Below are positions 1 through 64,000 of a stretch of DNA of 64,000 nt, piece by piece; positions within the stretch are counted from its first letter, which is position 1; each line of letters starts with the position of its first letter. Location: the NCBI GenBank assembly GCA_041640595.1, contig JBEPZY010000002.1:276551-340550 (forward strand), in the 5' to 3' direction. The DNA is from Gemmatales bacterium. Its GTDB lineage: Bacteria; Planctomycetota; Planctomycetia; Gemmatales; HRBIN36. The notes under the pieces were generated by a model. That model was given only the letters and a program-made list of their open reading frames with translations. It ran no database searches and had not been told where the DNA came from. A program made the position numbers and the translations under genes.

Positions 1-2
1 GT

Positions 3-638
3 GGCATTCAGCTCGACCCAAAACGAGCCGAGTCGCATTACAACCTCGGTATCGTTTATCGCAAACTGGGCCAGTACGAAAAAGCTATCCAGGCTTATCT
101 GGAAGCGACCCATCTCAAACCGGACATGTACGATGCCCACTACAACCTCGCCAATCTGTTAATGGAACTGCGGCGTTATTCCCAGGCGGTACACCATTAC
201 AAGCTGGCCCTGGAAATCAAGCCCGATCTGGAAAAGGCTCGTGCCGGTCTGGAGGCGGCCCAGAAGGCCCTGGAAGGCGAAACCCGCATCCTGAGCGGTA
301 CCGATACCGCCCAACCCACCGCCGCTGCGGAAAGTGCCTGGCAACGCCAGCTCGATCCCCAGCGCGATGGGCCGGTGCTCATGCGCTTGCATCAGACCTG
401 CATCGAAGCCGAATCTCTCTGCCGCGACTATTGCATTCATCTGGAAAAAGAATTGCAGCCATCTCTGGAAGAACTGAGCGGACGGTTGCTGGCGCCAGCG
501 TCGAATATCGGTGCTCTGGAAAAAGCTGTCGAGCAGTTCGAGCAGAACGTTCAGCGACTGGCCAGCTATCAGCGCCATTTTCAAGAACTGATGCGGCGGC
601 TTCGGGAAGCCAGCGCGGGAATGTTCCCCGCAAGCTGA
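3..638 (+). CDS. TPR-repeat protein, 5'-truncated by the window edge
   Basis: Frame is open from position 3 (GIQLDPKRAESHYNLGIVYRKLGQYEKAIQAYLEATHLKPDMYDAHYNLANLL...), showing typical TPR helices followed by a coiled-coil-like C-terminus. Confidence 0.85.
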   Translation, partial: GIQLDPKRAESHYNLGIVYRKLGQYEKAIQAYLEATHLKPDMYDAHYNLANLLMELRRYSQAVHHYKLALEIKPDLEKARAGLEAAQKALEGETRILSGTDTAQPTAAAESAWQRQLDPQRDGPVLMRLHQTCIEAESLCRDYCIHLEKELQPSLEELSGRLLAPASNIGALEKAVEQFEQNVQRLASYQRHFQELMRRLREASAGMFPAS

Positions 639-897
639 CAGAATCTCCGTCGCGGTCGCAGTATATGCAGATGTTGAGGTTGCCCAACGCGGGAATGTTC
701 CGCACAGGCTGACAAAATCCCCAGGCCACGGGATTGTCTCGAACCTGCCGCAAGTTCTTATCCGAGCCGAAGGCCTCAACGCCGACGATAACAGTCCGAC
801 TCTGCCCGACGGGAAAAACCAGTTGACCCAGGTGTCGGCATCATCCAGGGGCGAGGAAAATAGCCCGAGTCTGCCCGAAAAATATCGCACGATCAGG

Positions 898-1930
898 TCG
901 GCTGGCGTAAGCGAGCCGTGGTGTGGGTCACGTACCCGCGGATGCGAAACGCACAGCAGCAACAACGTCCGCGCTTGCAACCAGGAGCGGCTGGCGTAAA
1001 CGAGCCGTGGTGTGGGTCACGTACCCGCGGATGCGAAACGCACCGCCGCAACAACGTCCGCGCTTGCAACCAGGAGCGGGGGGCGTAAGCCCCCCGTGGA
1101 AAACGAACGACACTGCACCGGCGTTCGTGAGCGCGCTGACGGCAGTCTCGCGCGACTTTACGGAAGCGTTCCTGCATGTACGTTTTTCAACCCCCACGGC
1201 GGGCTCACGCCCGCCGCTCTTGGCTGGATGTGCGTTTGTGCATCGCAAAAATCGTTTTTTCGCCGACAGACGTTCGCTATGCAACAAGAGCGGGGGGCGT
1301 AAGCCCCCCGTGGGTTCGCTGCCGCGACTGCACCGGCGATCGGCGCACGCACCGTCGGCGGTCTGCCGTGAGTTAGTGGAAGCGCCGTTGCAAGTGCGAT
1401 ACTCACATCCACGGCGGGCTCACGCCCGCCGCTCTTGTCTCCGCACGTGACGAGTGTCCCCGGACGTCAGCGGTATCGGTGTTGCAAGTGCGTTTCCCGA
1501 ACAGCACGGCGGGCTCACGCCCGCCGCTCTTGTGGATGTGCGTTCGTGCATCGCAAAAATCGTTTTTTCGCCGGCAAACGTTCGCACCGCAATACAAGAG
1601 CGGGGGGTGTTAGCCCCCCGTGTGAGACGAAACGCCGTTGCAAATCGCAACCGCGCATCTCCGACGATATGCGTGCGTTCACCGGGAGCGGGCGGCGTCA
1701 GCCCCCCGTGGGTTCGCTGCCGCGACTGCACCAACGCCTGTGAGCACACTGACGGCAGTCTCGCGCGACTTTACGGAAGCGTTCCTGCATGTACGCCTCC
1801 CTAACGCCCACGGCGGGCTCACGCCCGCCGCTCTTGGTTGTGTGTTCGCTCGTCGCTGAACAACATTCGCTTCTCACGGCACACCGATCGTACCAGCGAG
1901 CCACGGCGGGCTGACGCCCGCCGCTCTTGG
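898..1930. repeat. REP/BIME-like array 1 (~11 hairpin units)
   Basis: Repeated CCACGGCGGGCTCACGCCCGCCGCTCTTG and inverted CAAGAGCGGGGGGCGTAAGCCCCCCGTGG units every ~90-125 bp; an 89-bp tandem duplication at the left end. Confidence 0.9.
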
Positions 1931-2345
1931 GGAAGCGTTGAAAGTTGTGGGAGCGAACCTTGAAAGTCGCGGAGGTTGGCGGGCGGTGTGTTCGGCGAGT
2001 GCGGGTGGGCCGGTTCACTTGACGGGGTTTGCAGAGGCAGGCCCTATGAAGTCTGTACATTTGTGGGCGTAAACGTCGGAGAGGCGCTCGGCTCGACGGC
2101 TGGAACTTGGCGGCCCGGCTGGCTGAACATCGGAGGGGCGCCTGGCTCGATGGCTGGAACCAGGCGGCCAACCTGGCGGCCCGTCTGGGTAAACGCGCTT
2201 GGCTCGATGGGGTCTGCGAAGGCAGGGCTTGCGAGGCTATACGGTTGATGCGCACAAGCACGGGTGAAACGGTTTGCTTGACGGGGTTTGCCGAGACAGG
2301 TAGGATAGCTCAGCAAGGGCCGAACTTGATTGCAATTCCCGAGCC

Positions 2346-3554
2346 ATGGGTGAATGGATGTATCAGCGAGAGTTTCGGCGGCATAAAACGCGTGAGGTGC
2401 GAGTCGGCGACAAAGTGGTCGGGGGCGACAACCCGATCTGGGTGCAGTCCATGACCACTACCGACACGCACGACGTGGAGGCTACCGTCGCACAAATCCA
2501 CCGCCTCGAAGAAGCTGGTTGCGAATTGGTGCGGGTTACCGTGCCCAAACCTGAAGATGCCGCTGTGCTTACCGAGATCAAACGCCGCATCCATATCCCG
2601 CTGATTTGCGACATCCATTTCGACTACCGCATGGCCCTGGCAGCGCTCGACCATCCGGTGGATAAAATTCGCATCAATCCTGGCAACATCGGCGGTTACG
2701 AGCGGTTCCGGCAGGTGGTACGCAAGTGCCGCGACAAAGGCGTGGCCATGCGGATCGGCGTCAACGCTGGCAGCCTGGAAAAGGACTTGCTCGACAAATA
2801 CGGTTATCCCTGCCCGCCCGCCATGGTGGAGAGTGCCCTGCGCTATATCGAAATTGCCGAGGCGGAGGGATTCCGCGACATCATTGTTTCCCTGAAATCG
2901 TCCGACGTGCCCACGGTGGTGGAAACGTATCGGTTGTACGCCAGGCAGTGCGATTATCCGACACACATCGGGGTTACAGAAGCGGGCAAACCGCCTTACG
3001 CGGTGGTAAAATCGGCCTGTGGACTGGCGCCGCTCCTGTTGGACGGCATCGGCGATACCATCCGGGTGAGCCTGCTCGGCGATCCGGTGCCGGAAGTGCA
3101 GGCGGCTTTCGACATTTTGCAGGCGACGGGTCGGCGCGTCCGCAAGCCGGAGCTGATCGCCTGTCCTACCTGTGGTCGGCTGGAGATTGACCTGGAAAAA
3201 ATCGTGGCCGAACTCGAACAACGCCTGGCCGGTCGGAAAACTCCCGTCAAAATCAGCGTGCTGGGCTGTGTGGTCAATGGTCCGGGCGAGGCACGCGAAG
3301 CGGACATTGGCATCGCTGCCGGTCGCGGAAAGGGCATGATCTTCCGTCGCGGTCAGATGATCCGCACTGTGTCCGAAGCCGAAATGGTGGACGCCCTGCT
3401 GGAAGAAATTGACCGCTGGGAGCAGGAGGAACTGGCCCGGCGACAAAATCGCACAGACACGACCAAGCCCGACGCCGCTGCGGTTTCCTCTGCTTCACCT
3501 TCGACCGCGATGGTATCGCCTCGCTCGGGTAGTGTCTCGCTCCCGCTGGTCTGA
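2346..3554 (+). CDS. ispG: 4-hydroxy-3-methylbut-2-en-1-yl diphosphate synthase (flavodoxin/ferredoxin-dependent)
   Basis: Motifs VQSMTTT, DIHF, RINPGN, RIGVNAGSL, GDTIRVSL, CPTCGR and GCVVNGPGE. The start could be ATG 2358. Confidence 0.97.
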   Translation: MGEWMYQREFRRHKTREVRVGDKVVGGDNPIWVQSMTTTDTHDVEATVAQIHRLEEAGCELVRVTVPKPEDAAVLTEIKRRIHIPLICDIHFDYRMALAALDHPVDKIRINPGNIGGYERFRQVVRKCRDKGVAMRIGVNAGSLEKDLLDKYGYPCPPAMVESALRYIEIAEAEGFRDIIVSLKSSDVPTVVETYRLYARQCDYPTHIGVTEAGKPPYAVVKSACGLAPLLLDGIGDTIRVSLLGDPVPEVQAAFDILQATGRRVRKPELIACPTCGRLEIDLEKIVAELEQRLAGRKTPVKISVLGCVVNGPGEAREADIGIAAGRGKGMIFRRGQMIRTVSEAEMVDALLEEIDRWEQEELARRQNRTDTTKPDAAAVSSASPSTAMVSPRSGSVSLPLV

Positions 3555-3631
3555 ACCTGCCGCAAACAATATCCAGGACAGCAGCCTGACGGTACAATTC
3601 CTGCGGCCACTCTGCATCAGGACGAAATCCC

Positions 3632-5602
3632 ATGGCGATCCGCTTTACCTGTTCGCATTGCAGTCGAAGTTTGACGGTCAAGGATGAACTGGCGGGAAAG
3701 CGAGGCCGCTGTCCGTATTGCAAGCAGGTCATCGTAGTGCCTGCCAGTCGGGCGACGGCACCGGTACGCGATCCCCGCAAACCGGATGCAGAAAGTCTGG
3801 CTCTGGCAGCGCTGGGTCTGAGCAGCAGCGAGACGGTAACCGGTGCGGAGACGGTCAGTTCGAGCAAGCCCGCCCCGCCGATCCAGGTGACCTGTTCCTG
3901 GTGCGATCATCAGTTTGAAGTCGAGGGGACGCTGGCAGGCAAACAGACGCCCTGTCCCGAGTGCCGTCGCATTGTGCGTGTGCCGGCAGCACAAACGCAG
4001 AGTCCGCGGGATTGGCGTCAGGCAGCCCGTGCGCCCACGGCTGCGGTGCTTTCCCAGCAGCAAGCGGCACCGGAAGGAGCCTGGGGAACGGCAACGGCTC
4101 GCAGTTACGTCAGCCAGGAGGCCCTCGAAGAAGCCGAAGCCTTACCGATCGAACGGGAGCCACTCACGGTCGGCCAGTGGGCGACACGCATTGGCCTGGC
4201 GTTGCTGGCACTGGTTGCCCTCTATGCCGGTTATCGCTGGTTCACTGCCCATCGGGCCGAAAGCTGGCAGCGTTCTATGCTGGCGGAAACGCAGCAGTTT
4301 CTGGAAAATCCCCAGCGCTCGCCGGAACAAACCCTGCTGGTGCAACTCGCCCTGATGCGCTACTGGCAGAACACGGAGCCGGACAACAACCGCATCCGTG
4401 GCGTGTCCCGGACTGCCCGTCAGCTGGCAGCAGCGGCCCGCGAACAACTCGGCAAACTCGCTACGGCCAACGATCCGGTCAGCCTCCGCGTTTATGAAGG
4501 CATGCTGGTCGAATACGTTGCCCAGTGCTGTGCCGCCGGTTTGTTACCTGACGATATCAACCCCGGGCTGAACACGATGCTCCGGCGGCCTGATGCAGAA
4601 ACGTTGCTGCGAAAAACCGTGGCGCGTTTAGCCGATCTGCAGGTGGACACGCCGAACCAGCGGCAGGGTTTGCAGGTTTTGCGGCGAATGCTGGAACAGG
4701 CGTTAGCTGCACCGCGAACCGAAGCCGCGAAGGCACCTGTCGCCGCCACGCAGTCGTCAGCGGATTTGCTGGCTGTGGCTGCTCAGGAATTCGCCGCTCT
4801 GGGAGATACCGAATCCGCACGGGCTATGCTGAAGGCTCTGGCGAACCAGCAGCCGTCTCCGTCCAAAAAGCCGGGCGAAGAAACAAAGGCCGCCGTTCGC
4901 GCTGGCAGAAACCCTGCTTCTTTAGCCGAAGTCGTTGCCAGGGTCATGCTGGAATCTTCCGAAACCGGGCAGGGGCAGACTGCTGCGGGAGCTGATGCGG
5001 GGCCCAATGTCGGTCTGAGTCCTGCCGCCAGCGCTGTGATTCAGTTGGAGGTGCTGGTACGCAAAGGCCGGTGGTCGGAAGCGGTGCAACACTGGAGGAA
5101 ATACTGGCCCCCAGGTTTATCAGTGCTCGAACGCTGGCCCGGCTTGCAACTCCTGGCCGAGGGCGTTTTACGCCATGGCGACGATCAGATAGTGGCGGAT
5201 TTACTGAATGAATGCGAGGGTCTGGAAAAAGCGGCTCCGCCGCGGATTCTGCCGGAGGTACGGTTATTGCAAGTTCGTCTGGCCACCGCAGCCAAAAAAG
5301 AGGAAGTTGCCAGGCAGCTTATCGAACAGGCCGGTCCCGAGCCGATGCGGCGTATGTTGCGGCTGGCGCAGGCGGAGACGGTCATCCTCCGGGCCAGGGA
5401 GTGCCTGTTGCCGGAGCAGATTCCCTCCTGGCAGGAGTTGCAGCCTGCGGAACGGGCGTATTTGCTCCACCAACTGGCCTGGCACAATGTCCGTAAGGAT
5501 CGCGGTCAAGCTCGCCGCTGGGCCGATTCGTTGTCGGGTGCCGATCGCGCGATCGTGGCAGCTGTCTTACTGGCCTGCGATTCGGCGGCGGATTCACGCT
5601 GA
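3632..5602 (+). CDS. Membrane-anchored protein with two N-terminal zinc ribbons and a helical C-terminal region
   Basis: CSHC...CPYC and CSWC...CPEC pairs, then one hydrophobic segment (IGLALLALVALYAGY). Confidence 0.75.
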   Translation: MAIRFTCSHCSRSLTVKDELAGKRGRCPYCKQVIVVPASRATAPVRDPRKPDAESLALAALGLSSSETVTGAETVSSSKPAPPIQVTCSWCDHQFEVEGTLAGKQTPCPECRRIVRVPAAQTQSPRDWRQAARAPTAAVLSQQQAAPEGAWGTATARSYVSQEALEEAEALPIEREPLTVGQWATRIGLALLALVALYAGYRWFTAHRAESWQRSMLAETQQFLENPQRSPEQTLLVQLALMRYWQNTEPDNNRIRGVSRTARQLAAAAREQLGKLATANDPVSLRVYEGMLVEYVAQCCAAGLLPDDINPGLNTMLRRPDAETLLRKTVARLADLQVDTPNQRQGLQVLRRMLEQALAAPRTEAAKAPVAATQSSADLLAVAAQEFAALGDTESARAMLKALANQQPSPSKKPGEETKAAVRAGRNPASLAEVVARVMLESSETGQGQTAAGADAGPNVGLSPAASAVIQLEVLVRKGRWSEAVQHWRKYWPPGLSVLERWPGLQLLAEGVLRHGDDQIVADLLNECEGLEKAAPPRILPEVRLLQVRLATAAKKEEVARQLIEQAGPEPMRRMLRLAQAETVILRARECLLPEQIPSWQELQPAERAYLLHQLAWHNVRKDRGQARRWADSLSGADRAIVAAVLLACDSAADSR

Positions 5603-5754
5603 GCGAGTTTTGCTGACTCGTTTGGCCAAGGAAAGAATGCCGCCATGTTCCTCGGGCGAAAATGTGCGGGCGTGGAACGTTCTCAATTCGGTTGAGGGGA
5701 AGCTGGCGATCTGCCAGCGGCCAACTGGTTTGCCAGCAAACCGAGCGATGCGGT

Positions 5755-7410
5755 TTATTCCACGGACACCACCTCGATTTGCAGGTGGGACAGGAGCGGT
5801 TGGAAGACCAGGAGCGGGCGTGTCGGTTGCACATCGTTCCAGCTGTGATGGGCGAGTTTGATGTGTGTGGCGGTGATATGCTCCTGGTTGAGCGTTGGGT
5901 CTAAACCGTACCATCGGCCGCGAATCCACACTTCCAGCCACATGTGCGGCACGAACGCCCGATGGTGCGGGTCGTACAAAAAACCCATCGCTAACCGCGA
6001 CGGCACACCGACCGCACGACACATAGCCGCGGCGAGCACGGCATGTTCGGTACAATCGCCCGCCAGGGTGCGAGCTACCTCATCCGCTGAGGCAAACGCT
6101 TCCACATAGGTCTTGTCGCGGACGTTCTCGTACACCCAGCGTCGGATGCGCTGGGCTTTCTCCCACGGTTCGGTAGCACCAGCCACGGCACGGCGAGCCA
6201 GTTGCTGCACCAGCTTGTCCTCGCTATTGACGACCGGATTACTCCGCAAATACTCCGCAGGCGGTTCGGTTCGGTCAGTGTCACCCTGGCCGGGCTCATT
6301 ACCGCGGGACACTTCCAGTTCCAGCATTGCGGGCTGTCGCTGACGCAGACGTTGGCGGTCATCCTGCGGGAAAACTCCCTCGGCAAATTGCCCCGATTTC
6401 AGGGTCAGACGGTAGGTGATTTTCCGCGCTTGCAGAGGTTGTGCAATGGGCCGGGCGACGCGAATCATCTGCCTCAGGGCAATATCCACAGTCTCGACCG
6501 GGCCGGGGGCGAGTGCTTCCTCTTTGCCAGTGCGCAGGCATAGCATCTTGCCCAGTCCGGGCTGGTGGGTTTCCAGGCGAACCGGCTCCCCGGTTTCATC
6601 GAGCCAGATCAGGGCATCGGGCAATTCCACGCCGGGTATTTTTTCATAACGCGCCCGCAAGCGTAACCATTTCCGTCCCGCGGTAAAAGGCCCCGTGTCG
6701 TAATCCTCGGCGGTGACCTGGAGCTGAACGAAGCGATCCAGTTCCGGCACGAATTTGCAATATTGTCGCCTGGTGCCGGGCTCCCACTTCTGCTGGCTCA
6801 AAAACCGTTCTTCTGCGTACAAACCGAGGGCTTCGGCTTTCCAGGGAATGCGTACCTGGCGGGGTGGTTGTTGCCCGATCTGCACCTGCATGACCAGTTC
6901 CTCGCCGATCACCGTGCCGCGGCGAATGATGTGCTGGTCGCGGCCAATCTGCAGGTGCACGGTCACACTGGCCACCAGTCCCTGCGGCGTTTCGTAATTG
7001 GCCAGGGTGTTGACAAAGGTCACCGGTTGCCCAAACCGCCGCACTCGCAATTCCATCGTGCTCGTGGCCTGGATAAACGGCTGCCCACGTATGCTGACTT
7101 CCTGATACACATGGTGCAAATGGCCCGATTTCACGCCTTCCAGATACAGCGCTTCCCAGACCTCTTTCAAGATTTTGCCAGGGCGAACCTCGCCGTTGGC
7201 GGGTGGATTCTGCGCCCAGCTGATGGCCAAACCTGCCAGGCTCATTCCCGCAAGCACAAGCGTTATGCCGATTGCCCACTGCTTGTGCCATCGCTTCCCC
7301 GCACTACTGGTTGCATTCGAGTGAAGCAGGCACGGATGCGGAGTTGGCACGCCACCTGGCGAAATCATCGGCAACCCTGCGGCATGGCGAACGTGTTGAC
7401 CTGGTGTCAT
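5755..7410 (-). CDS. Transglutaminase-like domain protein, exported or membrane-anchored
   Basis: GDCTEHAVL (catalytic Cys), HMWLEV (His) and LDPT (Asp); N-terminal hydrophobic segment. GGAAGGAG RBS before ATG 7410. Confidence 0.85.
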   Translation of the reverse strand: MTPGQHVRHAAGLPMISPGGVPTPHPCLLHSNATSSAGKRWHKQWAIGITLVLAGMSLAGLAISWAQNPPANGEVRPGKILKEVWEALYLEGVKSGHLHHVYQEVSIRGQPFIQATSTMELRVRRFGQPVTFVNTLANYETPQGLVASVTVHLQIGRDQHIIRRGTVIGEELVMQVQIGQQPPRQVRIPWKAEALGLYAEERFLSQQKWEPGTRRQYCKFVPELDRFVQLQVTAEDYDTGPFTAGRKWLRLRARYEKIPGVELPDALIWLDETGEPVRLETHQPGLGKMLCLRTGKEEALAPGPVETVDIALRQMIRVARPIAQPLQARKITYRLTLKSGQFAEGVFPQDDRQRLRQRQPAMLELEVSRGNEPGQGDTDRTEPPAEYLRSNPVVNSEDKLVQQLARRAVAGATEPWEKAQRIRRWVYENVRDKTYVEAFASADEVARTLAGDCTEHAVLAAAMCRAVGVPSRLAMGFLYDPHHRAFVPHMWLEVWIRGRWYGLDPTLNQEHITATHIKLAHHSWNDVQPTRPLLVFQPLLSHLQIEVVSVE

Positions 7411-7776
7411 AGCGAGGACTCCTTCCAGAGTGCACAAGGTGAGGCAAAACACCGTGCGTTGCTGGCGCGGCTCTGAAAGTTTTGCCCGCGACCTGATGCT
7501 CCGCTTACAATCATAGCCGATCGCCTGCATCCGCGGTATGGCGAGCATGTTCACCGCTGAACACGTCCAGCAGGCATCGCCGCTGTTTTGCGACTAATAA
7601 GTCGCGCAGGCATAGTCGGCAGGATCGTCGGCTCAGGTCAGGATCGGTGCTGGCGGAGCATTTTTCTTCAGTTCCGACATTCAGCCAGACCGGGGCCAGG
7701 GCGATACAATGATACAGACACCTGGATCTTCCTCCCGCCGCGGTTCTGTTGCCAACCCCCTGCCATCGGAAGCTCC

Positions 7777-8412
7777 ATGAAACGCATTTTCCGCACCGCT
7801 TCATCTGTCCGTGAGGGTCAACTGCCAGCGCATCTTTTGCGCGAGCAGTATGGCAATTTCCGACTCACACGGGCGATTCGTCCGGGCGAGAAAGGCGGAG
7901 TCGTTCCCGAAGCCGGTTATCGTCTGGAATGGACGGCAGCCCCGTTGCCCAGGCTCGCCGCCAGCGTTTCTGCGGAAATGTTGTTCGAGGTGTTCGTCGA
8001 GTTAGTGGCTTTGCTCGGCGAGGAACCGGATGTGTACCTGCAAAGCAGTCATGACCGGATGCGCCGCGATTACCTTCGCCGCAACATTGACCGACCCGTG
8101 TTGCTCAGCTACCTTGTCGAGTTTGAGGAGTTGCTTTTGCACGACGGTTATAGCGGTATCATCGTGGTGGACCGCCAGGGGAATCGGGAGGTGCATTTCG
8201 ACGAGCACAAGGTTCTGGTGGTGTATGCCCCGCGACTGCAACCATTCGTCCAGGTGATGGAACGATTCCACCTGCCCCGCAACGACCGGTTGCGATTGAT
8301 CCTGGAAGGTGTCCACTACCATTGCTCCCGACCGGATTATGCCGCCCTGCTGGAACAGTTCCGGCTTCAATTAGGTGCGGAAGAAAACACGCATCTGGTT
8401 TGGGACAGTTAA
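7777..8412 (+). CDS. Hypothetical protein
   Basis: Long ORF with a globular-looking sequence (LLLHDGYSGI, EVHFDEHKVLVVY). The start at ATG 7777 is inferred. Confidence 0.7.
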   Translation: MKRIFRTASSVREGQLPAHLLREQYGNFRLTRAIRPGEKGGVVPEAGYRLEWTAAPLPRLAASVSAEMLFEVFVELVALLGEEPDVYLQSSHDRMRRDYLRRNIDRPVLLSYLVEFEELLLHDGYSGIIVVDRQGNREVHFDEHKVLVVYAPRLQPFVQVMERFHLPRNDRLRLILEGVHYHCSRPDYAALLEQFRLQLGAEENTHLVWDS

Positions 8413-8502
8413 TCCGCTGGTATCACGGCGTTGAAAAATAAGCAAGCGGAAGATTGTAGCGACGGCACGACTTTCCCCCACCCGCCCGCCCAGCGAACCG
8501 AC

Positions 8503-8895
8503 ACCCGCCGCTCTTGTTCGTCCGTTCGCTAGTCGCTGAACGAAGCGCGTTTCCCGCTGCACAACGTTCGTATCACGGAACCACGGCGGGCTGACGCCCG
8601 CCGCTCCTGTTCGTCCGTTCGCTAGTCGCTGAACGAAGCGCGTTTCCCGCTGCACAACGTTCGTATCACCGAACCACGGCGGGCTGACGCCCGCCGCTCT
8701 TGGCTGGACGCACGCCTGCGCATTGCAAGTCGCGCATCTCGCACCGAACAAGCGTCGTGCACCAAGAGCGGCTGGCGTAAGCCAGCCGTGGCACCACATC
8801 CGCATGTGCGGCGCAAAACGTATTCAATCCGAAAAAGCCGGTGGCGTTGCAAGTGCGAATCCGAACCGCGGCGGGCTGACGCCCGCCGCTCTTGG
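8503..8895. repeat. REP/BIME-like array 2 (~5 units)
   Basis: Same hairpin units; contains a near-perfect 93-bp tandem duplication (8504/8597). Confidence 0.85.
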
Positions 8896-9263
8896 TTGTG
8901 TGTGCGGTCGTCGTAGAGCAGAGTTCGATTCTCGCAGGACAGTGAGCGAATTACTTGTCGTGATTTGGCGCCGCTCCGTTCCTTCGGGAACAGTCGTCTC
9001 TTGGGCGAACGAGGGCGACGCATCCTTGACCGCAATCCACCAGTCGCCCTTTAATGACCGGCGTAGTCGCGGTGACCGAACCGTACGCCGTGCAACTTTC
9101 CCTGGCTGACGACGAAAGCTTTGGTAAATACGGCAAGCGCGATATTACCGACTCTGGTGCAACTTTCGCTGGCCGACGACGAAAACGCGAACATTGGTTC
9201 TGGTGAGATAAAAACGACACCATCTGGTGCGAATTTCGCCCGCCGACGACGGAAGCCCGAACC

Positions 9264-10169
9264 ATGGCCATCCTCATTTTGGGCAGTTATGACGATGAGC
9301 ATGCCTGCCATGTTTACCAGTACCTGAAAGACCGTTGCCGGCAGGACGTGGAGCTGTTCGACAGTCGCTGGTTCCCAACGCACACGCAGATTAGTTTTGA
9401 ACCGCAAGGCTGCCAGGGATGGTTACGCTTGCCTACGGGCCGTCGGTTGCGGTGGGAGGAAATTACTGCGGTTTACTGGCGCTGTTACTACGGCGTGGCC
9501 GTTCCATCTCTTCCCGATCCGGAGCAGCGACTGATTGCCGAATCGGATAGCCAGGGGCTGATCGAGACACTGTTTCTGGAGCTGCCCGCTCGCTGGGTCA
9601 ATGGCTGGCACGCTCAGCAACTGCATCGCACCAAACCGGTGCAATTGCAGCGTGTGGCGCGGCTGGGGTTAGCCATCCCCGCGACCGTCGTCACCAACGA
9701 TGCCGAAACGGTAAAGCAATTCGTGGCCGAGCATGGGCGGTGTATCTTCAAGCCCGTGCAGGGCGGTGCGCATGCCCGTTACGTCGAAAGCCGACACCTC
9801 ACCGATGAGCATCTGTCGTTGCTCCGTGTTGCCCCGGTTACCATCCAGGAGGCTGTAGAAGGCACGAACATTCGCGTTTTTGTCGCCGGTCAGGAGGTGT
9901 ATGCGTGCGAAATTCGCACGCCCTGTCTCGACTACCGCGACGATCCCCAGCCACGCATTCTCGTTCATACACTGCCAGCGGAGGTGGTCGAGCAGTGCCG
10001 GACAGCGGCCAGGGAACTCGATTTGCTCTGGACGGGGATGGACTTTCGCCTGACTGCGGACGGACGCTATGTGTTTTTAGAAGCGAATCCCAGCCCGATG
10101 TTTTTGGGTTTCGAAAAGGCCACGGGTCTGCCCCTGACCGAGGCCCTGGTGAAGCTGCTGACAGGATAA
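9264..10169 (+). CDS. RimK-like ATP-grasp ligase, probable graspetide macrocyclase
   Basis: AVYWR, WVN, K-x-x-QL, IPATVVTND, IFKPVQGG, IQE, IRV, DYR and GMDF...FLEANPSP motifs typical of RiPP ATP-grasp enzymes; adjacent to a TTxxxxEE repeat peptide. Confidence 0.9.
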   Translation: MAILILGSYDDEHACHVYQYLKDRCRQDVELFDSRWFPTHTQISFEPQGCQGWLRLPTGRRLRWEEITAVYWRCYYGVAVPSLPDPEQRLIAESDSQGLIETLFLELPARWVNGWHAQQLHRTKPVQLQRVARLGLAIPATVVTNDAETVKQFVAEHGRCIFKPVQGGAHARYVESRHLTDEHLSLLRVAPVTIQEAVEGTNIRVFVAGQEVYACEIRTPCLDYRDDPQPRILVHTLPAEVVEQCRTAARELDLLWTGMDFRLTADGRYVFLEANPSPMFLGFEKATGLPLTEALVKLLTG

Positions 10170-10263
10170 CATGTCGGTCGGACTTGCTGACGGGGCAAGG
10201 GCCAATTTTCGGCGAGCAGCGAGGTGGTACCGGTTTTCAGGAGAAGCGCGTTCCGGGCCGGTG

Positions 10264-10758
10264 TCACCGGACGCGTTCGCCTGCTTCAAACCATGCCATG
10301 GTGGGACGCTTGGGTGGGTTGCCTTCCTCGCCCAGTGCAAAGGTAGTTATCGGGCCTCTGGGTGGCTTTACGCCTTCTTCGTTCCGGACGTTGGTGGTCG
10401 GCGGGACGCGAGGCGGGTTGCCCTCCTCACCTAACGCCAGTGTGGTTACCTGTCCTGGCGGTAATACGATCCGGGGCGGATTGCCTTCTTCTCCGAGCGC
10501 TTGCGTGGTAAATTGTCCCGGCGGCAGGTTTGGCCGCTGCGGATTTGCCGGCGGACGAGCAGTTCGCTCGGAAGCGATCGCACTGGCCATCGGCAGAATC
10601 AGCGTGCTGGCAACCGCAGCACACAGGCGGTCCAACCATTCCCGCCGAGAGAGCCGGTGCGAAGAATCGGTTGGCTCGTTCCTGGTCTGGGGCACAGGAG
10701 CGCCTACTGCTTCCGATTCGCACCCAGCGAGGTTCAGTCCGTCAAAGGGATGACGCAT
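10264..10758 (-). CDS. Multicore graspetide precursor (4x TTxxxxEE) with a putative Tat signal
   Basis: GGAGG RBS. Cores TTQALGEE, TTLALGEE, TTNVRNEE and TTFALGEE. SRREWL, a hydrophobic stretch and ASA/AIA lie at aa 37-62. Confidence 0.85.
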   Translation of the reverse strand: MRHPFDGLNLAGCESEAVGAPVPQTRNEPTDSSHRLSRREWLDRLCAAVASTLILPMASAIASERTARPPANPQRPNLPPGQFTTQALGEEGNPPRIVLPPGQVTTLALGEEGNPPRVPPTTNVRNEEGVKPPRGPITTFALGEEGNPPKRPTMAWFEAGERVR

Positions 10759-11305
10759 GGCACACCTCCGCGCTCGGCTTCAAATGTCCGAATTTATCCC
10801 GTCCCAGTATCGTCCTTATCAGCCAGTCCGCGACAACAATTCTCGCCAGAGTTTGCCCACATCACCCCGACCGCCGCGTTGTCCCCATTTCTAAAGACGA
10901 ATTTGCCCCGGAAAAAGTTTCAGCTTCAGTGCATCCATCGCACCTGACAATGCCATCGGCTTCGGCACCATTCAAGGATTTAGTCCTTGGTTTACTCCTT
11001 AGTGCTAACGCAGTGGCACAGGAGCCTTGCGCGGCAAGTAGAGCCAAATAACGCTGTCCACCGCAAGCGCGAACGCTATGGGAGCTGCCCACCGCCAGAG
11101 CAACCACCTCGGCGAGCCTTGCGAGTACCTGCGGTTGTGCTTGACAACTGCGGGGAAGTTAACTATGGGCGGTCGGCCTTGTACGGGGCCGGTAAGCGGT
11201 GGAGGGGCAGCGCGAAAGGACACCAGCCCAATACCAGGCCAGGTCGCGGATTCGCTTACCTGGTACAACGCCCAAGCGCCAGCACGGGGGGAGAAACTAA
11301 TCCGT

Positions 11306-13666
11306 ATGACGCACTTGTGCCGTTCTTATTGGCTCTGGTCGGTGGCGGGGCTGTGTGGCCTGGCGACCTGGTTATGCCTGGCACAGTCGCCGGAGTTGAT
11401 CGTCGCCGAGGTGCGTATCGAAGGCGCACGCCGTCAGCCCGAACAAGCCATCCTCAATATGCTGAAAACCCGTCCAGGCCGCGTTTATAACCCGCTGGAA
11501 ATTCAGGAAGATGTCCGCAAACTGATGGAAACCAACTGGTTCGCCGATGTTCGCCCGGCCGAAGCACGCACTCCCCAGGGAGTCGTGGTCATCTTCCGTG
11601 TCGTCGAACGCCCGACCATCAAGGAAATCATTTACGACGGCGCCAAGCATCTCAGCCGGAAAGAGCTGGAAGAAATTACCGGATTGCGACCCGGCGGGCC
11701 GATGGACCCGGCTCTGAACTGGCGGGCCCGCGAGGCCATCGAACGCAAATACAAAGAAAAAGGTCGGTTGCTGGCGCGCGTGGAACTTGTCGAAGGAACC
11801 AAGTCCGACGACCTCCGCGTGGTCTTCCGCATTACCGAAGGGCCGGTCATTCGTATCCGCAGCCTCAGCTTTGAAGGCAACAACTTCGTCAGCGCTGCCC
11901 GGCTGAAAACGCAGATTGATTCGCGGGCCACCTTGCTGGGATTTTTCGGCGAATACGATCCGGAACGCCTGGATAACGACGTGTTGAAGTTGCTGAAATA
12001 CTACCACACCTTCGGCTTTTTCGAGGCCCGCATCGGTCGCAAGGTTTTCTGGCAGCCCGGCAGTGATCGCGTGGATGTCGTTTTCGTGATTGAAGAAGGG
12101 CCGCGATCCTATATCGCCGGCACCGAGGTTGCCGGGAATCGCATCCTCGACCAGAGCATGCTCCTCGCCCATGACAAAACCGAAAAAGGCAAGCCCTACA
12201 ACGCCAATATCGTCCAGGCCAGCGCTCGAGAAATGCGTGATGAATACTGGAAACGCGGCTATGTCTTCGCGGATGTCCAGCCGATCCTCAAATACAGCAG
12301 CGAGCCGGGAGTTACGACTGTTGTTTACCAGGTCAATGAAGGCCCATTGCCGCAGACCGGCGAGCCATATCGAGTCGGCGAAATCCGCATCGTCGGTAAC
12401 ACGGTCACCCAGGATCGCGTCATCCGGCGGGAACTTGTCGGCCTGGAACCGGGCCAGGTGTTTGACCGAACGGCTATCGCTCTCAGCGAACGCAATCTCT
12501 CGCGACTGCGCATCTTCAGGGAAGACCCGATTCAGGGAATTCGCCCCACCATCACCATCCTCAACGAAACCGATCCCTCGCCGTATAAGGATCTGCTGGT
12601 GGAAGTGCAGGAGGATCGCACCGGTTCGCTGTTAGTAGGAGCGGCGTTCAGCACTGATTACGGTGCCAACCTGAGCATTATCCTCAACGAGCGAAACTTC
12701 GACATTTTTGGCTTTCCGCGTTTGACAAGCTGGGATGATTTCTGGACGGATTTGACCAGCGGTCGCGCCTTCCGCGGGGCTGGCCAGGAATTGAGAATCG
12801 AGGCCATTCCAGGTACCGAAATCAGCCGCTACACCATTACCTGGCGTGAACCCCGGTTATTCGATAGCCCCTACAGTTTAGGCGTGGGTGGCTATTACTA
12901 CACGCGGATTTTCGATGAATACACGGAACAGCGTACTGGTGGGAGGATCACGCTGGGCCGACGGTTGACCCCGGAGTGGAGCTTCAACGTCGGTTTTCGC
13001 ATCGAGGATGTGAAAGTGCGGAGTATTCCACCGACCGCGCCGCCGGATTTCTTCGAGGTGGCCGGGCATAATTTCGTTTTAGCCCCGCGTATCGCTCTGG
13101 TGCGGGACACGCGCGATTCGATCATCCGCGCCACCACGGGCAATTTCCTGGAAATCGCTTACGAGCAGGGATTGGGCGATTTCACCTATCCGATTGTGAC
13201 CATCGAGGATAGCCAGTACTGGACGATTTACGAACGGCCCGACGGTTCCGGTCGGCACGTGCTGGTGTTGCGGGGGATTGTCGGTTGGGCCGGCGACGAC
13301 ACGCCGCTTTTCGATCGTTTCTACGCTGGCGGTTTCCGCACGCTGCGTGGTTTCCGATTCCGGGGCGTCGGACCGCGAGTTAACGGTTTCAACGTTGGCG
13401 GCACGTTTGAAGCGCTCGGCAGCCTCGAATACCAGGTTCCCTTGCTGGCCAATGATATGATTTACGCCATCGCCTTTACCGATTTCGGTACCGTGGACAG
13501 CGATGTAACGCTGGAAAATTTCCGCGTCTCCGCCGGTTTCGGTCTGCGGATCAATGTGCCGATGTTAGGCCCGGCCCCGATCGCACTCGATTGGGGCTTC
13601 CCGATCGTCAAGGAAGATGGCGATCGCCGGCGCACCTTCTTCTTCGGCATCGCTTTCTCGCGGTGA
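11306..13666 (+). CDS. bamA: Outer-membrane protein assembly factor BamA (Omp85 family)
   Basis: Signal peptide, POTRA repeats, RFYAGG...LRGFRFRGVGP (VRGF-like) motif and C-terminal FFFGIAFSR beta-signal. The start at ATG 11306 is inferred. Confidence 0.92.
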   Translation: MTHLCRSYWLWSVAGLCGLATWLCLAQSPELIVAEVRIEGARRQPEQAILNMLKTRPGRVYNPLEIQEDVRKLMETNWFADVRPAEARTPQGVVVIFRVVERPTIKEIIYDGAKHLSRKELEEITGLRPGGPMDPALNWRAREAIERKYKEKGRLLARVELVEGTKSDDLRVVFRITEGPVIRIRSLSFEGNNFVSAARLKTQIDSRATLLGFFGEYDPERLDNDVLKLLKYYHTFGFFEARIGRKVFWQPGSDRVDVVFVIEEGPRSYIAGTEVAGNRILDQSMLLAHDKTEKGKPYNANIVQASAREMRDEYWKRGYVFADVQPILKYSSEPGVTTVVYQVNEGPLPQTGEPYRVGEIRIVGNTVTQDRVIRRELVGLEPGQVFDRTAIALSERNLSRLRIFREDPIQGIRPTITILNETDPSPYKDLLVEVQEDRTGSLLVGAAFSTDYGANLSIILNERNFDIFGFPRLTSWDDFWTDLTSGRAFRGAGQELRIEAIPGTEISRYTITWREPRLFDSPYSLGVGGYYYTRIFDEYTEQRTGGRITLGRRLTPEWSFNVGFRIEDVKVRSIPPTAPPDFFEVAGHNFVLAPRIALVRDTRDSIIRATTGNFLEIAYEQGLGDFTYPIVTIEDSQYWTIYERPDGSGRHVLVLRGIVGWAGDDTPLFDRFYAGGFRTLRGFRFRGVGPRVNGFNVGGTFEALGSLEYQVPLLANDMIYAIAFTDFGTVDSDVTLENFRVSAGFGLRINVPMLGPAPIALDWGFPIVKEDGDRRRTFFFGIAFSR

Positions 13667-13899
13667 AATCGTCTGCTCGCCGGCGAAGACGGGCGGCTGC
13701 TGTGTGAAGGACACGGTGTTGGCGGCTGTTTGGAGGACATGGTGACGGTTCAGCGAGCGCGGTAGCAGCCTCGACTCTTGCGTGTCAACGGCTGCTCGGA
13801 GGACACGGTGATTTTCGCTTTGCCGCTTCGTTCTGAAACAGGCGTTTTGTACAGCGCAAAAGTCGCATTTTCATCCAAAACCACCATCGTGCAATGCAG

Positions 13900-15125
13900 C
13901 CAGGAGCGGCGGGCGTCAGCCCGCCGTGGGTGTTTGGCAAACGCACTTGCAACACCGATACCGCTCACGACCGGGGACACTCGTCACGTGCGGAGACAAG
14001 AGCGGCGGGCGTCAGCCCGCCGTGGGTATCGGTATCGCACTTGCAAAGGCGCTTCCACAAAGTCGCAGGAGACCGCCGGCAGTTTGTGTGCCGATCGCCG
14101 GCGCTGTCGCGCTCAGCGGTGCAGCAAAGGGGCGACTGTTGTACCAGCGCCGGCTTTCCGTGATTTTCAGTCGTTGTGCTCCCGTGCAGGGTAGCCACGG
14201 GGGGCTAACGCCCCCCGCTCTTGGTTGTACATGCGTTTGTGCATCGCAAAAGTCGCCATTTCACCGGCACACGTTCGCGCCTGCAACCAGGAGCGGCGGG
14301 CGTGAGCCCGCCGTGGGTGTGGGAAAGATGTTCACGCAGACAAAAGCGCGATTGTTCGGCAGACCCCCGACGGTGCGTGTGCCGATGGCCGTTGCATTCG
14401 CGTCCAGGCTTACACGGGGGGCTAACGCCCCCCGCTCTTGTGTTGCAGTGCGAAGGTCCGCCGGCGAAAAACGATTTTTGCGATGCACGAACGCACGTCC
14501 ACAAGAGCGGCGGGCGTGAGCCCGCCGTGGGTGGCGGAAACGCACTTGCAACACCGATACCGCTCACGTCCGGGGACACTCGTCACGTGCGGACACAAGA
14601 GCGGCGGGCGTCAGCCCGCCGTGGGCGTGGGTAACGCACTTGCAGGAACGGTTCCGCAAAGTCGCAGGAGGCCGCCGGTAGTGTCCTCACGAACTTCGGT
14701 GCAGTGGCGTCCAGCGGCGCCGCGAAGGGCCGACTGTTGTACCAACGCCGGCTTTCCGTGATTTTCAGTCGTTGTGCTCCCGTGCAGGGTAGCCACGGGG
14801 GGCTAACGCCCCCCCGCTCTTGGTTGTACATGCGTTTGTGCATCGCGAAAGTCGTCATTTCACCGGCACGCGTTCGCGCCTGCAACCAGGAGCGGCGGGC
14901 GTCAGCCCGCCGTGGGTGAGAGTATCGCACTTGCACAGGCGCTTTAGCAAAGTCACGCGAGGTCGCCGGCAGTGCGCTCACGAACGCCGGTGCAGGCGCG
15001 TTAGCGAACCACGGGGGGCTTACGCCCCCCGCTCTTGGTTGCACGCACGCATATCGTCGGAGATGGGCGGTTGCGATTTGCAACGGCGTTTTGTTTCACA
15101 CGGGGGGCTGACGCCCCCGCTCTTG
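13900..15125. repeat. REP/BIME-like array 3 (~11 units, inverted relative to array 1)
   Basis: CAGGAGCGGCGGGCGTCAGCCCGCCGTGG and CCACGGGGGGCTAACGCCCCCCGCTCTTG units sharing linker modules with the other arrays. Confidence 0.9.
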
Positions 15126-15287
15126 ACGGGTGATTGTGCAGCCTGGCGGTTTTCCGAATGCTCGTCGTCATCTGGTAACGTCGGTATGGTGGTCGGGTCA
15201 TACAAAAGTCCTGGACGGCGGTTGGTTTCGCCTCGCCATCTCCCATCCGGCGAACAGAACGACAAAGCCAGGGGAAGTATTACGGTC

Positions 15288-16199
15288 ATGGCTGCGAAAA
15301 ATGCTACCCGAAAACTCCGTGAAACTCTGAAGCACCAGGCGATACAGGTGCCTGGTGTGTGGGACGCGGTCAGCGCCCGATTAGCCGAGCGACTCGGTTT
15401 TGCCGCGGTCTATATTTCAGGGGCAGCCTTCTCGGCGAGTCTCGGTCTGCCCGATGTCGGTCTGGTGACGCTGACGGAGCTGGCGGAAAAAACGCGGCAA
15501 CTCTGTCTCGCCGTCAACCTGCCGGTACTGGTGGATGCCGACACTGGTTTCGGCGAGGCGGTCAACGTCGAACGCACGGTACGGCTCCTGGAACAGGCCG
15601 GCGCTGCCGGGCTTCATTTGGAAGATCAGGAACTGCCCAAGCGATGCGGTCATCTCAGCGGCAAACGGCTGGTACCGGTGGCGGTCATGGTTCAGAAAAT
15701 CCGCGCTGCGGTGGCGGCGCGACGGAACGGCGATTTCCTGATCCTGGCGCGTACCGATGCCCGCGGCCTGGAAGGTCTGGACAGTGCCATTCAGCGAGCC
15801 CGGGCGTATCTGCAAGCCGGAGCCGATGGCATCTTCCCGGAAGCACTGGAATCGCTGGAAGAGTTCGCTACCTTTGCCCGCGCTGTGCCGGCTTTGCTGG
15901 TGGCCAACATGACCGAGTTTGGGAAAAGTCCGTTGCTGGACTTTGCGACGCTGGTCGGGCTGGGCTATCGCATCGTCCTGTACCCGGTAACGCTGGCCCG
16001 ATTGGCCTGGAAAGCTGCCGAAGAGGGTTTGCGCTACTTGCAGCAACACGGCCAGCAGCGCGAGCTGGTGCCGAAAATGCTCACGCGGCAGGAACTTTAC
16101 GATCTGCTCGGCTATCATGACTATGAAGAGCGGGATCGGCAGTATTTCACGGCCAGCTCCACAGCCACTATCACTCCAACACAGGAACCCAGCGAATGA
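15288..16199 (+). CDS. prpB: 2-methylisocitrate lyase (isocitrate lyase/PEP mutase family)
   Basis: DADTGFG, LEDQ..PKRCGH, ARTDA and ANMTEFGKSP motifs; ATGA overlap with a citrate synthase gene. The ORF-track start at 14820 lies inside the repeat array. Confidence 0.9.
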   Translation: MAAKNATRKLRETLKHQAIQVPGVWDAVSARLAERLGFAAVYISGAAFSASLGLPDVGLVTLTELAEKTRQLCLAVNLPVLVDADTGFGEAVNVERTVRLLEQAGAAGLHLEDQELPKRCGHLSGKRLVPVAVMVQKIRAAVAARRNGDFLILARTDARGLEGLDSAIQRARAYLQAGADGIFPEALESLEEFATFARAVPALLVANMTEFGKSPLLDFATLVGLGYRIVLYPVTLARLAWKAAEEGLRYLQQHGQQRELVPKMLTRQELYDLLGYHDYEERDRQYFTASSTATITPTQEPSE

Positions 16200-17353
16200 G
16201 CAGCGAGATTTACGCACCGGGACTGGAAGGGATCATCGCCGGGGAAACCGCTATCAGCACCGTCGAAGGGGGGCTGCGGTATCGCGGCTACGCCATCGGT
16301 GAGCTGGCGGAAAAGACCTGCTACGAAGAAGTCGCGTATCTGCTCCTGTACGGGGAATTGCCACGTTCGGCGGAATTAGCAGCATTCCGACAGCGGCTGG
16401 AAGAAGCGCGACAACTGCCGGCTGCGCTGGTAACTCTGCTGCGGCAATTGCCACCAAACACGCCTTCCATGGATGTGGTGCGTACCGCCGTCAGTGTGCT
16501 GGCCCATTTCGACCCCGATTACCGCACCTGGCCGAAAGAATTGGCCTCGCCCGCGGCGACTGAACGCTGTATCCAGCTCGGCCGCAGAATCGCCGAACGA
16601 TTGCTCGCGCAACTGGCCACTACTGTTCCCGCTTACCATCGCCTGTGCCGCGGTCTGGAACCGTTGCCACCACGGCCGGGCTTGTCCCATGCCGCCCAAT
16701 TCCTGTATCAACTCACCGGCGAGGTGCCGGATGAGCTGAGCCAGCGGGCTTTTGACGTTTCGCTCATTTTGTACGCCGAACACGAGTTCAACGCCTCCAC
16801 TTTCACGGCGCGGGTGATCACTTCGACGTTGTCGGACATGTACTCGGCGGTGGTCGGGGCGATCGGTGCTTTGAAAGGTCCGCTGCACGGTGGAGCCAAC
16901 GAATACGTCATGCCGTTACTCCGAGCCATCGGCAGTCCGGACAAAGTGGAAACGCATTTGCAGCAGATGCTGGCACGCAAGGAACGGGTGATGGGGTTTG
17001 GGCATCGCGTTTACAAAACCGGCGACTTGCGGGCGGTTATTCTGGCCAGCTGGGCCAGGCGACTTGCCGAAGCACGCGGGACAACCGTCTGGGAACAAAT
17101 CGCCGAACGTGTCGAACAGTTCCTCGCTCAGAGCAAAAATCTGCATCCGAACCTGGATTGGCCGGCGGGTCGGCTTTACTTCTACCTGGGTTTGCCGGTG
17201 GAACTGTACACGCCGATCTTCGCCATGGCCCGCGTGGCCGGGTGGTGTGCACACATACTCGAACAGTGGCAGGCGAATCGTCTCATTCGACCGCGTGCTC
17301 GTTATATCGGCCCTGCACCCCGGCCAGTGCTTCCGCTGAGTGAACGCGGCTAA
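16196..17353 (+). CDS. prpC: 2-methylcitrate synthase / citrate synthase
   Basis: GLEG, LRYRGY, YAEHEFNASTF, GPLHGGAN, MGFGHRVYK and PNLDW motifs; translationally coupled to prpB. Confidence 0.88.
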   Translation: MSSEIYAPGLEGIIAGETAISTVEGGLRYRGYAIGELAEKTCYEEVAYLLLYGELPRSAELAAFRQRLEEARQLPAALVTLLRQLPPNTPSMDVVRTAVSVLAHFDPDYRTWPKELASPAATERCIQLGRRIAERLLAQLATTVPAYHRLCRGLEPLPPRPGLSHAAQFLYQLTGEVPDELSQRAFDVSLILYAEHEFNASTFTARVITSTLSDMYSAVVGAIGALKGPLHGGANEYVMPLLRAIGSPDKVETHLQQMLARKERVMGFGHRVYKTGDLRAVILASWARRLAEARGTTVWEQIAERVEQFLAQSKNLHPNLDWPAGRLYFYLGLPVELYTPIFAMARVAGWCAHILEQWQANRLIRPRARYIGPAPRPVLPLSERG

Positions 17354-17535
17354 CCGATTCGCACACGGCACGTCGCGATTGGCGATGGCTGAGGCGAGAG
17401 CGTGGGCTGGCAGTATCGTCGGCAACTCTGGCTTTGCTCGCGGTAATTCCTAGCATGTTTTCCAGGAAACTCACCTCGCCCGAAGCTGGCTCGATCAGGG
17501 CAACCACGGGCACCACCCAACCAGGAGGTACACCG

Positions 17536-18213
17536 ATGCGACGCGGAATGCTGAAACTTTTGCTGTGTGTGCTGACTCCGGCCATGCTCAGCCTGTCAAT
17601 GGCTCAGGAACAGGCCAAGCCGTCCGGCAAAGCCATTCCTCTGTTCAACGGCAAGGATTTCACCGGCTGGAGGAAATTCGTTGACCCGAAGTCCAAGGCC
17701 GACCCGGACAAAATCTTTACCGTCCGCGATGGTATCATCGTCGTGGACGGCAGCGTCAACGGCTACCTGATCACAGAGAAGGAATACGGTGACTACGTGT
17801 TGACACTGGAATGGCGGTGGGGAGAAAAAGTCCATCGCGGTCGCAATAGCGGCGTGTTCGTGCATGTCAGCGGCCCGGATCAAATCTGGCCCAAGGGCGT
17901 CGAAGCACAGTTGATGGCTGATCATGCCGGCGATTTCTGGCTCGTCGGTGGATTCAAGCTCCAGGTCGATCCGAAACGCCAGGACCCGAAAATCCCGCGA
18001 CATTACTTCCGCATGAAGGATAACGTGGAGAAACCGATCGGCGAATGGAACCGTTATGAAATCACCTGCGACGGCCCGAAGATTCGCCTGGTGATCAACG
18101 GCCAGCTGGTCAATGAAGGCACGGACGCCGAAGCGACGCGGGGCAAGATTCTGCTGCAATCCGAAGGAGCGGAGATTCACTTCCGCAACATTTACCTGAC
18201 CCCGCTCAAATAA
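17536..18213 (+). CDS. DUF1080 / 3-keto-disaccharide hydrolase family secreted protein
   Basis: Signal peptide; LFNGKDFTGW, NSGVF, GEWNRYEI and LQSEG..IHFRNI motifs; AGGAGG RBS. Confidence 0.9.
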   Translation: MRRGMLKLLLCVLTPAMLSLSMAQEQAKPSGKAIPLFNGKDFTGWRKFVDPKSKADPDKIFTVRDGIIVVDGSVNGYLITEKEYGDYVLTLEWRWGEKVHRGRNSGVFVHVSGPDQIWPKGVEAQLMADHAGDFWLVGGFKLQVDPKRQDPKIPRHYFRMKDNVEKPIGEWNRYEITCDGPKIRLVINGQLVNEGTDAEATRGKILLQSEGAEIHFRNIYLTPLK

Positions 18214-18265
18214 CGAGAGCGTCAATCATCGGCGAGCTAACATCGGCCGCTTTTGAGATGCGACC

Positions 18266-19123
18266 ATGCAATTGTGCAAATTTCGCTCGTCAGCCGGCGA
18301 GGTACGCGTCGGCTTGATTCGGCAGGGGCAAGTCTATCCGCTTGGCCTCACCGATACTCCCGACCGCCCGGCTCTCAGCAGCGTCCTGCATTCGGCCAAC
18401 CCGGCAGAACAGGCTTGGCAGCTGGCGAACCACGCTGCGCCGGTCGGCACATTGTCCGAACTGGCACTCCTTCCGCCCCTCGATCGTCAGGAAGTCTGGG
18501 CCGCCGGGGTTACTTACAAACGCAGCGAGGAAGCTCGCAAACGCGAGTCGCAAGGGGCCGCTATTTTCTACGACATGGTGTATCGTGCTGAGCGACCGGA
18601 GCTGTTTTTCAAAGCCCCGGCCTGTCGCGTGGTTGGTCCCGGCCAGCCTGTGCGGATTCGCCGCGATTCTCGCTGGAGTGTTCCCGAACCGGAACTTGCC
18701 CTCGTCCTCGATCCGCAGTTACGCGTTGTCGGCTACACCATCGGCAACGATATGAGCGCCCGCGACATCGAAGGCGAAAATCCGCTCTACCTTCCGCAGG
18801 CCAAAATCTACGACGGCAGTTGTGCCCTGGGCCCGGTGATTACACTCAGCGACGCCATGCCTGCGTTCGGCGCAGTGACCATTCGCCTGGTGATCGAGCG
18901 CAACGGGCAAACGGTTTTCGACGGCCAGACCTCGCTGGCGGCGATGCATCGCAGTGTTACCGAGCTGGCGCACTGGCTGGGTCGGGAACTTTCTTTCCCC
19001 GACGGCGTCATTCTGTTGACCGGCACCGGGATCGTTCCGCCCGATGACTTCAGTCTGCAATCCGGCGATGTCATTCACATAGACATTACCGGCATCGGTC
19101 GGCTCACCAACCCGGTCGCTTGA
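18266..19123 (+). CDS. Fumarylacetoacetate hydrolase family protein (2-keto-3-deoxy-pentonate dehydratase-like)
   Basis: EVWAAGVTY, RPELFFK, VPEPEL, GNDMSARDIEGENPLYLPQAK and LLTGTG motifs. Confidence 0.9.
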   Translation: MQLCKFRSSAGEVRVGLIRQGQVYPLGLTDTPDRPALSSVLHSANPAEQAWQLANHAAPVGTLSELALLPPLDRQEVWAAGVTYKRSEEARKRESQGAAIFYDMVYRAERPELFFKAPACRVVGPGQPVRIRRDSRWSVPEPELALVLDPQLRVVGYTIGNDMSARDIEGENPLYLPQAKIYDGSCALGPVITLSDAMPAFGAVTIRLVIERNGQTVFDGQTSLAAMHRSVTELAHWLGRELSFPDGVILLTGTGIVPPDDFSLQSGDVIHIDITGIGRLTNPVA

Positions 19124-19199
19124 ATCTCCCCCGCCCGCCGGTGAGTTGACTCCCCATCCGACGCCGGTAACCCGAACCCACATCGCGCCCAGAATCGTT

Positions 19200-20229
19200 C
19201 GCGGACACTCGTCTCGTGCCGAAAACAAGAGCGGCGGGCGTCAGCCCACCGTGGCTCGGTCATACGATCGCTGTGCCGTGAGAAGCGAATGTTGTTCAGT
19301 GACGAGCGAACACACAACCAAGAGCGGCGGGCGTGAGCCCGCCGTGGGCGTGGGTAACGCACCTGCAAAGGCGCTTCCGCAAAGTCGCCGGAGACTGCCG
19401 TCGGTGTGCCCACAGACGTTGGTGCAGTAGCGCCAGCGAGCCCACGGGGGGCTTACGCCCCCCGCTCTTGTTGCATAGCGAACGCTTGCCGGCGAAAAAA
19501 CGATTTTTGCGATGCACAAACGCACGTCCGGGTCAGGAGCGGCGGGGGTGAGCCCGCCGTGGGCGTGGGTAACGCACTTGCAAAGGCGCTTCCGCAAAGT
19601 CCCGGGAGGCCGCCGGCAGTGTGCCCACGAATGCCGGTGCAGTCGCGGTAATGAACCACAGGGGGCTGACTCTTTTACCGGCGCCGGCTTTCCGTGGCCC
19701 CCAGTGGTTGCATTCGCGTGTGGTGTTCGCACGGGGGGCTAACGCCCCCCGCTCTTGTATTGCTGCGCGAACGCTTGCCGGCGAAAAAACGATTTTTGCG
19801 ATGCACAAACGCACGCTCGCCCAGGAGCGGCGGGCGTGAGCCCGCCGTGGCTCGGTCATACGATCGGTGTGCCGTGAGAAGCGAATGTTCAGCGACGAGC
19901 GAACACACAGCCAAGAGCGGCGGGCGTGAGCCCGCCGTGGTGTTCGGGAAACGCGCTTGCAGGAACGCTGACTTAAAGTCGCGGGAGACTGCCGTCGGTG
20001 TGCTTACGAACGCCGTTGCATTCGCGTCCAGCGGTGCCGCAAAGGGCCGACACTGGTACCAGCGCCGGCTTTGCGTGATTTTCAGTCGTTGTCTTCGCGT
20101 GCAGGGTTCCCACGGGGGCTAACGCCCCCCGCTCTTGTATTGCGTTGCGAACGTCTTTCGGCGAAAAAACGATTTTTGCGATGCACAAACGCACGCTCAC
20201 AGGAGCGGCGAGCGTGAGCCCGCCGTGGT
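19200..20229. repeat. REP/BIME-like array 4 (~10 units)
   Basis: Same units and linkers; lies between convergent genes. Confidence 0.9.
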
Positions 20230-20384
20230 GTGCGAGTATCGCAGTGGCAACGGAGCATGTCTTGGTCGAAAGTGCACGTGAGTAACGGGTGTGCGCCGGC
20301 TGATGTCTGCGTTGAGAGCGGTGGGCGTCAGCGGCGGTGGTTTCGCATGTGCACCAGCGGGACGGCCGGGCGATTCGGTTGTGA

Positions 20385-21851
20385 TCAGGCGGGTACAACG
20401 GGTCGGCGGAGGTGCCAGTCGGTTTCGCGCTCATACATGCGGGCGATGCGGAGCAACTTTTCCTCGGCAAATGGCGGGGCCAGCAGTTGCAAGCCGATCG
20501 GCAAGCCGTTTTTAGTGAAACCGCATGGAATGCTGATTCCAGCAATGCCGGCCAGGTTGCAGCTGATGGTGTAAATGTCGCTGAGGTACATGGCCAGCGG
20601 ATCGGCAACCTTTTCGCCGAGCTTGAAAGCCGGGGTGGGGGAAGTCGGCCCAGCCACGACATCGCATTCGGCAAAGGCTTTGTCGAAATCCTCCTTGATC
20701 AGCCGCCGCACTTTCAACGCCTTCAGGTAATACGCCTCGTAATAGCCGCGGGACAGCACATACGTGCCGAGCATGATCCGCCGTTTCACTTCCGCGCCGA
20801 ATCCTTCACCGCGAGTGCGGCTGTACATGTGAATCATGTTGTCGAACTGCTTGGCCCGGTAGCCGTAATGCACGCCGTCATAGCGAGCCAGGTTCGACGA
20901 GGCTTCCGCGGTGGCCACGATGTAGTAGGTGGCAATGGCGTATCGGCTGTGGGGCAGGGAGATTTCCTGGATGGTGGCTCCGAGTCGGCGATAGACCTGC
21001 AGAGCTTCGCGGACGGCCTGTTCGACTTCCGGATCGAGACCCTCGCCGAAATACTCGCGGGCCACGCCGATCCGCAGCGGTCGCACCGGCTCATCGAGTG
21101 TCTGACGGTATGGCGGTACCGGTTCCGGCGCACAGGTGCTGTCGCGGGGATCGTGGCCGGCAATCACTTCCATCAGCAGAGCGACATCGTAAGTATCGTG
21201 GCCGAACGGCCCCACCTGATCCAGCGAGCTGGCAAACGCCACCAGACCAAACCGCGACACCCGTCCATACGTGGGCTTCAAGCCGACAATTCCGCACAGG
21301 CTCGCCGGTTGCCGAATCGAACCGCCCGTATCACTGCCGATACTGAGCGGGGCTTCGCACGCGGCCACCGCTGCCGCCGAACCACCACTCGAACCTCCAG
21401 GGGTGCGTTCCAGGTCCCAGGGATTGCGGGTGACCTGAAAAGCGCTATTCTCCGTCGAGGAGCCCATGGCAAACTCGTCCATGTTGGTTTTGCCAATGAG
21501 CACCGCATCTTCTTCCTTGAGCCGGCGGATCACGTGGGCGTCGTAAGGCGGAATGAAGTTGTGCAGAATCTTGCTGCAACAGGTGGTGGGCACTCCCTTA
21601 GTGCACAGCACGTCTTTGATGGCCACGGGCAGGCCGGCCAGTTTGCCCAGCGGTTCACCGCGGCGGCGTTTCTCATCCACACGGCGAGCCTGTTCGAGAG
21701 CCGCGGATTCGTTGACATGCACGAACGCCTGAACTTTCGGCTCCCGCTGGCGGATCGCCTGCAGATAGGCGGAGGTCAACTGCTCGGCGGTGATTTCGCC
21801 CCGTTCCAGCCAGGCTAGAAGCTCCCGGCTGCTGTGTTCGATCAGTTCCAT
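20385..21851 (-). CDS. gatA: Asp/Glu-tRNA amidotransferase subunit A
   Basis: GKTNMDEFAMGSSTENS, PGGSSGGSAAAVA, GSDTGGSIRQPA and EVKRRIMLGTY motifs. Confidence 0.97.
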   Translation of the reverse strand: MELIEHSSRELLAWLERGEITAEQLTSAYLQAIRQREPKVQAFVHVNESAALEQARRVDEKRRRGEPLGKLAGLPVAIKDVLCTKGVPTTCCSKILHNFIPPYDAHVIRRLKEEDAVLIGKTNMDEFAMGSSTENSAFQVTRNPWDLERTPGGSSGGSAAAVAACEAPLSIGSDTGGSIRQPASLCGIVGLKPTYGRVSRFGLVAFASSLDQVGPFGHDTYDVALLMEVIAGHDPRDSTCAPEPVPPYRQTLDEPVRPLRIGVAREYFGEGLDPEVEQAVREALQVYRRLGATIQEISLPHSRYAIATYYIVATAEASSNLARYDGVHYGYRAKQFDNMIHMYSRTRGEGFGAEVKRRIMLGTYVLSRGYYEAYYLKALKVRRLIKEDFDKAFAECDVVAGPTSPTPAFKLGEKVADPLAMYLSDIYTISCNLAGIAGISIPCGFTKNGLPIGLQLLAPPFAEEKLLRIARMYERETDWHLRRPVVPA

Positions 21852-21959
21852 CGGCGATTCCTCCCCAGCCGACTTCCACCCGCCACACTGTGCCACGCGG
21901 CCCGTTCCGACTCGCCGCTCCCATCCACAATGCGCACCCTCATACGCGGCTTTCGTTGC

Positions 21960-22247
21960 TCAATCCAGCACTGCCGGGACGGAGTAAAAATCCCCCTTGC
22001 GTGCGGGGGCATTGGCCAGCGCTTCGTCCACGCTCAACGAAGAACCGGCCTCATCTTCGCGGAAAACATTGTGCAGCGGCAGGCAATGGGATAACGGCTC
22101 GACACCTTCCGTGTTGACCTGCTGCAACTGGTTGACATACTCGACAATCTGGCTCAGTTGTGTCGTGAAAAGTTCGATTTCTTCCGGCGTGCACTCCAAC
22201 CGCGCCAGGTGGGCTACCCAGCGGACTTCCTCCGGCTTCAGTGCCAT
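21960..22247 (-). CDS. gatC: Asp/Glu-tRNA amidotransferase subunit C
   Basis: VRWVAHLARL...NVFREDE...ANAP..FYSVPAVL; directly upstream of gatA. Confidence 0.95.
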   Translation of the reverse strand: MALKPEEVRWVAHLARLECTPEEIELFTTQLSQIVEYVNQLQQVNTEGVEPLSHCLPLHNVFREDEAGSSLSVDEALANAPARKGDFYSVPAVLD

Positions 22248-22307
22248 GGGATGCTCCTCGCAAGGTGAGTTCGGGTGCAGGGATGTCGGGTCTCCGGCGG
22301 TTGTGCG

Positions 22308-22568
22308 TCAGACTTTCGGCAACTCGAACGCCTTGCGCACCTGCGGACGTTTCACCCGTCCACTGCGAATGCACTGCGTGCACACTCGCAGGCGTTTCAC
22401 CTGACCTTCGACTTCCACACGGATGCGTTGCAGGTTGGGTTTGAATTTACGCCGGCTGATGCCGGTTACTTTCCGACCGACACCGCCTAGATACTTCGCT
22501 TTTCCGCGACGGGTTATCTGATTGCCGAAGACCGGCTTCTTACCGCAAATCGCACAATGCATCCCCAT
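22308..22568 (-). CDS. rpmB: 50S ribosomal protein L28
   Basis: CAICGKKPVFGN...RRKFKPNLQ...RVCTQCIRSG (zinc-binding type). Confidence 0.95.
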   Translation of the reverse strand: MGMHCAICGKKPVFGNQITRRGKAKYLGGVGRKVTGISRRKFKPNLQRIRVEVEGQVKRLRVCTQCIRSGRVKRPQVRKAFELPKV

Positions 22569-22854
22569 AGCACTACTCCTTCCATCGGCCAAGCGTGGAA
22601 CATACTATCATACACCCGGCTTCCGCAGCGACAAGCGCGACGGGAACCAAAGGCTGCCGAAGCATTTAACGCCCTCCTCGCATCGCTTTTGTCCGAAATC
22701 CAACGTGCAACACGAAATCGAGACACATTGACTTGACACTTCTCCTCGCACCGCTTTTGTCCGGACCCCAACCCCAGCGACAGATCGGGCCGTTGGTAGG
22801 AGCAGCGCACTGGCAACGGAAAACGAAGTGGTCGCGCGTGGCCAGCGTCCGGAT

Positions 22855-24820
22855 CAGGAGCGGCGGGCGTGAGCCCGCCGTGGGTGTGAGTATCGCACTT
22901 GCAAGGGCGCTTTCGCAAAGTCGCAGGAGACTGCCGGCACTATGCTCACGAACGCCGTTGCATTCGCGTCCAGCGGTGCCGCAAAGGGCCGACTCTTGTA
23001 CCAGCGCCGGCTTTGCGTGATTTTCAGTCGTTGTGCTCGCGTGCAAGGTTCCCACGGGGGGCTTACGCCCCCCGCTCTTGTATTGCTGCGCGGACGCTTG
23101 CCGGCGGAAAAACAACTTTTGCGATGCACAAACGCACGCCGAAAAAGAGCGGCGCTCGTCCGCCCGCCGTGGCTAGGGAAACGCGCCTGCAACACCGATA
23201 CCGCACACGGTCGCAAACACTCGTCTCGTGCCGAAACAGGAGCGGCGCCCGTCCGCCCGCCGTGGGTGGGCAAATGCGCATCGGCAGACATGACAGCTAT
23301 TCGTCGGCAGACCGCCGGCGGTGTATGTGCGGATCGCTGTTGCATTCGCGTTAATAGTTGCCACGGGGGGCTGACGCCCCCCGCTCTTGTGTTGGTGTAC
23401 GAACGCTTGCCGACGAAAAAACGATTTTTGCGATGCACGAACGCCACATCCAGCCAAGAGCGGCGGGCGTGAGCCCGCCGTGGGCGTGGGTAACGCGCCT
23501 GCAACACCGATACCGCACACGTTCGGGGACACTCGTCTAGTGCGGAAACAAGAGCGGCGGGCGTGAGCCCCCGTGGGCGTGGGAAACTCGCTTGCCCAGA
23601 CGCAAGCGTGCTTGTTCGGGGGACCGCCGACGGTGTATGTGCGGATCGCTGTTGCATTCGCGCTGAGCGGCGCCGCAAAGGGCTGACTCCTGTACCAGCG
23701 CCGGCTTTGCGTGATTTTCAGTCGTTGTGCTCGCGTGCAAGGTTCCCACGGGGGGCTGACGCCCCCCGCTCTTGTATTGCTGCGCGAACGCTTGTCGGCG
23801 AAAAAACGATTTTTGGGATGCACAAACGCACGTCCGGCTCAGGAGCGGCGGGCGTCAGCCCGCCGTGGTTAGGGAAACGCGCTTGCAACACCGATACCGC
23901 ACAAGTTCGGGGACACTCGTCTAGTGCGGAAACAAGAGCGGCAGGCATGAGCCCGCCGTGGCTCGGTCATACGATCGGTGTGCCGCGAGAAGCGAGTGTT
24001 GTTCAGCGACGAGCGATCACACAACCAAGAGAGGCGCTCGTCCGCCCGCCGTGGATATGTGAGTATCGCACTTGCAACGCCGCTTCCACTAAGTCACGCC
24101 AGACCGCCGAGGGTGTGTGTGCCGATCGCCGGTGCATTCGCGTTGAGCGGCTCCGCAAAGGGCTGACTCCTGTACCAGCGCCGGCTTTGCGTGATTTTCA
24201 GTCGTTGTGCTCGCGTGCAAGGTTCCCACGGGGGGCTGACGCCCCCCGCTCTTGTGTTGGTGTACGGACGTCTGCCGGCGAAAAAACGATTTTTGCGATG
24301 CACGAACGCACGCTCGCTCAGGAGCGGCGGGCGTGAGCCCGCCGTGGCTCGGTCATACGATCGGTGTGCCGTGAGAAGCGAATGTTGTTCAGCGACGAGC
24401 GAACACGCGACCAAGAGCGGCGGGCGTGAGCCCGCCGTGGTGGGAAACGCACCTGCAACACCGATACCGCACACGGTCGCAAACACTCGTCTCGTGCCGA
24501 AACAGGAGGGGCGCTCGTCAGCCCGCCGTGGGCGTGGGTAACGCACTTGCAAGGGCGCTTCCACAGAGCCGCGGGACGCCGCCGGCTATTTGTGTGCCGA
24601 TCGCCGGTGCATTCGCGTTGAGCGGCGCCGCAAAGGGCCGACTCTTGTACCAGCGCCGGCTTTGCGTGATTTTCAGTCGTTGTCCTCGCGTGCAGGATTG
24701 CCACGGGGGGGCTGACGCCCCCCGCTCTTGGTTGCGCGCACGGATATCGTCGGAGATGCGCGGTTGCGATTCGCAAAGACGTTTTGTTTCACACGGGGAG
24801 CTTACGCCCCCCACTCTTGT
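22855..24820. repeat. REP/BIME-like array 5 (~17 units, largest)
   Basis: Same units; internal block duplication offset by ~480 bp (e.g. 23680 vs 24160). Confidence 0.9.
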
Positions 24821-24860
24821 GTTGTAACGCGAAGGTTCCTCGGCGAGAGGCGGGGCGCGG

Positions 24861-27800
24861 TTACAGTCGCACCGTGGGAGCGTTGATGCGAATGAGTCGG
24901 GTATCCGGCGGAGTGAAGGTGAGCGGAGCCACGTTGCCGACCAGATCGGTCAGCCGGGTTCCCGACGGTAGCGCAATATCGAGCAGGCGAATGCCGTCCA
25001 GATCCTGGTCGCTGGACTGCACCGTATAACGGAACGTGAGTGTGTTCGTTCCCAGGCCGGCCACCAGAGCCGCCTGGCGAATCGCACTGCCGATTTGCAA
25101 CCGCAGGCTCGGTTGGGCGCTGCTGCTGCCCCGCAGATACACTTTCTCGTCGAACTGGAAGCGGAACTCCAGCACCTCGCCGGTCACGTAGTTCCGCAGT
25201 CCGGGCAGAATGATGTCGGTGATGCGTGGCCCACGCGTGTCCACGAAGACGCGGAAGAAGACCGGCGGCTGGATATGTTCATCCAATCGCCTCGGTGTGC
25301 TTACCATTCCCGGAATATCGCTGCCGCTAATCGTGTAAGAGCCATGGCTGAAAGGCTGAATTGGGTCTAGATAGATTCCGTTAGGGGCATAATCGTGGGC
25401 TGCAACCTTATAGCGGAAGACCAGTTTGTTAGGGGCTGCCTGCCCAACGAAATAGGCCCGTCGGGTAACGTTACCGATACGAATGTTGAGGAAGGGTGGG
25501 CTTCCAGGTCGGGCTGTTACCGTCAGCGGGTCGGTGGTCACCAGTGTGAAGGTGAGCATGTCTCCGGCTCTGTAAGTGCCTGGAGGTGGTCCCTGAACCT
25601 GGATAATCCAAGGCGGCAACGCGTCCACAATGATTTGTTTGACTCTGTCGAGTATTTTGGTCACGTCTGAAACTGCGGGAAAGATACTAGTAGGAAAGAC
25701 ATCTCCGTCCCATTCCTCCCCAAAAAGGCTGGTTATCTTGCCCAAAGTCAAGTCTGCCGTGACGACAGGCCGACCGTTAGGATCTACTTTATCGTGAATT
25801 TCCAGGCCATCCAAATCGCGGTCTATCCGGCGATTAGGTCCTTGCACCACTCTCTGGATCACGTATCGGAACGTCACAGACCGGGAGCCACTTCCGCCCA
25901 CATAATCGGCGTACACGATGCGAGAATTAGTCTGAGTTTGACCAGGAACATAACCAATATTGGGCCCAAGATATATTTTGAGGCGAGGCTTGCCAGTTAC
26001 CAACACAGTTTGATTCGGCGATCGGTTGAACACCAGCGTGAACTGAAGAGTTTCTCGCCATCTATAGGGAAATCCCGGGGAACGTACCGATGGGGTAATC
26101 ACCATGGTCACTACCGGGGGGCCGACAATCGCCCACGGCTCGTCGCCGAGGTTTCTAGGTTGTGGCGTGGTCGGATCGGCGCCCCTGGCACTGAAAAATA
26201 CCATTTGAAGAGCTGGAACCGATAGCATAAATCTAGGTGACGAACCTCCGGCGCCAGGCGTGACCTCTTTAAACGTTTGGCTATTTTGATCGAAAGCCAA
26301 CACTTGGGAGACCGAATCCGGTTTAATGTGACCCTTCCACGGTTCCAGGCCGTGAATCCCATCATCCGCAGCGAAATAAAAGTTGGTGCCGAGACTCGAA
26401 TAATTGCCCCTGGGGAAACTGGCAGTATCGGGCTGTTTAGCCGCGATTGATTCATACCACATATTACCGAATACATTAGACTGCCAGTTGTACCAAGTTC
26501 GCCTTGGACCCAGATCCGCGGATATCGAAGCCGGGGGAAAGAAGGTAGGAAGTTGCAAGGAAGAGCCTCTAGGGTTTAGATCCGCCAAGCGCACAGCCGT
26601 AAGCGACGGGAAATTTGTCCCTCGTACATCCACGTATGCGGGCTCGCGGTCGCGCGAAGGCCCAGACGAGTACACCAAGATGCCTTGGTGGTTATAAAGG
26701 TCAAACGGTCCATCACTAGGTGTACTGCCGTCCGAATCAAGAACGCGTGGGTTCGATCCCTGCAACAGTCCATTAGAGTCGATGCGACGAATATCCATGG
26801 CGACGAGCCTGCGGGCGGGAAAAACCGGATCCAAGTCGCGGTAAAAGAGAATGTTGTTACGAGTAGAACGATTAGGGTTATTTGTGTCCACGACTGGTGT
26901 CAGGAAAAAGGCCTGGTCACCCGGATCGTATATGGCAAAAGGTAACACGCCAAAAATCGTCAATACCTTAATGACGCGTAGTCCGCCACTGCTCGAATTT
27001 TTGCCGACGCGCCAGATCGTGTACCCCTCCGGAGATGTAGTGGCGACGAAGAAAATCTGCTCCAAATCTGGAAAATAAGCCAGCCATTGGGGGGCCCGAG
27101 CTACTCGATTTAGGCCATAGCTGATATCCGGTTGGTCGAACACTGTGTAATTACCTGATGGGCTGTCCAACCGGAATAAAAAGTTGCCTGTACCATTGTC
27201 AGCGACGAAAAACAGCACGCCGCCGGCGTTCAGGAGCCAGTGGGGATTGGAGGGATTGGCCCCCGGATTGATGTTGGCAACCATGGCCGTGCCATTGGAG
27301 GTGCCATCGCTGCGCCAGAGTTCAAAACCGTTCTGACCGTCGTTAGCCACGAAGAACAGGGTTCCGTTGACGTTTACCAGGAAACGCGGGTCGCTGCCAC
27401 CGTTAGCACGGATGTCGCGCACCATAGTGGTGCCATTGGAGGTGCCGTCGCTCTTCCAGAGTTCAAAACCGCTCTGGCCGTCGTTGGCGGCGAAAAAGAG
27501 GGTGCCATTGACGTTGGTCAGGAATCGCGGGGAGGAACCGCCGGCGCCTTGCTGAATGTCGCGCACCAGGGTGGCATTGCCGGGGGTGCCATCGCTGACC
27601 CACAACTCATCACCCCGCTGGCCGTCGTTAGCGACGAAGAAGACGCGGCTCTGCCCGTTAGGCAATTGTATCTCAGTAAACCAGCGTTCGCCGTTGAGAA
27701 AAGCGGGTGCCGAGCCGCCCGGCCCGAAGTTAACGTCGGACACGAGTGCGGCACTTGGTGCAGTGCGGTCTTCCAGTTGTTCAAACAGCAAATGGGCACG

Positions 27801-27872
27801 GAGCTGGGTTCGGTTTAGTTCCTCACGCACGCCGAGCACATGACCCAGTCGCTTGAGCATCCACTTTAACAT
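24861..27872 (-). CDS. Large secreted/surface protein with ELWxxDGT repeats and C-terminal Ig-like repeats
   Basis: Planctomycete-type FEQLEDRTAPS export motif; ELWVSDGT, ELWKSDGT and ELWRSDGT; repeated 'FRY.V...D.DG' C-terminal modules. Confidence 0.85.
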   Translation of the reverse strand: MLKWMLKRLGHVLGVREELNRTQLRAHLLFEQLEDRTAPSAALVSDVNFGPGGSAPAFLNGERWFTEIQLPNGQSRVFFVANDGQRGDELWVSDGTPGNATLVRDIQQGAGGSSPRFLTNVNGTLFFAANDGQSGFELWKSDGTSNGTTMVRDIRANGGSDPRFLVNVNGTLFFVANDGQNGFELWRSDGTSNGTAMVANINPGANPSNPHWLLNAGGVLFFVADNGTGNFLFRLDSPSGNYTVFDQPDISYGLNRVARAPQWLAYFPDLEQIFFVATTSPEGYTIWRVGKNSSSGGLRVIKVLTIFGVLPFAIYDPGDQAFFLTPVVDTNNPNRSTRNNILFYRDLDPVFPARRLVAMDIRRIDSNGLLQGSNPRVLDSDGSTPSDGPFDLYNHQGILVYSSGPSRDREPAYVDVRGTNFPSLTAVRLADLNPRGSSLQLPTFFPPASISADLGPRRTWYNWQSNVFGNMWYESIAAKQPDTASFPRGNYSSLGTNFYFAADDGIHGLEPWKGHIKPDSVSQVLAFDQNSQTFKEVTPGAGGSSPRFMLSVPALQMVFFSARGADPTTPQPRNLGDEPWAIVGPPVVTMVITPSVRSPGFPYRWRETLQFTLVFNRSPNQTVLVTGKPRLKIYLGPNIGYVPGQTQTNSRIVYADYVGGSGSRSVTFRYVIQRVVQGPNRRIDRDLDGLEIHDKVDPNGRPVVTADLTLGKITSLFGEEWDGDVFPTSIFPAVSDVTKILDRVKQIIVDALPPWIIQVQGPPPGTYRAGDMLTFTLVTTDPLTVTARPGSPPFLNIRIGNVTRRAYFVGQAAPNKLVFRYKVAAHDYAPNGIYLDPIQPFSHGSYTISGSDIPGMVSTPRRLDEHIQPPVFFRVFVDTRGPRITDIILPGLRNYVTGEVLEFRFQFDEKVYLRGSSSAQPSLRLQIGSAIRQAALVAGLGTNTLTFRYTVQSSDQDLDGIRLLDIALPSGTRLTDLVGNVAPLTFTPPDTRLIRINAPTVRL

Positions 27873-28496
27873 GCCGCTTCTCCTTCCAGCATGAACGCAA
27901 TGCGATCACCGGCATCAGCGATGCGGTTGTATGCGAGTCTCTTTCAAGCTGACGTCAGCCAGAGCGGAGACCACCCGGCAAATTCGGGTGCCACCGTTTA
28001 TCTATTTTGTCGCCGCGTCAAAGCCCAGTCAAGGATAGGACACGCCGAGAGGGAAAAGGTCGGCTATCGAACGCGAGAAAGACACCGGGAGACGGGCGGG
28101 AGCTGGCAATTTCGCCAAATTCGCCAACGCTGGTACTCGACCCGGCGGGGTAGTGGGGATCTGCGCGGGTGTGCAAATGCCGTTGCAGGAGAAGCCGGGT
28201 CGGCTGTCGCGGCCAGCTGCGCCAAGCCAGTGCTGAGATCGCAAGCCGACCTGGCACCTCCTTTGTGTCCTGGTGGTCCGAGATGGTACAGTCCGAGCAC
28301 CCACCGGTAAGCACATGGGCTGAAGCTGACGGTTACCTCCGGGCGTGCTATTCGTCCGACAAATAGCGGCAAGTATAATGCCCCAGGAGCCGCTCTCGCC
28401 AGAAAGGCTCACCGCCGGCTGAACAGCGCTGGCATGCGAAGGTATTCGTTGCCATTGTCGCAACAGGAGACGGCGAGGGCTGAAGGAGTACGGAAA

Positions 28497-31400
28497 ATGA
28501 ATCGCGCGGCCAATGCCGGGTTGGGTGCGGGGAAACTGGGTAGCTTCGGGCTGTTGCTGGCGCTGGCTATATGGATCGCGGCCGAGCCGACCGCTCCGGA
28601 CGTGGATGCGTGGCTGCGAGCCTATGAGCGGGAGCGGCAAGAGTTGCGGCAGACCGGCGAGGAACGGTTTTCATCCGATTGGATTGCCCTGGCGGACCGA
28701 TATGCCGAGCAGGCACGGCAGGCGCTGCGGACGAGTCAGCGGCAAGCGGCGGAGTGGGCGATATTGCGTGCTCGCTGGATTTTACCGGCGATGCCACCGG
28801 ATTTGCCAATGGGTGTGCAGCGGATTTTCGGAGCCACGAAGTTGCGGCATGGTCCATCGGTTCATGCGGTGGCCTGGAGTGAGGATGGCCGTTACTTTGC
28901 GACGGCGGGGAGCGATTTGGCGGTGCGTGTCTGGGATGCCGCTAATGGCCGGGAACTGCGTAGCTTCTCGTTCCAGGAGCGACCGGCAGCGATTGCCTTT
29001 GCTCGTAAACGACCCCTGCTGGCGGTCGGTGGGCATAGCACGGTGGTTCGGGTCTGGGACGTGAGCACCGGACAGGAAGCCTGGCCTGGAGGGTTGCAGG
29101 TGCCGAACCCGGCTGGGGCGAGGTTAGTGGTGCTGGGCGTGGCTTTCGGTGGCGAGGATCGCTATCTGGCGGCAGTTCACTCGCAGCAACAGCTTCTGAT
29201 GTGGAATCTGAACGATAAAAGCGTCGTCTATCAGCTGGGGGGGTTCAATGGCCAGCCCAGCAGCGTTGCGTTTTCGTCGGATGGCGAATATGTGGCCAGC
29301 GGCGATTCGGGTGGGCTTTTGCGAATCTTTAAAGCCCAGCAAGGGGCGTTGTGGCGGGCATTTCGCGCAAATAACGGTGCGATTTACGCGGTCACGTTTG
29401 TACCGGGCAAGAAGGAAGTAATCGTGGCCGGTCAGGATAACTTTGTTCGTGTCTTTGACGTTGACCGTTCGCAGGAGTTGATTCGCTGGTCGTCGGGAGC
29501 GCAGGGTACGACGGCGGTAGCGGTCAGCGCTGACGGTCGGCTGGTGGCGGCCGGGAGTTCCTTGCCGGATGCGGCGGTGCGGGTCTGGCGGATGTCTGAC
29601 CGCACGTTAGTGCGCACCTTCCGCGGGCATCAGCATACGGTGCAGGGATTGGCCTTCGACCCATCCGGACGGTTGCTGTTATCGGGCGGGCTGGACGGTC
29701 AGCTTCGTTTGTGGGAAGTGGAGAGCGGGCAATCGTATCACGAACTGACTGGCCATGAAAACTATGTCTGGAGCGTGGCAGTGCATCCCGACGGCCAGCG
29801 GATCGCCAGCGGTGGCGCCGATGGCACAGTACGCCTCTGGGACAGCCAAACTCGGCGAGCCTTGCACGTCTGGAAACTGCACGACCAGCCGGTTACCTCC
29901 GTTGCGTTCAGTCCGGACGGGAAATTGCTGGCCAGTGCCGGCGGGGATCGCGTCATTCGCTTGGTGGACCCGCAAACCGGCCAGGAAAAGCAACGCCTCG
30001 AAGGCCACACCGCCCCGGTAACATGTTTGGCGTTTCATCCGGAAGGAAAATGGCTGGCCAGCGGTGGTGCGGATCGGCAACTGATCTTATGGGATGTCAG
30101 TAGCGGCAAAGCGGTGCAAACGGTGTCTCGCTACGGCAGTGTGGTAACGGGTGTGGCGTTTGTGCCGGGTCGGTCCATCCTGGTCAGCAGTGGTGGCGAT
30201 CAGCAAATTCGCCTGTGGGAACTGCCCCACTTGCAGGAACCGAACCAGGTCTGGAGCGGGCATCGCCAGGCGATCAGTGCCCTGGCCGCCAGTCCCCGGG
30301 GCGATCTGCTTGCCAGTGCCGATGGCGACGGGCAAATTGTCCTGTGGCAGGTCAGCTCCGCGCAAAAACGAGCCGTGCTTTCCGGACACACCGGGCCGGT
30401 GAGCGCACTGGCGTTTTCTTCGGACGGGAGATTGCTGGCATCCGGTGGAGCGGATCGGCTGGTGCGGGTATGGGACCTGACCACGGGCAGCGAAATCAGC
30501 CAGTTTGCTGGCCATACCGATTGGGTGGCGGGGATTGCCTTCTTTCCCGACAATCGCCGGCTGGTTTCCTGCGGTGTGGATCGCACGCTGAAAATCTGGG
30601 AACTATCCGGCCAGGAGCTGGTGGTCAGTTACGGGCACAGTCGCAAAGTTACAGCACTGGCCGTCCCACAGGGAGAATCCTCACCGGCACGCTGGTTTGT
30701 TTCCGGATCGCAGGACCAGACGCTGCGGTGGTGGGATGCAGCGACCGCCCGCGAACTGGCCATCGTAACCGAACACAGCGATGAGATCACCGCGCTGGCC
30801 GGCGATCGCAACGGTCGGCTATTGGCTTCTGCTGACCGCAGCGGTGCCATCAAAATCTGGGAGTTGCCCCCGAACAAACCGGCGGAAAAATTTGCTCCGC
30901 CACGCTTGCGGAACAGTTTTAGCGTTGCCCGAGCCAGCGTCATCTTGCTCGCCTGGTCGGCGGATAGCTCGCAACTGGTCGGCTGGGTAACCGACAGCCA
31001 GTCGGATAAAACGCTGGCCGTTTGGGACGCCGCCACGGGCAAGATTATTCGTTCGTTTGCCGGACACGACCGCTCGGTGCGGGTCAGTTGCCTGGCCTTT
31101 TCCGCGGATGGACGATATGCAGCGGTAGGCGGACACAATGGCCTGGTGCGCATCTGGGACCTGTCCACCGGTGCGCAGGTCAAAGCCATCACGCCTTTTA
31201 CCAGTGCTGTTGCCGACCTCACCTTCACTCACGATAACCGCTTTCTGATCCTGGCTGGTAGCCAGGGGGAAATCCAGGTACGCGACTGGCAGGCGGACAA
31301 AGTGGTGCGTTCCTGGGCCAGTCAGCAAACCGGGCTGATTGGTTTAGCACTCGGGCCGCAGGATCGCCGGCTGGCCACCTTCGACAGTCGCGGGGAAATT

Positions 31401-31538
31401 CGCGTCTGGGAACTGGAAAGCGGCAAACTCCAGACCAGTTTTCGCTTACCGGTGCTGGTGCATACCGTAGCGTTTTCGGGACCGGATCGGCTGCTGACAG
31501 CCAACAGCAACGGCACGATCTACCTGCTCGGCTGGTGA
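28497..31538 (+). CDS. Large WD40-repeat protein with an N-terminal hydrophobic segment
   Basis: Many GH..V..VAFSPDG..LASGG.D..VRLWD repeats; AAGGAG RBS before ATG 28497. Confidence 0.92.
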   Translation: MNRAANAGLGAGKLGSFGLLLALAIWIAAEPTAPDVDAWLRAYERERQELRQTGEERFSSDWIALADRYAEQARQALRTSQRQAAEWAILRARWILPAMPPDLPMGVQRIFGATKLRHGPSVHAVAWSEDGRYFATAGSDLAVRVWDAANGRELRSFSFQERPAAIAFARKRPLLAVGGHSTVVRVWDVSTGQEAWPGGLQVPNPAGARLVVLGVAFGGEDRYLAAVHSQQQLLMWNLNDKSVVYQLGGFNGQPSSVAFSSDGEYVASGDSGGLLRIFKAQQGALWRAFRANNGAIYAVTFVPGKKEVIVAGQDNFVRVFDVDRSQELIRWSSGAQGTTAVAVSADGRLVAAGSSLPDAAVRVWRMSDRTLVRTFRGHQHTVQGLAFDPSGRLLLSGGLDGQLRLWEVESGQSYHELTGHENYVWSVAVHPDGQRIASGGADGTVRLWDSQTRRALHVWKLHDQPVTSVAFSPDGKLLASAGGDRVIRLVDPQTGQEKQRLEGHTAPVTCLAFHPEGKWLASGGADRQLILWDVSSGKAVQTVSRYGSVVTGVAFVPGRSILVSSGGDQQIRLWELPHLQEPNQVWSGHRQAISALAASPRGDLLASADGDGQIVLWQVSSAQKRAVLSGHTGPVSALAFSSDGRLLASGGADRLVRVWDLTTGSEISQFAGHTDWVAGIAFFPDNRRLVSCGVDRTLKIWELSGQELVVSYGHSRKVTALAVPQGESSPARWFVSGSQDQTLRWWDAATARELAIVTEHSDEITALAGDRNGRLLASADRSGAIKIWELPPNKPAEKFAPPRLRNSFSVARASVILLAWSADSSQLVGWVTDSQSDKTLAVWDAATGKIIRSFAGHDRSVRVSCLAFSADGRYAAVGGHNGLVRIWDLSTGAQVKAITPFTSAVADLTFTHDNRFLILAGSQGEIQVRDWQADKVVRSWASQQTGLIGLALGPQDRRLATFDSRGEIRVWELESGKLQTSFRLPVLVHTVAFSGPDRLLTANSNGTIYLLGW

Positions 31539-31733
31539 CATCGAGCACACTAACGGCGGCAAATGCTTGATCTTATTGCCGAGGATCGAAAAACCGCCAT
31601 CGGTTAGGTGTGGTAAGTATCGCCGGGCTGCCCAGGCCAGCAGCGACCAGACTCTGACGTCTGGATAAAATAGTATGGGCCGTCGCTGGCCAAATTGTTG
31701 CGGGTCGGCAGTGATAAGAAGGGGAGCCAGGTT

Positions 31734-31961
31734 ATGCAAATTGAACGCATCACTCACAATCCCGCTGTGATGGGAGGCAAGCCTTGCATTCGTGGCCTGC
31801 GCGTCACCGTGGCAACCATCCTGGGGTTACTGGCCAGCGGCAAGTCGCGCGAGCGAATCCTGCAGGCCTACCCGTACCTCGAACCGGAAGACATTGACGC
31901 CGCCCTCGCCTACGCAGCCTGGCGACTGGAAGAACGCGAAGAGCCGCTGGTCGTCTCATGA
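31734..31961 (+). CDS. DUF433 family putative antitoxin
   Basis: RITHNPAVMGGKPCIRGLRVTV...YPYLEPEDIDAALAYAA; GGGGAG RBS. Confidence 0.92.
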   Translation: MQIERITHNPAVMGGKPCIRGLRVTVATILGLLASGKSRERILQAYPYLEPEDIDAALAYAAWRLEEREEPLVVS

Positions 31962-31973
31962 GCCTCAGACAAT

Positions 31974-32981
31974 CCACGGCGGGCTCACGCCCGCCGCTCT
32001 TGGTCGTGTAGTCGGTCGTCGCTGAACGGTGTTCGATTCTCACTCCACGCTGATCGCCTCACCGAACCACGGCGGGCTCACGCCCGCCGCTCTCGTTCGG
32101 TGTGCGACTCCGCATTGCGAATCACGCATTTCGCAGCGAACGAACGTCGTGCAGCCAGGAGCGGCTGGCGTAGGCCAGCCGTGGCAAACGAACGCGACTG
32201 CACCAGCGTTCGTGGGCATAGTGCCGGCAGTCTCCCGCGACTTTACGGCAACGTTCCTGCAAGTACGCTTCCCTAACAGCCACGGCGGGCTGACGCCCGC
32301 CGCTCTTGGTCGAATGTGCGTTGGTGCATCGCAAAAATCGTTGTTTCGCCGGCAGACGTTCGCACTGCAACACAAGAGCGGGGGGCGTAAGCCCCCCGTG
32401 GCGCCTATATACGCGATTGTAATCCGGAGCCGTATGACCCATAACCGATTCTGGCGCTACGTTAGCCCGGTGGCGCCCATAAACGCGACCGCAACGGCGA
32501 TCCGCACACACACCGTCGGCGGTCTGCCGTGAGTTAGTGGAAGCGCCGTTGTAAGTGCGATACCGATAACCACGGCGGGCTGACGCCCGCCGCTCTTGGT
32601 CGAATGTACGTTTGTGCATCGCAAAAATCGTTTTTCGCCGGCAGACGTTCCTACTGCAACACAAGAGCGGGGGGCGTAAGCCCCCCGTGGCGCCAATGCA
32701 CGCGATTGTAATCCGGAGCCGCATGACGCATAACCGATTCTGGCGCTACGTTAGCCCCGTGGCACCCATAAACGCAATTGCAACGGCGATCCGCACACAC
32801 ACCGTCGGCGGTCTGCCGTGAGTTAGTGGAAGCGCCGTTGCAGCTGCGATACCAATAACCACGGCGGGCTGACGCCCGCCGCTCTTGGTCGCGTAGTCGG
32901 TCATCGCTGAACGCTGTTCGATTCTCACTCCACGGTGATCGCCGCACCGAACCACGGCGGGCTGACGCCCGCCGCTCTTGT
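31974..32981. repeat. REP/BIME-like array 6 (~9 units)
   Basis: Same units; ~290-bp tandem duplication (32281/32571). Confidence 0.9.
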
Positions 32982-33138
32982 GTGCGGTTTGCGATTGCCC
33001 GCGCTGTTTTGTGCGACGATGTTTGTCGCGACGCCGGATCGTCAACCGGAAGCGGGCTTGCCATGGCCGGGTTGTGATGGTGCTCGTCCGGACATGCCCG
33101 CTGGCTGATATGTGTCAACGAGGGCTTGGTATTAAGGC

Positions 33139-34818
33139 CTACGGTTGCGATGATGCTTGTCCGGGCGCTCCCGCTGGCTGGGCCGGACTGGCGTGTGCGA
33201 TGGCGGTCTGGATCACGGCGGCGGTTTCGCGGAAGAAGTGAAGCAACTGCTGGGTGAGCCGGCCTGAGTTGTCCATGCGCGGGACTTTATGCTGCCCACC
33301 CAATTTCCCCTGGCGACGCAACCATTCCGCGAAGGCCCCGCGCTTGATCAGCACGACTTCCGGTGGGCCTAAACCGAGGTCGCCCTGACGATGGGCACAG
33401 TAATCAGCATTGGCCCGGCACAATTCGTCATCGAGCACCGTGGCGAACCGGTACAAATCACGGGGCGGTTCGGAACATTCCACCAGGTAAAGGTGTCGTC
33501 CGGGAGCAAGGGCTAGCGAAGCTGAAGCGGTGTCGGCGCTGACAAAAATCGGCCCAACGTGAAAATCGCTCACCAGTGCCCCGCATTGTGCCGCCGAGGT
33601 GGCGATTGCCTTTTCCACCTCCTCGCCGATCAAATGCTCGCCGAATGCCGATAGGAAATATCCGGTTCTTCCGACAAACCGCAACAGCGGAGGCTGGCGG
33701 CTCTGGAATGCAACCACATCGCCCAGAACATACGCCCACAGCCCTGCGCAGGTGGTTACGACCACGGCATAGGGCACATCGAGTTCGATTTCCCGCAGCG
33801 TGTGTCGAGTGGGGCGGTCGTGGGACAGTTCCTCCCACGGCACAAACTCGAAAAAGATACCGTGATCGGTCACCAGCCGCAACTGCCCGTAGCGAGCATC
33901 TTCAAAAGCCACGAACGCTTCCGAACTGGGATAAGTTTCGACCAGACGCACACCCCACTGGCCAAGCTCTCGCTCGAACCAGGCACGGTACGGCTCGAAA
34001 CAAACGCCGCCATGCACCAGCACCTGCAATTCTGGCCAGATTTCCGGCAAATGCGGGCAACCGGTCACCGCTTTGACCCGCTCGAGCAAAACCATCAGCC
34101 AGGAGGGAACCCCGGCCAGTAACGTGATCGGCTGCCGGGGCGATTCCTCGGCGAGGATGCGGATTTTCTCGTCCCAATCGCGGATCAGTGCCAGCGACGC
34201 TGGCGGCCAGACGAACGGCCGGAGATAGCGGGGCGTCTCAACGTACACGATGGCGCTGAGATCGCCCGCACCGATGCCCGGCCCTATCGCTTGCAGATCG
34301 GTACTACCGCCGAGGAAAAACAACCGGCCCTGCAGTAACCGCAGTTGCCGATCCTGAGCAAACAGGCCGCCGAACAGGCACAGGGCTGCCGAGCGATTCG
34401 AACGCAACAGCTCGGTGGTGACCGGAAGGTATTTGGTCTGCCCCGTGGTGGTGCCGGAAGAAAGGGCCCAGTATGGTGGATTCTCCGGCCAGGTAACACC
34501 TGCGGTGTGTGGAAACCGTGGCTGCCAGTATTGCCGCCAGAAATCCTCATAACGTCGCAGCGGCACTCGCTGTTGATAATCGCGGATGCTCTGGATGCGG
34601 TCGAAACCGTGTTGTTGGCCGAACTCGGTTCGGGCAGCGCGGCGTAACAGATACGCCAGGGTCTGCTCCTGCACGGTCTGGGTATCCGCCGCATCGAGTC
34701 GGCTCAATCGCCGCACTGCCACGCAGCGGAAAAACCAGTTAGCCAGCCCGCGCAGAGTAATTTCGAGCGGCCAGTTCGCACGTCTGCCACAGTGAGGCGA
34801 GCGGTTAGATGGAACCAT
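33139..34818 (-). CDS. GH3 auxin-responsive family (acyl acid-amido synthetase-like) protein
   Basis: LSSGTTTGQTKYLP, ETYPSSE, YVLGDVV.F and GGQHKVPR motifs. The start at ATG 34818 is inferred and overlaps the upstream stop. Confidence 0.88.
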   Translation of the reverse strand: MVPSNRSPHCGRRANWPLEITLRGLANWFFRCVAVRRLSRLDAADTQTVQEQTLAYLLRRAARTEFGQQHGFDRIQSIRDYQQRVPLRRYEDFWRQYWQPRFPHTAGVTWPENPPYWALSSGTTTGQTKYLPVTTELLRSNRSAALCLFGGLFAQDRQLRLLQGRLFFLGGSTDLQAIGPGIGAGDLSAIVYVETPRYLRPFVWPPASLALIRDWDEKIRILAEESPRQPITLLAGVPSWLMVLLERVKAVTGCPHLPEIWPELQVLVHGGVCFEPYRAWFERELGQWGVRLVETYPSSEAFVAFEDARYGQLRLVTDHGIFFEFVPWEELSHDRPTRHTLREIELDVPYAVVVTTCAGLWAYVLGDVVAFQSRQPPLLRFVGRTGYFLSAFGEHLIGEEVEKAIATSAAQCGALVSDFHVGPIFVSADTASASLALAPGRHLYLVECSEPPRDLYRFATVLDDELCRANADYCAHRQGDLGLGPPEVVLIKRGAFAEWLRRQGKLGGQHKVPRMDNSGRLTQQLLHFFRETAAVIQTAIAHASPAQPAGAPGQASSQP

Positions 34819-35680
34819 GATCGGTTCCGGTCTCGGCCTGGCCCACCGGTACGGGTTCTTCACAGACCTGCGGGGCAAGCGGACGGCGCTGGCTCTGCGT
34901 TTCGGGCACGGTCAGGAAAGCACGCACCAGTCGGTTCACCTGTCGGTAACGTTCGATTTGTGGGGCATGGCCACACCGCGCCAGCGCCAGATACTTGAAC
35001 TGAGGCAAGCCCTGCACCGCCTGGCGGATCTCGATCGGGTCCACGATTCGGTCTTCCTTCCCGCAAATCACCAGCGTCGGACAACGCACCTGCGGTAACT
35101 TATCGCGCACCGAATGCTCCGCCGTTCCCCGTACCGTTCGCAGCAACGCCTTCTTCCACGAGCGCTCCTGCATTTGCAATCGCAAATGGGCCAGCATCTG
35201 GGCATCTACATGGGCCGGGTCGTGAAAGATGCTCTTCAGCAGTCCCTCCATATCGTGGTGTCGGACGCCTTCAACCACCGGCAGCCGTTCTTCGTCGCCA
35301 AAACCGGACGGGCACAGCAAAACCATCCGCGCCACCTGATCGGGTCGGCGAACGGCATATTCGACCACCACCTGGCAACCGAGACTGCTGGCCACAAAGA
35401 AATACGGCGGTCGCTGCACAAACCGGTCGAGATACTCTTCCAGTGCCTCGGTCAAATAGGGAACATCAATCGGCAAGCCCTGGGCGATGCGGCGTTGTAA
35501 CTGCGGGCCGCCGTACACGAGAATTTCCGGCACCTTGACGTCGAAATATCGCTCCCAGTACCAGCGATTGCGATACCAGCTTTCTGATTGCTCAGCCAAA
35601 CCGTTGACGAGAATCAGCGGGGGTCGTTTACACCAGCCGGGTGCTTTCCGGCGTGCCCAACTCCACAGCATCTGCCACAT
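34805..35680 (-). CDS. Alpha/beta hydrolase
   Basis: LVNGLAE, ASSLG nucleophile elbow, PTLVICGKEDRIV and CGHAPQIE motifs; AAGGAG RBS. Confidence 0.88.
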   Translation of the reverse strand: MWQMLWSWARRKAPGWCKRPPLILVNGLAEQSESWYRNRWYWERYFDVKVPEILVYGGPQLQRRIAQGLPIDVPYLTEALEEYLDRFVQRPPYFFVASSLGCQVVVEYAVRRPDQVARMVLLCPSGFGDEERLPVVEGVRHHDMEGLLKSIFHDPAHVDAQMLAHLRLQMQERSWKKALLRTVRGTAEHSVRDKLPQVRCPTLVICGKEDRIVDPIEIRQAVQGLPQFKYLALARCGHAPQIERYRQVNRLVRAFLTVPETQSQRRPLAPQVCEEPVPVGQAETGTDHGSI

Positions 35681-36051
35681 ACGCACTCCTTCCAGGAAGG
35701 TCGTTGCCGCTGTTTGAGCAGCACGAGCAACGCCGTCGTCGGGCCTCCATGCTTTCTAGTCCGCTGTATTGTAACTCACCGCGAACCTCTGGGAAGACCA
35801 ATCGCTTGTCCGCTGTCGAGAAATGCCTCGGTCAGGCACGAAATCGCTCGATTTTTCTGGGCTCCGACAAGCGCCGCCACAAACATGAAAAACGCGCGAA
35901 GTTTTTATGACCGCGCCTGGATCGCCCCGCACACTCGTTTACTCCCGCCTGAATCTGGAGCACGGTGGATTCGCGGATGCCGCTCTCGGTGTGCGTGCGC
36001 AACACCGGTCTGCGGAGATGCCCGATGTTACTTCCGGAATGCGTTACTCCA

Positions 36052-37507
36052 TCCCCGGCGAGCTGACGCCCGCCGCTCTCGGTCGAATGTGCGTTTGTGC
36101 ATCGTAAAAATTGTTGTTTCGCCGGCAGACATTCGCACTGCAACGCAAGAGCGGGGGGCGTAAGCCCCCCGTGGCGCCTATAAACGCGAATGCAACGGCG
36201 ATCCGCACACACACCGTCGGCGGTCTGCCGACGAATAGGGCTCGTGTCTGCCGACGCGCATTTGCCCACCCACGGCGGGCTGACGCCCGCCGCTCTTGGT
36301 CGCGTAGTCGGTCGTGGCTGAACGCTGTTCGATTCTCACTCCACGGTGATCGCCTGACCGAACCACGGCGGGCTGACGCCCGCCGCTCTTGGTCGAATGT
36401 GCGTTTGTGCATCGTAAAAATTGTTGTTTCGCCGGCAGACGTTCGCACTGCAACGCAAGAGCGGGGGGCGTGAGCCCCCCGTGGCGCCAATGCACGCGAT
36501 TGTAATCCGGAGCCGTATGACCCATATACGATTCTGGCGCTACGTTAGCCCCGTGGCGCCGATGCCCGCGACCGCAACGGCGATCCGCACACACACCATC
36601 GGCGGTCTGCCGACGAATAGGGCTCGTGTCTGCCGACGCGCATTTGCCCATCCCCGGCGGGCTGACGCCCGCCGCTCTTGGTTGGGTGTGCGACTCCGCA
36701 CTGCGAATAACGCATTTCGCAGCGAACGAACGTCGTGCAACCAGGAGCGGCTGGCGTAAGCCAGCAGTGGCGAACGAACGCGACCGCACCGGCGTTCGTG
36801 GGCATAGTGCCGGCAGTCTCCCGCGACTTTACGGCAAAGTTCCTGCAAGTACGCTTCCCTAACAGCCACGGCGGGCTGACGCCCGCCGCTCTTGGTCGAA
36901 TGTGCGTTTGTGCATCGCAAAAATCGTTGTTTCGCCGGCAGACGTTCGCACCGCAACGCAAGAGCGGGGGGCGAAGCCCCCCGTGGTTAACCTAGACGCG
37001 AACGCACCAGCCACCGGGACAGGCACCCTCGGCGGTCTGCCGACGAATAGGGCTCGTGTCTGCCGACGCGCATTTGCCCACCCACGGCGGGCTGACGCCC
37101 GCCGCTCTTGGTTGGGTGTGCGACTCGGCACTGCGAATAACGCATTTCACAGCGAACGAACGTCGTGCAACCAGGAGCGGCTGGCGTAAGCCAGCCGTGG
37201 CGAACGAACGCGACCGCACCGGCGTTCGTGGGCATAGTGCCGGCAGTCTCCCGCGACTTTACGGCAAAGTTCCTGCAAGTACGCTTCCCTAACAGCCACG
37301 GCGGGCTGACGCCCGCCGCTCTTGGTCGTGTAGTCGGTCGTCGGTGAACGCTGTTCGATTCTCACTCCACGGTGATCGCCTCACCGAACCACGGCGGGCT
37401 GACGCCCGCCGCTCTTGGTTGGGTGTGCGACTCCGCACTGCGAATCACGCGTTTCGCAGCGAACGAGCGTCGTGCAACCAGGAGCGGCTGGCGTAAGCCA
37501 GCCGTGG
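36052..37507. repeat. REP/BIME-like array 7 (~14 units)
   Basis: Same units; ~290-bp block repeated at ~430-bp offset (36600/37030). Confidence 0.9.
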
Positions 37508-37627
37508 CGAACGTACACCGCTGCTGTTTTCGCACCGGGGGCACGGTTCGACCCGGAACGGAGAGCGGCGTAAAATACCGCAGTCGCGGCGAGCGATTAC
37601 GCAGCTTAAGCGCTGCCAATGATCCTT

Positions 37628-37895
37628 CGGCATCGCTCCGAACAACGGAGTCCTCGGACGCATAGTCTGCAGCGCTCGCATTGCAGCCCAACGATTTCGG
37701 CCGACTTCGACATCGCCAAGCGACGGATTCCGCGGCCACTGGCATCGTCGCTCAACGAATTCCGCGGGCAAAGGCATCGCCGCTCAACGAATTCCGTGGA
37801 CACCGGCATTACCGCTCAACGAATTCTTCGGACGCCGAGTCGCTGCTCAACGAAGCCTGCGGGCTCCGACATCGCTAGGCAACGGATTCTGCGAA
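37628..37895. repeat. Degenerate ~32-bp minisatellite (core GGCATCGYCGCTCAACGAATTC)
   Basis: Units start at ~37709, 37741, 37773, 37805, 37837 and 37868, with weaker copies to the left. Confidence 0.75.
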
Positions 37896-38003
37896 TTGCA
37901 GATTGCATGCAGCAGCGCTTAGCCTGCCGGGTGAAAATCGCTGCCGTCCGACGACTATAGAAACGGAAGCTCGTCGGCAATAGCCAAGCACACGTGGGAG
38001 CTA

Positions 38004-39245
38004 GTGAAATTCATGTCCAGCACGCCGCTCACGCTTACCCCGACCGTGCCGTTGACCGATTGGCCTGATCCCCGGGGCCGATTTGGACCGTTCGGTGGCC
38101 GATATGTGCCGGAGACGTTGATGTATGCTCTGGAGCAGTTGACCGAGGCTTACGAATCGGCCCGCAAGGACCCGCAGTTTCAGCAGGAATTCGAGTATTA
38201 CCTGCGTCAATACGTGGGCCGGCCAACACCGCTTTACTTTGCCGAACGGTTGACGCAACACGCTGGTGGTGCTCGCATTTATCTGAAACGGGAAGACCTG
38301 AACCACACGGGAGCCCACAAGATCAACAACTGCCTCGGCCAGGCACTTTTGACCAAACGGATGGGGAAGCGTCGGCTCATTGCCGAGACCGGAGCGGGGC
38401 AGCACGGCGTAGCGACTGCCACTGCGGCGGCACTGCTGGGGTTGCCGTGCGTTGTTTATATGGGCGAGGAGGATGTTCGCCGGCAACGGCTCAATGTGTT
38501 CAAGATGCGTTTGCTGGGAACGGAAGTGGTGGCGGTCCGGTCGGGGAGTCGCACCTTGCGCGACGCCATTAACGAGGCCCTGCGCGACTGGATGGCCAGC
38601 GTCGAAACTACCCATTACATTCTCGGCAGTGTGGTCGGGCCGCATCCGTTTCCCCGTATGGTGCGGGATTTCCAGTCGGTCATCGGCCGCGAAACTCGTC
38701 AGCAGGCGCTGGAGCAGATCGGCAAGTTGCCCGAAGTGGTGGTGGCGTGTGTGGGCGGGGGCAGCAACGCTGCCGGTATGTTTTACCCATTCCTGCAGGA
38801 TGAGGGTGTGGAACTGGTGGGAGTGGAAGCAGGGGGACGGGGCACGGGTCTGGGTCAGCACGCTGCTTCGCTGAATCTGGGTCGGCCCGGGGTGTTGCAC
38901 GGCAGTTTCAGCTACGTCTTGCAGGATGAAGAGGGGCAGACCGCGGACGTGCATTCGGTCTCCGCCGGTCTGGATTATCCCGGAGTCGGGCCGGAACATA
39001 GCTGGTGGAAAGAAACCGGTCGCGTTCGCTACACCACGGCCAGCGATGCCGAGGCTCTGGAGGCTTTTGAACTATGCTGTCGGCTGGAAGGAATTTTGCC
39101 GGCCCTGGAAACCGCCCACGCCCTGGTCGAGGCCCTCAAAATTGCCGCGAAGCGACCCCGCGACCAGGCAGTTGTCGTTTGTTTTTCCGGTCGCGGCGAC
39201 AAGGACTGCTTTGAAGTAGCCCGTTTGCGGGGGCTGGAAATTTAG
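38004..39245 (+). CDS. trpB: Tryptophan synthase beta subunit
   Basis: [28 protein letters not shown] (PLP Lys), AETGAGQHG and [13 protein letters not shown] motifs. Confidence 0.98.
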
Positions 39246-39361
39246 CGCTGCCAGAGTGTGCCCGCCTGCCGACCCCGGCCCGGCTTGGCCATACAATGAT
39301 GCACGTGCACCAGACCTGGCGCGACCTTTCCAGCCAGGCACACAGCCAGGGAGGAGAGGGA

Positions 39362-41422
39362 ATGCACGACAGGCGAATAGCCTTGCGGCCAATCGTGATC
39401 TGGGCGGTTGGGCTGAGTGTGTTAGCTGCCTGGAGTCTTCGCCCCAGCTGGCCGGATTCTTTTCTTCTGGGTCAGGTCGGAGGAAAACCGCCGGCCGCCA
39501 GCCGACCTCGCATACCGGCTCCGGAACTCGAAGGCGGTGTGGATTGGCTCAACACTTCGGGGCCTATCCGTTTGCGCGACCTCCGCGGCAAAATCGTCCT
39601 GCTCGATTTCTGGACTTACTGCTGCATCAACTGCATGCATGTTCTGCCCGACCTGGCCCGGCTGGAGAAAAAATACGCCAACCAGCTTGTCGTCATCGGT
39701 GTGCACTCGGCCAAGTTCGACGCGGAGAAGGATTCCAAAAATATCCGCGAAGCGATTTTGCGCTATGGCATCGAACACCCCGTGGTCAACGACGCCCACC
39801 GCCGCATCTGGAACGCTTACCGGGTCATCGCCTGGCCGACTTTCGTTCTCATTGACCCCGAAGGATACATCGTTGGACGGGCTTCCGGAGAAGGGCTGGG
39901 GGAAGCGCTGGACGCGGTCATCGCCCAGCTCATCGAGGAACACCGCAAACGCAACACCCTCCGCGAACAACCGCTGCGATTCGACCTGGAAAAGTTCCGC
40001 CAGCGCGAACGAACGCCGCTTTATTTTCCCGGCAAAGTGCTGGCAGACGCCGCGACTCGCCGATTGTTTATCGCCGACAGCTCCCATCACCGCATCGTCA
40101 TCGCCGACTGGGATGGGAAAGTGCAGGCGGTCGCCGGAACGGGAGAACCAGGCTGGCGGGATGGGCCTTTTGCTCAGGCTCAGTTCAACGATCCCCAGGG
40201 CATGGCACTGGATGGCGGAAAGCTGTACGTGGCCGACCGCAAAAACCATCTCATCCGTGTGCTCGATCTCGCCAAACAGCAGGTGGATACCCTGGCGGGT
40301 ACCGGAAACCAGAGCCACGACCGTCGCGCTGCCGGCAAACCGCGGGAAGTCGGTCTGAACAGTCCCTGGGACCTGTTGCTGCTGGGGCAGTCACTCTACA
40401 TCGCCATGGCCGGGCATCACCAGGTCTGGAAGCTCGATCTGCAGCAGGACTACCTGGCCGCGTATGCTGGCAGTGGTCTGGAGGAAATCTACGACGGCAC
40501 GCTTGCCACGAGTGCGTTTGCTCAGCCGAGCGGATTGGCGAGCGATGGTCAATGGCTTTACGTGGCCGATAGCGAAACTTCCAGCATTCGCGCTGTCTCG
40601 CTCGATGCCAATCGCGGCGTGGTACGCACCATCGTAGGGCAGGGCTTATTCGAATTTGGCGACCGGGATGGTCAGGGCAAGGCGGTTCGCTTGCAACATC
40701 CGCTCGGTATCGCCTACCGCGATGGTCAGCTTTACATCGCCGACACCTACAACAACAAAATCAAAATCCTCGACCCGGTCAAACGCACCTGCCGAACCTT
40801 TCTCGGCGACGGTCGGCCCGGTCTGAGCGATGATCCGCCTCGCTTCGACGAACCCGGCGGCATTTCGATTGCCGGGGATTTCCTTTTCGTGGCCGATACC
40901 AATAACCACGCCATCCGCGTCGTGGACCTCAAAACCAACCGGGTGCGAACCTTGACCCTGCAAGGGTTGGAACCGCCGCCACCGCCAGCGAGTCCGAAAC
41001 GGCCAATCTTTCCCGAACCGCTCGTAGTACGCCAGCCGCGACAGGAACTGCCCACGACAGGGGCCATTTCCGTGCAGGGTCAATTCTGGATACCTGCCGG
41101 CCAGAAAATCACCACGGAATCCCGGCTCCCCTGTCTGGTCGAGGCTCTGCGCAATAACGAAACGGTGTGGGAAGAACAACCGGCTTTGCAAACCGACCGC
41201 GACGCAAATCGTTTCACGCTCACCCTCCCGGCCGAGAAAATCGCTCAGGCGGATACTTTGCGGATCACGGTCGGCTACTTCACCTGTCCGGTAAAAAGTA
41301 CCGGTGTATGTCTGATACACGCCATCCGCTGGGAAATTCCCGTCCAGGCAAAACCGAATGCTCAGCAACGCAGCCTCACGCTCGACCCGCCTTCACCACC
41401 CGCTGAGCAGAAATCTCCCTAG
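39362..41422 (+). CDS. Exported thioredoxin-like + NHL-repeat protein (NHLRC2/SOQ1-like architecture)
   Basis: N-terminal hydrophobic segment; DFWTYCCINC and GVHSAKF; multiple NHL repeats (LFIADS, LYVADR, LYIADTYN). Confidence 0.9.
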   Translation: MHDRRIALRPIVIWAVGLSVLAAWSLRPSWPDSFLLGQVGGKPPAASRPRIPAPELEGGVDWLNTSGPIRLRDLRGKIVLLDFWTYCCINCMHVLPDLARLEKKYANQLVVIGVHSAKFDAEKDSKNIREAILRYGIEHPVVNDAHRRIWNAYRVIAWPTFVLIDPEGYIVGRASGEGLGEALDAVIAQLIEEHRKRNTLREQPLRFDLEKFRQRERTPLYFPGKVLADAATRRLFIADSSHHRIVIADWDGKVQAVAGTGEPGWRDGPFAQAQFNDPQGMALDGGKLYVADRKNHLIRVLDLAKQQVDTLAGTGNQSHDRRAAGKPREVGLNSPWDLLLLGQSLYIAMAGHHQVWKLDLQQDYLAAYAGSGLEEIYDGTLATSAFAQPSGLASDGQWLYVADSETSSIRAVSLDANRGVVRTIVGQGLFEFGDRDGQGKAVRLQHPLGIAYRDGQLYIADTYNNKIKILDPVKRTCRTFLGDGRPGLSDDPPRFDEPGGISIAGDFLFVADTNNHAIRVVDLKTNRVRTLTLQGLEPPPPPASPKRPIFPEPLVVRQPRQELPTTGAISVQGQFWIPAGQKITTESRLPCLVEALRNNETVWEEQPALQTDRDANRFTLTLPAEKIAQADTLRITVGYFTCPVKSTGVCLIHAIRWEIPVQAKPNAQQRSLTLDPPSPPAEQKSP

Positions 41423-41433
41423 CCGCAATTACC

Positions 41434-43794
41434 ATGTCCGACTCGGTGCCTTCCTGCCTCTGGCATAGCCGTCGTACATCGCGCAGGCCTCTGATATGCT
41501 CGCTATTGAGCAGCTCCGGCAGGCCCGCGCGGGTGTGGCATGGCCGTCATGGACCGTGCAGGGCTTTGATGCCTGCTGGTCGGCAATCGGATCGCGCAGA
41601 GGCTGGCGACGGTGTTCTGCGCAAACCGGTCAAGTTCGGGCTGGTGATAATGTTACCCGTCTGGCTGGCCTGGTGGGTTGGCGCGAGCAGGGCACAAGAG
41701 CCGATGGACGAGGTGGCCGAGTTTTTCCGCGAACCGCAAGCCGTTACCGTCGCCCCACCACTCAAAGGAGCATTTGCCCAGGCGGTCGAAGAATTGCGCG
41801 TCAGCGTTTTTCCCGATCGTCCGCGTCGGGGCGAAACGGTGCGTCTGGAAGTGACCATCCGTCTGCGACCGAACTGGATGACGTATCCGCTGCGGCAGGA
41901 AGACGCGGAACTGGCCAGTGCCGTCAATTACTTCGAGTTGCCAGACACCAAAGTGCTGGTACCGCTGGACGATTGGCAGACGCCAACGCCCAAGTCCGTT
42001 CAGGAGGGCCGCTATCGCAAGCTGTACTACACCGACGCGGTGACGTTCACCCGCAGGCTGGTGGTGCGGCCCGAGACCGAACCGGGTCGCTACGCTTTCC
42101 CGGTGCATCTTCGTGTGCTTGTATGCGTCAAACAGGGGGAACAGGAACGCTGCTTGCCGCCGGAAAAGTTTGCCGTCGAGGTGCCGTTGTTCATTGTCCC
42201 GACCAGGGTCGAGGTGTCGCCGGAAATTCGCAGCATTCTGGAAAAGGCGAGTGCTTCACCGGTCGGCAGCCAGCAACCGAGCAGCGGTGGGACAGGTGCG
42301 GACCAGTTGGGCGTGAGTTCGACCGACCCGAGCACATCCCGGGAGAAGTTGTTGCAGCGGGGATTGCTGGCGTTCATCCTCAGCGGCATGTTCTGGGGAC
42401 TGGTTTCGCTGGCGACTCCGTGTGTTTTTCCGATGATTCCCATCACCGTAAGTTTCTTCCTGAAACAGTCCGAGAAAGAGCATCACCGCCCCGTGTTTTT
42501 CGCCCTGGTCTATAGCGGAACGATCGTGCTGGTGCTGACGCTGGGGGCGTTGTTGCTACTGGGATTTTTCCAGGCGGCGATTCAGCACTGGTTGACCAAT
42601 TTCCTCATCGGGGCGTTGTTTGTTTATTTCGCGCTGAGCCTGCTGGGCTGGTATGAGATTCAGTTGCCGGCAAGTCTGGCCCGGTTCACGTCCGCGCGGG
42701 AGGCCAAAGGAGGCGTGGTTGGCGTGGTGTTTATGGCCCTGACGTTTACCATCATCAGTTTCGCCTGCGTGGCGCCCTTCCTGGGCGGATTTGCTGGTCT
42801 GGCGCCCAGCCTGGGCAACATCAGCGCCATGATCCGCCAGGGAGAAATCGGGCAATTGCTGTGGGTATTGCTGGTTCTGCTGGCCGGGGGCCTGGCCTTT
42901 TCGGTGACCTTCGCCGCTCCGTTTTTCCTGCTGGCCCTTTTCCCTGCCTGGCTGAAAGCCTTACCGAAAAGCGGCAGCTGGATGAACACGATCAAGGTGG
43001 TGATGGGCTTCCTGGAACTGGCAGCCGCTCTCAAGTTTCTTCGGGCTGCCGAGAAACTGTGGTTGGGCGATGCCGTGTTGCTCACGTTTGATTTCGTGCT
43101 GGGCAGTTACGTGGCCATCGCTGCGGCTTGCGGATTGTACCTGCTCGGATTGTTCCGCCTGCCGCACGACGATCCGGAAGCTGCGCCGATCGGCGTGCCC
43201 CGGTTGCTGTTCGGTCTGGCGTTTCTGACGCTGGCGGCGTATTTGCTGCCAGGCCTTTACCAGACGCCGGTCGCCAACGGTGAACAAAACACATCGCTTC
43301 GCGTGCGTCCCAAAGGAGCCGTTTATGCCTGGCTCGAATCGTTCCTTTTGCCGGACACGTCCGGGGAGCATGGCCTGGGCAGCATTCATCGGGGTCTGGA
43401 GCTGGCCCTGAAACGCAAGCAGCGTATCTTCCTCAACTTCACCGGCGACACCTGAACGAACTGCAAAATCAACGAGAACAGTGTGTTCTCGCTGCCGGAA
43501 GTCCGTCGGGCTTTGAATCAGTATGTGCAGGTGGCCCTGTACACGGATGTGGTGCCGCCTGCCCTGCAACCTTCGACTCCGCCGGAGTGGAACCGCGAAT
43601 TTCAGTGGAACACTTTCGGCGACGCTCAGCTACCGCTCTATGTCATCCTCGAGCCGGTCAACCCGCAGCAGGCGAAAATCGTCGCCATTTACAACGAAGG
43701 CAAAATCAACAACGTGGCGGGTTTCGTGCATTTCCTGCAGACCGGCCTGCAAGCCCCCGCCGACCGCCTCATCACCATCCCACCACCTCCGTAG
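41434..43794 (+). CDS. dsbD: DsbD-like thiol:disulfide interchange protein, probable selenoprotein (in-frame TGA 43453-43455)
   Basis: N-domain Cys pair (VCVK...RCLPP); transmembrane domain with TPCVFPMIP and FACVAP; thioredoxin domain FLNFTGDT-TGA-TNCKINE that continues in frame to TAG at 43794. The true start may be downstream (41569 or 41650). Confidence 0.82.
43473..43491 (+). promoter_or_regulatory. Putative bacterial SECIS hairpin
   Basis: Perfect 8-bp stem CGAGAACA/TGTTCTCG with loop GTG; 25 nt separate the TGA from the loop. Confidence 0.7.
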
Positions 43795-43816
43795 GCTGCT
43801 CACGTCCGAGGTGCTA

Positions 43817-44800
43817 ATGAGGAAGGCGATCCCGGATCGGTTTGAAAGCCTGCTCAGCGTTGCGGCTGAAGACCTTGCCATAACACTGGCCGGCCACCCA
43901 CCACTTCAATGGTTGGACTTCCTGCTCAATCCCCGCCGATTGCGCGGCAGCGACTTCTTGATGCGCTGGTCGCAAGGACGCTGGGCCGAGGACAGGATCG
44001 TCGAAGCTATCAATTCCACTGGCCGGTACTATGCCATCCCCTACGGCCCGAGCAGCGTCGCGCCATCTCAAGAGCGTGCTGAAGAGTTTGAGCGCTACTT
44101 CGACCGCCTGCAAAAAGCCGGCCTGGGCAAGCTGAAGCGTCCTGACTTGCTTGTTTTTCGTATTGGCGACAAGAGTGAAGTGAACAGCATCTTGTCGGCA
44201 CGAGGCGGGCTGCAGGAATTACCCTTTATTCAGGAAGCCGACCTAAAGAGGTTGTTGCAGCTGGCGATAGTCGCTATTGAGTGTGAGACCAGTCTATGGA
44301 TTGCCGAGAAAATGCCCGATTACAATGCCGAACTACAGCCGCAACGCTGGCTGGGCAATAAACCGGGCCTAAGGAAAGGCGCAGTAGCGCCTACCATCAT
44401 TCTCAAAGACGAAGACAGAAGACCCTTGAAACGCTGGCAGCGTTCTCATTCTGTGGCCGTTCACCTCTGGCATTTGTTTTACGACCTGGGGTTCGGTATT
44501 GCGCTGGAGGAAGGCGAAAAGCTGATCCGAGGGCAGAGGATACGGCCGCAATCGCAGGTCTATCAGGCACCAGGTGGCCCGACAACGACCAAGAGGATAT
44601 TCAAGATTTATCACCATTACAGTTACCCGATCGGTCGCATTACCAAGCGACCAAAGATGACAGCAGCGTCGATTACCAATAAAAACGGCCATATCCTTCC
44701 CTATGTCCGCTTTGAGGGTGGCCGACTAGATTTGTCCGCAGAAGCCCTAGCTGTGCTGGACCGAGCTGCCAAGCTGCGGCATGGTGAAGTGACGATGTAA
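43817..44800 (+). CDS. Type II restriction endonuclease, AccI-like family
   Basis: SDFLMRWSQGRWAE, KRPDLL and AIECETSLW (PD-(D/E)xK-like); adjacent to an adenine methyltransferase. The start at ATG 43817 follows GAGG. Confidence 0.75.
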   Translation: MRKAIPDRFESLLSVAAEDLAITLAGHPPLQWLDFLLNPRRLRGSDFLMRWSQGRWAEDRIVEAINSTGRYYAIPYGPSSVAPSQERAEEFERYFDRLQKAGLGKLKRPDLLVFRIGDKSEVNSILSARGGLQELPFIQEADLKRLLQLAIVAIECETSLWIAEKMPDYNAELQPQRWLGNKPGLRKGAVAPTIILKDEDRRPLKRWQRSHSVAVHLWHLFYDLGFGIALEEGEKLIRGQRIRPQSQVYQAPGGPTTTKRIFKIYHHYSYPIGRITKRPKMTAASITNKNGHILPYVRFEGGRLDLSAEALAVLDRAAKLRHGEVTM

Positions 44801-44822
44801 GCTGCACCGATGATTACCTCAG

Positions 44823-46373
44823 ATGCCGAGTTATGCTATGGGTAAGCAACAGCGGCTAGCCAGCAGGCTGGAACGCGAACTCCTGCGAGCCAAAGGGCAG
44901 TTCTGGACCCCGGACTGGGTGGCAGAAGTGATGGTAGCCTATGTGCTGGGCAAAGGAGCGCGGCAACTTTTTGACCCGGCTGTTGGTACTGGTGCTTTTT
45001 TCCGCGCTGCGAAGAAACTGGCGAGTTGCTCGAGGCGGGTTCCTCAATTTGTTGGCTGCGAGATTGACCCCACGGTGTTGAGGGCAGCAGTGGAAAATGG
45101 CTTCAGCCACGCGGAGTTATCTCAGGTGCATGTGCGGGATTTCGTGCTCGATCCGCCTGCTGGACCTTTCGAGGCCATCGTGGCCAATCCGCCCTACCTG
45201 CGCCATCACCGACTCAGCGCCGAGGTAAAAGCGAAACTGCGCTCGTTCGCGTACCAAATTCTGGGTCAGCCTATTGACGGCCGGGCCGGCCTTCACGTCT
45301 ATTTCCTGTTGCGTGCCTTGCAATTGCTGGCTCGTGGGGGTCGGCTGGCCTTTATCATGCCCGCGGACACTTGCGAAGGTGTCTTTGCCCCGGTGCTTTG
45401 GTCATGGATAACCCGACATTACCGATTGGATGCAGTAATTACTTTCGACCCAGCGGCCACACCCTTTCCCGAAGTGGACACCAATCCGCTCATCTTCTTC
45501 ATAGAACACACTGAACCACGCGACCAGTTCTACTGGGTACGGTGTGAGCAAGGAGGAGGCAAGGAACTCTGCCAGTGGGTCATGACGGGTTTTCAATGTC
45601 CGCCCAGCGGAGCGCTTTGCGTGTACCAGCGGACCCTGGACGAAGCCTTGCGAGTCGGTTTATCGCGGCCGGCTCTCGGCGACCAAGACGGAGGCTGTCG
45701 TCTGGGTGATTTGGCAATAGTCGTTCGTGGTATTGCCACCGGGGCTAACGATTTTTTCTTTCTCACGCATGCCCAGGTTAAGCAACTGGACATTCCCCGA
45801 GAATTCCTCGTCCGGGCCATTGGCCGAACGCGCGATGTGCCTGGTGACCGCGTCGATTCACAGTTACTTCACCAACTGGAACGATTAGGGAGGCCGACTT
45901 GGCTGTTTTGCCCTGATGGCCGACCGTTGCAGGAATTCCCGGATAGTGTCCGCCGCTATCTCCTGGAGGGCGTGGCTCAGGGTTTACCTCGCCGTCCATT
46001 GCTAGCCACACGCCAACCCTGGTACAAAATGGAAAGGCGACACCCACCGCCATTTCTCTTTGCGTACCTGGGTCGGCGGAACGCTCGATTCATTCGCAAT
46101 CTGGCCAGAGTTGTGCCGCTGACCGGGTTCCTGTGTGTCTATCCCAGGCATGCGGCTCCGGAATTCCTGGAACGACTGTGGACTGTTTTGAATCATCCAG
46201 AGACACTTCGTAATCTCCAATTGGTGGGCAAGAGTTACGGTGCCGGCTGTATCAAGGTCGAGCCGAGGGCACTGGAACAACTACCCTTATCTGAAGATGT
46301 TGTCCGCCAGGCGAAATTGGCTGAATTTGTTCCGAAAAGCAGGGCGGGGGTTCAATTAGTGATAGGGTGGTAA
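44823..46373 (+). CDS. N6-adenine DNA methyltransferase (gamma class, Eco57I/TaqI-like)
   Basis: GQFWTP, FDPAVGTGAF (motif I), ANPPY (motif IV) and RGIATGANDFF. Confidence 0.92.
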   Translation: MPSYAMGKQQRLASRLERELLRAKGQFWTPDWVAEVMVAYVLGKGARQLFDPAVGTGAFFRAAKKLASCSRRVPQFVGCEIDPTVLRAAVENGFSHAELSQVHVRDFVLDPPAGPFEAIVANPPYLRHHRLSAEVKAKLRSFAYQILGQPIDGRAGLHVYFLLRALQLLARGGRLAFIMPADTCEGVFAPVLWSWITRHYRLDAVITFDPAATPFPEVDTNPLIFFIEHTEPRDQFYWVRCEQGGGKELCQWVMTGFQCPPSGALCVYQRTLDEALRVGLSRPALGDQDGGCRLGDLAIVVRGIATGANDFFFLTHAQVKQLDIPREFLVRAIGRTRDVPGDRVDSQLLHQLERLGRPTWLFCPDGRPLQEFPDSVRRYLLEGVAQGLPRRPLLATRQPWYKMERRHPPPFLFAYLGRRNARFIRNLARVVPLTGFLCVYPRHAAPEFLERLWTVLNHPETLRNLQLVGKSYGAGCIKVEPRALEQLPLSEDVVRQAKLAEFVPKSRAGVQLVIGW

Positions 46374-46481
46374 CGTCCCATCGTCGGGCACTCATGGCTT
46401 CGGCAACAGACAAGCCGTCGGTCTGTTTCACAGGTGGAATCTCATCGGTGCAGTACTGCCAGAAGGGTTGCTTTTATCAGG

Positions 46482-47444
46482 TCAGCTCGGAACGGTCAGG
46501 GGGCGGAGTCCGGCGCGGGCTAAAAGAAGCGCGCCGTGAACAACCACGGTTTCTCCGAGCGCTGCCGGGACGACGTCGCAATCGGCCAGCGGCGGAAAAG
46601 CGATCCGGGCCAGCGCTTCCCGCAGCGGTGCAAAGAATCGTTCGCCGGCCAGCGACACTCCACCGCCCAGGACAATCCGTTTCGGTGCCAGGAGCGCTAT
46701 CACGTGGGACAATGCCAGAGCGATTCGGTGCAGGGCGTGGTGCCAGATCGCGGCAATGCGTAAGTCGCCCTGATCGAGCCGACGCAAGGCGTCTTCCACC
46801 GAACATGGTTCACCACAGCAGGCGGAGACGGTTCGGGCAATCGCCCAGCCGGACGATCCCGCTTCCAGATCGCGCCAGGTAGTCGGATCGGGCGTGGCAG
46901 AACCGAGCTGATAATCAATCCAGAGATGCCCGACTTCGCCAGCACCGCGACCCGAACCGCGATAGACCCGCCCGTCCACAACCAGAGCACCACCAATTCC
47001 GGAGCCGACATTGCTGTAAAACATCGGCGAGAACCCGCGACCGGCGCCGAAATGGGCTTCTGCCAGAGCCGCCGTGGCTGCGTCATTACACACCGTAACC
47101 GGCCGACCGGTCTGTTCCATCAACCACTCCTGCAGCGGAAATCCCGCCCAGCCCGGCACCTGAAAAGACTCCAGCACGACTCCGCGACTATCATCCACCG
47201 GGCCGCCAAAGCCCACGCCAATCGCGGTAATGTCGTGCCAGGCCAGCCCGGCCTGCTGTACCAGCTGACGCAAACCGTGCAGCAATTGCTGACGGACAGC
47301 TTCTGCACCGCCGACTGGCGGACCCGCAACTTGTCCGGATTCGGCACCTACACGCGCTCGCCACAGATGCCAGACCTGACCGGCACCATCGCCGATACCG
47401 ATTTGCAGTTTCGTGCCACCTACTTCGATCCCCAGAAATACCAT
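46482..47444 (-). CDS. ROK family sugar kinase
   Basis: LGIEVGGTK, NDATAAALAE..FGAG, GSGIGG and GEVGH motifs. The start may extend to 47480. Confidence 0.9.
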   Translation of the reverse strand: MVFLGIEVGGTKLQIGIGDGAGQVWHLWRARVGAESGQVAGPPVGGAEAVRQQLLHGLRQLVQQAGLAWHDITAIGVGFGGPVDDSRGVVLESFQVPGWAGFPLQEWLMEQTGRPVTVCNDAATAALAEAHFGAGRGFSPMFYSNVGSGIGGALVVDGRVYRGSGRGAGEVGHLWIDYQLGSATPDPTTWRDLEAGSSGWAIARTVSACCGEPCSVEDALRRLDQGDLRIAAIWHHALHRIALALSHVIALLAPKRIVLGGGVSLAGERFFAPLREALARIAFPPLADCDVVPAALGETVVVHGALLLARAGLRPLTVPS

Positions 47445-47734
47445 GAGCGCTTCCCCGAAATCCACCATGAACGCTTGCATAGTATATTCGCTACAGTGTG
47501 GAGAAATGCGATAAGCGCTTTCCCGGAATCCGCCGCAATGCTCAATTTCTTACTTGCCGACTCCACTGCCGATAAACGTTACGATTTGGCCGAGCCGACG
47601 TTCAGCGTCCCGCATGGGTGTACGTAAATGCACCGGAAATGTCGTTTTATCGGTTTGCGAAACATTTTGGGCCGATAGTGGTCGCCATGAGCCGACCGCG
47701 GAGCACCAACGCTACTGCACTGGTGTTACCGACA

Positions 47735-48608
47735 CCCACGGCGGGCTGACGCCCGCCGCTCTTGGTTGCGGGTTCGCTAACCGCTGGACAATGTTTGATT
47801 CTGGCGGTACGACGCTCGGTACACTGAACCACGGCGGGCTGACGCCCGCCGCTCTTTTTCGGCGTGCGTTTGTACATCGTACAAATCGTTTTTTCACCGG
47901 CGGACGTTCGCGCCACGACACAAGAGCGGGGGGCGTAAGCCCCCCGTGGTATGTTCTCGGAATGCGAACCCGATTACGGCAATCTGGCGCATTGCCGTTG
48001 CAGAGGCGGTTTGCAACCCCACGGCGGGCTGACACCTGCCGCTCCTGGTCGCGGATTCGCTAACCGCCAGACAATGTTCGAGTTTCGCGGCAGAGCGTCC
48101 GGTTCACCGATCCACGGCGGGCTGACGCCCGCCGCTCTTTTCGGCGTGCGTTTGTACATCGCACAAATCGTTTTTTCACCGGCGGACGTCCGCATCGCAA
48201 TACAAGAGCGGGGGGCGTAAGCCCCCCGTGGTATGTTCTCGGAATGCGAACCCGATTACGGCAATCCAACGCATTGCCGTTGCAGACGCGGTTTGCAACC
48301 CCACGGCGGGCTGACGTTCGCCGCTCTTGTTTCCGCGCGAGACGAGTGTCCCCGAACGTGTGCGGTATCGGTGTTGCAGGTGCGTTTCCCGAACACCACG
48401 GCGGGCTGACGCCCGTCGCTCTTGTTTCCGCGCGAGACGAGTGTACCCGAACGTGTGCGGTATCCGTGTTGCAGGTGCGTTTCCGGAACACCACGGCGGG
48501 CTGCCGTTCGCCGCTCCTGATAATGACGATCGTTGCTCACGACGAAATCGTTTCCCGTTGCAAGTGCGATACTCACATCCACGGCGGGTTGACGTTCGCG
48601 GCTGCTGG
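47735..48608. repeat. REP/BIME-like array 8 (~10 units)
   Basis: Same units; ~282-bp tandem duplication, decaying copies at the right end. Confidence 0.9.
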
Positions 48609-48682
48609 TAATGACGATCGTCGTTCTCGATGGAACCGGTTTCCGTTGCAGATGCGTGGGGAAGATGATTCGGAGCGAATGG

Positions 48683-51055
48683 CTAGCGGGTAGCGTCTTT
48701 GCCGGTTGTCTGCCAGAGTGGTGTGGCGGTGGTGATGTCCCAGGCCACAGCTCGCCAGCTGGTTTCGTTTTCGCGCAGGAGCAACACCAGCCGATTAGGA
48801 AATCGCGTGTCCCAGGTGAAATCGCGGATGTCGCCGGGCGGAATGGTGAAAGTTTCCTGGCGAAGTTGCTCGCGGTAATCATCCCAGTGAACGCGGAGCA
48901 ACAGGCTCGGTCCCGCCAGCCACCAGTCGCCGAGCCTTTCTCCCAGAATGGCCAGGCGGGCGGCGTTGGTTCGGATGGCAGCCGGCACGGTGAGTGTCCA
49001 TTTGCTTTTGCCGAGAACGCGTCCAGGTTCGCCCGACCCGCGGACAGTTTGCACGAGCACCAGCTCGTAACGGTCCGAGACCAGCAGGGCAAATTCGCCC
49101 GTGGAGAGTGTGTCGAGCAAACGCTGACCGGGCCACTGAAGCAGTGTCGTCACCGAAGCGGATGGTGAACTGGCCGGGACTGACCCCGCGGCAGGATCGA
49201 AACGCCAGGCCGCCCCGAGCAGTTGCAGTTGATCTTTCTGCGCCAGCGGCAGCAACAGCCCGGAGAGCAACGGCAAAGGTGGGCCTGTCAGAGTGCCTTC
49301 GCCATGACCGTCGCGCAGCACCCGGGCGCGACCACGTATCGGGTCAAGAGCGAAAGTACGTTTCTGCTGGGTAGCAACGCAGACCAGGCCGGTAATTGGG
49401 TCAAGGCCAAGATGCGGCAGGAGTGAATAATCGGTGCAGAAAACGCCCCGCAGCTGGCCACTGACCGTGTCTCCGTACCACACCCAGCCACGCGGATCGA
49501 CCAGGTACCATCCTGAATCGGCAACTGCGGGAACGAAAGGAGCATAGCCGGGCACGCGCATCGTCCAGACCACACGCGGATGATGAGTCTCGATCGCCGA
49601 CAGCAGCCGACCTTCGCCTGCCCAGACGTAAATCCGCTCGCCGAGTGCGTCGCGCTGGATGATGCGCAGGGCTTTTTCGCCCGGCAGGTGAGCCGTCCAC
49701 ACCAGCCGACCATTGTTCGGGTGGAAGGCGAGAAGACGGGAACCATCGCCCAGAACGACAGGCGGACTGAAGGCGGAGCCAGGCGATCCGCTCTTGTTCG
49801 GACTCTTTTCCAGAGCCGGTGGATTGCCGCTCGCAGTTGCCGCTTCCATTTTCCATTCGACGTTCCCTTGCGGGAAAAGGCTCTGAGCCAGGGCCCAGAC
49901 AGGCAGAGCGGGTAATCCTTCTGAAAGTTGGGCCCAATCCAGTCCCGCCTGGTATGTCGGCCAGCTCAGATGAGCCAGCCAGCCGGATTCATCGTTCAGC
50001 AATCGCGTCAACTGTTTGGTAATTTCGCCGTCGTTGGCCAGTTCGGCAAACTCCTGGCGGAGCTGCTCAAAGAGTTGCTGGGTCTGCTCCACCAGAGTGG
50101 GGCGCTGTAACTGAAACGCTGCCTGGATGGCCAGTTGCAGACGGTGGCGGGCCTCGGCAAGGCGAATGGCATAACTGGCCTGCTGAATGGCCTGGCTGAG
50201 TTCGGCGCTGCGAACGCCCGGATCGCCGTGACCGAAACCGATTTCCTGCAAGGCGGCATAGATTTCCTGCACCTGTTCCAGCAACAAACGGTCGAGTTGC
50301 TGGCGGGATTCTTCCGCGGCGCGACGGGCCACCTGATAAAGAGCCTCGGCGAGATCGCGACGGTAATAGGCAAATAGCGGCGTCTGGCGGTATTGTTTGA
50401 GAAACTGCGTGGCCACACCGGCCAACCGATGCACATCCACACGCGGATTGTTCAAGAGCGCCCGCAACAGGCTGGCCTGTTCGTAAAAGCTGTATTCGCC
50501 CAGTCGGGCACTGCCCGGAAATTGCCGCATCAACTCGCGGTATTTGTTCAGCGCCTGGGCGTAGTTGCCTTCGCGGAAGAGGGTCTCGGCTTCCGAGGCC
50601 AGATGGGGTTCCCGCGAACGTTCAGCTCGGAATACCATCCAGCCCACCAGACCGGTCATGCCGAGCAATCCCAGGAAAAACAGTGCCGTCCACCACGCTG
50701 CCGACGATTGCGAACGCAACTGCTCCGGTTTCAGTCCCAGAGCCACCAGTTCGTCGAGGGAAACCGGGGCATCCTCGGCAACCGCGACGGAGACCTCCTC
50801 CTGCACGGGTGCGGCTGGCGGCTGAGCAGTGCGACGGGGCGGAGGCTGGCTTCGCCAATCACGATAGACGAACTGTTCGCTGACTACCGTAGCTGGTCGG
50901 GGTGGCTCCGCTTCGGGCAAGCATCGGCCATCGGGATGCCAGCGGAAGAGCTTGCGACAGTCCGGGTACGGACAGCGGAGCCGTAAGCCGCGTTGTTGCT
51001 CCTCGGCCTCGATCTGACGCTGGCAGTGCGGACAGGTGATGAGTGCGACGGGCAT
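48683..51055 (-). CDS. Zinc-ribbon membrane protein with TPR-like and beta-propeller-like regions
   Basis: CPHC...CPYPDC; TM segment WWTALFFLGLLGMTGLVGW; YAQALNKY..L...FP TPR-like motif; G.LVW repeats. Confidence 0.75.
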   Translation of the reverse strand: MPVALITCPHCQRQIEAEEQQRGLRLRCPYPDCRKLFRWHPDGRCLPEAEPPRPATVVSEQFVYRDWRSQPPPRRTAQPPAAPVQEEVSVAVAEDAPVSLDELVALGLKPEQLRSQSSAAWWTALFFLGLLGMTGLVGWMVFRAERSREPHLASEAETLFREGNYAQALNKYRELMRQFPGSARLGEYSFYEQASLLRALLNNPRVDVHRLAGVATQFLKQYRQTPLFAYYRRDLAEALYQVARRAAEESRQQLDRLLLEQVQEIYAALQEIGFGHGDPGVRSAELSQAIQQASYAIRLAEARHRLQLAIQAAFQLQRPTLVEQTQQLFEQLRQEFAELANDGEITKQLTRLLNDESGWLAHLSWPTYQAGLDWAQLSEGLPALPVWALAQSLFPQGNVEWKMEAATASGNPPALEKSPNKSGSPGSAFSPPVVLGDGSRLLAFHPNNGRLVWTAHLPGEKALRIIQRDALGERIYVWAGEGRLLSAIETHHPRVVWTMRVPGYAPFVPAVADSGWYLVDPRGWVWYGDTVSGQLRGVFCTDYSLLPHLGLDPITGLVCVATQQKRTFALDPIRGRARVLRDGHGEGTLTGPPLPLLSGLLLPLAQKDQLQLLGAAWRFDPAAGSVPASSPSASVTTLLQWPGQRLLDTLSTGEFALLVSDRYELVLVQTVRGSGEPGRVLGKSKWTLTVPAAIRTNAARLAILGERLGDWWLAGPSLLLRVHWDDYREQLRQETFTIPPGDIRDFTWDTRFPNRLVLLLRENETSWRAVAWDITTATPLWQTTGKDATR

Positions 51056-51373
51056 AGTATGACCACGGATAGCCCCGCCGGTACTGCGGGTCGGTTTGCG
51101 TGCAGGCGAGCGGTCCCAGAGCAGCTAGTCACGATGTGCGAACCCCGCTTCCATTATACAGCCGCCGCTAATTCCGACAAATTCGGCAAAAGTTTCCTGG
51201 TTTGTGCTGCCGATACATACTGCAAGACCCATCGCTACCGGGCAAGGTGGTGACGCCACTTTGCCTGCGCGAATGCCTTTCCGCCTGCAAAAACGCAATC
51301 GCTCCGGAGATATCATGACCGCGACCCATACTGGACTTATGGCTTTGCTCAACCCAGGTCTGGCGGAGAAGTA

Positions 51374-53407
51374 GTGATGGCCATAATCAGGGTTATCTGG
51401 CGCCAGGCTCGACCGGAGAATGGTACGGCGTCGGTGCTTCCTGTTCCGGAGCGGGGGCAACCATTCCCGTTCCGAAGCATCGCTCACCGCTACCGGACTC
51501 CCTCGCCTCTGGCACAGGCAGGCAGGGGCTGGCCAATCTCGGTCTGGTCCATTGTGGTGATGGCTGTGGTGAGTGTCGGGATGGCGGCCAGGGTCGGGGC
51601 TGCTGAACCGCCCAGGGAACCGGTGGTGCGACCGGTGCGCGAGGGGTTGGTACAAACGCCGGTTCCGTTACTCAAGCCGGACAATCCCGGGACACCGCCT
51701 TCATCCACGGCAACGCCTGCGGCGTCCCCTGCCGGGAATGCTCCGGCCGCACCCTCTGGCGAGGCTTCCAATCAGGGCCAGCGACCCCGTAGCGTTGAGG
51801 AACCGCGGCCTTTGAAACCGTTTGCCGAAGGGCAGGTGCGTACACCTCTTCTGGGCGTTCGCAGTCCGGTAGGCAGCACACCACGACCTACTGCCGAACA
51901 AATCCGCGAGGCCGCCCAATACGTTGACCCCAACATCGTGGATCCTGCTTTCACCCTGGAAGTGGTGGTCGGCAGGCCCCGCTTGCTGATCCTCAAGCAA
52001 ACGCCGACGCGGGTGCAGATTGCCGATGACCGTATCGCCAATTACAACCTCCTCAGTGAACGCGAGCTGTCGCTTTTGGGTTTGCAGGTGGGCACCACGG
52101 TGCTCAACCTCTGGTTCCCTGACCTGCAGGATAAGACCAAGCAAAAAATCATCAGTTACCTGGTGAACGTTCTGCCCGACCCGGAATACAAGCTGCGTCT
52201 GGAGCAGGCGATGCAAGCGTTGCAGGAGGAGATCAATCGCACCTTTCCGGACAGCGTGGTCAGTTTGCGGCTGGTGGGCGACAAGGTAGTGGTGATGGGG
52301 CAGGCTAAGGATATTTACGAAGCGCGGATGATCCTGGACCTGGTTCGCTCGAACGTGCCCCGTACCTACCAAACGGTGCTGCCGGCCAGCCTGAATATCA
52401 ACCTGGATTTGACCAATCTCGGTTTCGACAACCTGCCCCGCAATTATCTCGGCCAGTTTCTCACTCCGGGTTATCCGGAAATCGTGGACGCCCTGCGTGT
52501 GCCAGGGGAACAGCAGGTGTTGTTGAAGGTGGTAGTGGCGGAAATTAATCGCTCGGCTGCTCGCAGTATCGGTGTCAACTGGCGGATCACCAATAACAAC
52601 AACATCACCCTGTTTTCCCACACGACCAACAGCCAGAATTTGCTGGCCAACATGACAGCGGCCTTCGATACCGGACAGATCACCGCCAGCATCGAAGCCC
52701 TGCGAACGTTGAATTATGCCCGGACACTGGCCGAACCCGTCGCCACGGTCATGAACGGGAACACGGCGGTTTTGCTGGTGGGCGGACAGTTTCCCGTGCC
52801 GGTGGTGACCGGACTGGCCGCACCCGGATTGCAAGGGGTTTCCTTTGTGCCGCACGGCGTGCTGCTGTTCTTCACGCCGTACATTCTGGATCGGGACAAA
52901 ATTCGCCTGACCGTGTGGGCCGACGTCAGCGAGGTCGATCCCGGACTGGGGGCCACTTTCGCTGGTACCACCCAGGTGCCCGGTTTGACCAGCCGTACCA
53001 TTTCCACCACCGTCGAGCTCCGGGAAGGTCAGACGTTAGCTATTGGCGGACTGATTTCCAATAAGCTGAGTGCCAACGGCAACCGCGTCCCGTATTTCGG
53101 AGAAGTGCCGTTCCTCGGTCGGCTGCTGGCTCACGATCGCATCACCCAGTTCGAGCAGGAACTGGTTATCCTTGTCACGCCGGAGCTGGTACACCCCCTG
53201 GAACCCAACGAAGTGCCGGCTCTGCCAGGCTCCGATGTGTTTGAGCCGGGCGATCTGGAATTCTTCATCTATGGCCGGCTCGAAAGCCGACGCAGCTACG
53301 ACTTTCGCAGCAGCGTCATGACCGACCTGCATCGCATGAAGCGCTATCGGGAATGTTCGCAGATTTTCATCCTGGGCCCGCATGGCCATTCCGACAACCG
53401 TCCATGA
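51374..53407 (+). CDS. cpaC: Tad/Flp pilus secretin (CpaC/RcpA family)
   Basis: GTTVLNLW N-domain; QVLLKVVVAEINR, LAEP, GGQFPVP, TTVELREGQTLAIGGL, VPFLGRL and ELVILVTPELV motifs. Start uncertain. Confidence 0.88.
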   Translation: MMAIIRVIWRQARPENGTASVLPVPERGQPFPFRSIAHRYRTPSPLAQAGRGWPISVWSIVVMAVVSVGMAARVGAAEPPREPVVRPVREGLVQTPVPLLKPDNPGTPPSSTATPAASPAGNAPAAPSGEASNQGQRPRSVEEPRPLKPFAEGQVRTPLLGVRSPVGSTPRPTAEQIREAAQYVDPNIVDPAFTLEVVVGRPRLLILKQTPTRVQIADDRIANYNLLSERELSLLGLQVGTTVLNLWFPDLQDKTKQKIISYLVNVLPDPEYKLRLEQAMQALQEEINRTFPDSVVSLRLVGDKVVVMGQAKDIYEARMILDLVRSNVPRTYQTVLPASLNINLDLTNLGFDNLPRNYLGQFLTPGYPEIVDALRVPGEQQVLLKVVVAEINRSAARSIGVNWRITNNNNITLFSHTTNSQNLLANMTAAFDTGQITASIEALRTLNYARTLAEPVATVMNGNTAVLLVGGQFPVPVVTGLAAPGLQGVSFVPHGVLLFFTPYILDRDKIRLTVWADVSEVDPGLGATFAGTTQVPGLTSRTISTTVELREGQTLAIGGLISNKLSANGNRVPYFGEVPFLGRLLAHDRITQFEQELVILVTPELVHPLEPNEVPALPGSDVFEPGDLEFFIYGRLESRRSYDFRSSVMTDLHRMKRYRECSQIFILGPHGHSDNRP

Positions 53408-53516
53408 GCCTGGCCAGCGACAGCGAAGGCGTCAGGGCCAATCGGCCCGGCAGGATATTCCGTAATCAGCGGGGCATAAAAACGGTAGCGGCAAACACGA
53501 AGGGGAGTACCTGTCC

Positions 53517-54230
53517 ATGAGCATACGGTTTTTCCAACACAGGCCGGCTGCGATACTGTTGGTATTGCTGACGGTGCTGTTCACCAGCTGCTCCATGTGT
53601 GGGCCGACCTGCGGCCCGATTTGTGGTCCGACTTGCGGTCCCGCTTGCGGACCGGTTCCGGTATTGTCCAGCGGGAATCTGGCCGTGGACAATTGCTCCA
53701 GCATTCCTCCCGGAGCGATCCCCGCACCGGTCGGAACGTATTTGCATAAGTTCATAGACCTGCAGGCAGCAAAAGCCGAGGCGGATGATTTCGTGATTTA
53801 CAACTACGAGTGGTATCTCGGTGGCCGCGATCTCGGCCCCTTCGGTCGCTATCACCTCAACGAGATTGCTCGCCGGTTGCCCAGTGTACCATTCCCGGTG
53901 GTGGTCGAGCCGTCGCTCGACCTGGAACTGAACGAAGCACGGCGACAGGTGATCGTGGATTACCTGGCTCTGTACGGCGTGCCCAACCCGCAGGATCGTG
54001 TCATCCTTGCGTTCCCGCAAGCCGGTGGACTCTATGGCGAGGAAGCGGTGATCATGAGCTATCGCTTTTACTCCACCGCATACGGATACGGTGGTTTCGG
54101 GCTGTTCGGCGGGGGATTGGGCTTCGGTCTGGGTGGATTTGGTGGCCTGGGACGATTTGGACTGTTCGGCGGACTGGGAACACGGGGCCGATTCCTGGGC
54201 GGTATCGTGGGTGGACTTCCGCCTTTCTGA
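53517..54230 (+). CDS. Putative lipoprotein associated with the secretin
   Basis: Hydrophobic signal ending LFTSC; CGPx repeats; Gly/Phe-rich C-terminal tail. Confidence 0.7.
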   Translation: MSIRFFQHRPAAILLVLLTVLFTSCSMCGPTCGPICGPTCGPACGPVPVLSSGNLAVDNCSSIPPGAIPAPVGTYLHKFIDLQAAKAEADDFVIYNYEWYLGGRDLGPFGRYHLNEIARRLPSVPFPVVVEPSLDLELNEARRQVIVDYLALYGVPNPQDRVILAFPQAGGLYGEEAVIMSYRFYSTAYGYGGFGLFGGGLGFGLGGFGGLGRFGLFGGLGTRGRFLGGIVGGLPPF

Positions 54231-54343
54231 CCGCTCCTGCTAGATTGGGCTTGCCTGCGACCGGGTTTGTTGGTTTATCCCTCCTGCCCGTGTGCAAGCG
54301 TGAGCACTGGGGCTGAGCCAAGGGGCGAATCGGTGGGAAACCC

Positions 54344-55726
54344 ATGAGAAGGTTGCGGCTGATCGGGGTGCTGGCCACGGCAGGGATGGTGGCGAGCGGC
54401 TGTGCTCACGGGCCGGCCCAACTCCTTCCTTCCCCGCCGTTGCTTCGCGGAGAAGCGCCGCGACTCGACGACCAGGAGCAGGCTGCCCAGGCTTTGCCCA
54501 CCGATGAAACGGTGCGGTTGCTGGTTGTGCACGGCGATAAGCTGGTCGAAAACGGGCGGGAATCGTTAGCGGTTGCCCAGTACGAGAAAGCGCGAGCTTT
54601 GCGGCCGGATTATCCTGGCCTGGCCCATAAACTGGCCGTGCTCTATGACCGTCTGGCTCAGGATCAAAAAGCCGCTGCCGAATATCGCCGGGCCCTCGAC
54701 CAGCAGCCTCACGACCCGTCCCTGCTCAACGATTTCGGTTATTTCCATTACCAGCGGGGCCGATATGCCGAGGCCGAGAAATACTTTCGCCAGGCCCTGG
54801 AAATTTGTGAACGGGGTGGCAAACACTGGTCGCTTCCCTGGAAAGCTGTCCCCGAGCCGGCTCAGGAAAACCTGCGTGACCGTGTGTGCGTCAACCTGGG
54901 GCTAGCGCTGGCGCAGCAACAGCGGTATCAGGAAGCCCTCGCCACCTTCGCGAAAGTGTTGACGCCAGCCCAGGCGCATTACAATCTGGCGGTGGTCATG
55001 CTGCAACAAGCCGGGCACCTGCCTCCCGATCGCCAGGCTGATCAGACGCGCTTGCAACAACAGGCACGCTCTCATTTACAGCAAGCCCTGCGACTGGACG
55101 GTTCATTACGGCAAGCCCATGCTTTGCTGAATGAACTGGAAAATCCGCAACCGCGCACTCCGCCCGCTCCGCCGACCATGCCCGGGCCGAAAGGGCAGAA
55201 CCGTTCTCGCAACGGCGACTCGCCCGCATCACAGCCAGGCAAGCCAACCGCCTCCCGCGATCAGCCAAGCACGACGCCGAACAGCAATTCCCAGTTTCTT
55301 ACTCCGCCTGTCCCCGTTCTCCACCCGCCGACAGTAACCGGGAGCGTCCCGCCGCCGGATAGTCCGTCCGAGAAATCGTCTCCGACCGCTTCGCCTTCTG
55401 AGGCGAGCTCGATTTCCCCGATTGCACCAGCGACGGCTCCCGCAACGGTCGAGCCGCCGATTTTTGTCCATGCGTCAGCAGACGGGTTGCCGACCGTACC
55501 GGCTTCGCCATCTGTTCCAACTAATTCCGCCCTCCGGGGATCGCCGCCGCTCACTCCCACATCCGCAACTAACCCGACGAATAGCGATAAGCCAGCTTCC
55601 CACGTCCGCATCACCCAGATACCTTCCGACCAAACGAACTTCGCCACTCCGGCAGACGACCAGCCACTGCCATCACCGCGGAAAAAGCCGTTACGCCCCG
55701 CACTTCGCGGCGACGAAAACGACTGA
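54344..55726 (+). CDS. TPR lipoprotein (TadD/pilotin-like) with a Pro/Ser/Thr-rich tail
   Basis: Lipobox VASGC; TPRs (LLNDFGYFHYQRGRYAEAEKYF, NLGLALAQQ, AHYNLAVV). Confidence 0.8.
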   Translation: MRRLRLIGVLATAGMVASGCAHGPAQLLPSPPLLRGEAPRLDDQEQAAQALPTDETVRLLVVHGDKLVENGRESLAVAQYEKARALRPDYPGLAHKLAVLYDRLAQDQKAAAEYRRALDQQPHDPSLLNDFGYFHYQRGRYAEAEKYFRQALEICERGGKHWSLPWKAVPEPAQENLRDRVCVNLGLALAQQQRYQEALATFAKVLTPAQAHYNLAVVMLQQAGHLPPDRQADQTRLQQQARSHLQQALRLDGSLRQAHALLNELENPQPRTPPAPPTMPGPKGQNRSRNGDSPASQPGKPTASRDQPSTTPNSNSQFLTPPVPVLHPPTVTGSVPPPDSPSEKSSPTASPSEASSISPIAPATAPATVEPPIFVHASADGLPTVPASPSVPTNSALRGSPPLTPTSATNPTNSDKPASHVRITQIPSDQTNFATPADDQPLPSPRKKPLRPALRGDEND

Positions 55727-55920
55727 CATCTGTACGACCGGGCTGACCGTGGTCAGGTTTCGCCCCCCACTTCGCGGCGACGAAAACGACTGACATCTGT
55801 ACGACCGAGCTGACCGTGATCGGGTTTCGCAGCTGGCACAGCTTTCCTTGCACTGCATGAGACTCAGCGACCGGGCTGGCCGTGATCGGGTTTCGCCCTC
55901 CACTTCGCGGCGATGATAAC
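55695..55920. repeat. ~67-bp tandem duplication of the gene's 3' end including the stop codon
   Basis: CACTTCGCGGCGACGAAAACGACTGACATCTGTACGACCG at 55701 and 55768; partial copy at 55901. Confidence 0.85.
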
Positions 55921-55995
55921 CGATCCCGCCAATGCGAAAACGCACAGCGTCACGCTATGCCGGACGTTATCATCCAGCGCCGCCGACGTCACGAT

Positions 55996-57145
55996 CGAGA
56001 GCGGCGGGCGTGAGCCCGCCGTGGGTGTGGAAACGCTTTTGCACAGACACGAGCGCGATTGTCCGCAAGACCGCCGACGGTGTGTGTGCGTGTGTGTGGA
56101 TGACCGTTGCATCCGCGCGCAGCGGCACCACGGGGGGCTTACGCCCCCCGCTCTTGCGTTGCGATGCGAACGTTTGCCGGCGGAAAAACGATTTTAGCGA
56201 TGCACAAACGCACATTCGCCAGGAGCGGCGGACGTCAGCCCGCCGTGGGTGTACAAACCGCGTTTGCAACGGCAATGCGCGGGATTTCCGTAAGCAGGTT
56301 CGCATGCCGAGAACACACCACGGGGGGCTAACGCCCCCCGCTCTTGTGTCTCGTGTACCGCAGATCGGTTGCCGGCGCATGTGGACATCAATCCGTGGCT
56401 CGTTTCGTTTCCCACGGGGGGCTTACGCCCCCCGCTCTTGTATTGCGGTGCGAATGTCTGCCGGCGAAAAAAAGATTTTTCCGATGCACCCACGCCATTC
56501 GCGGTGCACACACGCACGTGGACAGGAGCGGCGGGCGTTAGCCCGCCGTGGATCGGTGAACCGAACGCTGTACCGCGAAAATCGAACATTGTCCAGCGGT
56601 TAGCGAACCCACAACCAGGAGCGGCGGGGGTCAGCCCGCCGTGGGTGTGGAAACACGTTTGCGCAGACACGAGCGCGATTGTCCGCAAGACCGCCGACGG
56701 TGTGTGTGCGTGTGTGTGGATGACCGTTGCATCCGCGTTAATAGGTACCACGGGGGGCTGACGCCCCCCGCTCTCGTGTACCGCAGACCGCTGGCCGGCG
56801 CACGTGGACATCATCCGCGGCTCGTTTCGTTTCCCACGGGGGGCTTACGCCCCCCGCTCTTGTGCACCGTGTACCGCAGATCGGTTGCCGGCGCAGGTGG
56901 ACATCAATCCGCGGCTCGTTTCGTTATCCACGGGGAGCTGACGCCCCCCGCTCTTGCCATGCGGTGCGAATGTCTGCCGGCGGAAAAACGATTTTAGCGA
57001 TGCACAAACGCACACCGAAAAAGAGCGGCGGGCGTGAGCCCGCCGTGGGTTTACAAACCGCATCTGCAACGGCAATGCGCCGGATTTCCGTAAGCAGGTT
57101 CGCATTCCGAGAACACACCACGGGGGGCTGACGCCCCCGCTCTTG
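55996..57145. repeat. REP/BIME-like array 9 (~12 units)
   Basis: Same units; its linkers are inverted relatives of those in array 8. Confidence 0.9.
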
Positions 57146-57207
57146 CGTACCGTGTACCGCAGATCAGTTGCCGGCGCTGGTGGGCGTCACTGGGCGGCTG
57201 GACAGGT

Positions 57208-58017
57208 TCACAGCGTGGCCAGGAGGGCCTTCCAGCGTTTCCAGGCATCTTCGCGGGCTTTGCGGTCGGCTTCTGGCCCTTTCGGATCATCTCCCTGGCG
57301 CATGAAACCGTGGCCCGCTCCAGGATAAATCACCGCCTCAAATTTCTTGCCGAGTTGCTGCATGAGCGTTTTGGTATTGTCGAGGGTGGTGTTGATGCGA
57401 GCGTCGCGTTCGGCATAAAAACCGTACACCGGGCAGTTGATCTTGCTCAGTTGGTCGCGGGTATGCGGAAAAGCACCATAAAAGACGAAGGCCGCGCTGA
57501 GATCGGCCCGTTCGCAGGCAAACCGGAAACACTGTCCACCTCCCCAGCAAAAGCCGCACACCGCCAGCTTGCCGTTGCAGGCAGGGAGTTTCTTGGCGTA
57601 GTCGGCGACGGCGTGGAGATCGGCGAGGATTTGCCCGGCGTCGAGTTTGTAAAGAACCTTGGTGGCTTCGTCGGCGCTCTTGAAATCGCTGGTTCGACCT
57701 CCGCCGGGACCATGCCCGGACAGCAAATCGGGAGCGATCCCGATATAGCCCGCTTCTGCCAGTTCGTCGCAGACCAGTCGCACCCAGTCGGTCAGTCCGC
57801 GATTTTCGTGGATGACCAGAACGGCCGGCGTTTTTTCTTTCTTCTCCGGATACACGACGAAACAATGGATGGTGCGACCGTCGCGTTTGACTTCGACCCA
57901 CTCGTGATGGCGGCGGGACTGTTCCAGCCGCTGGCGGGCAAATTCCTGAGCAAAAAGGGTTTGTCCCAGCAGCGCCAGGGCGAGAGCCAGACCGAACCTG
58001 TACGTCGGATACCGCAT
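57208..58017 (-). CDS. Dienelactone hydrolase family protein (secreted)
   Basis: VIHENRGL, GFCWGG and YPGAGHGF motifs; signal peptide; AGGAGG RBS. Confidence 0.92.
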   Translation of the reverse strand: MRYPTYRFGLALALALLGQTLFAQEFARQRLEQSRRHHEWVEVKRDGRTIHCFVVYPEKKEKTPAVLVIHENRGLTDWVRLVCDELAEAGYIGIAPDLLSGHGPGGGRTSDFKSADEATKVLYKLDAGQILADLHAVADYAKKLPACNGKLAVCGFCWGGGQCFRFACERADLSAAFVFYGAFPHTRDQLSKINCPVYGFYAERDARINTTLDNTKTLMQQLGKKFEAVIYPGAGHGFMRQGDDPKGPEADRKAREDAWKRWKALLATL

Positions 58018-58409
58018 GGCAGCGTCCTCCTGTGAGTCCAAGGGCGGCGACAGCGGTGATTATAGCCAGGGCCTTTCGGAGCGTCCGCAATTAGTTCGCC
58101 AGGCGGAAGTTCGTGGCTTGCTGACCAGGCGAATTTACCCAGCGTGGTTCAGCGAAGCGGTCAGCGGGCGTGGCTGGCAACTTGGCCACAGGGATGACCC
58201 GCATTCCTGTCGAAGCACGCGCCAACCGTTTGCCGGAAAACACGGTTGGTCTTGAAAGGTTGCAGCCAGCACTGCTAAAAACGGACAGTCACCGATGGGG
58301 CTGAAATTTTGCCGCTGACGAATTCGCCCAGGAGCGGGCTTGGCGATCCCGGCGCGGGTATCGGTCAGCGACTGGCGTATCCTCCGCGAGCCTCGGATGG
58401 GAACAAAGC

Positions 58410-59141
58410 ATGAAGCTGCGGCATCCGCTGCTGATCCGGCTGATGGCATCTCTGGCGGCACCCTTGCTGCGCAGCTGGGTGGGAACGGTGACGTATCGCT
58501 TCTCGCCGGAATGTCGCTGGGTGCATCCGGAGAGCGAACATGTGACCGGCCGATTTATCTACGCGATCTGGCATGAGGCGTTGCTGGTGCCGGCGGGGGT
58601 AAAAAGTCCCCGGCCAGTGGTCGCTCTGATTAGCCGTCATGCGGACGGGGAACTCATCGCCCAGGTGTGTCGCTGGTTCGGAGTGCGAGCGGTGCGGGGT
58701 TCGTCGCGGCGGGGCGGAGCGGCAGCCCTGCGGGAATTGATTGAGGAGCATGCCCGCAGTCACATTCTGGTAACGCCCGATGGGCCGCGGGGACCGCGTC
58801 GCTGTGTCCAGCCGGGAGCGGTTTATCTCGCCTCCTGCACCGGCCTGCCCATCGTGCCGGTGGGTGTCGGTTTCTCACGGGCCTGGCGTGCTCCCAGCTG
58901 GGATCGCTTGGCCTTACCCTGGCCGGGCAGCACGGTTTACGTGGTGGTACATCCTCCCGTGAGCGTGCCGGGCCAGCTCAATCGCGAGGGATTGACACCG
59001 TATTGTCAACAGTTGCAGCAGGCAATGGACCAGGCGACCTTGCGAGCCGAACGGTGGGCACAGACCGGTCGGTTACCAGCGTGGGGCGAGTGCATCGCTG
59101 CCCAGCACTCTTCACCTGTCTCACCTGCGCAGGCAGCGTAG
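58410..59141 (+). CDS. DUF374 / lysophospholipid acyltransferase family protein
   Basis: IYAIWHE, LISRHADGE, VRGSS and TPDGPRGP motifs. Confidence 0.88.
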   Translation: MKLRHPLLIRLMASLAAPLLRSWVGTVTYRFSPECRWVHPESEHVTGRFIYAIWHEALLVPAGVKSPRPVVALISRHADGELIAQVCRWFGVRAVRGSSRRGGAAALRELIEEHARSHILVTPDGPRGPRRCVQPGAVYLASCTGLPIVPVGVGFSRAWRAPSWDRLALPWPGSTVYVVVHPPVSVPGQLNREGLTPYCQQLQQAMDQATLRAERWAQTGRLPAWGECIAAQHSSPVSPAQAA

Positions 59142-59174
59142 GATCGAGGAAGCGGTGGCCCAGTCGGCTGGCGG

Positions 59175-59723
59175 TTAGCGTGGCTGTCGGCGAGTGATGT
59201 AATCCTTGACCCGCTGCTCGAAGTCCGCGCTCCGCAGACCCATGGTGCGAGCTTCCTGCACCGCTTGATCCCAGCTGACTTTTTCGTCGAGCACGCGGTA
59301 AGCCAGCCACACGGCAGCCGCACGATTGGCGGAACCGCAATGCACCAGAACCGGCCGATTTTTCGGATTTCGTAAAACCTCGCGGGCTTTGTCCAGAAGG
59401 GCATCGGTTAACTCTTCCGCCTTCTGGAAAGGCAGGTGAACATAAGCGATGCCCTGGGCTTCCACCACGGCACGTTCATCGAAGGAAATTTCGTCTGCTT
59501 TGCGGAAGTTGAGAATGGTCTTGATACCGAGCTTTTTCAGCTCGGCAAAATCCTCTTTTCCCGGTTGGCCGCCTACATAAATGTCGGCAAGGCGGGAGAG
59601 CTTCTGGATAGTGCCACACCGGACGGTCTCCGGTTGTGCCGGTTTTTGCGCAGCCACCTGCGCCATGGTCAGACCGGCAGCCAAAAGTAATGCCAAGCAG
59701 TTCGGCATGCAGACTCGTTTCAT
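59175..59723 (-). CDS. DUF442/DSP-like phosphatase or sulfurtransferase-like exported protein
   Basis: GGQP, IKTILNFR and PVLVHCGSANRA (HCxxxxR); signal peptide. Confidence 0.85.
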   Translation of the reverse strand: MKRVCMPNCLALLLAAGLTMAQVAAQKPAQPETVRCGTIQKLSRLADIYVGGQPGKEDFAELKKLGIKTILNFRKADEISFDERAVVEAQGIAYVHLPFQKAEELTDALLDKAREVLRNPKNRPVLVHCGSANRAAAVWLAYRVLDEKVSWDQAVQEARTMGLRSADFEQRVKDYITRRQPR

Positions 59724-60859
59724 GGGTAGCCTCCGGTTCGGGAAAAGTAGTCGAATCGGCGGCGTGCCTGTTCGAGGGCCCGCCGAATGAAAATGTATTC
59801 GCCGACGTTGGCGGGTGTGAGCAGACCGACGATCTGGCCCTGGACCACCACGGGCACAACCGGGCAGTTATCGTGTTGCATGCGGAGCAGTACGGTTTCG
59901 ACCATCTCGTAGGGGCTGGCGGTCATACAATCCCGCCGCATCACCTCGGCGACCGAAGCCTGTGGCCCGAGTTCGGCCAGACCGCGAATGATATCGGTAC
60001 CGGTGAGCACACCCAGGAGCTGGCCATTTTCCACCACGGGAAAATCGTCCTGGTAGCCGGCCAGGATGGCCCGCGCCGCATCGGCCAGGGTATCCTGCGG
60101 GGAAAGCGTCTGGAAATTGGTAATCATCGCCGCACTCACAGGGATGCCCCAGAGTGCCGCTTTTTGCCGCGTCATCGCTGCTTCCTGCTCCGCCCCAATC
60201 CACACAAACAGGGCAATGAACAAAAGCCACGGATTGAACAGCAGTCCCAGCAGGCCAAACAGCACCGCCATTCCCTGGCCGATTCTGGCAGCGATGTCGG
60301 TCGCCCGACTGTAATCCATGTTCATGGCGAGAACGGCCCGCAACACCCGGCCTCCGTCCATTGGAAATGCCGGCAACAGGTTAAACACTACCAGCACCAC
60401 ATTCACCCAGAACAACCAGCGTAGTGTTTGCAGCAGGTCCGAAGCGGTCATGGACTCCGGAGGCTCCAGCAACTTCCCGGCATCTCCCGTTACGGCGGCG
60501 AACGCGGCGAAGAACAGCAGAGCCAGTACCACGTTGACTGCCGGCCCGGCCACAGCAACCAGCAATTCCTGCACAGGTTTTTCCGGAATACGTTCCAGCC
60601 GTGCCACTCCGCCGATCGGCAAAAGAATAATATCGCGGGTACGAATCCCGAACCGTCGTGCGGTCAGGGCATGCCCGAGTTCGTGCAATACCACGATGCT
60701 GAACAGCAGCACCATCAGCATCACGCCCATCAACGCTTCCAGCAAATCGTAGTGGGCCAGATAGTGTATGATGCCAACATACGCCAGCAGGAGCACAAAC
60801 GTAAAGTGCACGTAAATGTCAATGCCGAACAAGCGGGCAATTCGCCAGGACCAGCCCAT
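59720..60859 (-). CDS. Site-2 protease (M50) with CBS domains
   Basis: HELGH, AGPAVN and FNLLPAFPMDGGR; C-terminal CBS pair. Confidence 0.93.
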   Translation of the reverse strand: MGWSWRIARLFGIDIYVHFTFVLLLAYVGIIHYLAHYDLLEALMGVMLMVLLFSIVVLHELGHALTARRFGIRTRDIILLPIGGVARLERIPEKPVQELLVAVAGPAVNVVLALLFFAAFAAVTGDAGKLLEPPESMTASDLLQTLRWLFWVNVVLVVFNLLPAFPMDGGRVLRAVLAMNMDYSRATDIAARIGQGMAVLFGLLGLLFNPWLLFIALFVWIGAEQEAAMTRQKAALWGIPVSAAMITNFQTLSPQDTLADAARAILAGYQDDFPVVENGQLLGVLTGTDIIRGLAELGPQASVAEVMRRDCMTASPYEMVETVLLRMQHDNCPVVPVVVQGQIVGLLTPANVGEYIFIRRALEQARRRFDYFSRTGGYP

Positions 60860-60956
60860 AGTTGTTCGCTCCCCAAAAGGCAGATGGTGTCAGCTGTGGA
60901 TGCTGGAAGAATCGGGATTGCTGTTACGCTGCGGGCAGGCGACAAGATGGCGGTTT

Positions 60957-61857
60957 TCAGGGCCAGTTGCCCAGCCAGCGCAGGATAGCGGCCGCGAAAT
61001 AGGTCGCCTGCGGCGTAGCCGATTCTCCTGGCCGCAGAGCGTAGCCACCATTTTCGCTGCGGCAGGAGGCAACAAACCTGGCGACCGAATCAAGATTTGG
61101 CTTGCGTTTGAGCATATACAACGCTCGCATGACCCGATAGGTGGTTTCCAGGTCGGAGGGCTGGTCTGCCCGACCCCAGCCACCGTCCTGGCGTTGACCA
61201 GCAAGGATCGCCCGCGCCACCGTATCAGCATTGTCCAGGGGCAGGCCGAGCCGTAACAGACACGCTGCCACGCTCCCGCTGTCGCGAGCCACTTCCTGAC
61301 CTTTACCGAAAGTGCCCTCGGCGTTGCGCAGGCTCAAAATTTCCTGCCGCCAGCGCTCCAGGGTTTTTTTCGCGTGGGCGAACCTGCATCGCTTCGAATG
61401 CCGCCGCGGCGATGCGGATGTCTTCAAAGTTCCGGGCCTGGCTTTCGAGATACTCAAGGGCACGATTCAGGCGAGTTTTGTCGGCATCGCCCAGTTCCAC
61501 CAGTGCCAGCACTGCCAGGGCCGTGGTGCGCACCTGCGAAACTTCGCCCGGTCGGGCAGCGAATCCGCCATCGGCATTCTGGCAACTGAGCAGATACTTG
61601 CGGCACGATTCCGTATTGGGCACCTTGCCGCCAAAATAGACGATCGCCCGCACCACTGCGGAAGTCGTCGGCAGATCGCTTTTGCCCGACGGAGCACTGC
61701 TGGCGAAACTGCCATCCGGTTGCTGCAGCGAGTACAGATACGCCAGCGTCTGCCGTTTTTGTGCTTCGGTCGGCAGTTGCCCCGGCAAGGCCGAGAGCGA
61801 CACCAGAGCCAGGCACAGTGCCGCCATGCTCATCCAGCAAGGCCGTCCAGTCATCAC
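60957..61857 (-). pseudogene. Prenyltransferase/squalene-oxidase-repeat protein split by a 1-nt frameshift (or a sequencing error)
   Basis: QQPDGSF and QNADGGF lie in one frame; RNAEGTF, QRQDGGW and SENGGY lie in another. The frames switch at a 7-nt A run (T run 61364-61370); with 6 A's a single 299-aa ORF results. Confidence 0.8.
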
Positions 61858-62038
61858 CGTTGTGCTCCTTTGGCTGGGGCAGCGGTTTTATCCGCCGTAA
61901 GTAGCTGCCGATAATCGAATGGACATGGTGATGCGATTTTCCATCGCGTCGGGCCTGAATCGAGCGGACGCTCGCTATTACCACGTGGTACCGGCTCGGA
62001 AAAAAGGCAGACCCGCTCAGAAAGGGCAACCGCCACTA

Positions 62039-63409
62039 TCAGCGAGCCAGTGTGTCCAGAGCCAGTTGCACCAGAGCGTTAGTATCGGTTTCGCTGGGCG
62101 ATTCGGCAATGATGCGGACGATCGGTTCCGTGTTGCTCGGTCGCACATGCAGCCATCGGTCTGCCCAGCGGAAATAGAGACCGTCGCGAGTATCCACGCT
62201 TTCCGCCACGATGCCCGCCAGTAACTGGCGACGTGCTTGTGGCCAGTCGCGTCCGTCCAGACGGAGCTTTTCTTTACGCATCACCAGAGGCGGAAACGCC
62301 GAAACCACCGCGGAAAGAGGTCGGCCAAGCTCGCTCAGCAATTGCAATATCAGAGCCATGCCGATGAACGGATCGCGGACCCAGCCTATCCGCGGGTCTA
62401 TGATGCCGCCATTTCCTTCGCCTCCGAGTATCGCCCGGTGGGTTCGCATCCCCGCGACGACATGGGCTTCGCCGACCGGTGTGCGGTAACACGGACAATC
62501 GTAGCGCTGGCAAACTATTTCCAGCACCCGCGACGTGGACAAATTGGTAACCACGGGGCCATGCTCATATCGTAACCGCGCTTCAACAGCCAGGGCCAGC
62601 GAATACTCTTCCGACAGGCATCGTCCCTGTTCATCGAGCAGCACGAGCCGATCAGCGTCGGCATCGAGAGCGATACCGAGATCGCAGCCGTGCCGCGCTA
62701 CCTCCACGGCGACCTGTTCCAGGCTGTGCGGATTCGGTTCCGGAGCGTGGTGGAAAAATCCATCCGCTTCGCAATGAATAGCCACCACCTGACAACCGAG
62801 GGCTTCGAGAAGTTGCCGGGCTAATGGCCCACCCGCTCCGCCATTGCCATCCACCAGCACACGAAAACCACGCCGACGAATCTTCTCCACCGGCACACAC
62901 GCCAGCACCGCGTCCAAGTGCTCTTGCAACGCCTGCTCGCCGCATTTTTGCACCGCTGGGCTGTCTGCCACCACTGGCTCCGGCGAAACCGTCTCGGTAC
63001 AAGGCGACCCTTCTGCCACACAGACGCGGAACTGCTCGAGCAGCGGTGCCGCCTCTTCAGGAGGCAAAACCCGACCCTCAGCGTTGAAAAACTTCAGACC
63101 ATTCCACTCGGGCGGATTGTGACTGGCGGTGATCTGCAAGCCGGCAGATGCCCGCCATTGGCGAACGGCTCGACCAAGCGTCGGCGTCGGCACGATGTCC
63201 ACCCGATACACCTGGTGACGCTGTTGCAGCAACTTCTGGATGGCCGCCTGCTGAAACTCGCCACCGCTGGGCCGGCTATCCCGTCCCACCACGACCGATC
63301 CGCTGAAGGTTCTCCCCCACACCTCCACCAGCCGACGCACCGTCTCCGCCGTCAGGCCGGTCCCGACGATGCCGCGTATTCCCGATATTCCCAGAATCAA
63401 CTCGCCCAT
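62039..63409 (-). CDS. Phosphohexomutase (phosphoglucosamine/phosphomannomutase family)
   Basis: SGIRG, GRDSR, ITASHNP (phospho-Ser), DADADR, GGEGNGG and VRPSNTEP motifs. Confidence 0.93.
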   Translation of the reverse strand: MGELILGISGIRGIVGTGLTAETVRRLVEVWGRTFSGSVVVGRDSRPSGGEFQQAAIQKLLQQRHQVYRVDIVPTPTLGRAVRQWRASAGLQITASHNPPEWNGLKFFNAEGRVLPPEEAAPLLEQFRVCVAEGSPCTETVSPEPVVADSPAVQKCGEQALQEHLDAVLACVPVEKIRRRGFRVLVDGNGGAGGPLARQLLEALGCQVVAIHCEADGFFHHAPEPNPHSLEQVAVEVARHGCDLGIALDADADRLVLLDEQGRCLSEEYSLALAVEARLRYEHGPVVTNLSTSRVLEIVCQRYDCPCYRTPVGEAHVVAGMRTHRAILGGEGNGGIIDPRIGWVRDPFIGMALILQLLSELGRPLSAVVSAFPPLVMRKEKLRLDGRDWPQARRQLLAGIVAESVDTRDGLYFRWADRWLHVRPSNTEPIVRIIAESPSETDTNALVQLALDTLAR

Positions 63410-63748
63410 GGCTATGCCTCCTTGCGGTCATGGCAGGCCCAACCGCTCAGCTGATGCTTTCCGTGCCGACCCATGCTGCTGATTTCGCTGAAGCACGCTT
63501 CGACGGCTGCTGCTTCGCTTCGGCGGCTGCTCTCCGCAACCGCTTGTATAGGCCTCGCACCAGCACCTGTGCCGTAATTGTACACGCGGATGTGCTCGCC
63601 TACGCTGGCAACCTCATCAGCCCGCAGCAGCAATTGTGTCGTTATTCCACTCGCTCCCCCGCCAGCATGTATGACCGATCCTGGGCACCGACCGCCAGCG
63701 CGACCACGAACGATTTTCCTTCAACCGCCAGTGCCGCCAGCTCCAGTA

Positions 63749-64000
63749 GCGACCTGCGTAAGCCGACCGTAGGCAGTCCGCATGTGGGCTATCGACGCCG
63801 GGGGAGTGCAACCAGCCCCGGAGCGACCTGCGTAAGCCGACCGTGTGAAACAAAACAAGCAGCGCATGTGGGCCGCCTGCGCGGGCAAACCGTCTCCGCC
63901 ACAAAAGAGCAGTCGGCGTAAACCGACCCCGGTGTGCACAGCGCACCCAGTTCAGCGCTATCCAGGCTGACCCAAAAATCTTCGTAAACCGACCGTGGTG
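63749..64000. repeat. Degenerate REP-related copies, possibly the edge of another array
   Basis: GCGACCTGCGTAAGCCGACCGT at ~63749 and ~63823; CGTAAACCGACC at ~63917 and ~63983. These resemble GCGGCTGGCGTAAGCCAGCCGTGG. Confidence 0.5.

Follow-up and report, generated by a model that had tools for sequence, protein, structure and literature searches.

How does a graspetide leave the cytoplasm and lose its leader when neither a transporter nor a peptidase is encoded beside its precursor? The question is raised by a locus in a stretch of 64,000 nucleotides from a Gemmatales bacterium, analysed here at its full length and referred to as the window. In the parts of the literature that were available, a peptidase-ABC transporter often co-occurs with Group 2 graspetides (PMC13097080), and the leader-cleaving enzyme of graspetides is described as unknown (PMC8939145). 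A preliminary description of this DNA had proposed that the precursor carries a twin-arginine (Tat) signal within its leader, a route that it did not know to be described for graspetides, and our literature search likewise found no description of it. The reading favoured here, to which a probability of roughly 70% is given on sequence evidence, is that Tat and signal peptidase would export and trim the cyclised graspetide, replacing the C39-ABC exporter of its double-glycine relatives.

Precursor gene, ligase and proposed mechanism

The precursor ORF (P0001; 164 aa, positions 10264-10758, minus strand) is assigned by its TTxxxxEE cores and the PsnB-like ligase opposite to Group 2 of the graspetides, the plesiocin type (Table 1). 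A plus-strand ORF overlapping it (9905-10753) was set aside as an antisense shadow. The precursor and ligase genes are convergent, with 94 nt between their stops, and do not form an operon; their neighbours are unrelated housekeeping genes (IspG, a transglutaminase-like protein, BamA, a PEP-mutase-family enzyme and citrate synthase), and the genome contains a single precursor of this type and a single close graspetide ligase. No sigma-70-type promoter was found at the locus, terminators were not in excess, and Rfam gave no match within positions 7000-21000 of the window. Parts of the precursor-ligase region are present in 10 metatranscriptomes: in one of them (X1) the whole 4.5 kb is covered, as DNA would be, and in X3 and X4 there are contigs from close strains that reach across the precursor gene, although contigs cannot demonstrate transcription.

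Table 1. Features of the precursor-ligase locus (positions in the window)
Feature	Position	Strand	Remark
ATP-grasp graspetide ligase, 301 aa, no visible signal peptide	9264..10169	+	TIGR04187, 7DRM
Ribosome-binding site GGAGG	10765..10769	-	6 nt ahead of precursor ATG
MRHPF motif, putative ligase-recognition sequence	10744..10758	-	H3, P4, F5 invariance in alignment
Variable linker, residues 6-36, giving a long signal n-region	10651..10743	-	HPF-to-RR spacing varies
Twin-arginine motif S-R-R-E-W-L, residues 37-42	10633..10650	-	family conservation
Hydrophobic h-region, residues 45-58, LCAAVASTLILPMA	10585..10626	-	hydropathy, family profile
c-region with signal-peptidase-I motif	10573..10587	-	ASA 58-60, AIA 60-62; predicted cut between A62 and S63
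Core 1, TTQALGEE, residues 84-91	10486..10509	-	
Core 2, TTLALGEE, residues 105-112	10423..10446	-	
Core 3, variant TTNVRNEE, residues 121-128	10375..10398	-	
Core 4, TTFALGEE, residues 138-145	10324..10347	-	
Degenerate fifth core PTMAWFEA	10282..10305	-	one T and one E; modification uncertain

The best NCBIfam match of the ligase is the peptide maturase model TIGR04187 (E 2.7e-45, below the cut-off). Among solved structures its best relative is 7DRM (E 2.1e-37), which was taken to be PsnB because the residues named in the available part of the PsnB preprint map onto it at a constant offset of 20 residues. In our own mapping onto those residues, R204 and R73 match the active-site Arg213 and Arg72 of PsnB, the hydrophobic pocket for the leader Phe is kept (F162, L184, L187, V192 and I194), and the Group 2a-specific Arg101 is not kept, S94 standing in its place. 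The system is like plesiocin (PsnA2/PsnB) in combining tandem TTxxxxEE cores with a single ATP-grasp ligase, and unlike it in having HPF instead of LFIEDL in the leader, a ligase without Arg101, and a twin-arginine signal in place of the double-glycine site, with no peptidase-ABC transporter. It therefore falls outside Group 2a, the leader motif and Arg101 being absent and the LFIE-type ligases belonging to another clade.

In the proposed mechanism, the cytoplasmic ligase would dock on the N-terminal HPF and, by analogy with plesiocin and PsnB, would close two Thr-Glu ester rings per TTxxxxEE core. The internal twin-arginine signal, which is conserved, would send the precursor, by then cyclised, across by the cell's housekeeping Tat translocase (the genome encodes TatA and TatC). 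Signal peptidase I would cut between A62 and S63, so that docking motif and signal would come off in one piece and a hydrophilic, proline-rich chain of 102 aa (20 prolines, no Cys) with four bicyclic cores would remain in the periplasm. For short hydrophilic chains, Tat transport is possible even if they have no stable fold; Tat takes cargo only to the periplasm, and thus does not account for release to the medium.

Conservation of the Tat-type signal

The preliminary description had read residues 37-62 as SRREWL, a hydrophobic region and ASA/AIA; this reading stood, with exact positions, and RR, h-region and A-x-A are all kept across diverse homologues. A simplified, TatFind-like rule, consisting of an RR motif and at least 13 uncharged residues, fits 88 of 115 sequences (the query and 114 homologues, picked by their likeness to the query precursor); in 500 shuffles of the leaders it was fitted by 1.2 sequences on average and never by more than 6. 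HPF stands at the start of 88 of the 115; the RR motif, in the form RR-x-F/W-L, is kept in 74 of these 88 and the remaining 14 have no RR. With P0026 and P0054 dropped for their doubtful motifs, the 92 rows with RR reduced to 53 distinct leaders: S or T precedes RR in 28 and F or W stands at +3 in 41, the letters at +3 and +4 being partly imposed by the search pattern, which is not so for the enrichment at the cleavage site. The family profile places the hydrophobic stretch at +7 to +20 after RR. Strict AxA is found in 40 of the 53 (shuffles: mean 27, maximum 38), and [ASG]xA with Gln directly after the cut in 28 (mean 4.7, maximum 12). A basic c-region residue occurs in 34 of the 53, a count without shuffle control, and the query has none before the cut. 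On these comparisons, the predicted Tat design is confirmed as family-wide and not due to chance. As a side observation, the Gln which follows the predicted cut in about half of the distinct leaders would permit an N-terminal pyroglutamate cap.

With regard to the cleavage site, A/S-I/F-A-S at residues 60-63 is kept in P0003-P0008, where A58-S-A60 of the query reads A-S-S, and for this reason the likely cut was placed between A62 and S63 (the codon of residue 62 ends at 10573).

In the query itself, RR comes late, at residue 38 (the family spans 15-49, with a median of 32), and TatFind expects the motif within about 35 residues of the N-terminus; in a Gfo/Idh/MocA protein of the same genome, which matches PF10518 weakly, RR stands at residue 37 counted from the predicted start. 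The query matches neither of the Tat models PF10518 and TIGR01409, and its residues 31-77 match the hydrogenase-2 small-subunit model weakly (E 0.076). Among the 115 precursors, TIGR01409 finds four above the cut-off and 12 more below it, and one homologue (P0012) is named a twin-arginine signal protein in UniRef. RR-x-W-L starts occur elsewhere in the genome, among 88 Tat-like matches in 3726 crude ORFs, and three other proteins bearing them (DUF1501, ThuA and a beta-propeller) give no PF10518 match either.

A Tat-targeted signal might also stay uncleaved; it would then tether the peptide, leader included, to the inner membrane, with the cyclic cores exposed in the periplasm. The long n-region (up to 49 residues) would suit such a role, uncleaved Tat anchors are known, for example in Rieske proteins, and the existence of a putatively lipid-anchored variant (L227) indicates that tethering can be useful; the enrichment of signal-peptidase motifs at the expected distance makes this very unlikely. 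The signal could, furthermore, be real but lead the chain into Sec, or into Sec and Tat alike, either ahead of cyclisation or irrespective of it, as with bufferins. Sec-exported RiPP precursors exist (PMC11626156, in the part available), the query h-region is fairly hydrophobic (17 uncharged residues, mean hydropathy 2.0), and its c-region has no basic residue. Nevertheless, this course is quite unlikely, given that RR-x-F/W-L, which Sec does not need, is kept in the 74 HPF precursors, and that nested ester rings require cytoplasmic ATP and, as bulky macrocycles, are poor Sec substrates according to the accessible text of PMC11626156 and PMC5686179. Cytoplasmic cyclisation followed by Tat export has a parallel in the engineered phage display of cyclised nisin (Hetrick et al., via the available part of PMC11048544), which differs from the query in being engineered, in concerning a lanthipeptide and in the later removal of the leader by NisP; preliminary attempts at Tat display of lanthipeptides are reported to have failed (PMC5686179, in part).

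The association with the ligase was followed in two surveys. A ligase-driven metagenome search, independent of the precursor query, gave 80 loci: 46 with a precursor having HPF, RR and h-region (33 distinct), 14 with HPF and double glycine, 5 with a cut or broken precursor and 15 with none in the retrieved DNA. Among 401 genomes of the phylum, with the best 10 candidates per genome scored, 11 match the precursor alignment, only three of them being of the Tat type; a ligase is present in 11 of 11, within about 2 kb in 10. This regular company, the identity of the core with the plesiocin motif, and the classing of such precursors as Group 2 in the published tables that were accessible (PMC8939145, PMC13097080) make it most improbable that the gene encodes an ordinary Tat-exported repeat protein left unmodified by the neighbouring ligase, although here, as at 38 of the 46 metagenomic Tat loci, precursor and ligase are encoded on different strands, and the precursor of L147 has its ligase elsewhere in the genome.

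Leader modules, ligase lineages and exporters

H3, P4 and F5 are invariant in 38 aligned precursors, of the Tat and double-glycine types alike, which were chosen for carrying the HPF motif, and the distance from HPF to RR ranges from 12 to 45 residues in 45 distinct leaders. A two-part leader had been proposed in which PFDG is read by the ligase: the layout is upheld by the sequences, and the motif is better given as HPF, since D and G vary. Likewise, PFFARFL, attributed to both microviridin and plesiocin-type leaders, holds for the former only, plesiocin using LFIEDL. The view of the leader as a putative HPF docking motif plus a separate export module is supported by the ligase phylogeny and by relatives which keep HPF but carry a double-glycine module, consisting of an acidic linker ending in GG or GA, with no RR. 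Sister ligases serve these HPF precursors without RR, and at locus L214 one ligase is accompanied by two precursors (at 5703-5915 and 4212-5567), one of the Tat type and the other of a short, RR-less HPF type.

A locus search by precursor alignment gave no usable conserved stretch, and a core-only DNA pattern was used in genomes instead, with at least 120 stretches and many chance matches. Among the matches listed, the same core stands behind several leaders: LFIE (plesiocin-like), HPF with double glycine (cyanobacteria and proteobacteria), HPF with Tat, Tat without HPF (Pirellulaceae), and a type with C-terminal PFG. In P0044 and P0056 it follows a Nif11-like leader, another type (TIGR03798 below cut-off). 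Two precursors are split over two frames between leader and cores (L049:8782-9343 and L205:4749-5850), by frameshift or sequencing error.

In the careful ligase tree (52 rows, with six left out for lacking an adjacent pairing with a TTxxxxEE-dedicated ligase or for having paired ligases), the six HPF-Tat ligases form one clade (100/99). Together with the ligases of the HPF-double-glycine type and three from melainabacteria, this clade is nested in a larger one supported at 95/95, from which the LFIE type stands apart; the branching order inside the larger clade is not fixed by the tree, and support for the HPF clade is only 79 in a smaller, quick tree. For the Tat precursors of Pirellulaceae the ligase is a distant one (100/100), and the hypothesis that every Tat-linked ligase belongs to one common clade was rejected (p-AU 2e-5 on 26 rows, tested after the first tree had been seen). 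Two separate adoptions of Tat in Group 2 fit these data, and passage of the precursor between ligase lineages would look alike. A wider proposal, to be taken as tentative, is that Tat would be a natural and repeatedly recruited export and maturation route of graspetides, used with two ligase lineages, that the products would be periplasmic protease-inhibitor miniproteins, and that the ligase on HPF may delay export until the rings are closed; if so, the miniproteins could carry folded domains or a lipid anchor.

As to exporters, the preliminary description had seen no ABC transporter, C39 peptidase or acetyltransferase nearby. The 49 window ORFs scanned yielded no member of the ABC, C39, HlyD or GNAT families; an ABC-ATPase motif did not turn up in the surrounding 90 kb, nor did Peptidase_C39 anywhere in the genome, which is 95.5% complete. 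It had also counted on homologous clusters having no exporter of their own, and no C39-ABC was found at any Tat-type locus examined. No ABC, C39 or HlyD family turned up in the 116 ORFs taken from 11 genomic Tat loci and from L139, two of these loci being short; at one (L048) an MMPL transporter gene directly follows the ligase. The 46 metagenomic Tat loci gave no C39-ABC or HlyD match, on contigs that are often short (3 kb on both sides in 13 of 48), and Pfam found no transporter in 81 of 102 ORFs of 12 long metagenomic Tat loci, these 81 excluding ligases, precursors and their antisense frames. Of four Pirellulaceae-type genomes, one has no C39.

The HPF+double-glycine Group 2 precursors of cyanobacteria and proteobacteria are like the query in their N-terminal HPF, their cores and their closely related ligases, and unlike it in having C39-ABC, often with HlyD, adjacent (proteobacteria) or C39 elsewhere (cyanobacteria). 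Among the matches listed, seven of eight proteobacterial loci have the C39-ABC gene (41 of 117 ORFs scanned); cyanobacterial loci are mostly without a neighbouring transporter, with several strong C39 matches in five of five genomes. Local absence of a transporter is therefore weak evidence, given that cyanobacterial double-glycine loci use C39 transporters elsewhere.

This bears on another possible reading of the RR-hydrophobic segment, as a leader helix that serves recognition or chaperone binding and only resembles a Tat signal, unlinked transporters and proteases doing the work of export and trimming. The reliance of the cyanobacterial relatives on unlinked transporters speaks for it, as do the query's failure to match the Tat HMMs, the C39 domains present elsewhere in some Tat-type genomes, and the bufferin signal peptide, which may at the same time belong to the sequence that is recognised (PMC12452194, in the part available). 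On the other side, a helix would need neither the enriched [ASG]xA-Gln site, nor the lipobox variant L227, nor free spacing from HPF, the sister ligases manage precursors without RR, and C39 was not found in four of the seven HPF-Tat genomes (two have weak matches, and one a strong 724-aa match). The helix is therefore judged unlikely, and export through Tat remains the favoured reading.

Relation to known systems, related precursors and possible function

No natural Tat-exported graspetide was found in the literature searched, largely titles and abstracts, and subscription papers could mention the signal. Tat-exported halocins are a looser precedent. The precursors themselves are already catalogued: in the accessible tables, a Singulisphaera precursor of the HPFDG type is assigned to Group 2 (cluster434) and flagged 'GG' (PMC8939145), and at least seven HPFDG rows, all Gemmataceae among those listed, appear together with Pirellulaceae-type rows, all in Group 2 (PMC13097080). 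Cultured carriers named in published tables include Singulisphaera acidiphila DSM 18658, Thermogemmata fonticola, Stieleria and Rubripirellula obstinata. The Tat signal on them is not noted in the literature searched; 'Tat' is absent from the searched text of PMC8939145 and PMC10885120 and from the main texts, as available, of PMC11626156, PMC12452194 and PMC13056109.

The closest parallels in design are bufferins, oxazolins and chryseobasins (PMC11626156, PMC12452194) and DAG-RiPPs (PMC13056109), which in the parts available combine cytoplasmic modification with housekeeping export and signal peptidase, having no transporter or protease of their own. They differ in bearing Sec or lipoprotein signals and MNIO chemistry, whereas the query would have large ATP-grasp rings, a Tat-type signal and a docking motif in front. 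It belongs to neither bufferins nor DAG-RiPPs: its maturase is an ATP-grasp enzyme, the mature part has no Cys, and no MNIO family occurs among the window ORFs scanned. RiPPs have been shown to use Sec and lipoprotein routes; Tat, which suits bulky rings, would be added to these and would name exporter and protease for a whole graspetide branch.

The Pirellulaceae precursors (L100, L105, L118, L130, L146 and 16 proteins among the 114 homologues) have a Tat signal, no HPF, a distant ligase adjacent, and a conserved C-terminal tail, W-x-x-F/W-R-R-W, present with RR in 16 of 16. This tail is a candidate natural follower peptide; engineered followers work in graspetides, and RPFG is a recognition motif there (PMC13003496, in part). 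Another eight precursors end in P-F-G (L068, L078, L108, L120, L125, L153, L164 and L171), several with an N-terminal extra domain, and their ligases group together (98/72); the ending resembles the fuscimiditide RPFG recognition motif, but is C-terminal here.

Five HPF-Tat precursors (L208:151-1125, L223, L235, L238 and L205) carry a two-domain insert before the cores, predicted with pLDDT of about 90, which in the models is a tandem ferredoxin-like fold resembling subtilisin propeptide/inhibitor I9. One is above the Pfam Inhibitor_I9 cut-off, and the best structural matches of the first domain are subtilase propeptides (Z 6-7); the I9 assignment is kept as a lead only, the VIA Z-scores being below 8. 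Foldseek gave no clear match for the L208 fused domain, and atlas matches were below 0.9. Other Tat-type precursors (L240, L243, L248, L249 and L214) are fusions with long helical domains and have their cores either at one end or at both. A lipobox follows the Tat signal in L227:314-550 and a Sec-like signal in the alphaproteobacterial L139:5361-5849, both being possible lipid-anchored graspetides.

Across 562 cores the variable position is the third (L, Q, Y, F, K, R or M), which we take to be the specificity residue. Plesiocin is an inhibitor of elastase and chymotrypsin, and in a variant with Arg the inhibition extends to trypsin (PMC10125368, in the part available). The product of this locus would probably inhibit serine proteases, its specificity tuned by core position 3 (Q, L, N and F here). 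With the product placed in the planctomycete periplasm, its role would be sought in protecting the envelope or controlling proteolysis and no longer in secretion as a weapon, and the two genes would constitute a cassette for side-chain-cyclised peptides exported and trimmed by host machinery. Near one Tat locus there is a serpin gene (L062:2246-3538), and an S46 peptidase gene directly adjoins two (L049:9491-11572 and L233:3043-5268); neither is conserved across loci.

Finally, a GC-rich hairpin repeat of 24 bp occurs 84 times in the window (1076-57048, both orientations, spacing about 95-120 bp; none in shuffles), clustered for instance at 8581-8889, 13906-15032, 19231-20228, 22860-24531, 31974-32975, 36053-37507, 47736-48514 and 56001-57048. 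These are REP/BIME-like intergenic arrays and produce many false ORFs. Elsewhere the window encodes a restriction-modification pair (AccI-like endonuclease and methylase; 43517-46370), a pilus-type secretin (51254-53404) and a GH3-family acyl-adenylate enzyme (33142-34911).

Follow-up and report, generated by a model that had tools for sequence, protein, structure and literature searches.

Gene structure and the in-frame TGA codon

The locus studied here raises the question of whether a TGA codon inside a dsbD-like gene ends the protein or is read as selenocysteine (Sec). The gene lies in the window, by which we mean the whole 64,000-nucleotide stretch of DNA that was analyzed; it and the features mapped by position within the window are on the forward strand. 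An ORF finder places a 673-residue dsbD-like ORF at 41434-43455, ending in TGA 43453-43455. The first-pass annotation had held that the frame continues past this codon, and translation with TGA read as U indeed runs on to the TAG at 43792-43794. The resulting gene (41434-43794) specifies 786 residues counted from the first ATG, including IFLNFTGDT-U-TNCKINENSVF...YVQVALYTD...LPLYVIL. Its start is uncertain, with JGI calls beginning at ATG 41569, and residues are numbered here from 41434.

The TGA occupies the position of the first Cys of a thioredoxin CxxC motif, again as first proposed. Among 61 aligned loci from the order, 54 have TGC or TGT at this position and seven have TGA (G000-G003, G010, G012, and G048), so that TGA is kept in some relatives. 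In an alignment of 83 proteins, comprising the window protein and 82 of the 120 matches listed, the column is an invariant Cys in the other 82. The codon is covered by contigs of the sequencing runs X3, X4, and X12, and no differing letter is recorded at it; neither TGC nor TGT was found in these independent runs. The contigs of run X16 do not reach it. The expectation that automated annotation would split the gene was borne out by the protein collection, which holds products ending in FTGDT and a separate 103-residue downstream product. Where entries for the genus were seen at NCBI and JGI, they likewise end at the TGA codon.

The best holders of the sequence are mostly hot-spring and mat metagenomes, and the names carried by its nearest homologs assign the organism to Gemmatales (Planctomycetota). 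Contigs from RNA libraries also span the gene and are unusable as a sign of transcription.

Domain architecture and redox positions

A signal peptide is predicted at 41614-41694 from its basic start, hydrophobic core, and ASRA/QE end, as judged by eye and by hydropathy; the N-terminus has low pLDDT. It is followed by a single Ig-like alpha domain (41827-42168) carrying Cys231 (42124-42126) and Cys240 (42151-42153). The Pfam DsbD_N match of this domain (E 0.006, 17 bits) lies below the cut-off of 25, and its fold matches DsbD-alpha (1jpe, E 6.7e-4) and ScsB (6c29, E 1.6e-3). The beta transmembrane domain (42331-43260; Pfam DsbD_TM, E 3e-20) contains Cys330 (42421-42423, TPCVFP) and Cys445 (42766-42768, FACVAP), both invariant. 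Seven segments exceed the hydropathy threshold, and an extra long helix in the structural model may be an eighth. This is the sole DsbD_TM (DsbD/CcdA-type) gene found in the 95%-complete genome.

The gamma thioredoxin domain (43387-43752; Pfam Thioredoxin_7, E 1.5e-6) spans the TGA and contains the predicted pair U674-T-N-C677. Translation and alignment place Cys677, the second residue of the UxxC pair, at 43462-43464. The closest PDB entry to this domain is 3f9u (E 1.9e-8). Alignment to 1uc7 and 2fwe puts Asn668 (43435-43437) at the position of Asp455 in E. coli DsbD, and a weak profile alignment (E about 0.01) equates U674, N668, and E681 with Cys461, Asp455, and Glu468.

An AlphaFold2 model built with Cys at position 674 shows three domains (pLDDT 85.6, pTM 0.69); its best fold matches are to Bacteroides fragilis 3f9u and E. 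coli DsbD-alpha, and ScsB-alpha follows closely. All six redox positions (C231/C240, C330/C445, and U674/C677) are invariant in the 83-protein alignment. Each of the three domains, alpha, beta, and gamma, thus carries a redox pair, in the three-domain layout of DsbD. The original assignment to DsbD can be refined in that the window protein falls short of the NCBIfam cut-off for the E. coli type and its gamma domain is nearest to 3f9u.

Immediately upstream lies a gene for a thioredoxin-NHL protein (39296-41422) with a WTYCCINC motif and a hydrophobic N-terminus. It ends 11 nt before the first dsbD ATG and is found upstream of dsbD in 18 of 20 fetched loci, making it a conserved neighbor and a candidate substrate.

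A predicted SECIS element downstream of the TGA

The hairpin CGAGAACA-GTG-TGTTCTCG at 43473-43491 forms a perfect 8-bp stem. As the first-pass annotation had described, a G (43481) stands first in the loop, which begins 25 nt after the UGA. A published model of the bacterial SECIS element specifies a loop of 3-9 nt with G in one of its first two positions, a stem of 4-16 bp, a spacing of 16-37 nt, and a minimum free energy of at most -7.5 kcal/mol (PMC13188914). The predicted element agrees with the model at every point, with its 3-nt GUG loop, 8 bp, 25-nt spacing, and folding energy of -9.7 to -10 kcal/mol (-9.7 in this comparison).

Considered alone, the hairpin is modest to weak evidence. 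Among dinucleotide shuffles of the 48 nt, 35 of 200 fold equally well, and the hairpin is not significant (z = -0.87); when the same peptide was recoded synonymously, a comparable stem arose in 2.6% of 20,000 trials. The strong evidence is comparative. The hairpin is present in the same register at all seven TGA loci of the order. Within the genus, its seven codons (AAC GAG AAC AGT GTG TTC TCG) are unchanged, while synonymous sites differ at about 0.7. Across 12 clade sequences the stem is 93.8% paired, with two pairs altered on both sides; four of the 12 lack the inner A-U pair, and their loop opens to five bases. In a covariation test one of 500 shuffles matches this 12-sequence stem, for a structure drawn from the window sequence and sequences that are kin.

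We also compared folding over 197 distinct sites. Relative to synonymous shuffles, nucleotides 13-39 have a mean z of -1.83 in TGA forms (n=127) versus -0.50 in Cys forms (n=70); just 51% of the TGA forms attain z < -1.5 for the hairpin region. A second hairpin, GCGGTCGC, with a GGUC loop, occurs at 60 of the 127 TGA sites versus one of the 70 Cys forms, and is absent from the window gene. A weak stem at 43498-43514 was considered as a second hairpin there and rejected, as it is not conserved within the genus.

Selenocysteine machinery and other TGA-containing genes

The genome encodes the machinery that Sec insertion calls for: selA, selB, selC, and selD are all present, over curated cut-offs. 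selA adjoins selB on contig C2, which also carries the dsbD-like gene. tRNA-Sec is the only tRNA with a TCA anticodon among 51 tRNAs.

TGA also stands at the catalytic Cys in four other genes, namely selD itself and those for a peroxiredoxin (C1:211390), a TlpA-like protein (C3:188085), and an ArsC-family protein (C3:649976). The last of these passes the NCBIfam cut-off for its selenoprotein family. All four are followed, 23-38 nt after the TGA, by a GUG or GUU loop on a stem of 7-9 bp. The background of such hairpins is 60 in 109,487 TGA triplets over all frames, a figure that is partly circular because the triloop filter was drawn up after the candidates had been seen. The peroxiredoxin and the TlpA-like protein have hydrophobic N-termini.

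A looser genome scan for UxxC or CxxU followed by a hairpin returned mostly noise (402 of 4,587) and was discarded. When Sec formate dehydrogenase was looked for, the matches were two molybdopterin genes, neither of which contains a stop within the matched part.

Relatives in the order and genus

A dsbD homolog was found in 60 of 61 order-level genomes. The genomes in which no intact selA was found (G005, G009, G018, G049, and G028) all have the Cys form. A flag of one TGA in G008 turned out to be its normal stop. L238, L239, and three same-genus genomes likewise have TGA.

The possibility that the domain past the TGA is decaying was addressed by substitution rates. dN/dS after the TGA is 0.09-0.11 in all five comparisons, indicating purifying selection and no decay. 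The corresponding values in the membrane part are 0.03-0.05, so that the post-TGA region exceeds the membrane part in this measure.

Two alleles (L240 with TGA and L241 with TGT) come from a sister species that shares about 81% identity with the window; they are one base apart in 3,024, the hairpin being kept in both. A full-length Cys protein (P0002) is present on seven contigs from four sources, which may share samples.

With the machinery present, neither Cys codon in the runs, and the tail not decaying, the proposal that the gamma domain uses Sec is supported. Judged from these sequence data, the in-frame UGA very probably encodes selenocysteine, and we hold with high confidence that this dsbD-type gene is a real selenoprotein gene.

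A wider family of TGA-containing homologs and its association with selA

A motif scan of genome contigs with TGA fixed at the site returned at least 120 stretches, of which at least 119 are homologous to the window protein; L103 was set aside as a chance pattern match and not a homolog. Among the matches listed, 104 are titled Planctomycetota, and the membrane motif PC-x-[FY]-P is found in 72 of 80 long loci. Because the scan pattern requires D/N, N, C, and E, it misses other forms, and these residues are not countable as conserved.

Among the matches listed, a selA match was found in 88 of the 90 TGA-form genomes searched (40/40 and 48/50). The two TGA genomes lacking a selA match have selB and tRNA-Sec, and one of them has selD. 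In a phylum sample of 301 genomes, which overlaps the genomes of the motif scan, the motif is present in 76. selA is present in 53 of 53 TGA genomes versus 14 of 23 Cys genomes, and all nine selA-less motif carriers use TGC or TGT. The Fisher p of 6e-6 for this association is overstated because the genomes are related. selA is common in the phylum regardless (224 of 301).

Evolution of the predicted Sec form

In a 159-row FastTree with the TGA site masked, from which duplicates and rows with fewer than 300 upstream residues were excluded, the window belongs to a Gemmatales clade of 16 rows with support 99, in which 13 are Sec and three are Cys forms. The Cys rows (G006, G013, and G014) are nested beside Sec rows within it. 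The Gemmatales Sec clade has a one-hairpin SECIS and does not group with a deep-branching Sec clade. An AU test on 42 chosen rows rejected the grouping of the Gemmatales clade with the other included Sec rows (p 2.5e-10), under LG+G4 without mixture, on an unrooted tree, for a group named after the first tree was seen, and with two Armatimonadota rows, L165, L144, L091, and L222 omitted. From these sequence comparisons, separate gains of Sec in DsbD are likely; a single gain with several losses is a tenable alternative.

The residue six positions before the site differs between the two forms: Asn is found in 113 of 130 Sec forms versus three of 71 Cys forms. With three pairs (p 1), an independent-pairs test was too small to support a link between Asn and Sec, which is thus a lead at most, and several Gemmatales Sec forms retain Asp at this position.

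We also considered strict co-evolution of Sec in DsbD, TlpA, and peroxiredoxin, and rejected it, as Sec status is uncoupled across relatives. G002 combines a Sec DsbD with a Cys peroxiredoxin, six f2 genomes combine a Sec peroxiredoxin with a Cys DsbD, and G004 has a Sec TlpA with a Cys DsbD. For TlpA, the pattern used to place the TGA caught nine of 20 loci.

A more ambitious picture would have DsbD gaining Sec at the attacking position at least twice in Planctomycetota, each gain with a SECIS design of its own. It would add to this, in a hot-spring genus, an all-selenium envelope chain headed by DsbD (gamma Sec, then alpha, exported TlpA Sec, and exported peroxiredoxin Sec), a dropped Asp brake, and a living pair of Sec and Cys alleles in one sister species. 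We regard this combination as tentative and, taken whole, rather doubtful.

Alternative explanations for the TGA codon

If the TGA were a true stop, the alpha-beta protein would work in the manner of CcdA, with an exported thioredoxin as its separate partner, and the tail that forms gamma would be a relic. TGA is the stop used most often in the genome (525 of 1,214 long ORFs), the form annotated in databases is the truncated one, the genome has a gene elsewhere for an exported TlpA-like protein, and CcdA-type proteins without a gamma domain exist (PMC3322552). This account is nonetheless highly improbable in view of a tail that is open, conserved, and under purifying selection, and of a TGA that hits the catalytic Cys codon in more than 100 lineages, is tied to selA, and is accompanied by a conserved hairpin. 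A suppressor or non-canonical tRNA might instead read the UGA as Cys or Trp. UGA-to-Cys recoding is known from a few bacteria, and the Cys of the homologs and the one-base TGT allele of the sister species also speak for this explanation, whose probability is very low. Against it, the lone TCA-anticodon tRNA of the genome is tRNA-Sec, the hairpin fits the bacterial SECIS model and resembles the selD hairpin of the same genome, and no selA-less motif carrier of the phylum sample (0 of 9) departs from TGC or TGT. Lowest of all is the probability that the TGA arose by faulty sequencing or assembly. The genome was assembled from a metagenome and the sister species has a TGT form, but such an error is refuted by the agreement of contigs from three further runs and by the recurrence of the TGA in L238, L239, and the three same-genus genomes.

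A further alternative accepts that Sec is inserted and makes the codon a selenium-gated switch, with partial readthrough giving both a functional truncated alpha-beta form and the full-length form. Sec insertion competes with termination, and since no other DsbD_TM gene was found in the 95%-complete genome, the cell would profit from a fallback when selenium is short. The Cys reversions G006, G013, and G014, nested among Sec forms, point the other way: they make the full-length form only, and the short form is therefore dispensable in these genomes. We consider such a switch unlikely, if clearly less so than the preceding explanations, and retain the reading of the UGA as a Sec codon that serves to make the full-length protein.

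Proposed mechanism

By analogy with the known bacterial mechanism, SelB would bind the GUG-loop hairpin 25 nt downstream of the UGA and deliver Sec-tRNA. The product would be a membrane reductase of full length whose exported gamma domain has a Sec-x-x-Cys active site; export of the alpha and gamma domains is predicted from the signal peptide recognized by eye. Members of the DsbD family transfer electrons across the membrane from thioredoxin to envelope substrates (PMC3322552). On the pattern of E. coli DsbD, electrons may pass from cytoplasmic thioredoxin to Cys330/Cys445, then to U674/Cys677, on to Cys231/Cys240, and finally to envelope substrates. Neighborhood and analogy suggest the thioredoxin-NHL neighbor and the exported TlpA-like protein with its UxxC as candidate substrates. 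A lack of selenium would make the product end ahead of the active site, which would interrupt the relay.

In E. coli DsbD, Cys461 stays unreactive until gamma docks on alpha. Asp455 and Glu468 elevate its pKa to 10.5, and this guards it against oxidation by DsbA; the D455N substitution cuts the pKa to 9.3 (PMC2631958). The pKa of a selenol is given as 5.2 (PMC13188914). A selenol combined with Asn at the 455 position would invert the E. coli gamma design, and with the selenolate the gamma domain would act as a nucleophile that is fast and permanently switched on.

Comparison with known systems

Like E. coli DsbD (NF001419; 1jpe, 1uc7, 2fwe, and 1vrs), the window protein has the alpha-beta-gamma order with a Cys pair per domain (in the gamma domain with Sec for Cys461), an Ig-like alpha fold, and a thioredoxin gamma domain in which U674 and Glu681 correspond to Cys461 and Glu468. 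It differs in its motif, FTGxxUxNC as opposed to YADWCVAC, and in having Asn668 in place of the Asp that E. coli-type proteins carry six residues before the attacking Cys. Its score against NF001419 is 101 bits, well below the cut-off of 330, and six other TGA homologs score 88-171 bits, also below it. The best match to gamma in both sequence and fold is B. fragilis 3f9u, whose motif is DFTGxxCxNC; unlike the window protein, it has Cys and not Sec, and Asp and not Asn six residues before. Cho et al. 2012 (PMC3322552) drew attention to a Bacteroides/Leptospira branch.

Two selenoproteins bear a partial likeness to the window protein. TsoB (NF045694, rhodanese/DsbD fusion-like) combines a DsbD-type membrane domain with Sec and, according to its catalog entry, has a rhodanese domain as well as two Sec in a UxxxxU motif (PMC13188914). 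The window protein scores 109 bits against this model, whose cut-off is 805, over the membrane part only, has no rhodanese match, and carries a single UxxC. The selenoprotein named "thiol:disulfide interchange protein" (PF13098, WP_011366075.1) shares a UxxC in a thioredoxin fold and a similar name, but is about 190 residues long in the deep-Sep supplement sequence and has neither a membrane nor an alpha domain.

At the level of the pathway, the genome resembles Caulobacter with its ScsB-TlpA-PprX peroxide pathway (PMC3322552): it is predicted to encode a transporter of the DsbD family together with TlpA and peroxiredoxin proteins that are both exported. In contrast to Caulobacter, TGA stands at the catalytic Cys in all three; the genes are unlinked, and the pathway they would form is putative. 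Because of the hydrophobic N-termini of the peroxiredoxin and TlpA, this analogy suggests that the genome may hold a selenium version of the Caulobacter chain.

That Sec occurs in a thioredoxin fold is unsurprising in itself; what suits this protein to serve as a test system is where the Sec sits, how large the family is, the separate clade, and the natural Sec/Cys pair. No gamma-Sec DsbD appears among the 119 families in Table 1 of the 2026 catalog (PMC13188914), and neither the window protein nor any of the six TGA homologs reaches the cut-off of an NCBIfam model (June 2026). By term, DsbD does not occur in the main text and supplements of deep-Sep, in the main text and genome-list supplement of BSepDB (a scope that leaves out its family members), in the main-text portions of Zhang 2006 and Peng 2016 that were available, or in the main text of the Haft 2022 preprint. 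A literature search on selenoproteins or selenocysteine together with DsbD or with Planctomycetes found no such report, with Haft and Tolstoy 2025 outside its scope, and a literature search on exported bacterial selenoproteins likewise returned nothing. What is new here is the Gemmatales Sec clade with its one-hairpin SECIS, the TGA/TGT allele pair, and the Asn at the position of the E. coli Asp.

Significance

The finding adds a large, mis-annotated family of selenoproteins that is central to redox control in the envelope, with the TGA form in at least 119 genomes. It conflicts with the accepted view of how DsbD is built, where a gamma Cys kept unreactive at a pKa of 10.5 escapes oxidation by DsbA (PMC2631958). 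A selenol, mostly combined with Asn in place of Asp455, raises the question of how the gamma domain stays reduced. One carrier of the TGA form, Engelhardtia mirabilis Pla133 (L152), is cultured. With this carrier, the TGA/TGT pair, and the nested reversions, the benefit of Sec over Cys, a long-standing question, becomes testable within a single scaffold.

Second hairpin downstream of the TGA in dsbD homologues

Among the DsbD sites compared (L088-L207), a second hairpin, CCGGC-GGTC-GCCGG, is present in 60 of 127 TGA forms versus 1 of 70 Cys forms. The loop, GGUC, resembles that of the E. coli fdhF SECIS. The hairpin lies approximately 40-55 nt downstream of the TGA, outside the 16-37 nt UGA-to-loop spacing of the bacterial SECIS model (PMC13188914).

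Variant architectures and Cys-type relatives

Several homologues with a predicted Sec codon depart from the usual domain order. In L092 (601-3195, + strand), and likewise in L098 and L138, the second half of the membrane domain is followed by the gamma domain with U and then by the first half with the PCTYP motif; the membrane Cys pair is therefore encoded downstream of the Sec codon. Eight homologues (L107, L109, L111, L129, L130, L136, L162, and L167) carry about 100 additional residues C-terminal to gamma, with 188-197 codons following the TGA, and two alpha domains appear to be present in L107, L141, and L152. A TGA-type gamma domain at L095:2401-2442 (- strand) has an upstream stop only 38 codons away, which is a frameshift, a split gene, or an assembly error.

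Among the Cys-type relatives, G028 has a Cys-form dsbD, an intact selD, and a fragmented selA with several stops (C10:34165-34859). In G059, two gamma-domain matches, both Cys, lie about 3 kb apart on a single contig (C233; L029, L067).

Genomic surroundings of dsbD

Immediately 3' of dsbD, window positions 43817-46373 encode an AccI-like restriction endonuclease and an N6 methyltransferase. This cassette looks strain-variable, because three runs depart from the window sequence at 43799, with alternative sequences nearly identical to each other, and because the two genes were found in none of the 20 relatives' loci. A dispersed palindromic repeat with the core CGGCGGGC-loop-GCCCGCCG has copies at 36273-37392, 47739-48115, and elsewhere; it matches 24 times within the window and 278 times genome-wide.

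Other in-frame TGA codons in the genome

A BCP/PrxQ-like peroxiredoxin (L266; G000:C1:211138-211704, + strand) with a hydrophobic N-terminus has TGA at the peroxidatic Cys (TSG-U) and a GUU-loop hairpin 38 nt downstream; G001, G003, and six f2 genomes share this TGA, and G002 has Cys. The TlpA-like protein L267 (G000:C3:187750-188250, - strand) reads WADY-U-ASC after a signal-like N-terminus, and its hairpin, GCATCTG-GTN-CAGATGC, is kept in relatives G001-G004 and G048. On the same contig, an ArsC-family (seleno)protein gene (L268; G000:C3:649662-650012, - strand), scoring above the NF041106 cut-off, encodes HRPG-U-KTC, with a GUU-loop hairpin 23 nt downstream of its TGA. Finally, a TGA giving U-DG-C (G000:C1:911405, - strand) separates a 962-codon open frame from one of 287 codons and is followed 20 nt downstream by a 7-bp, GGC-loop hairpin.
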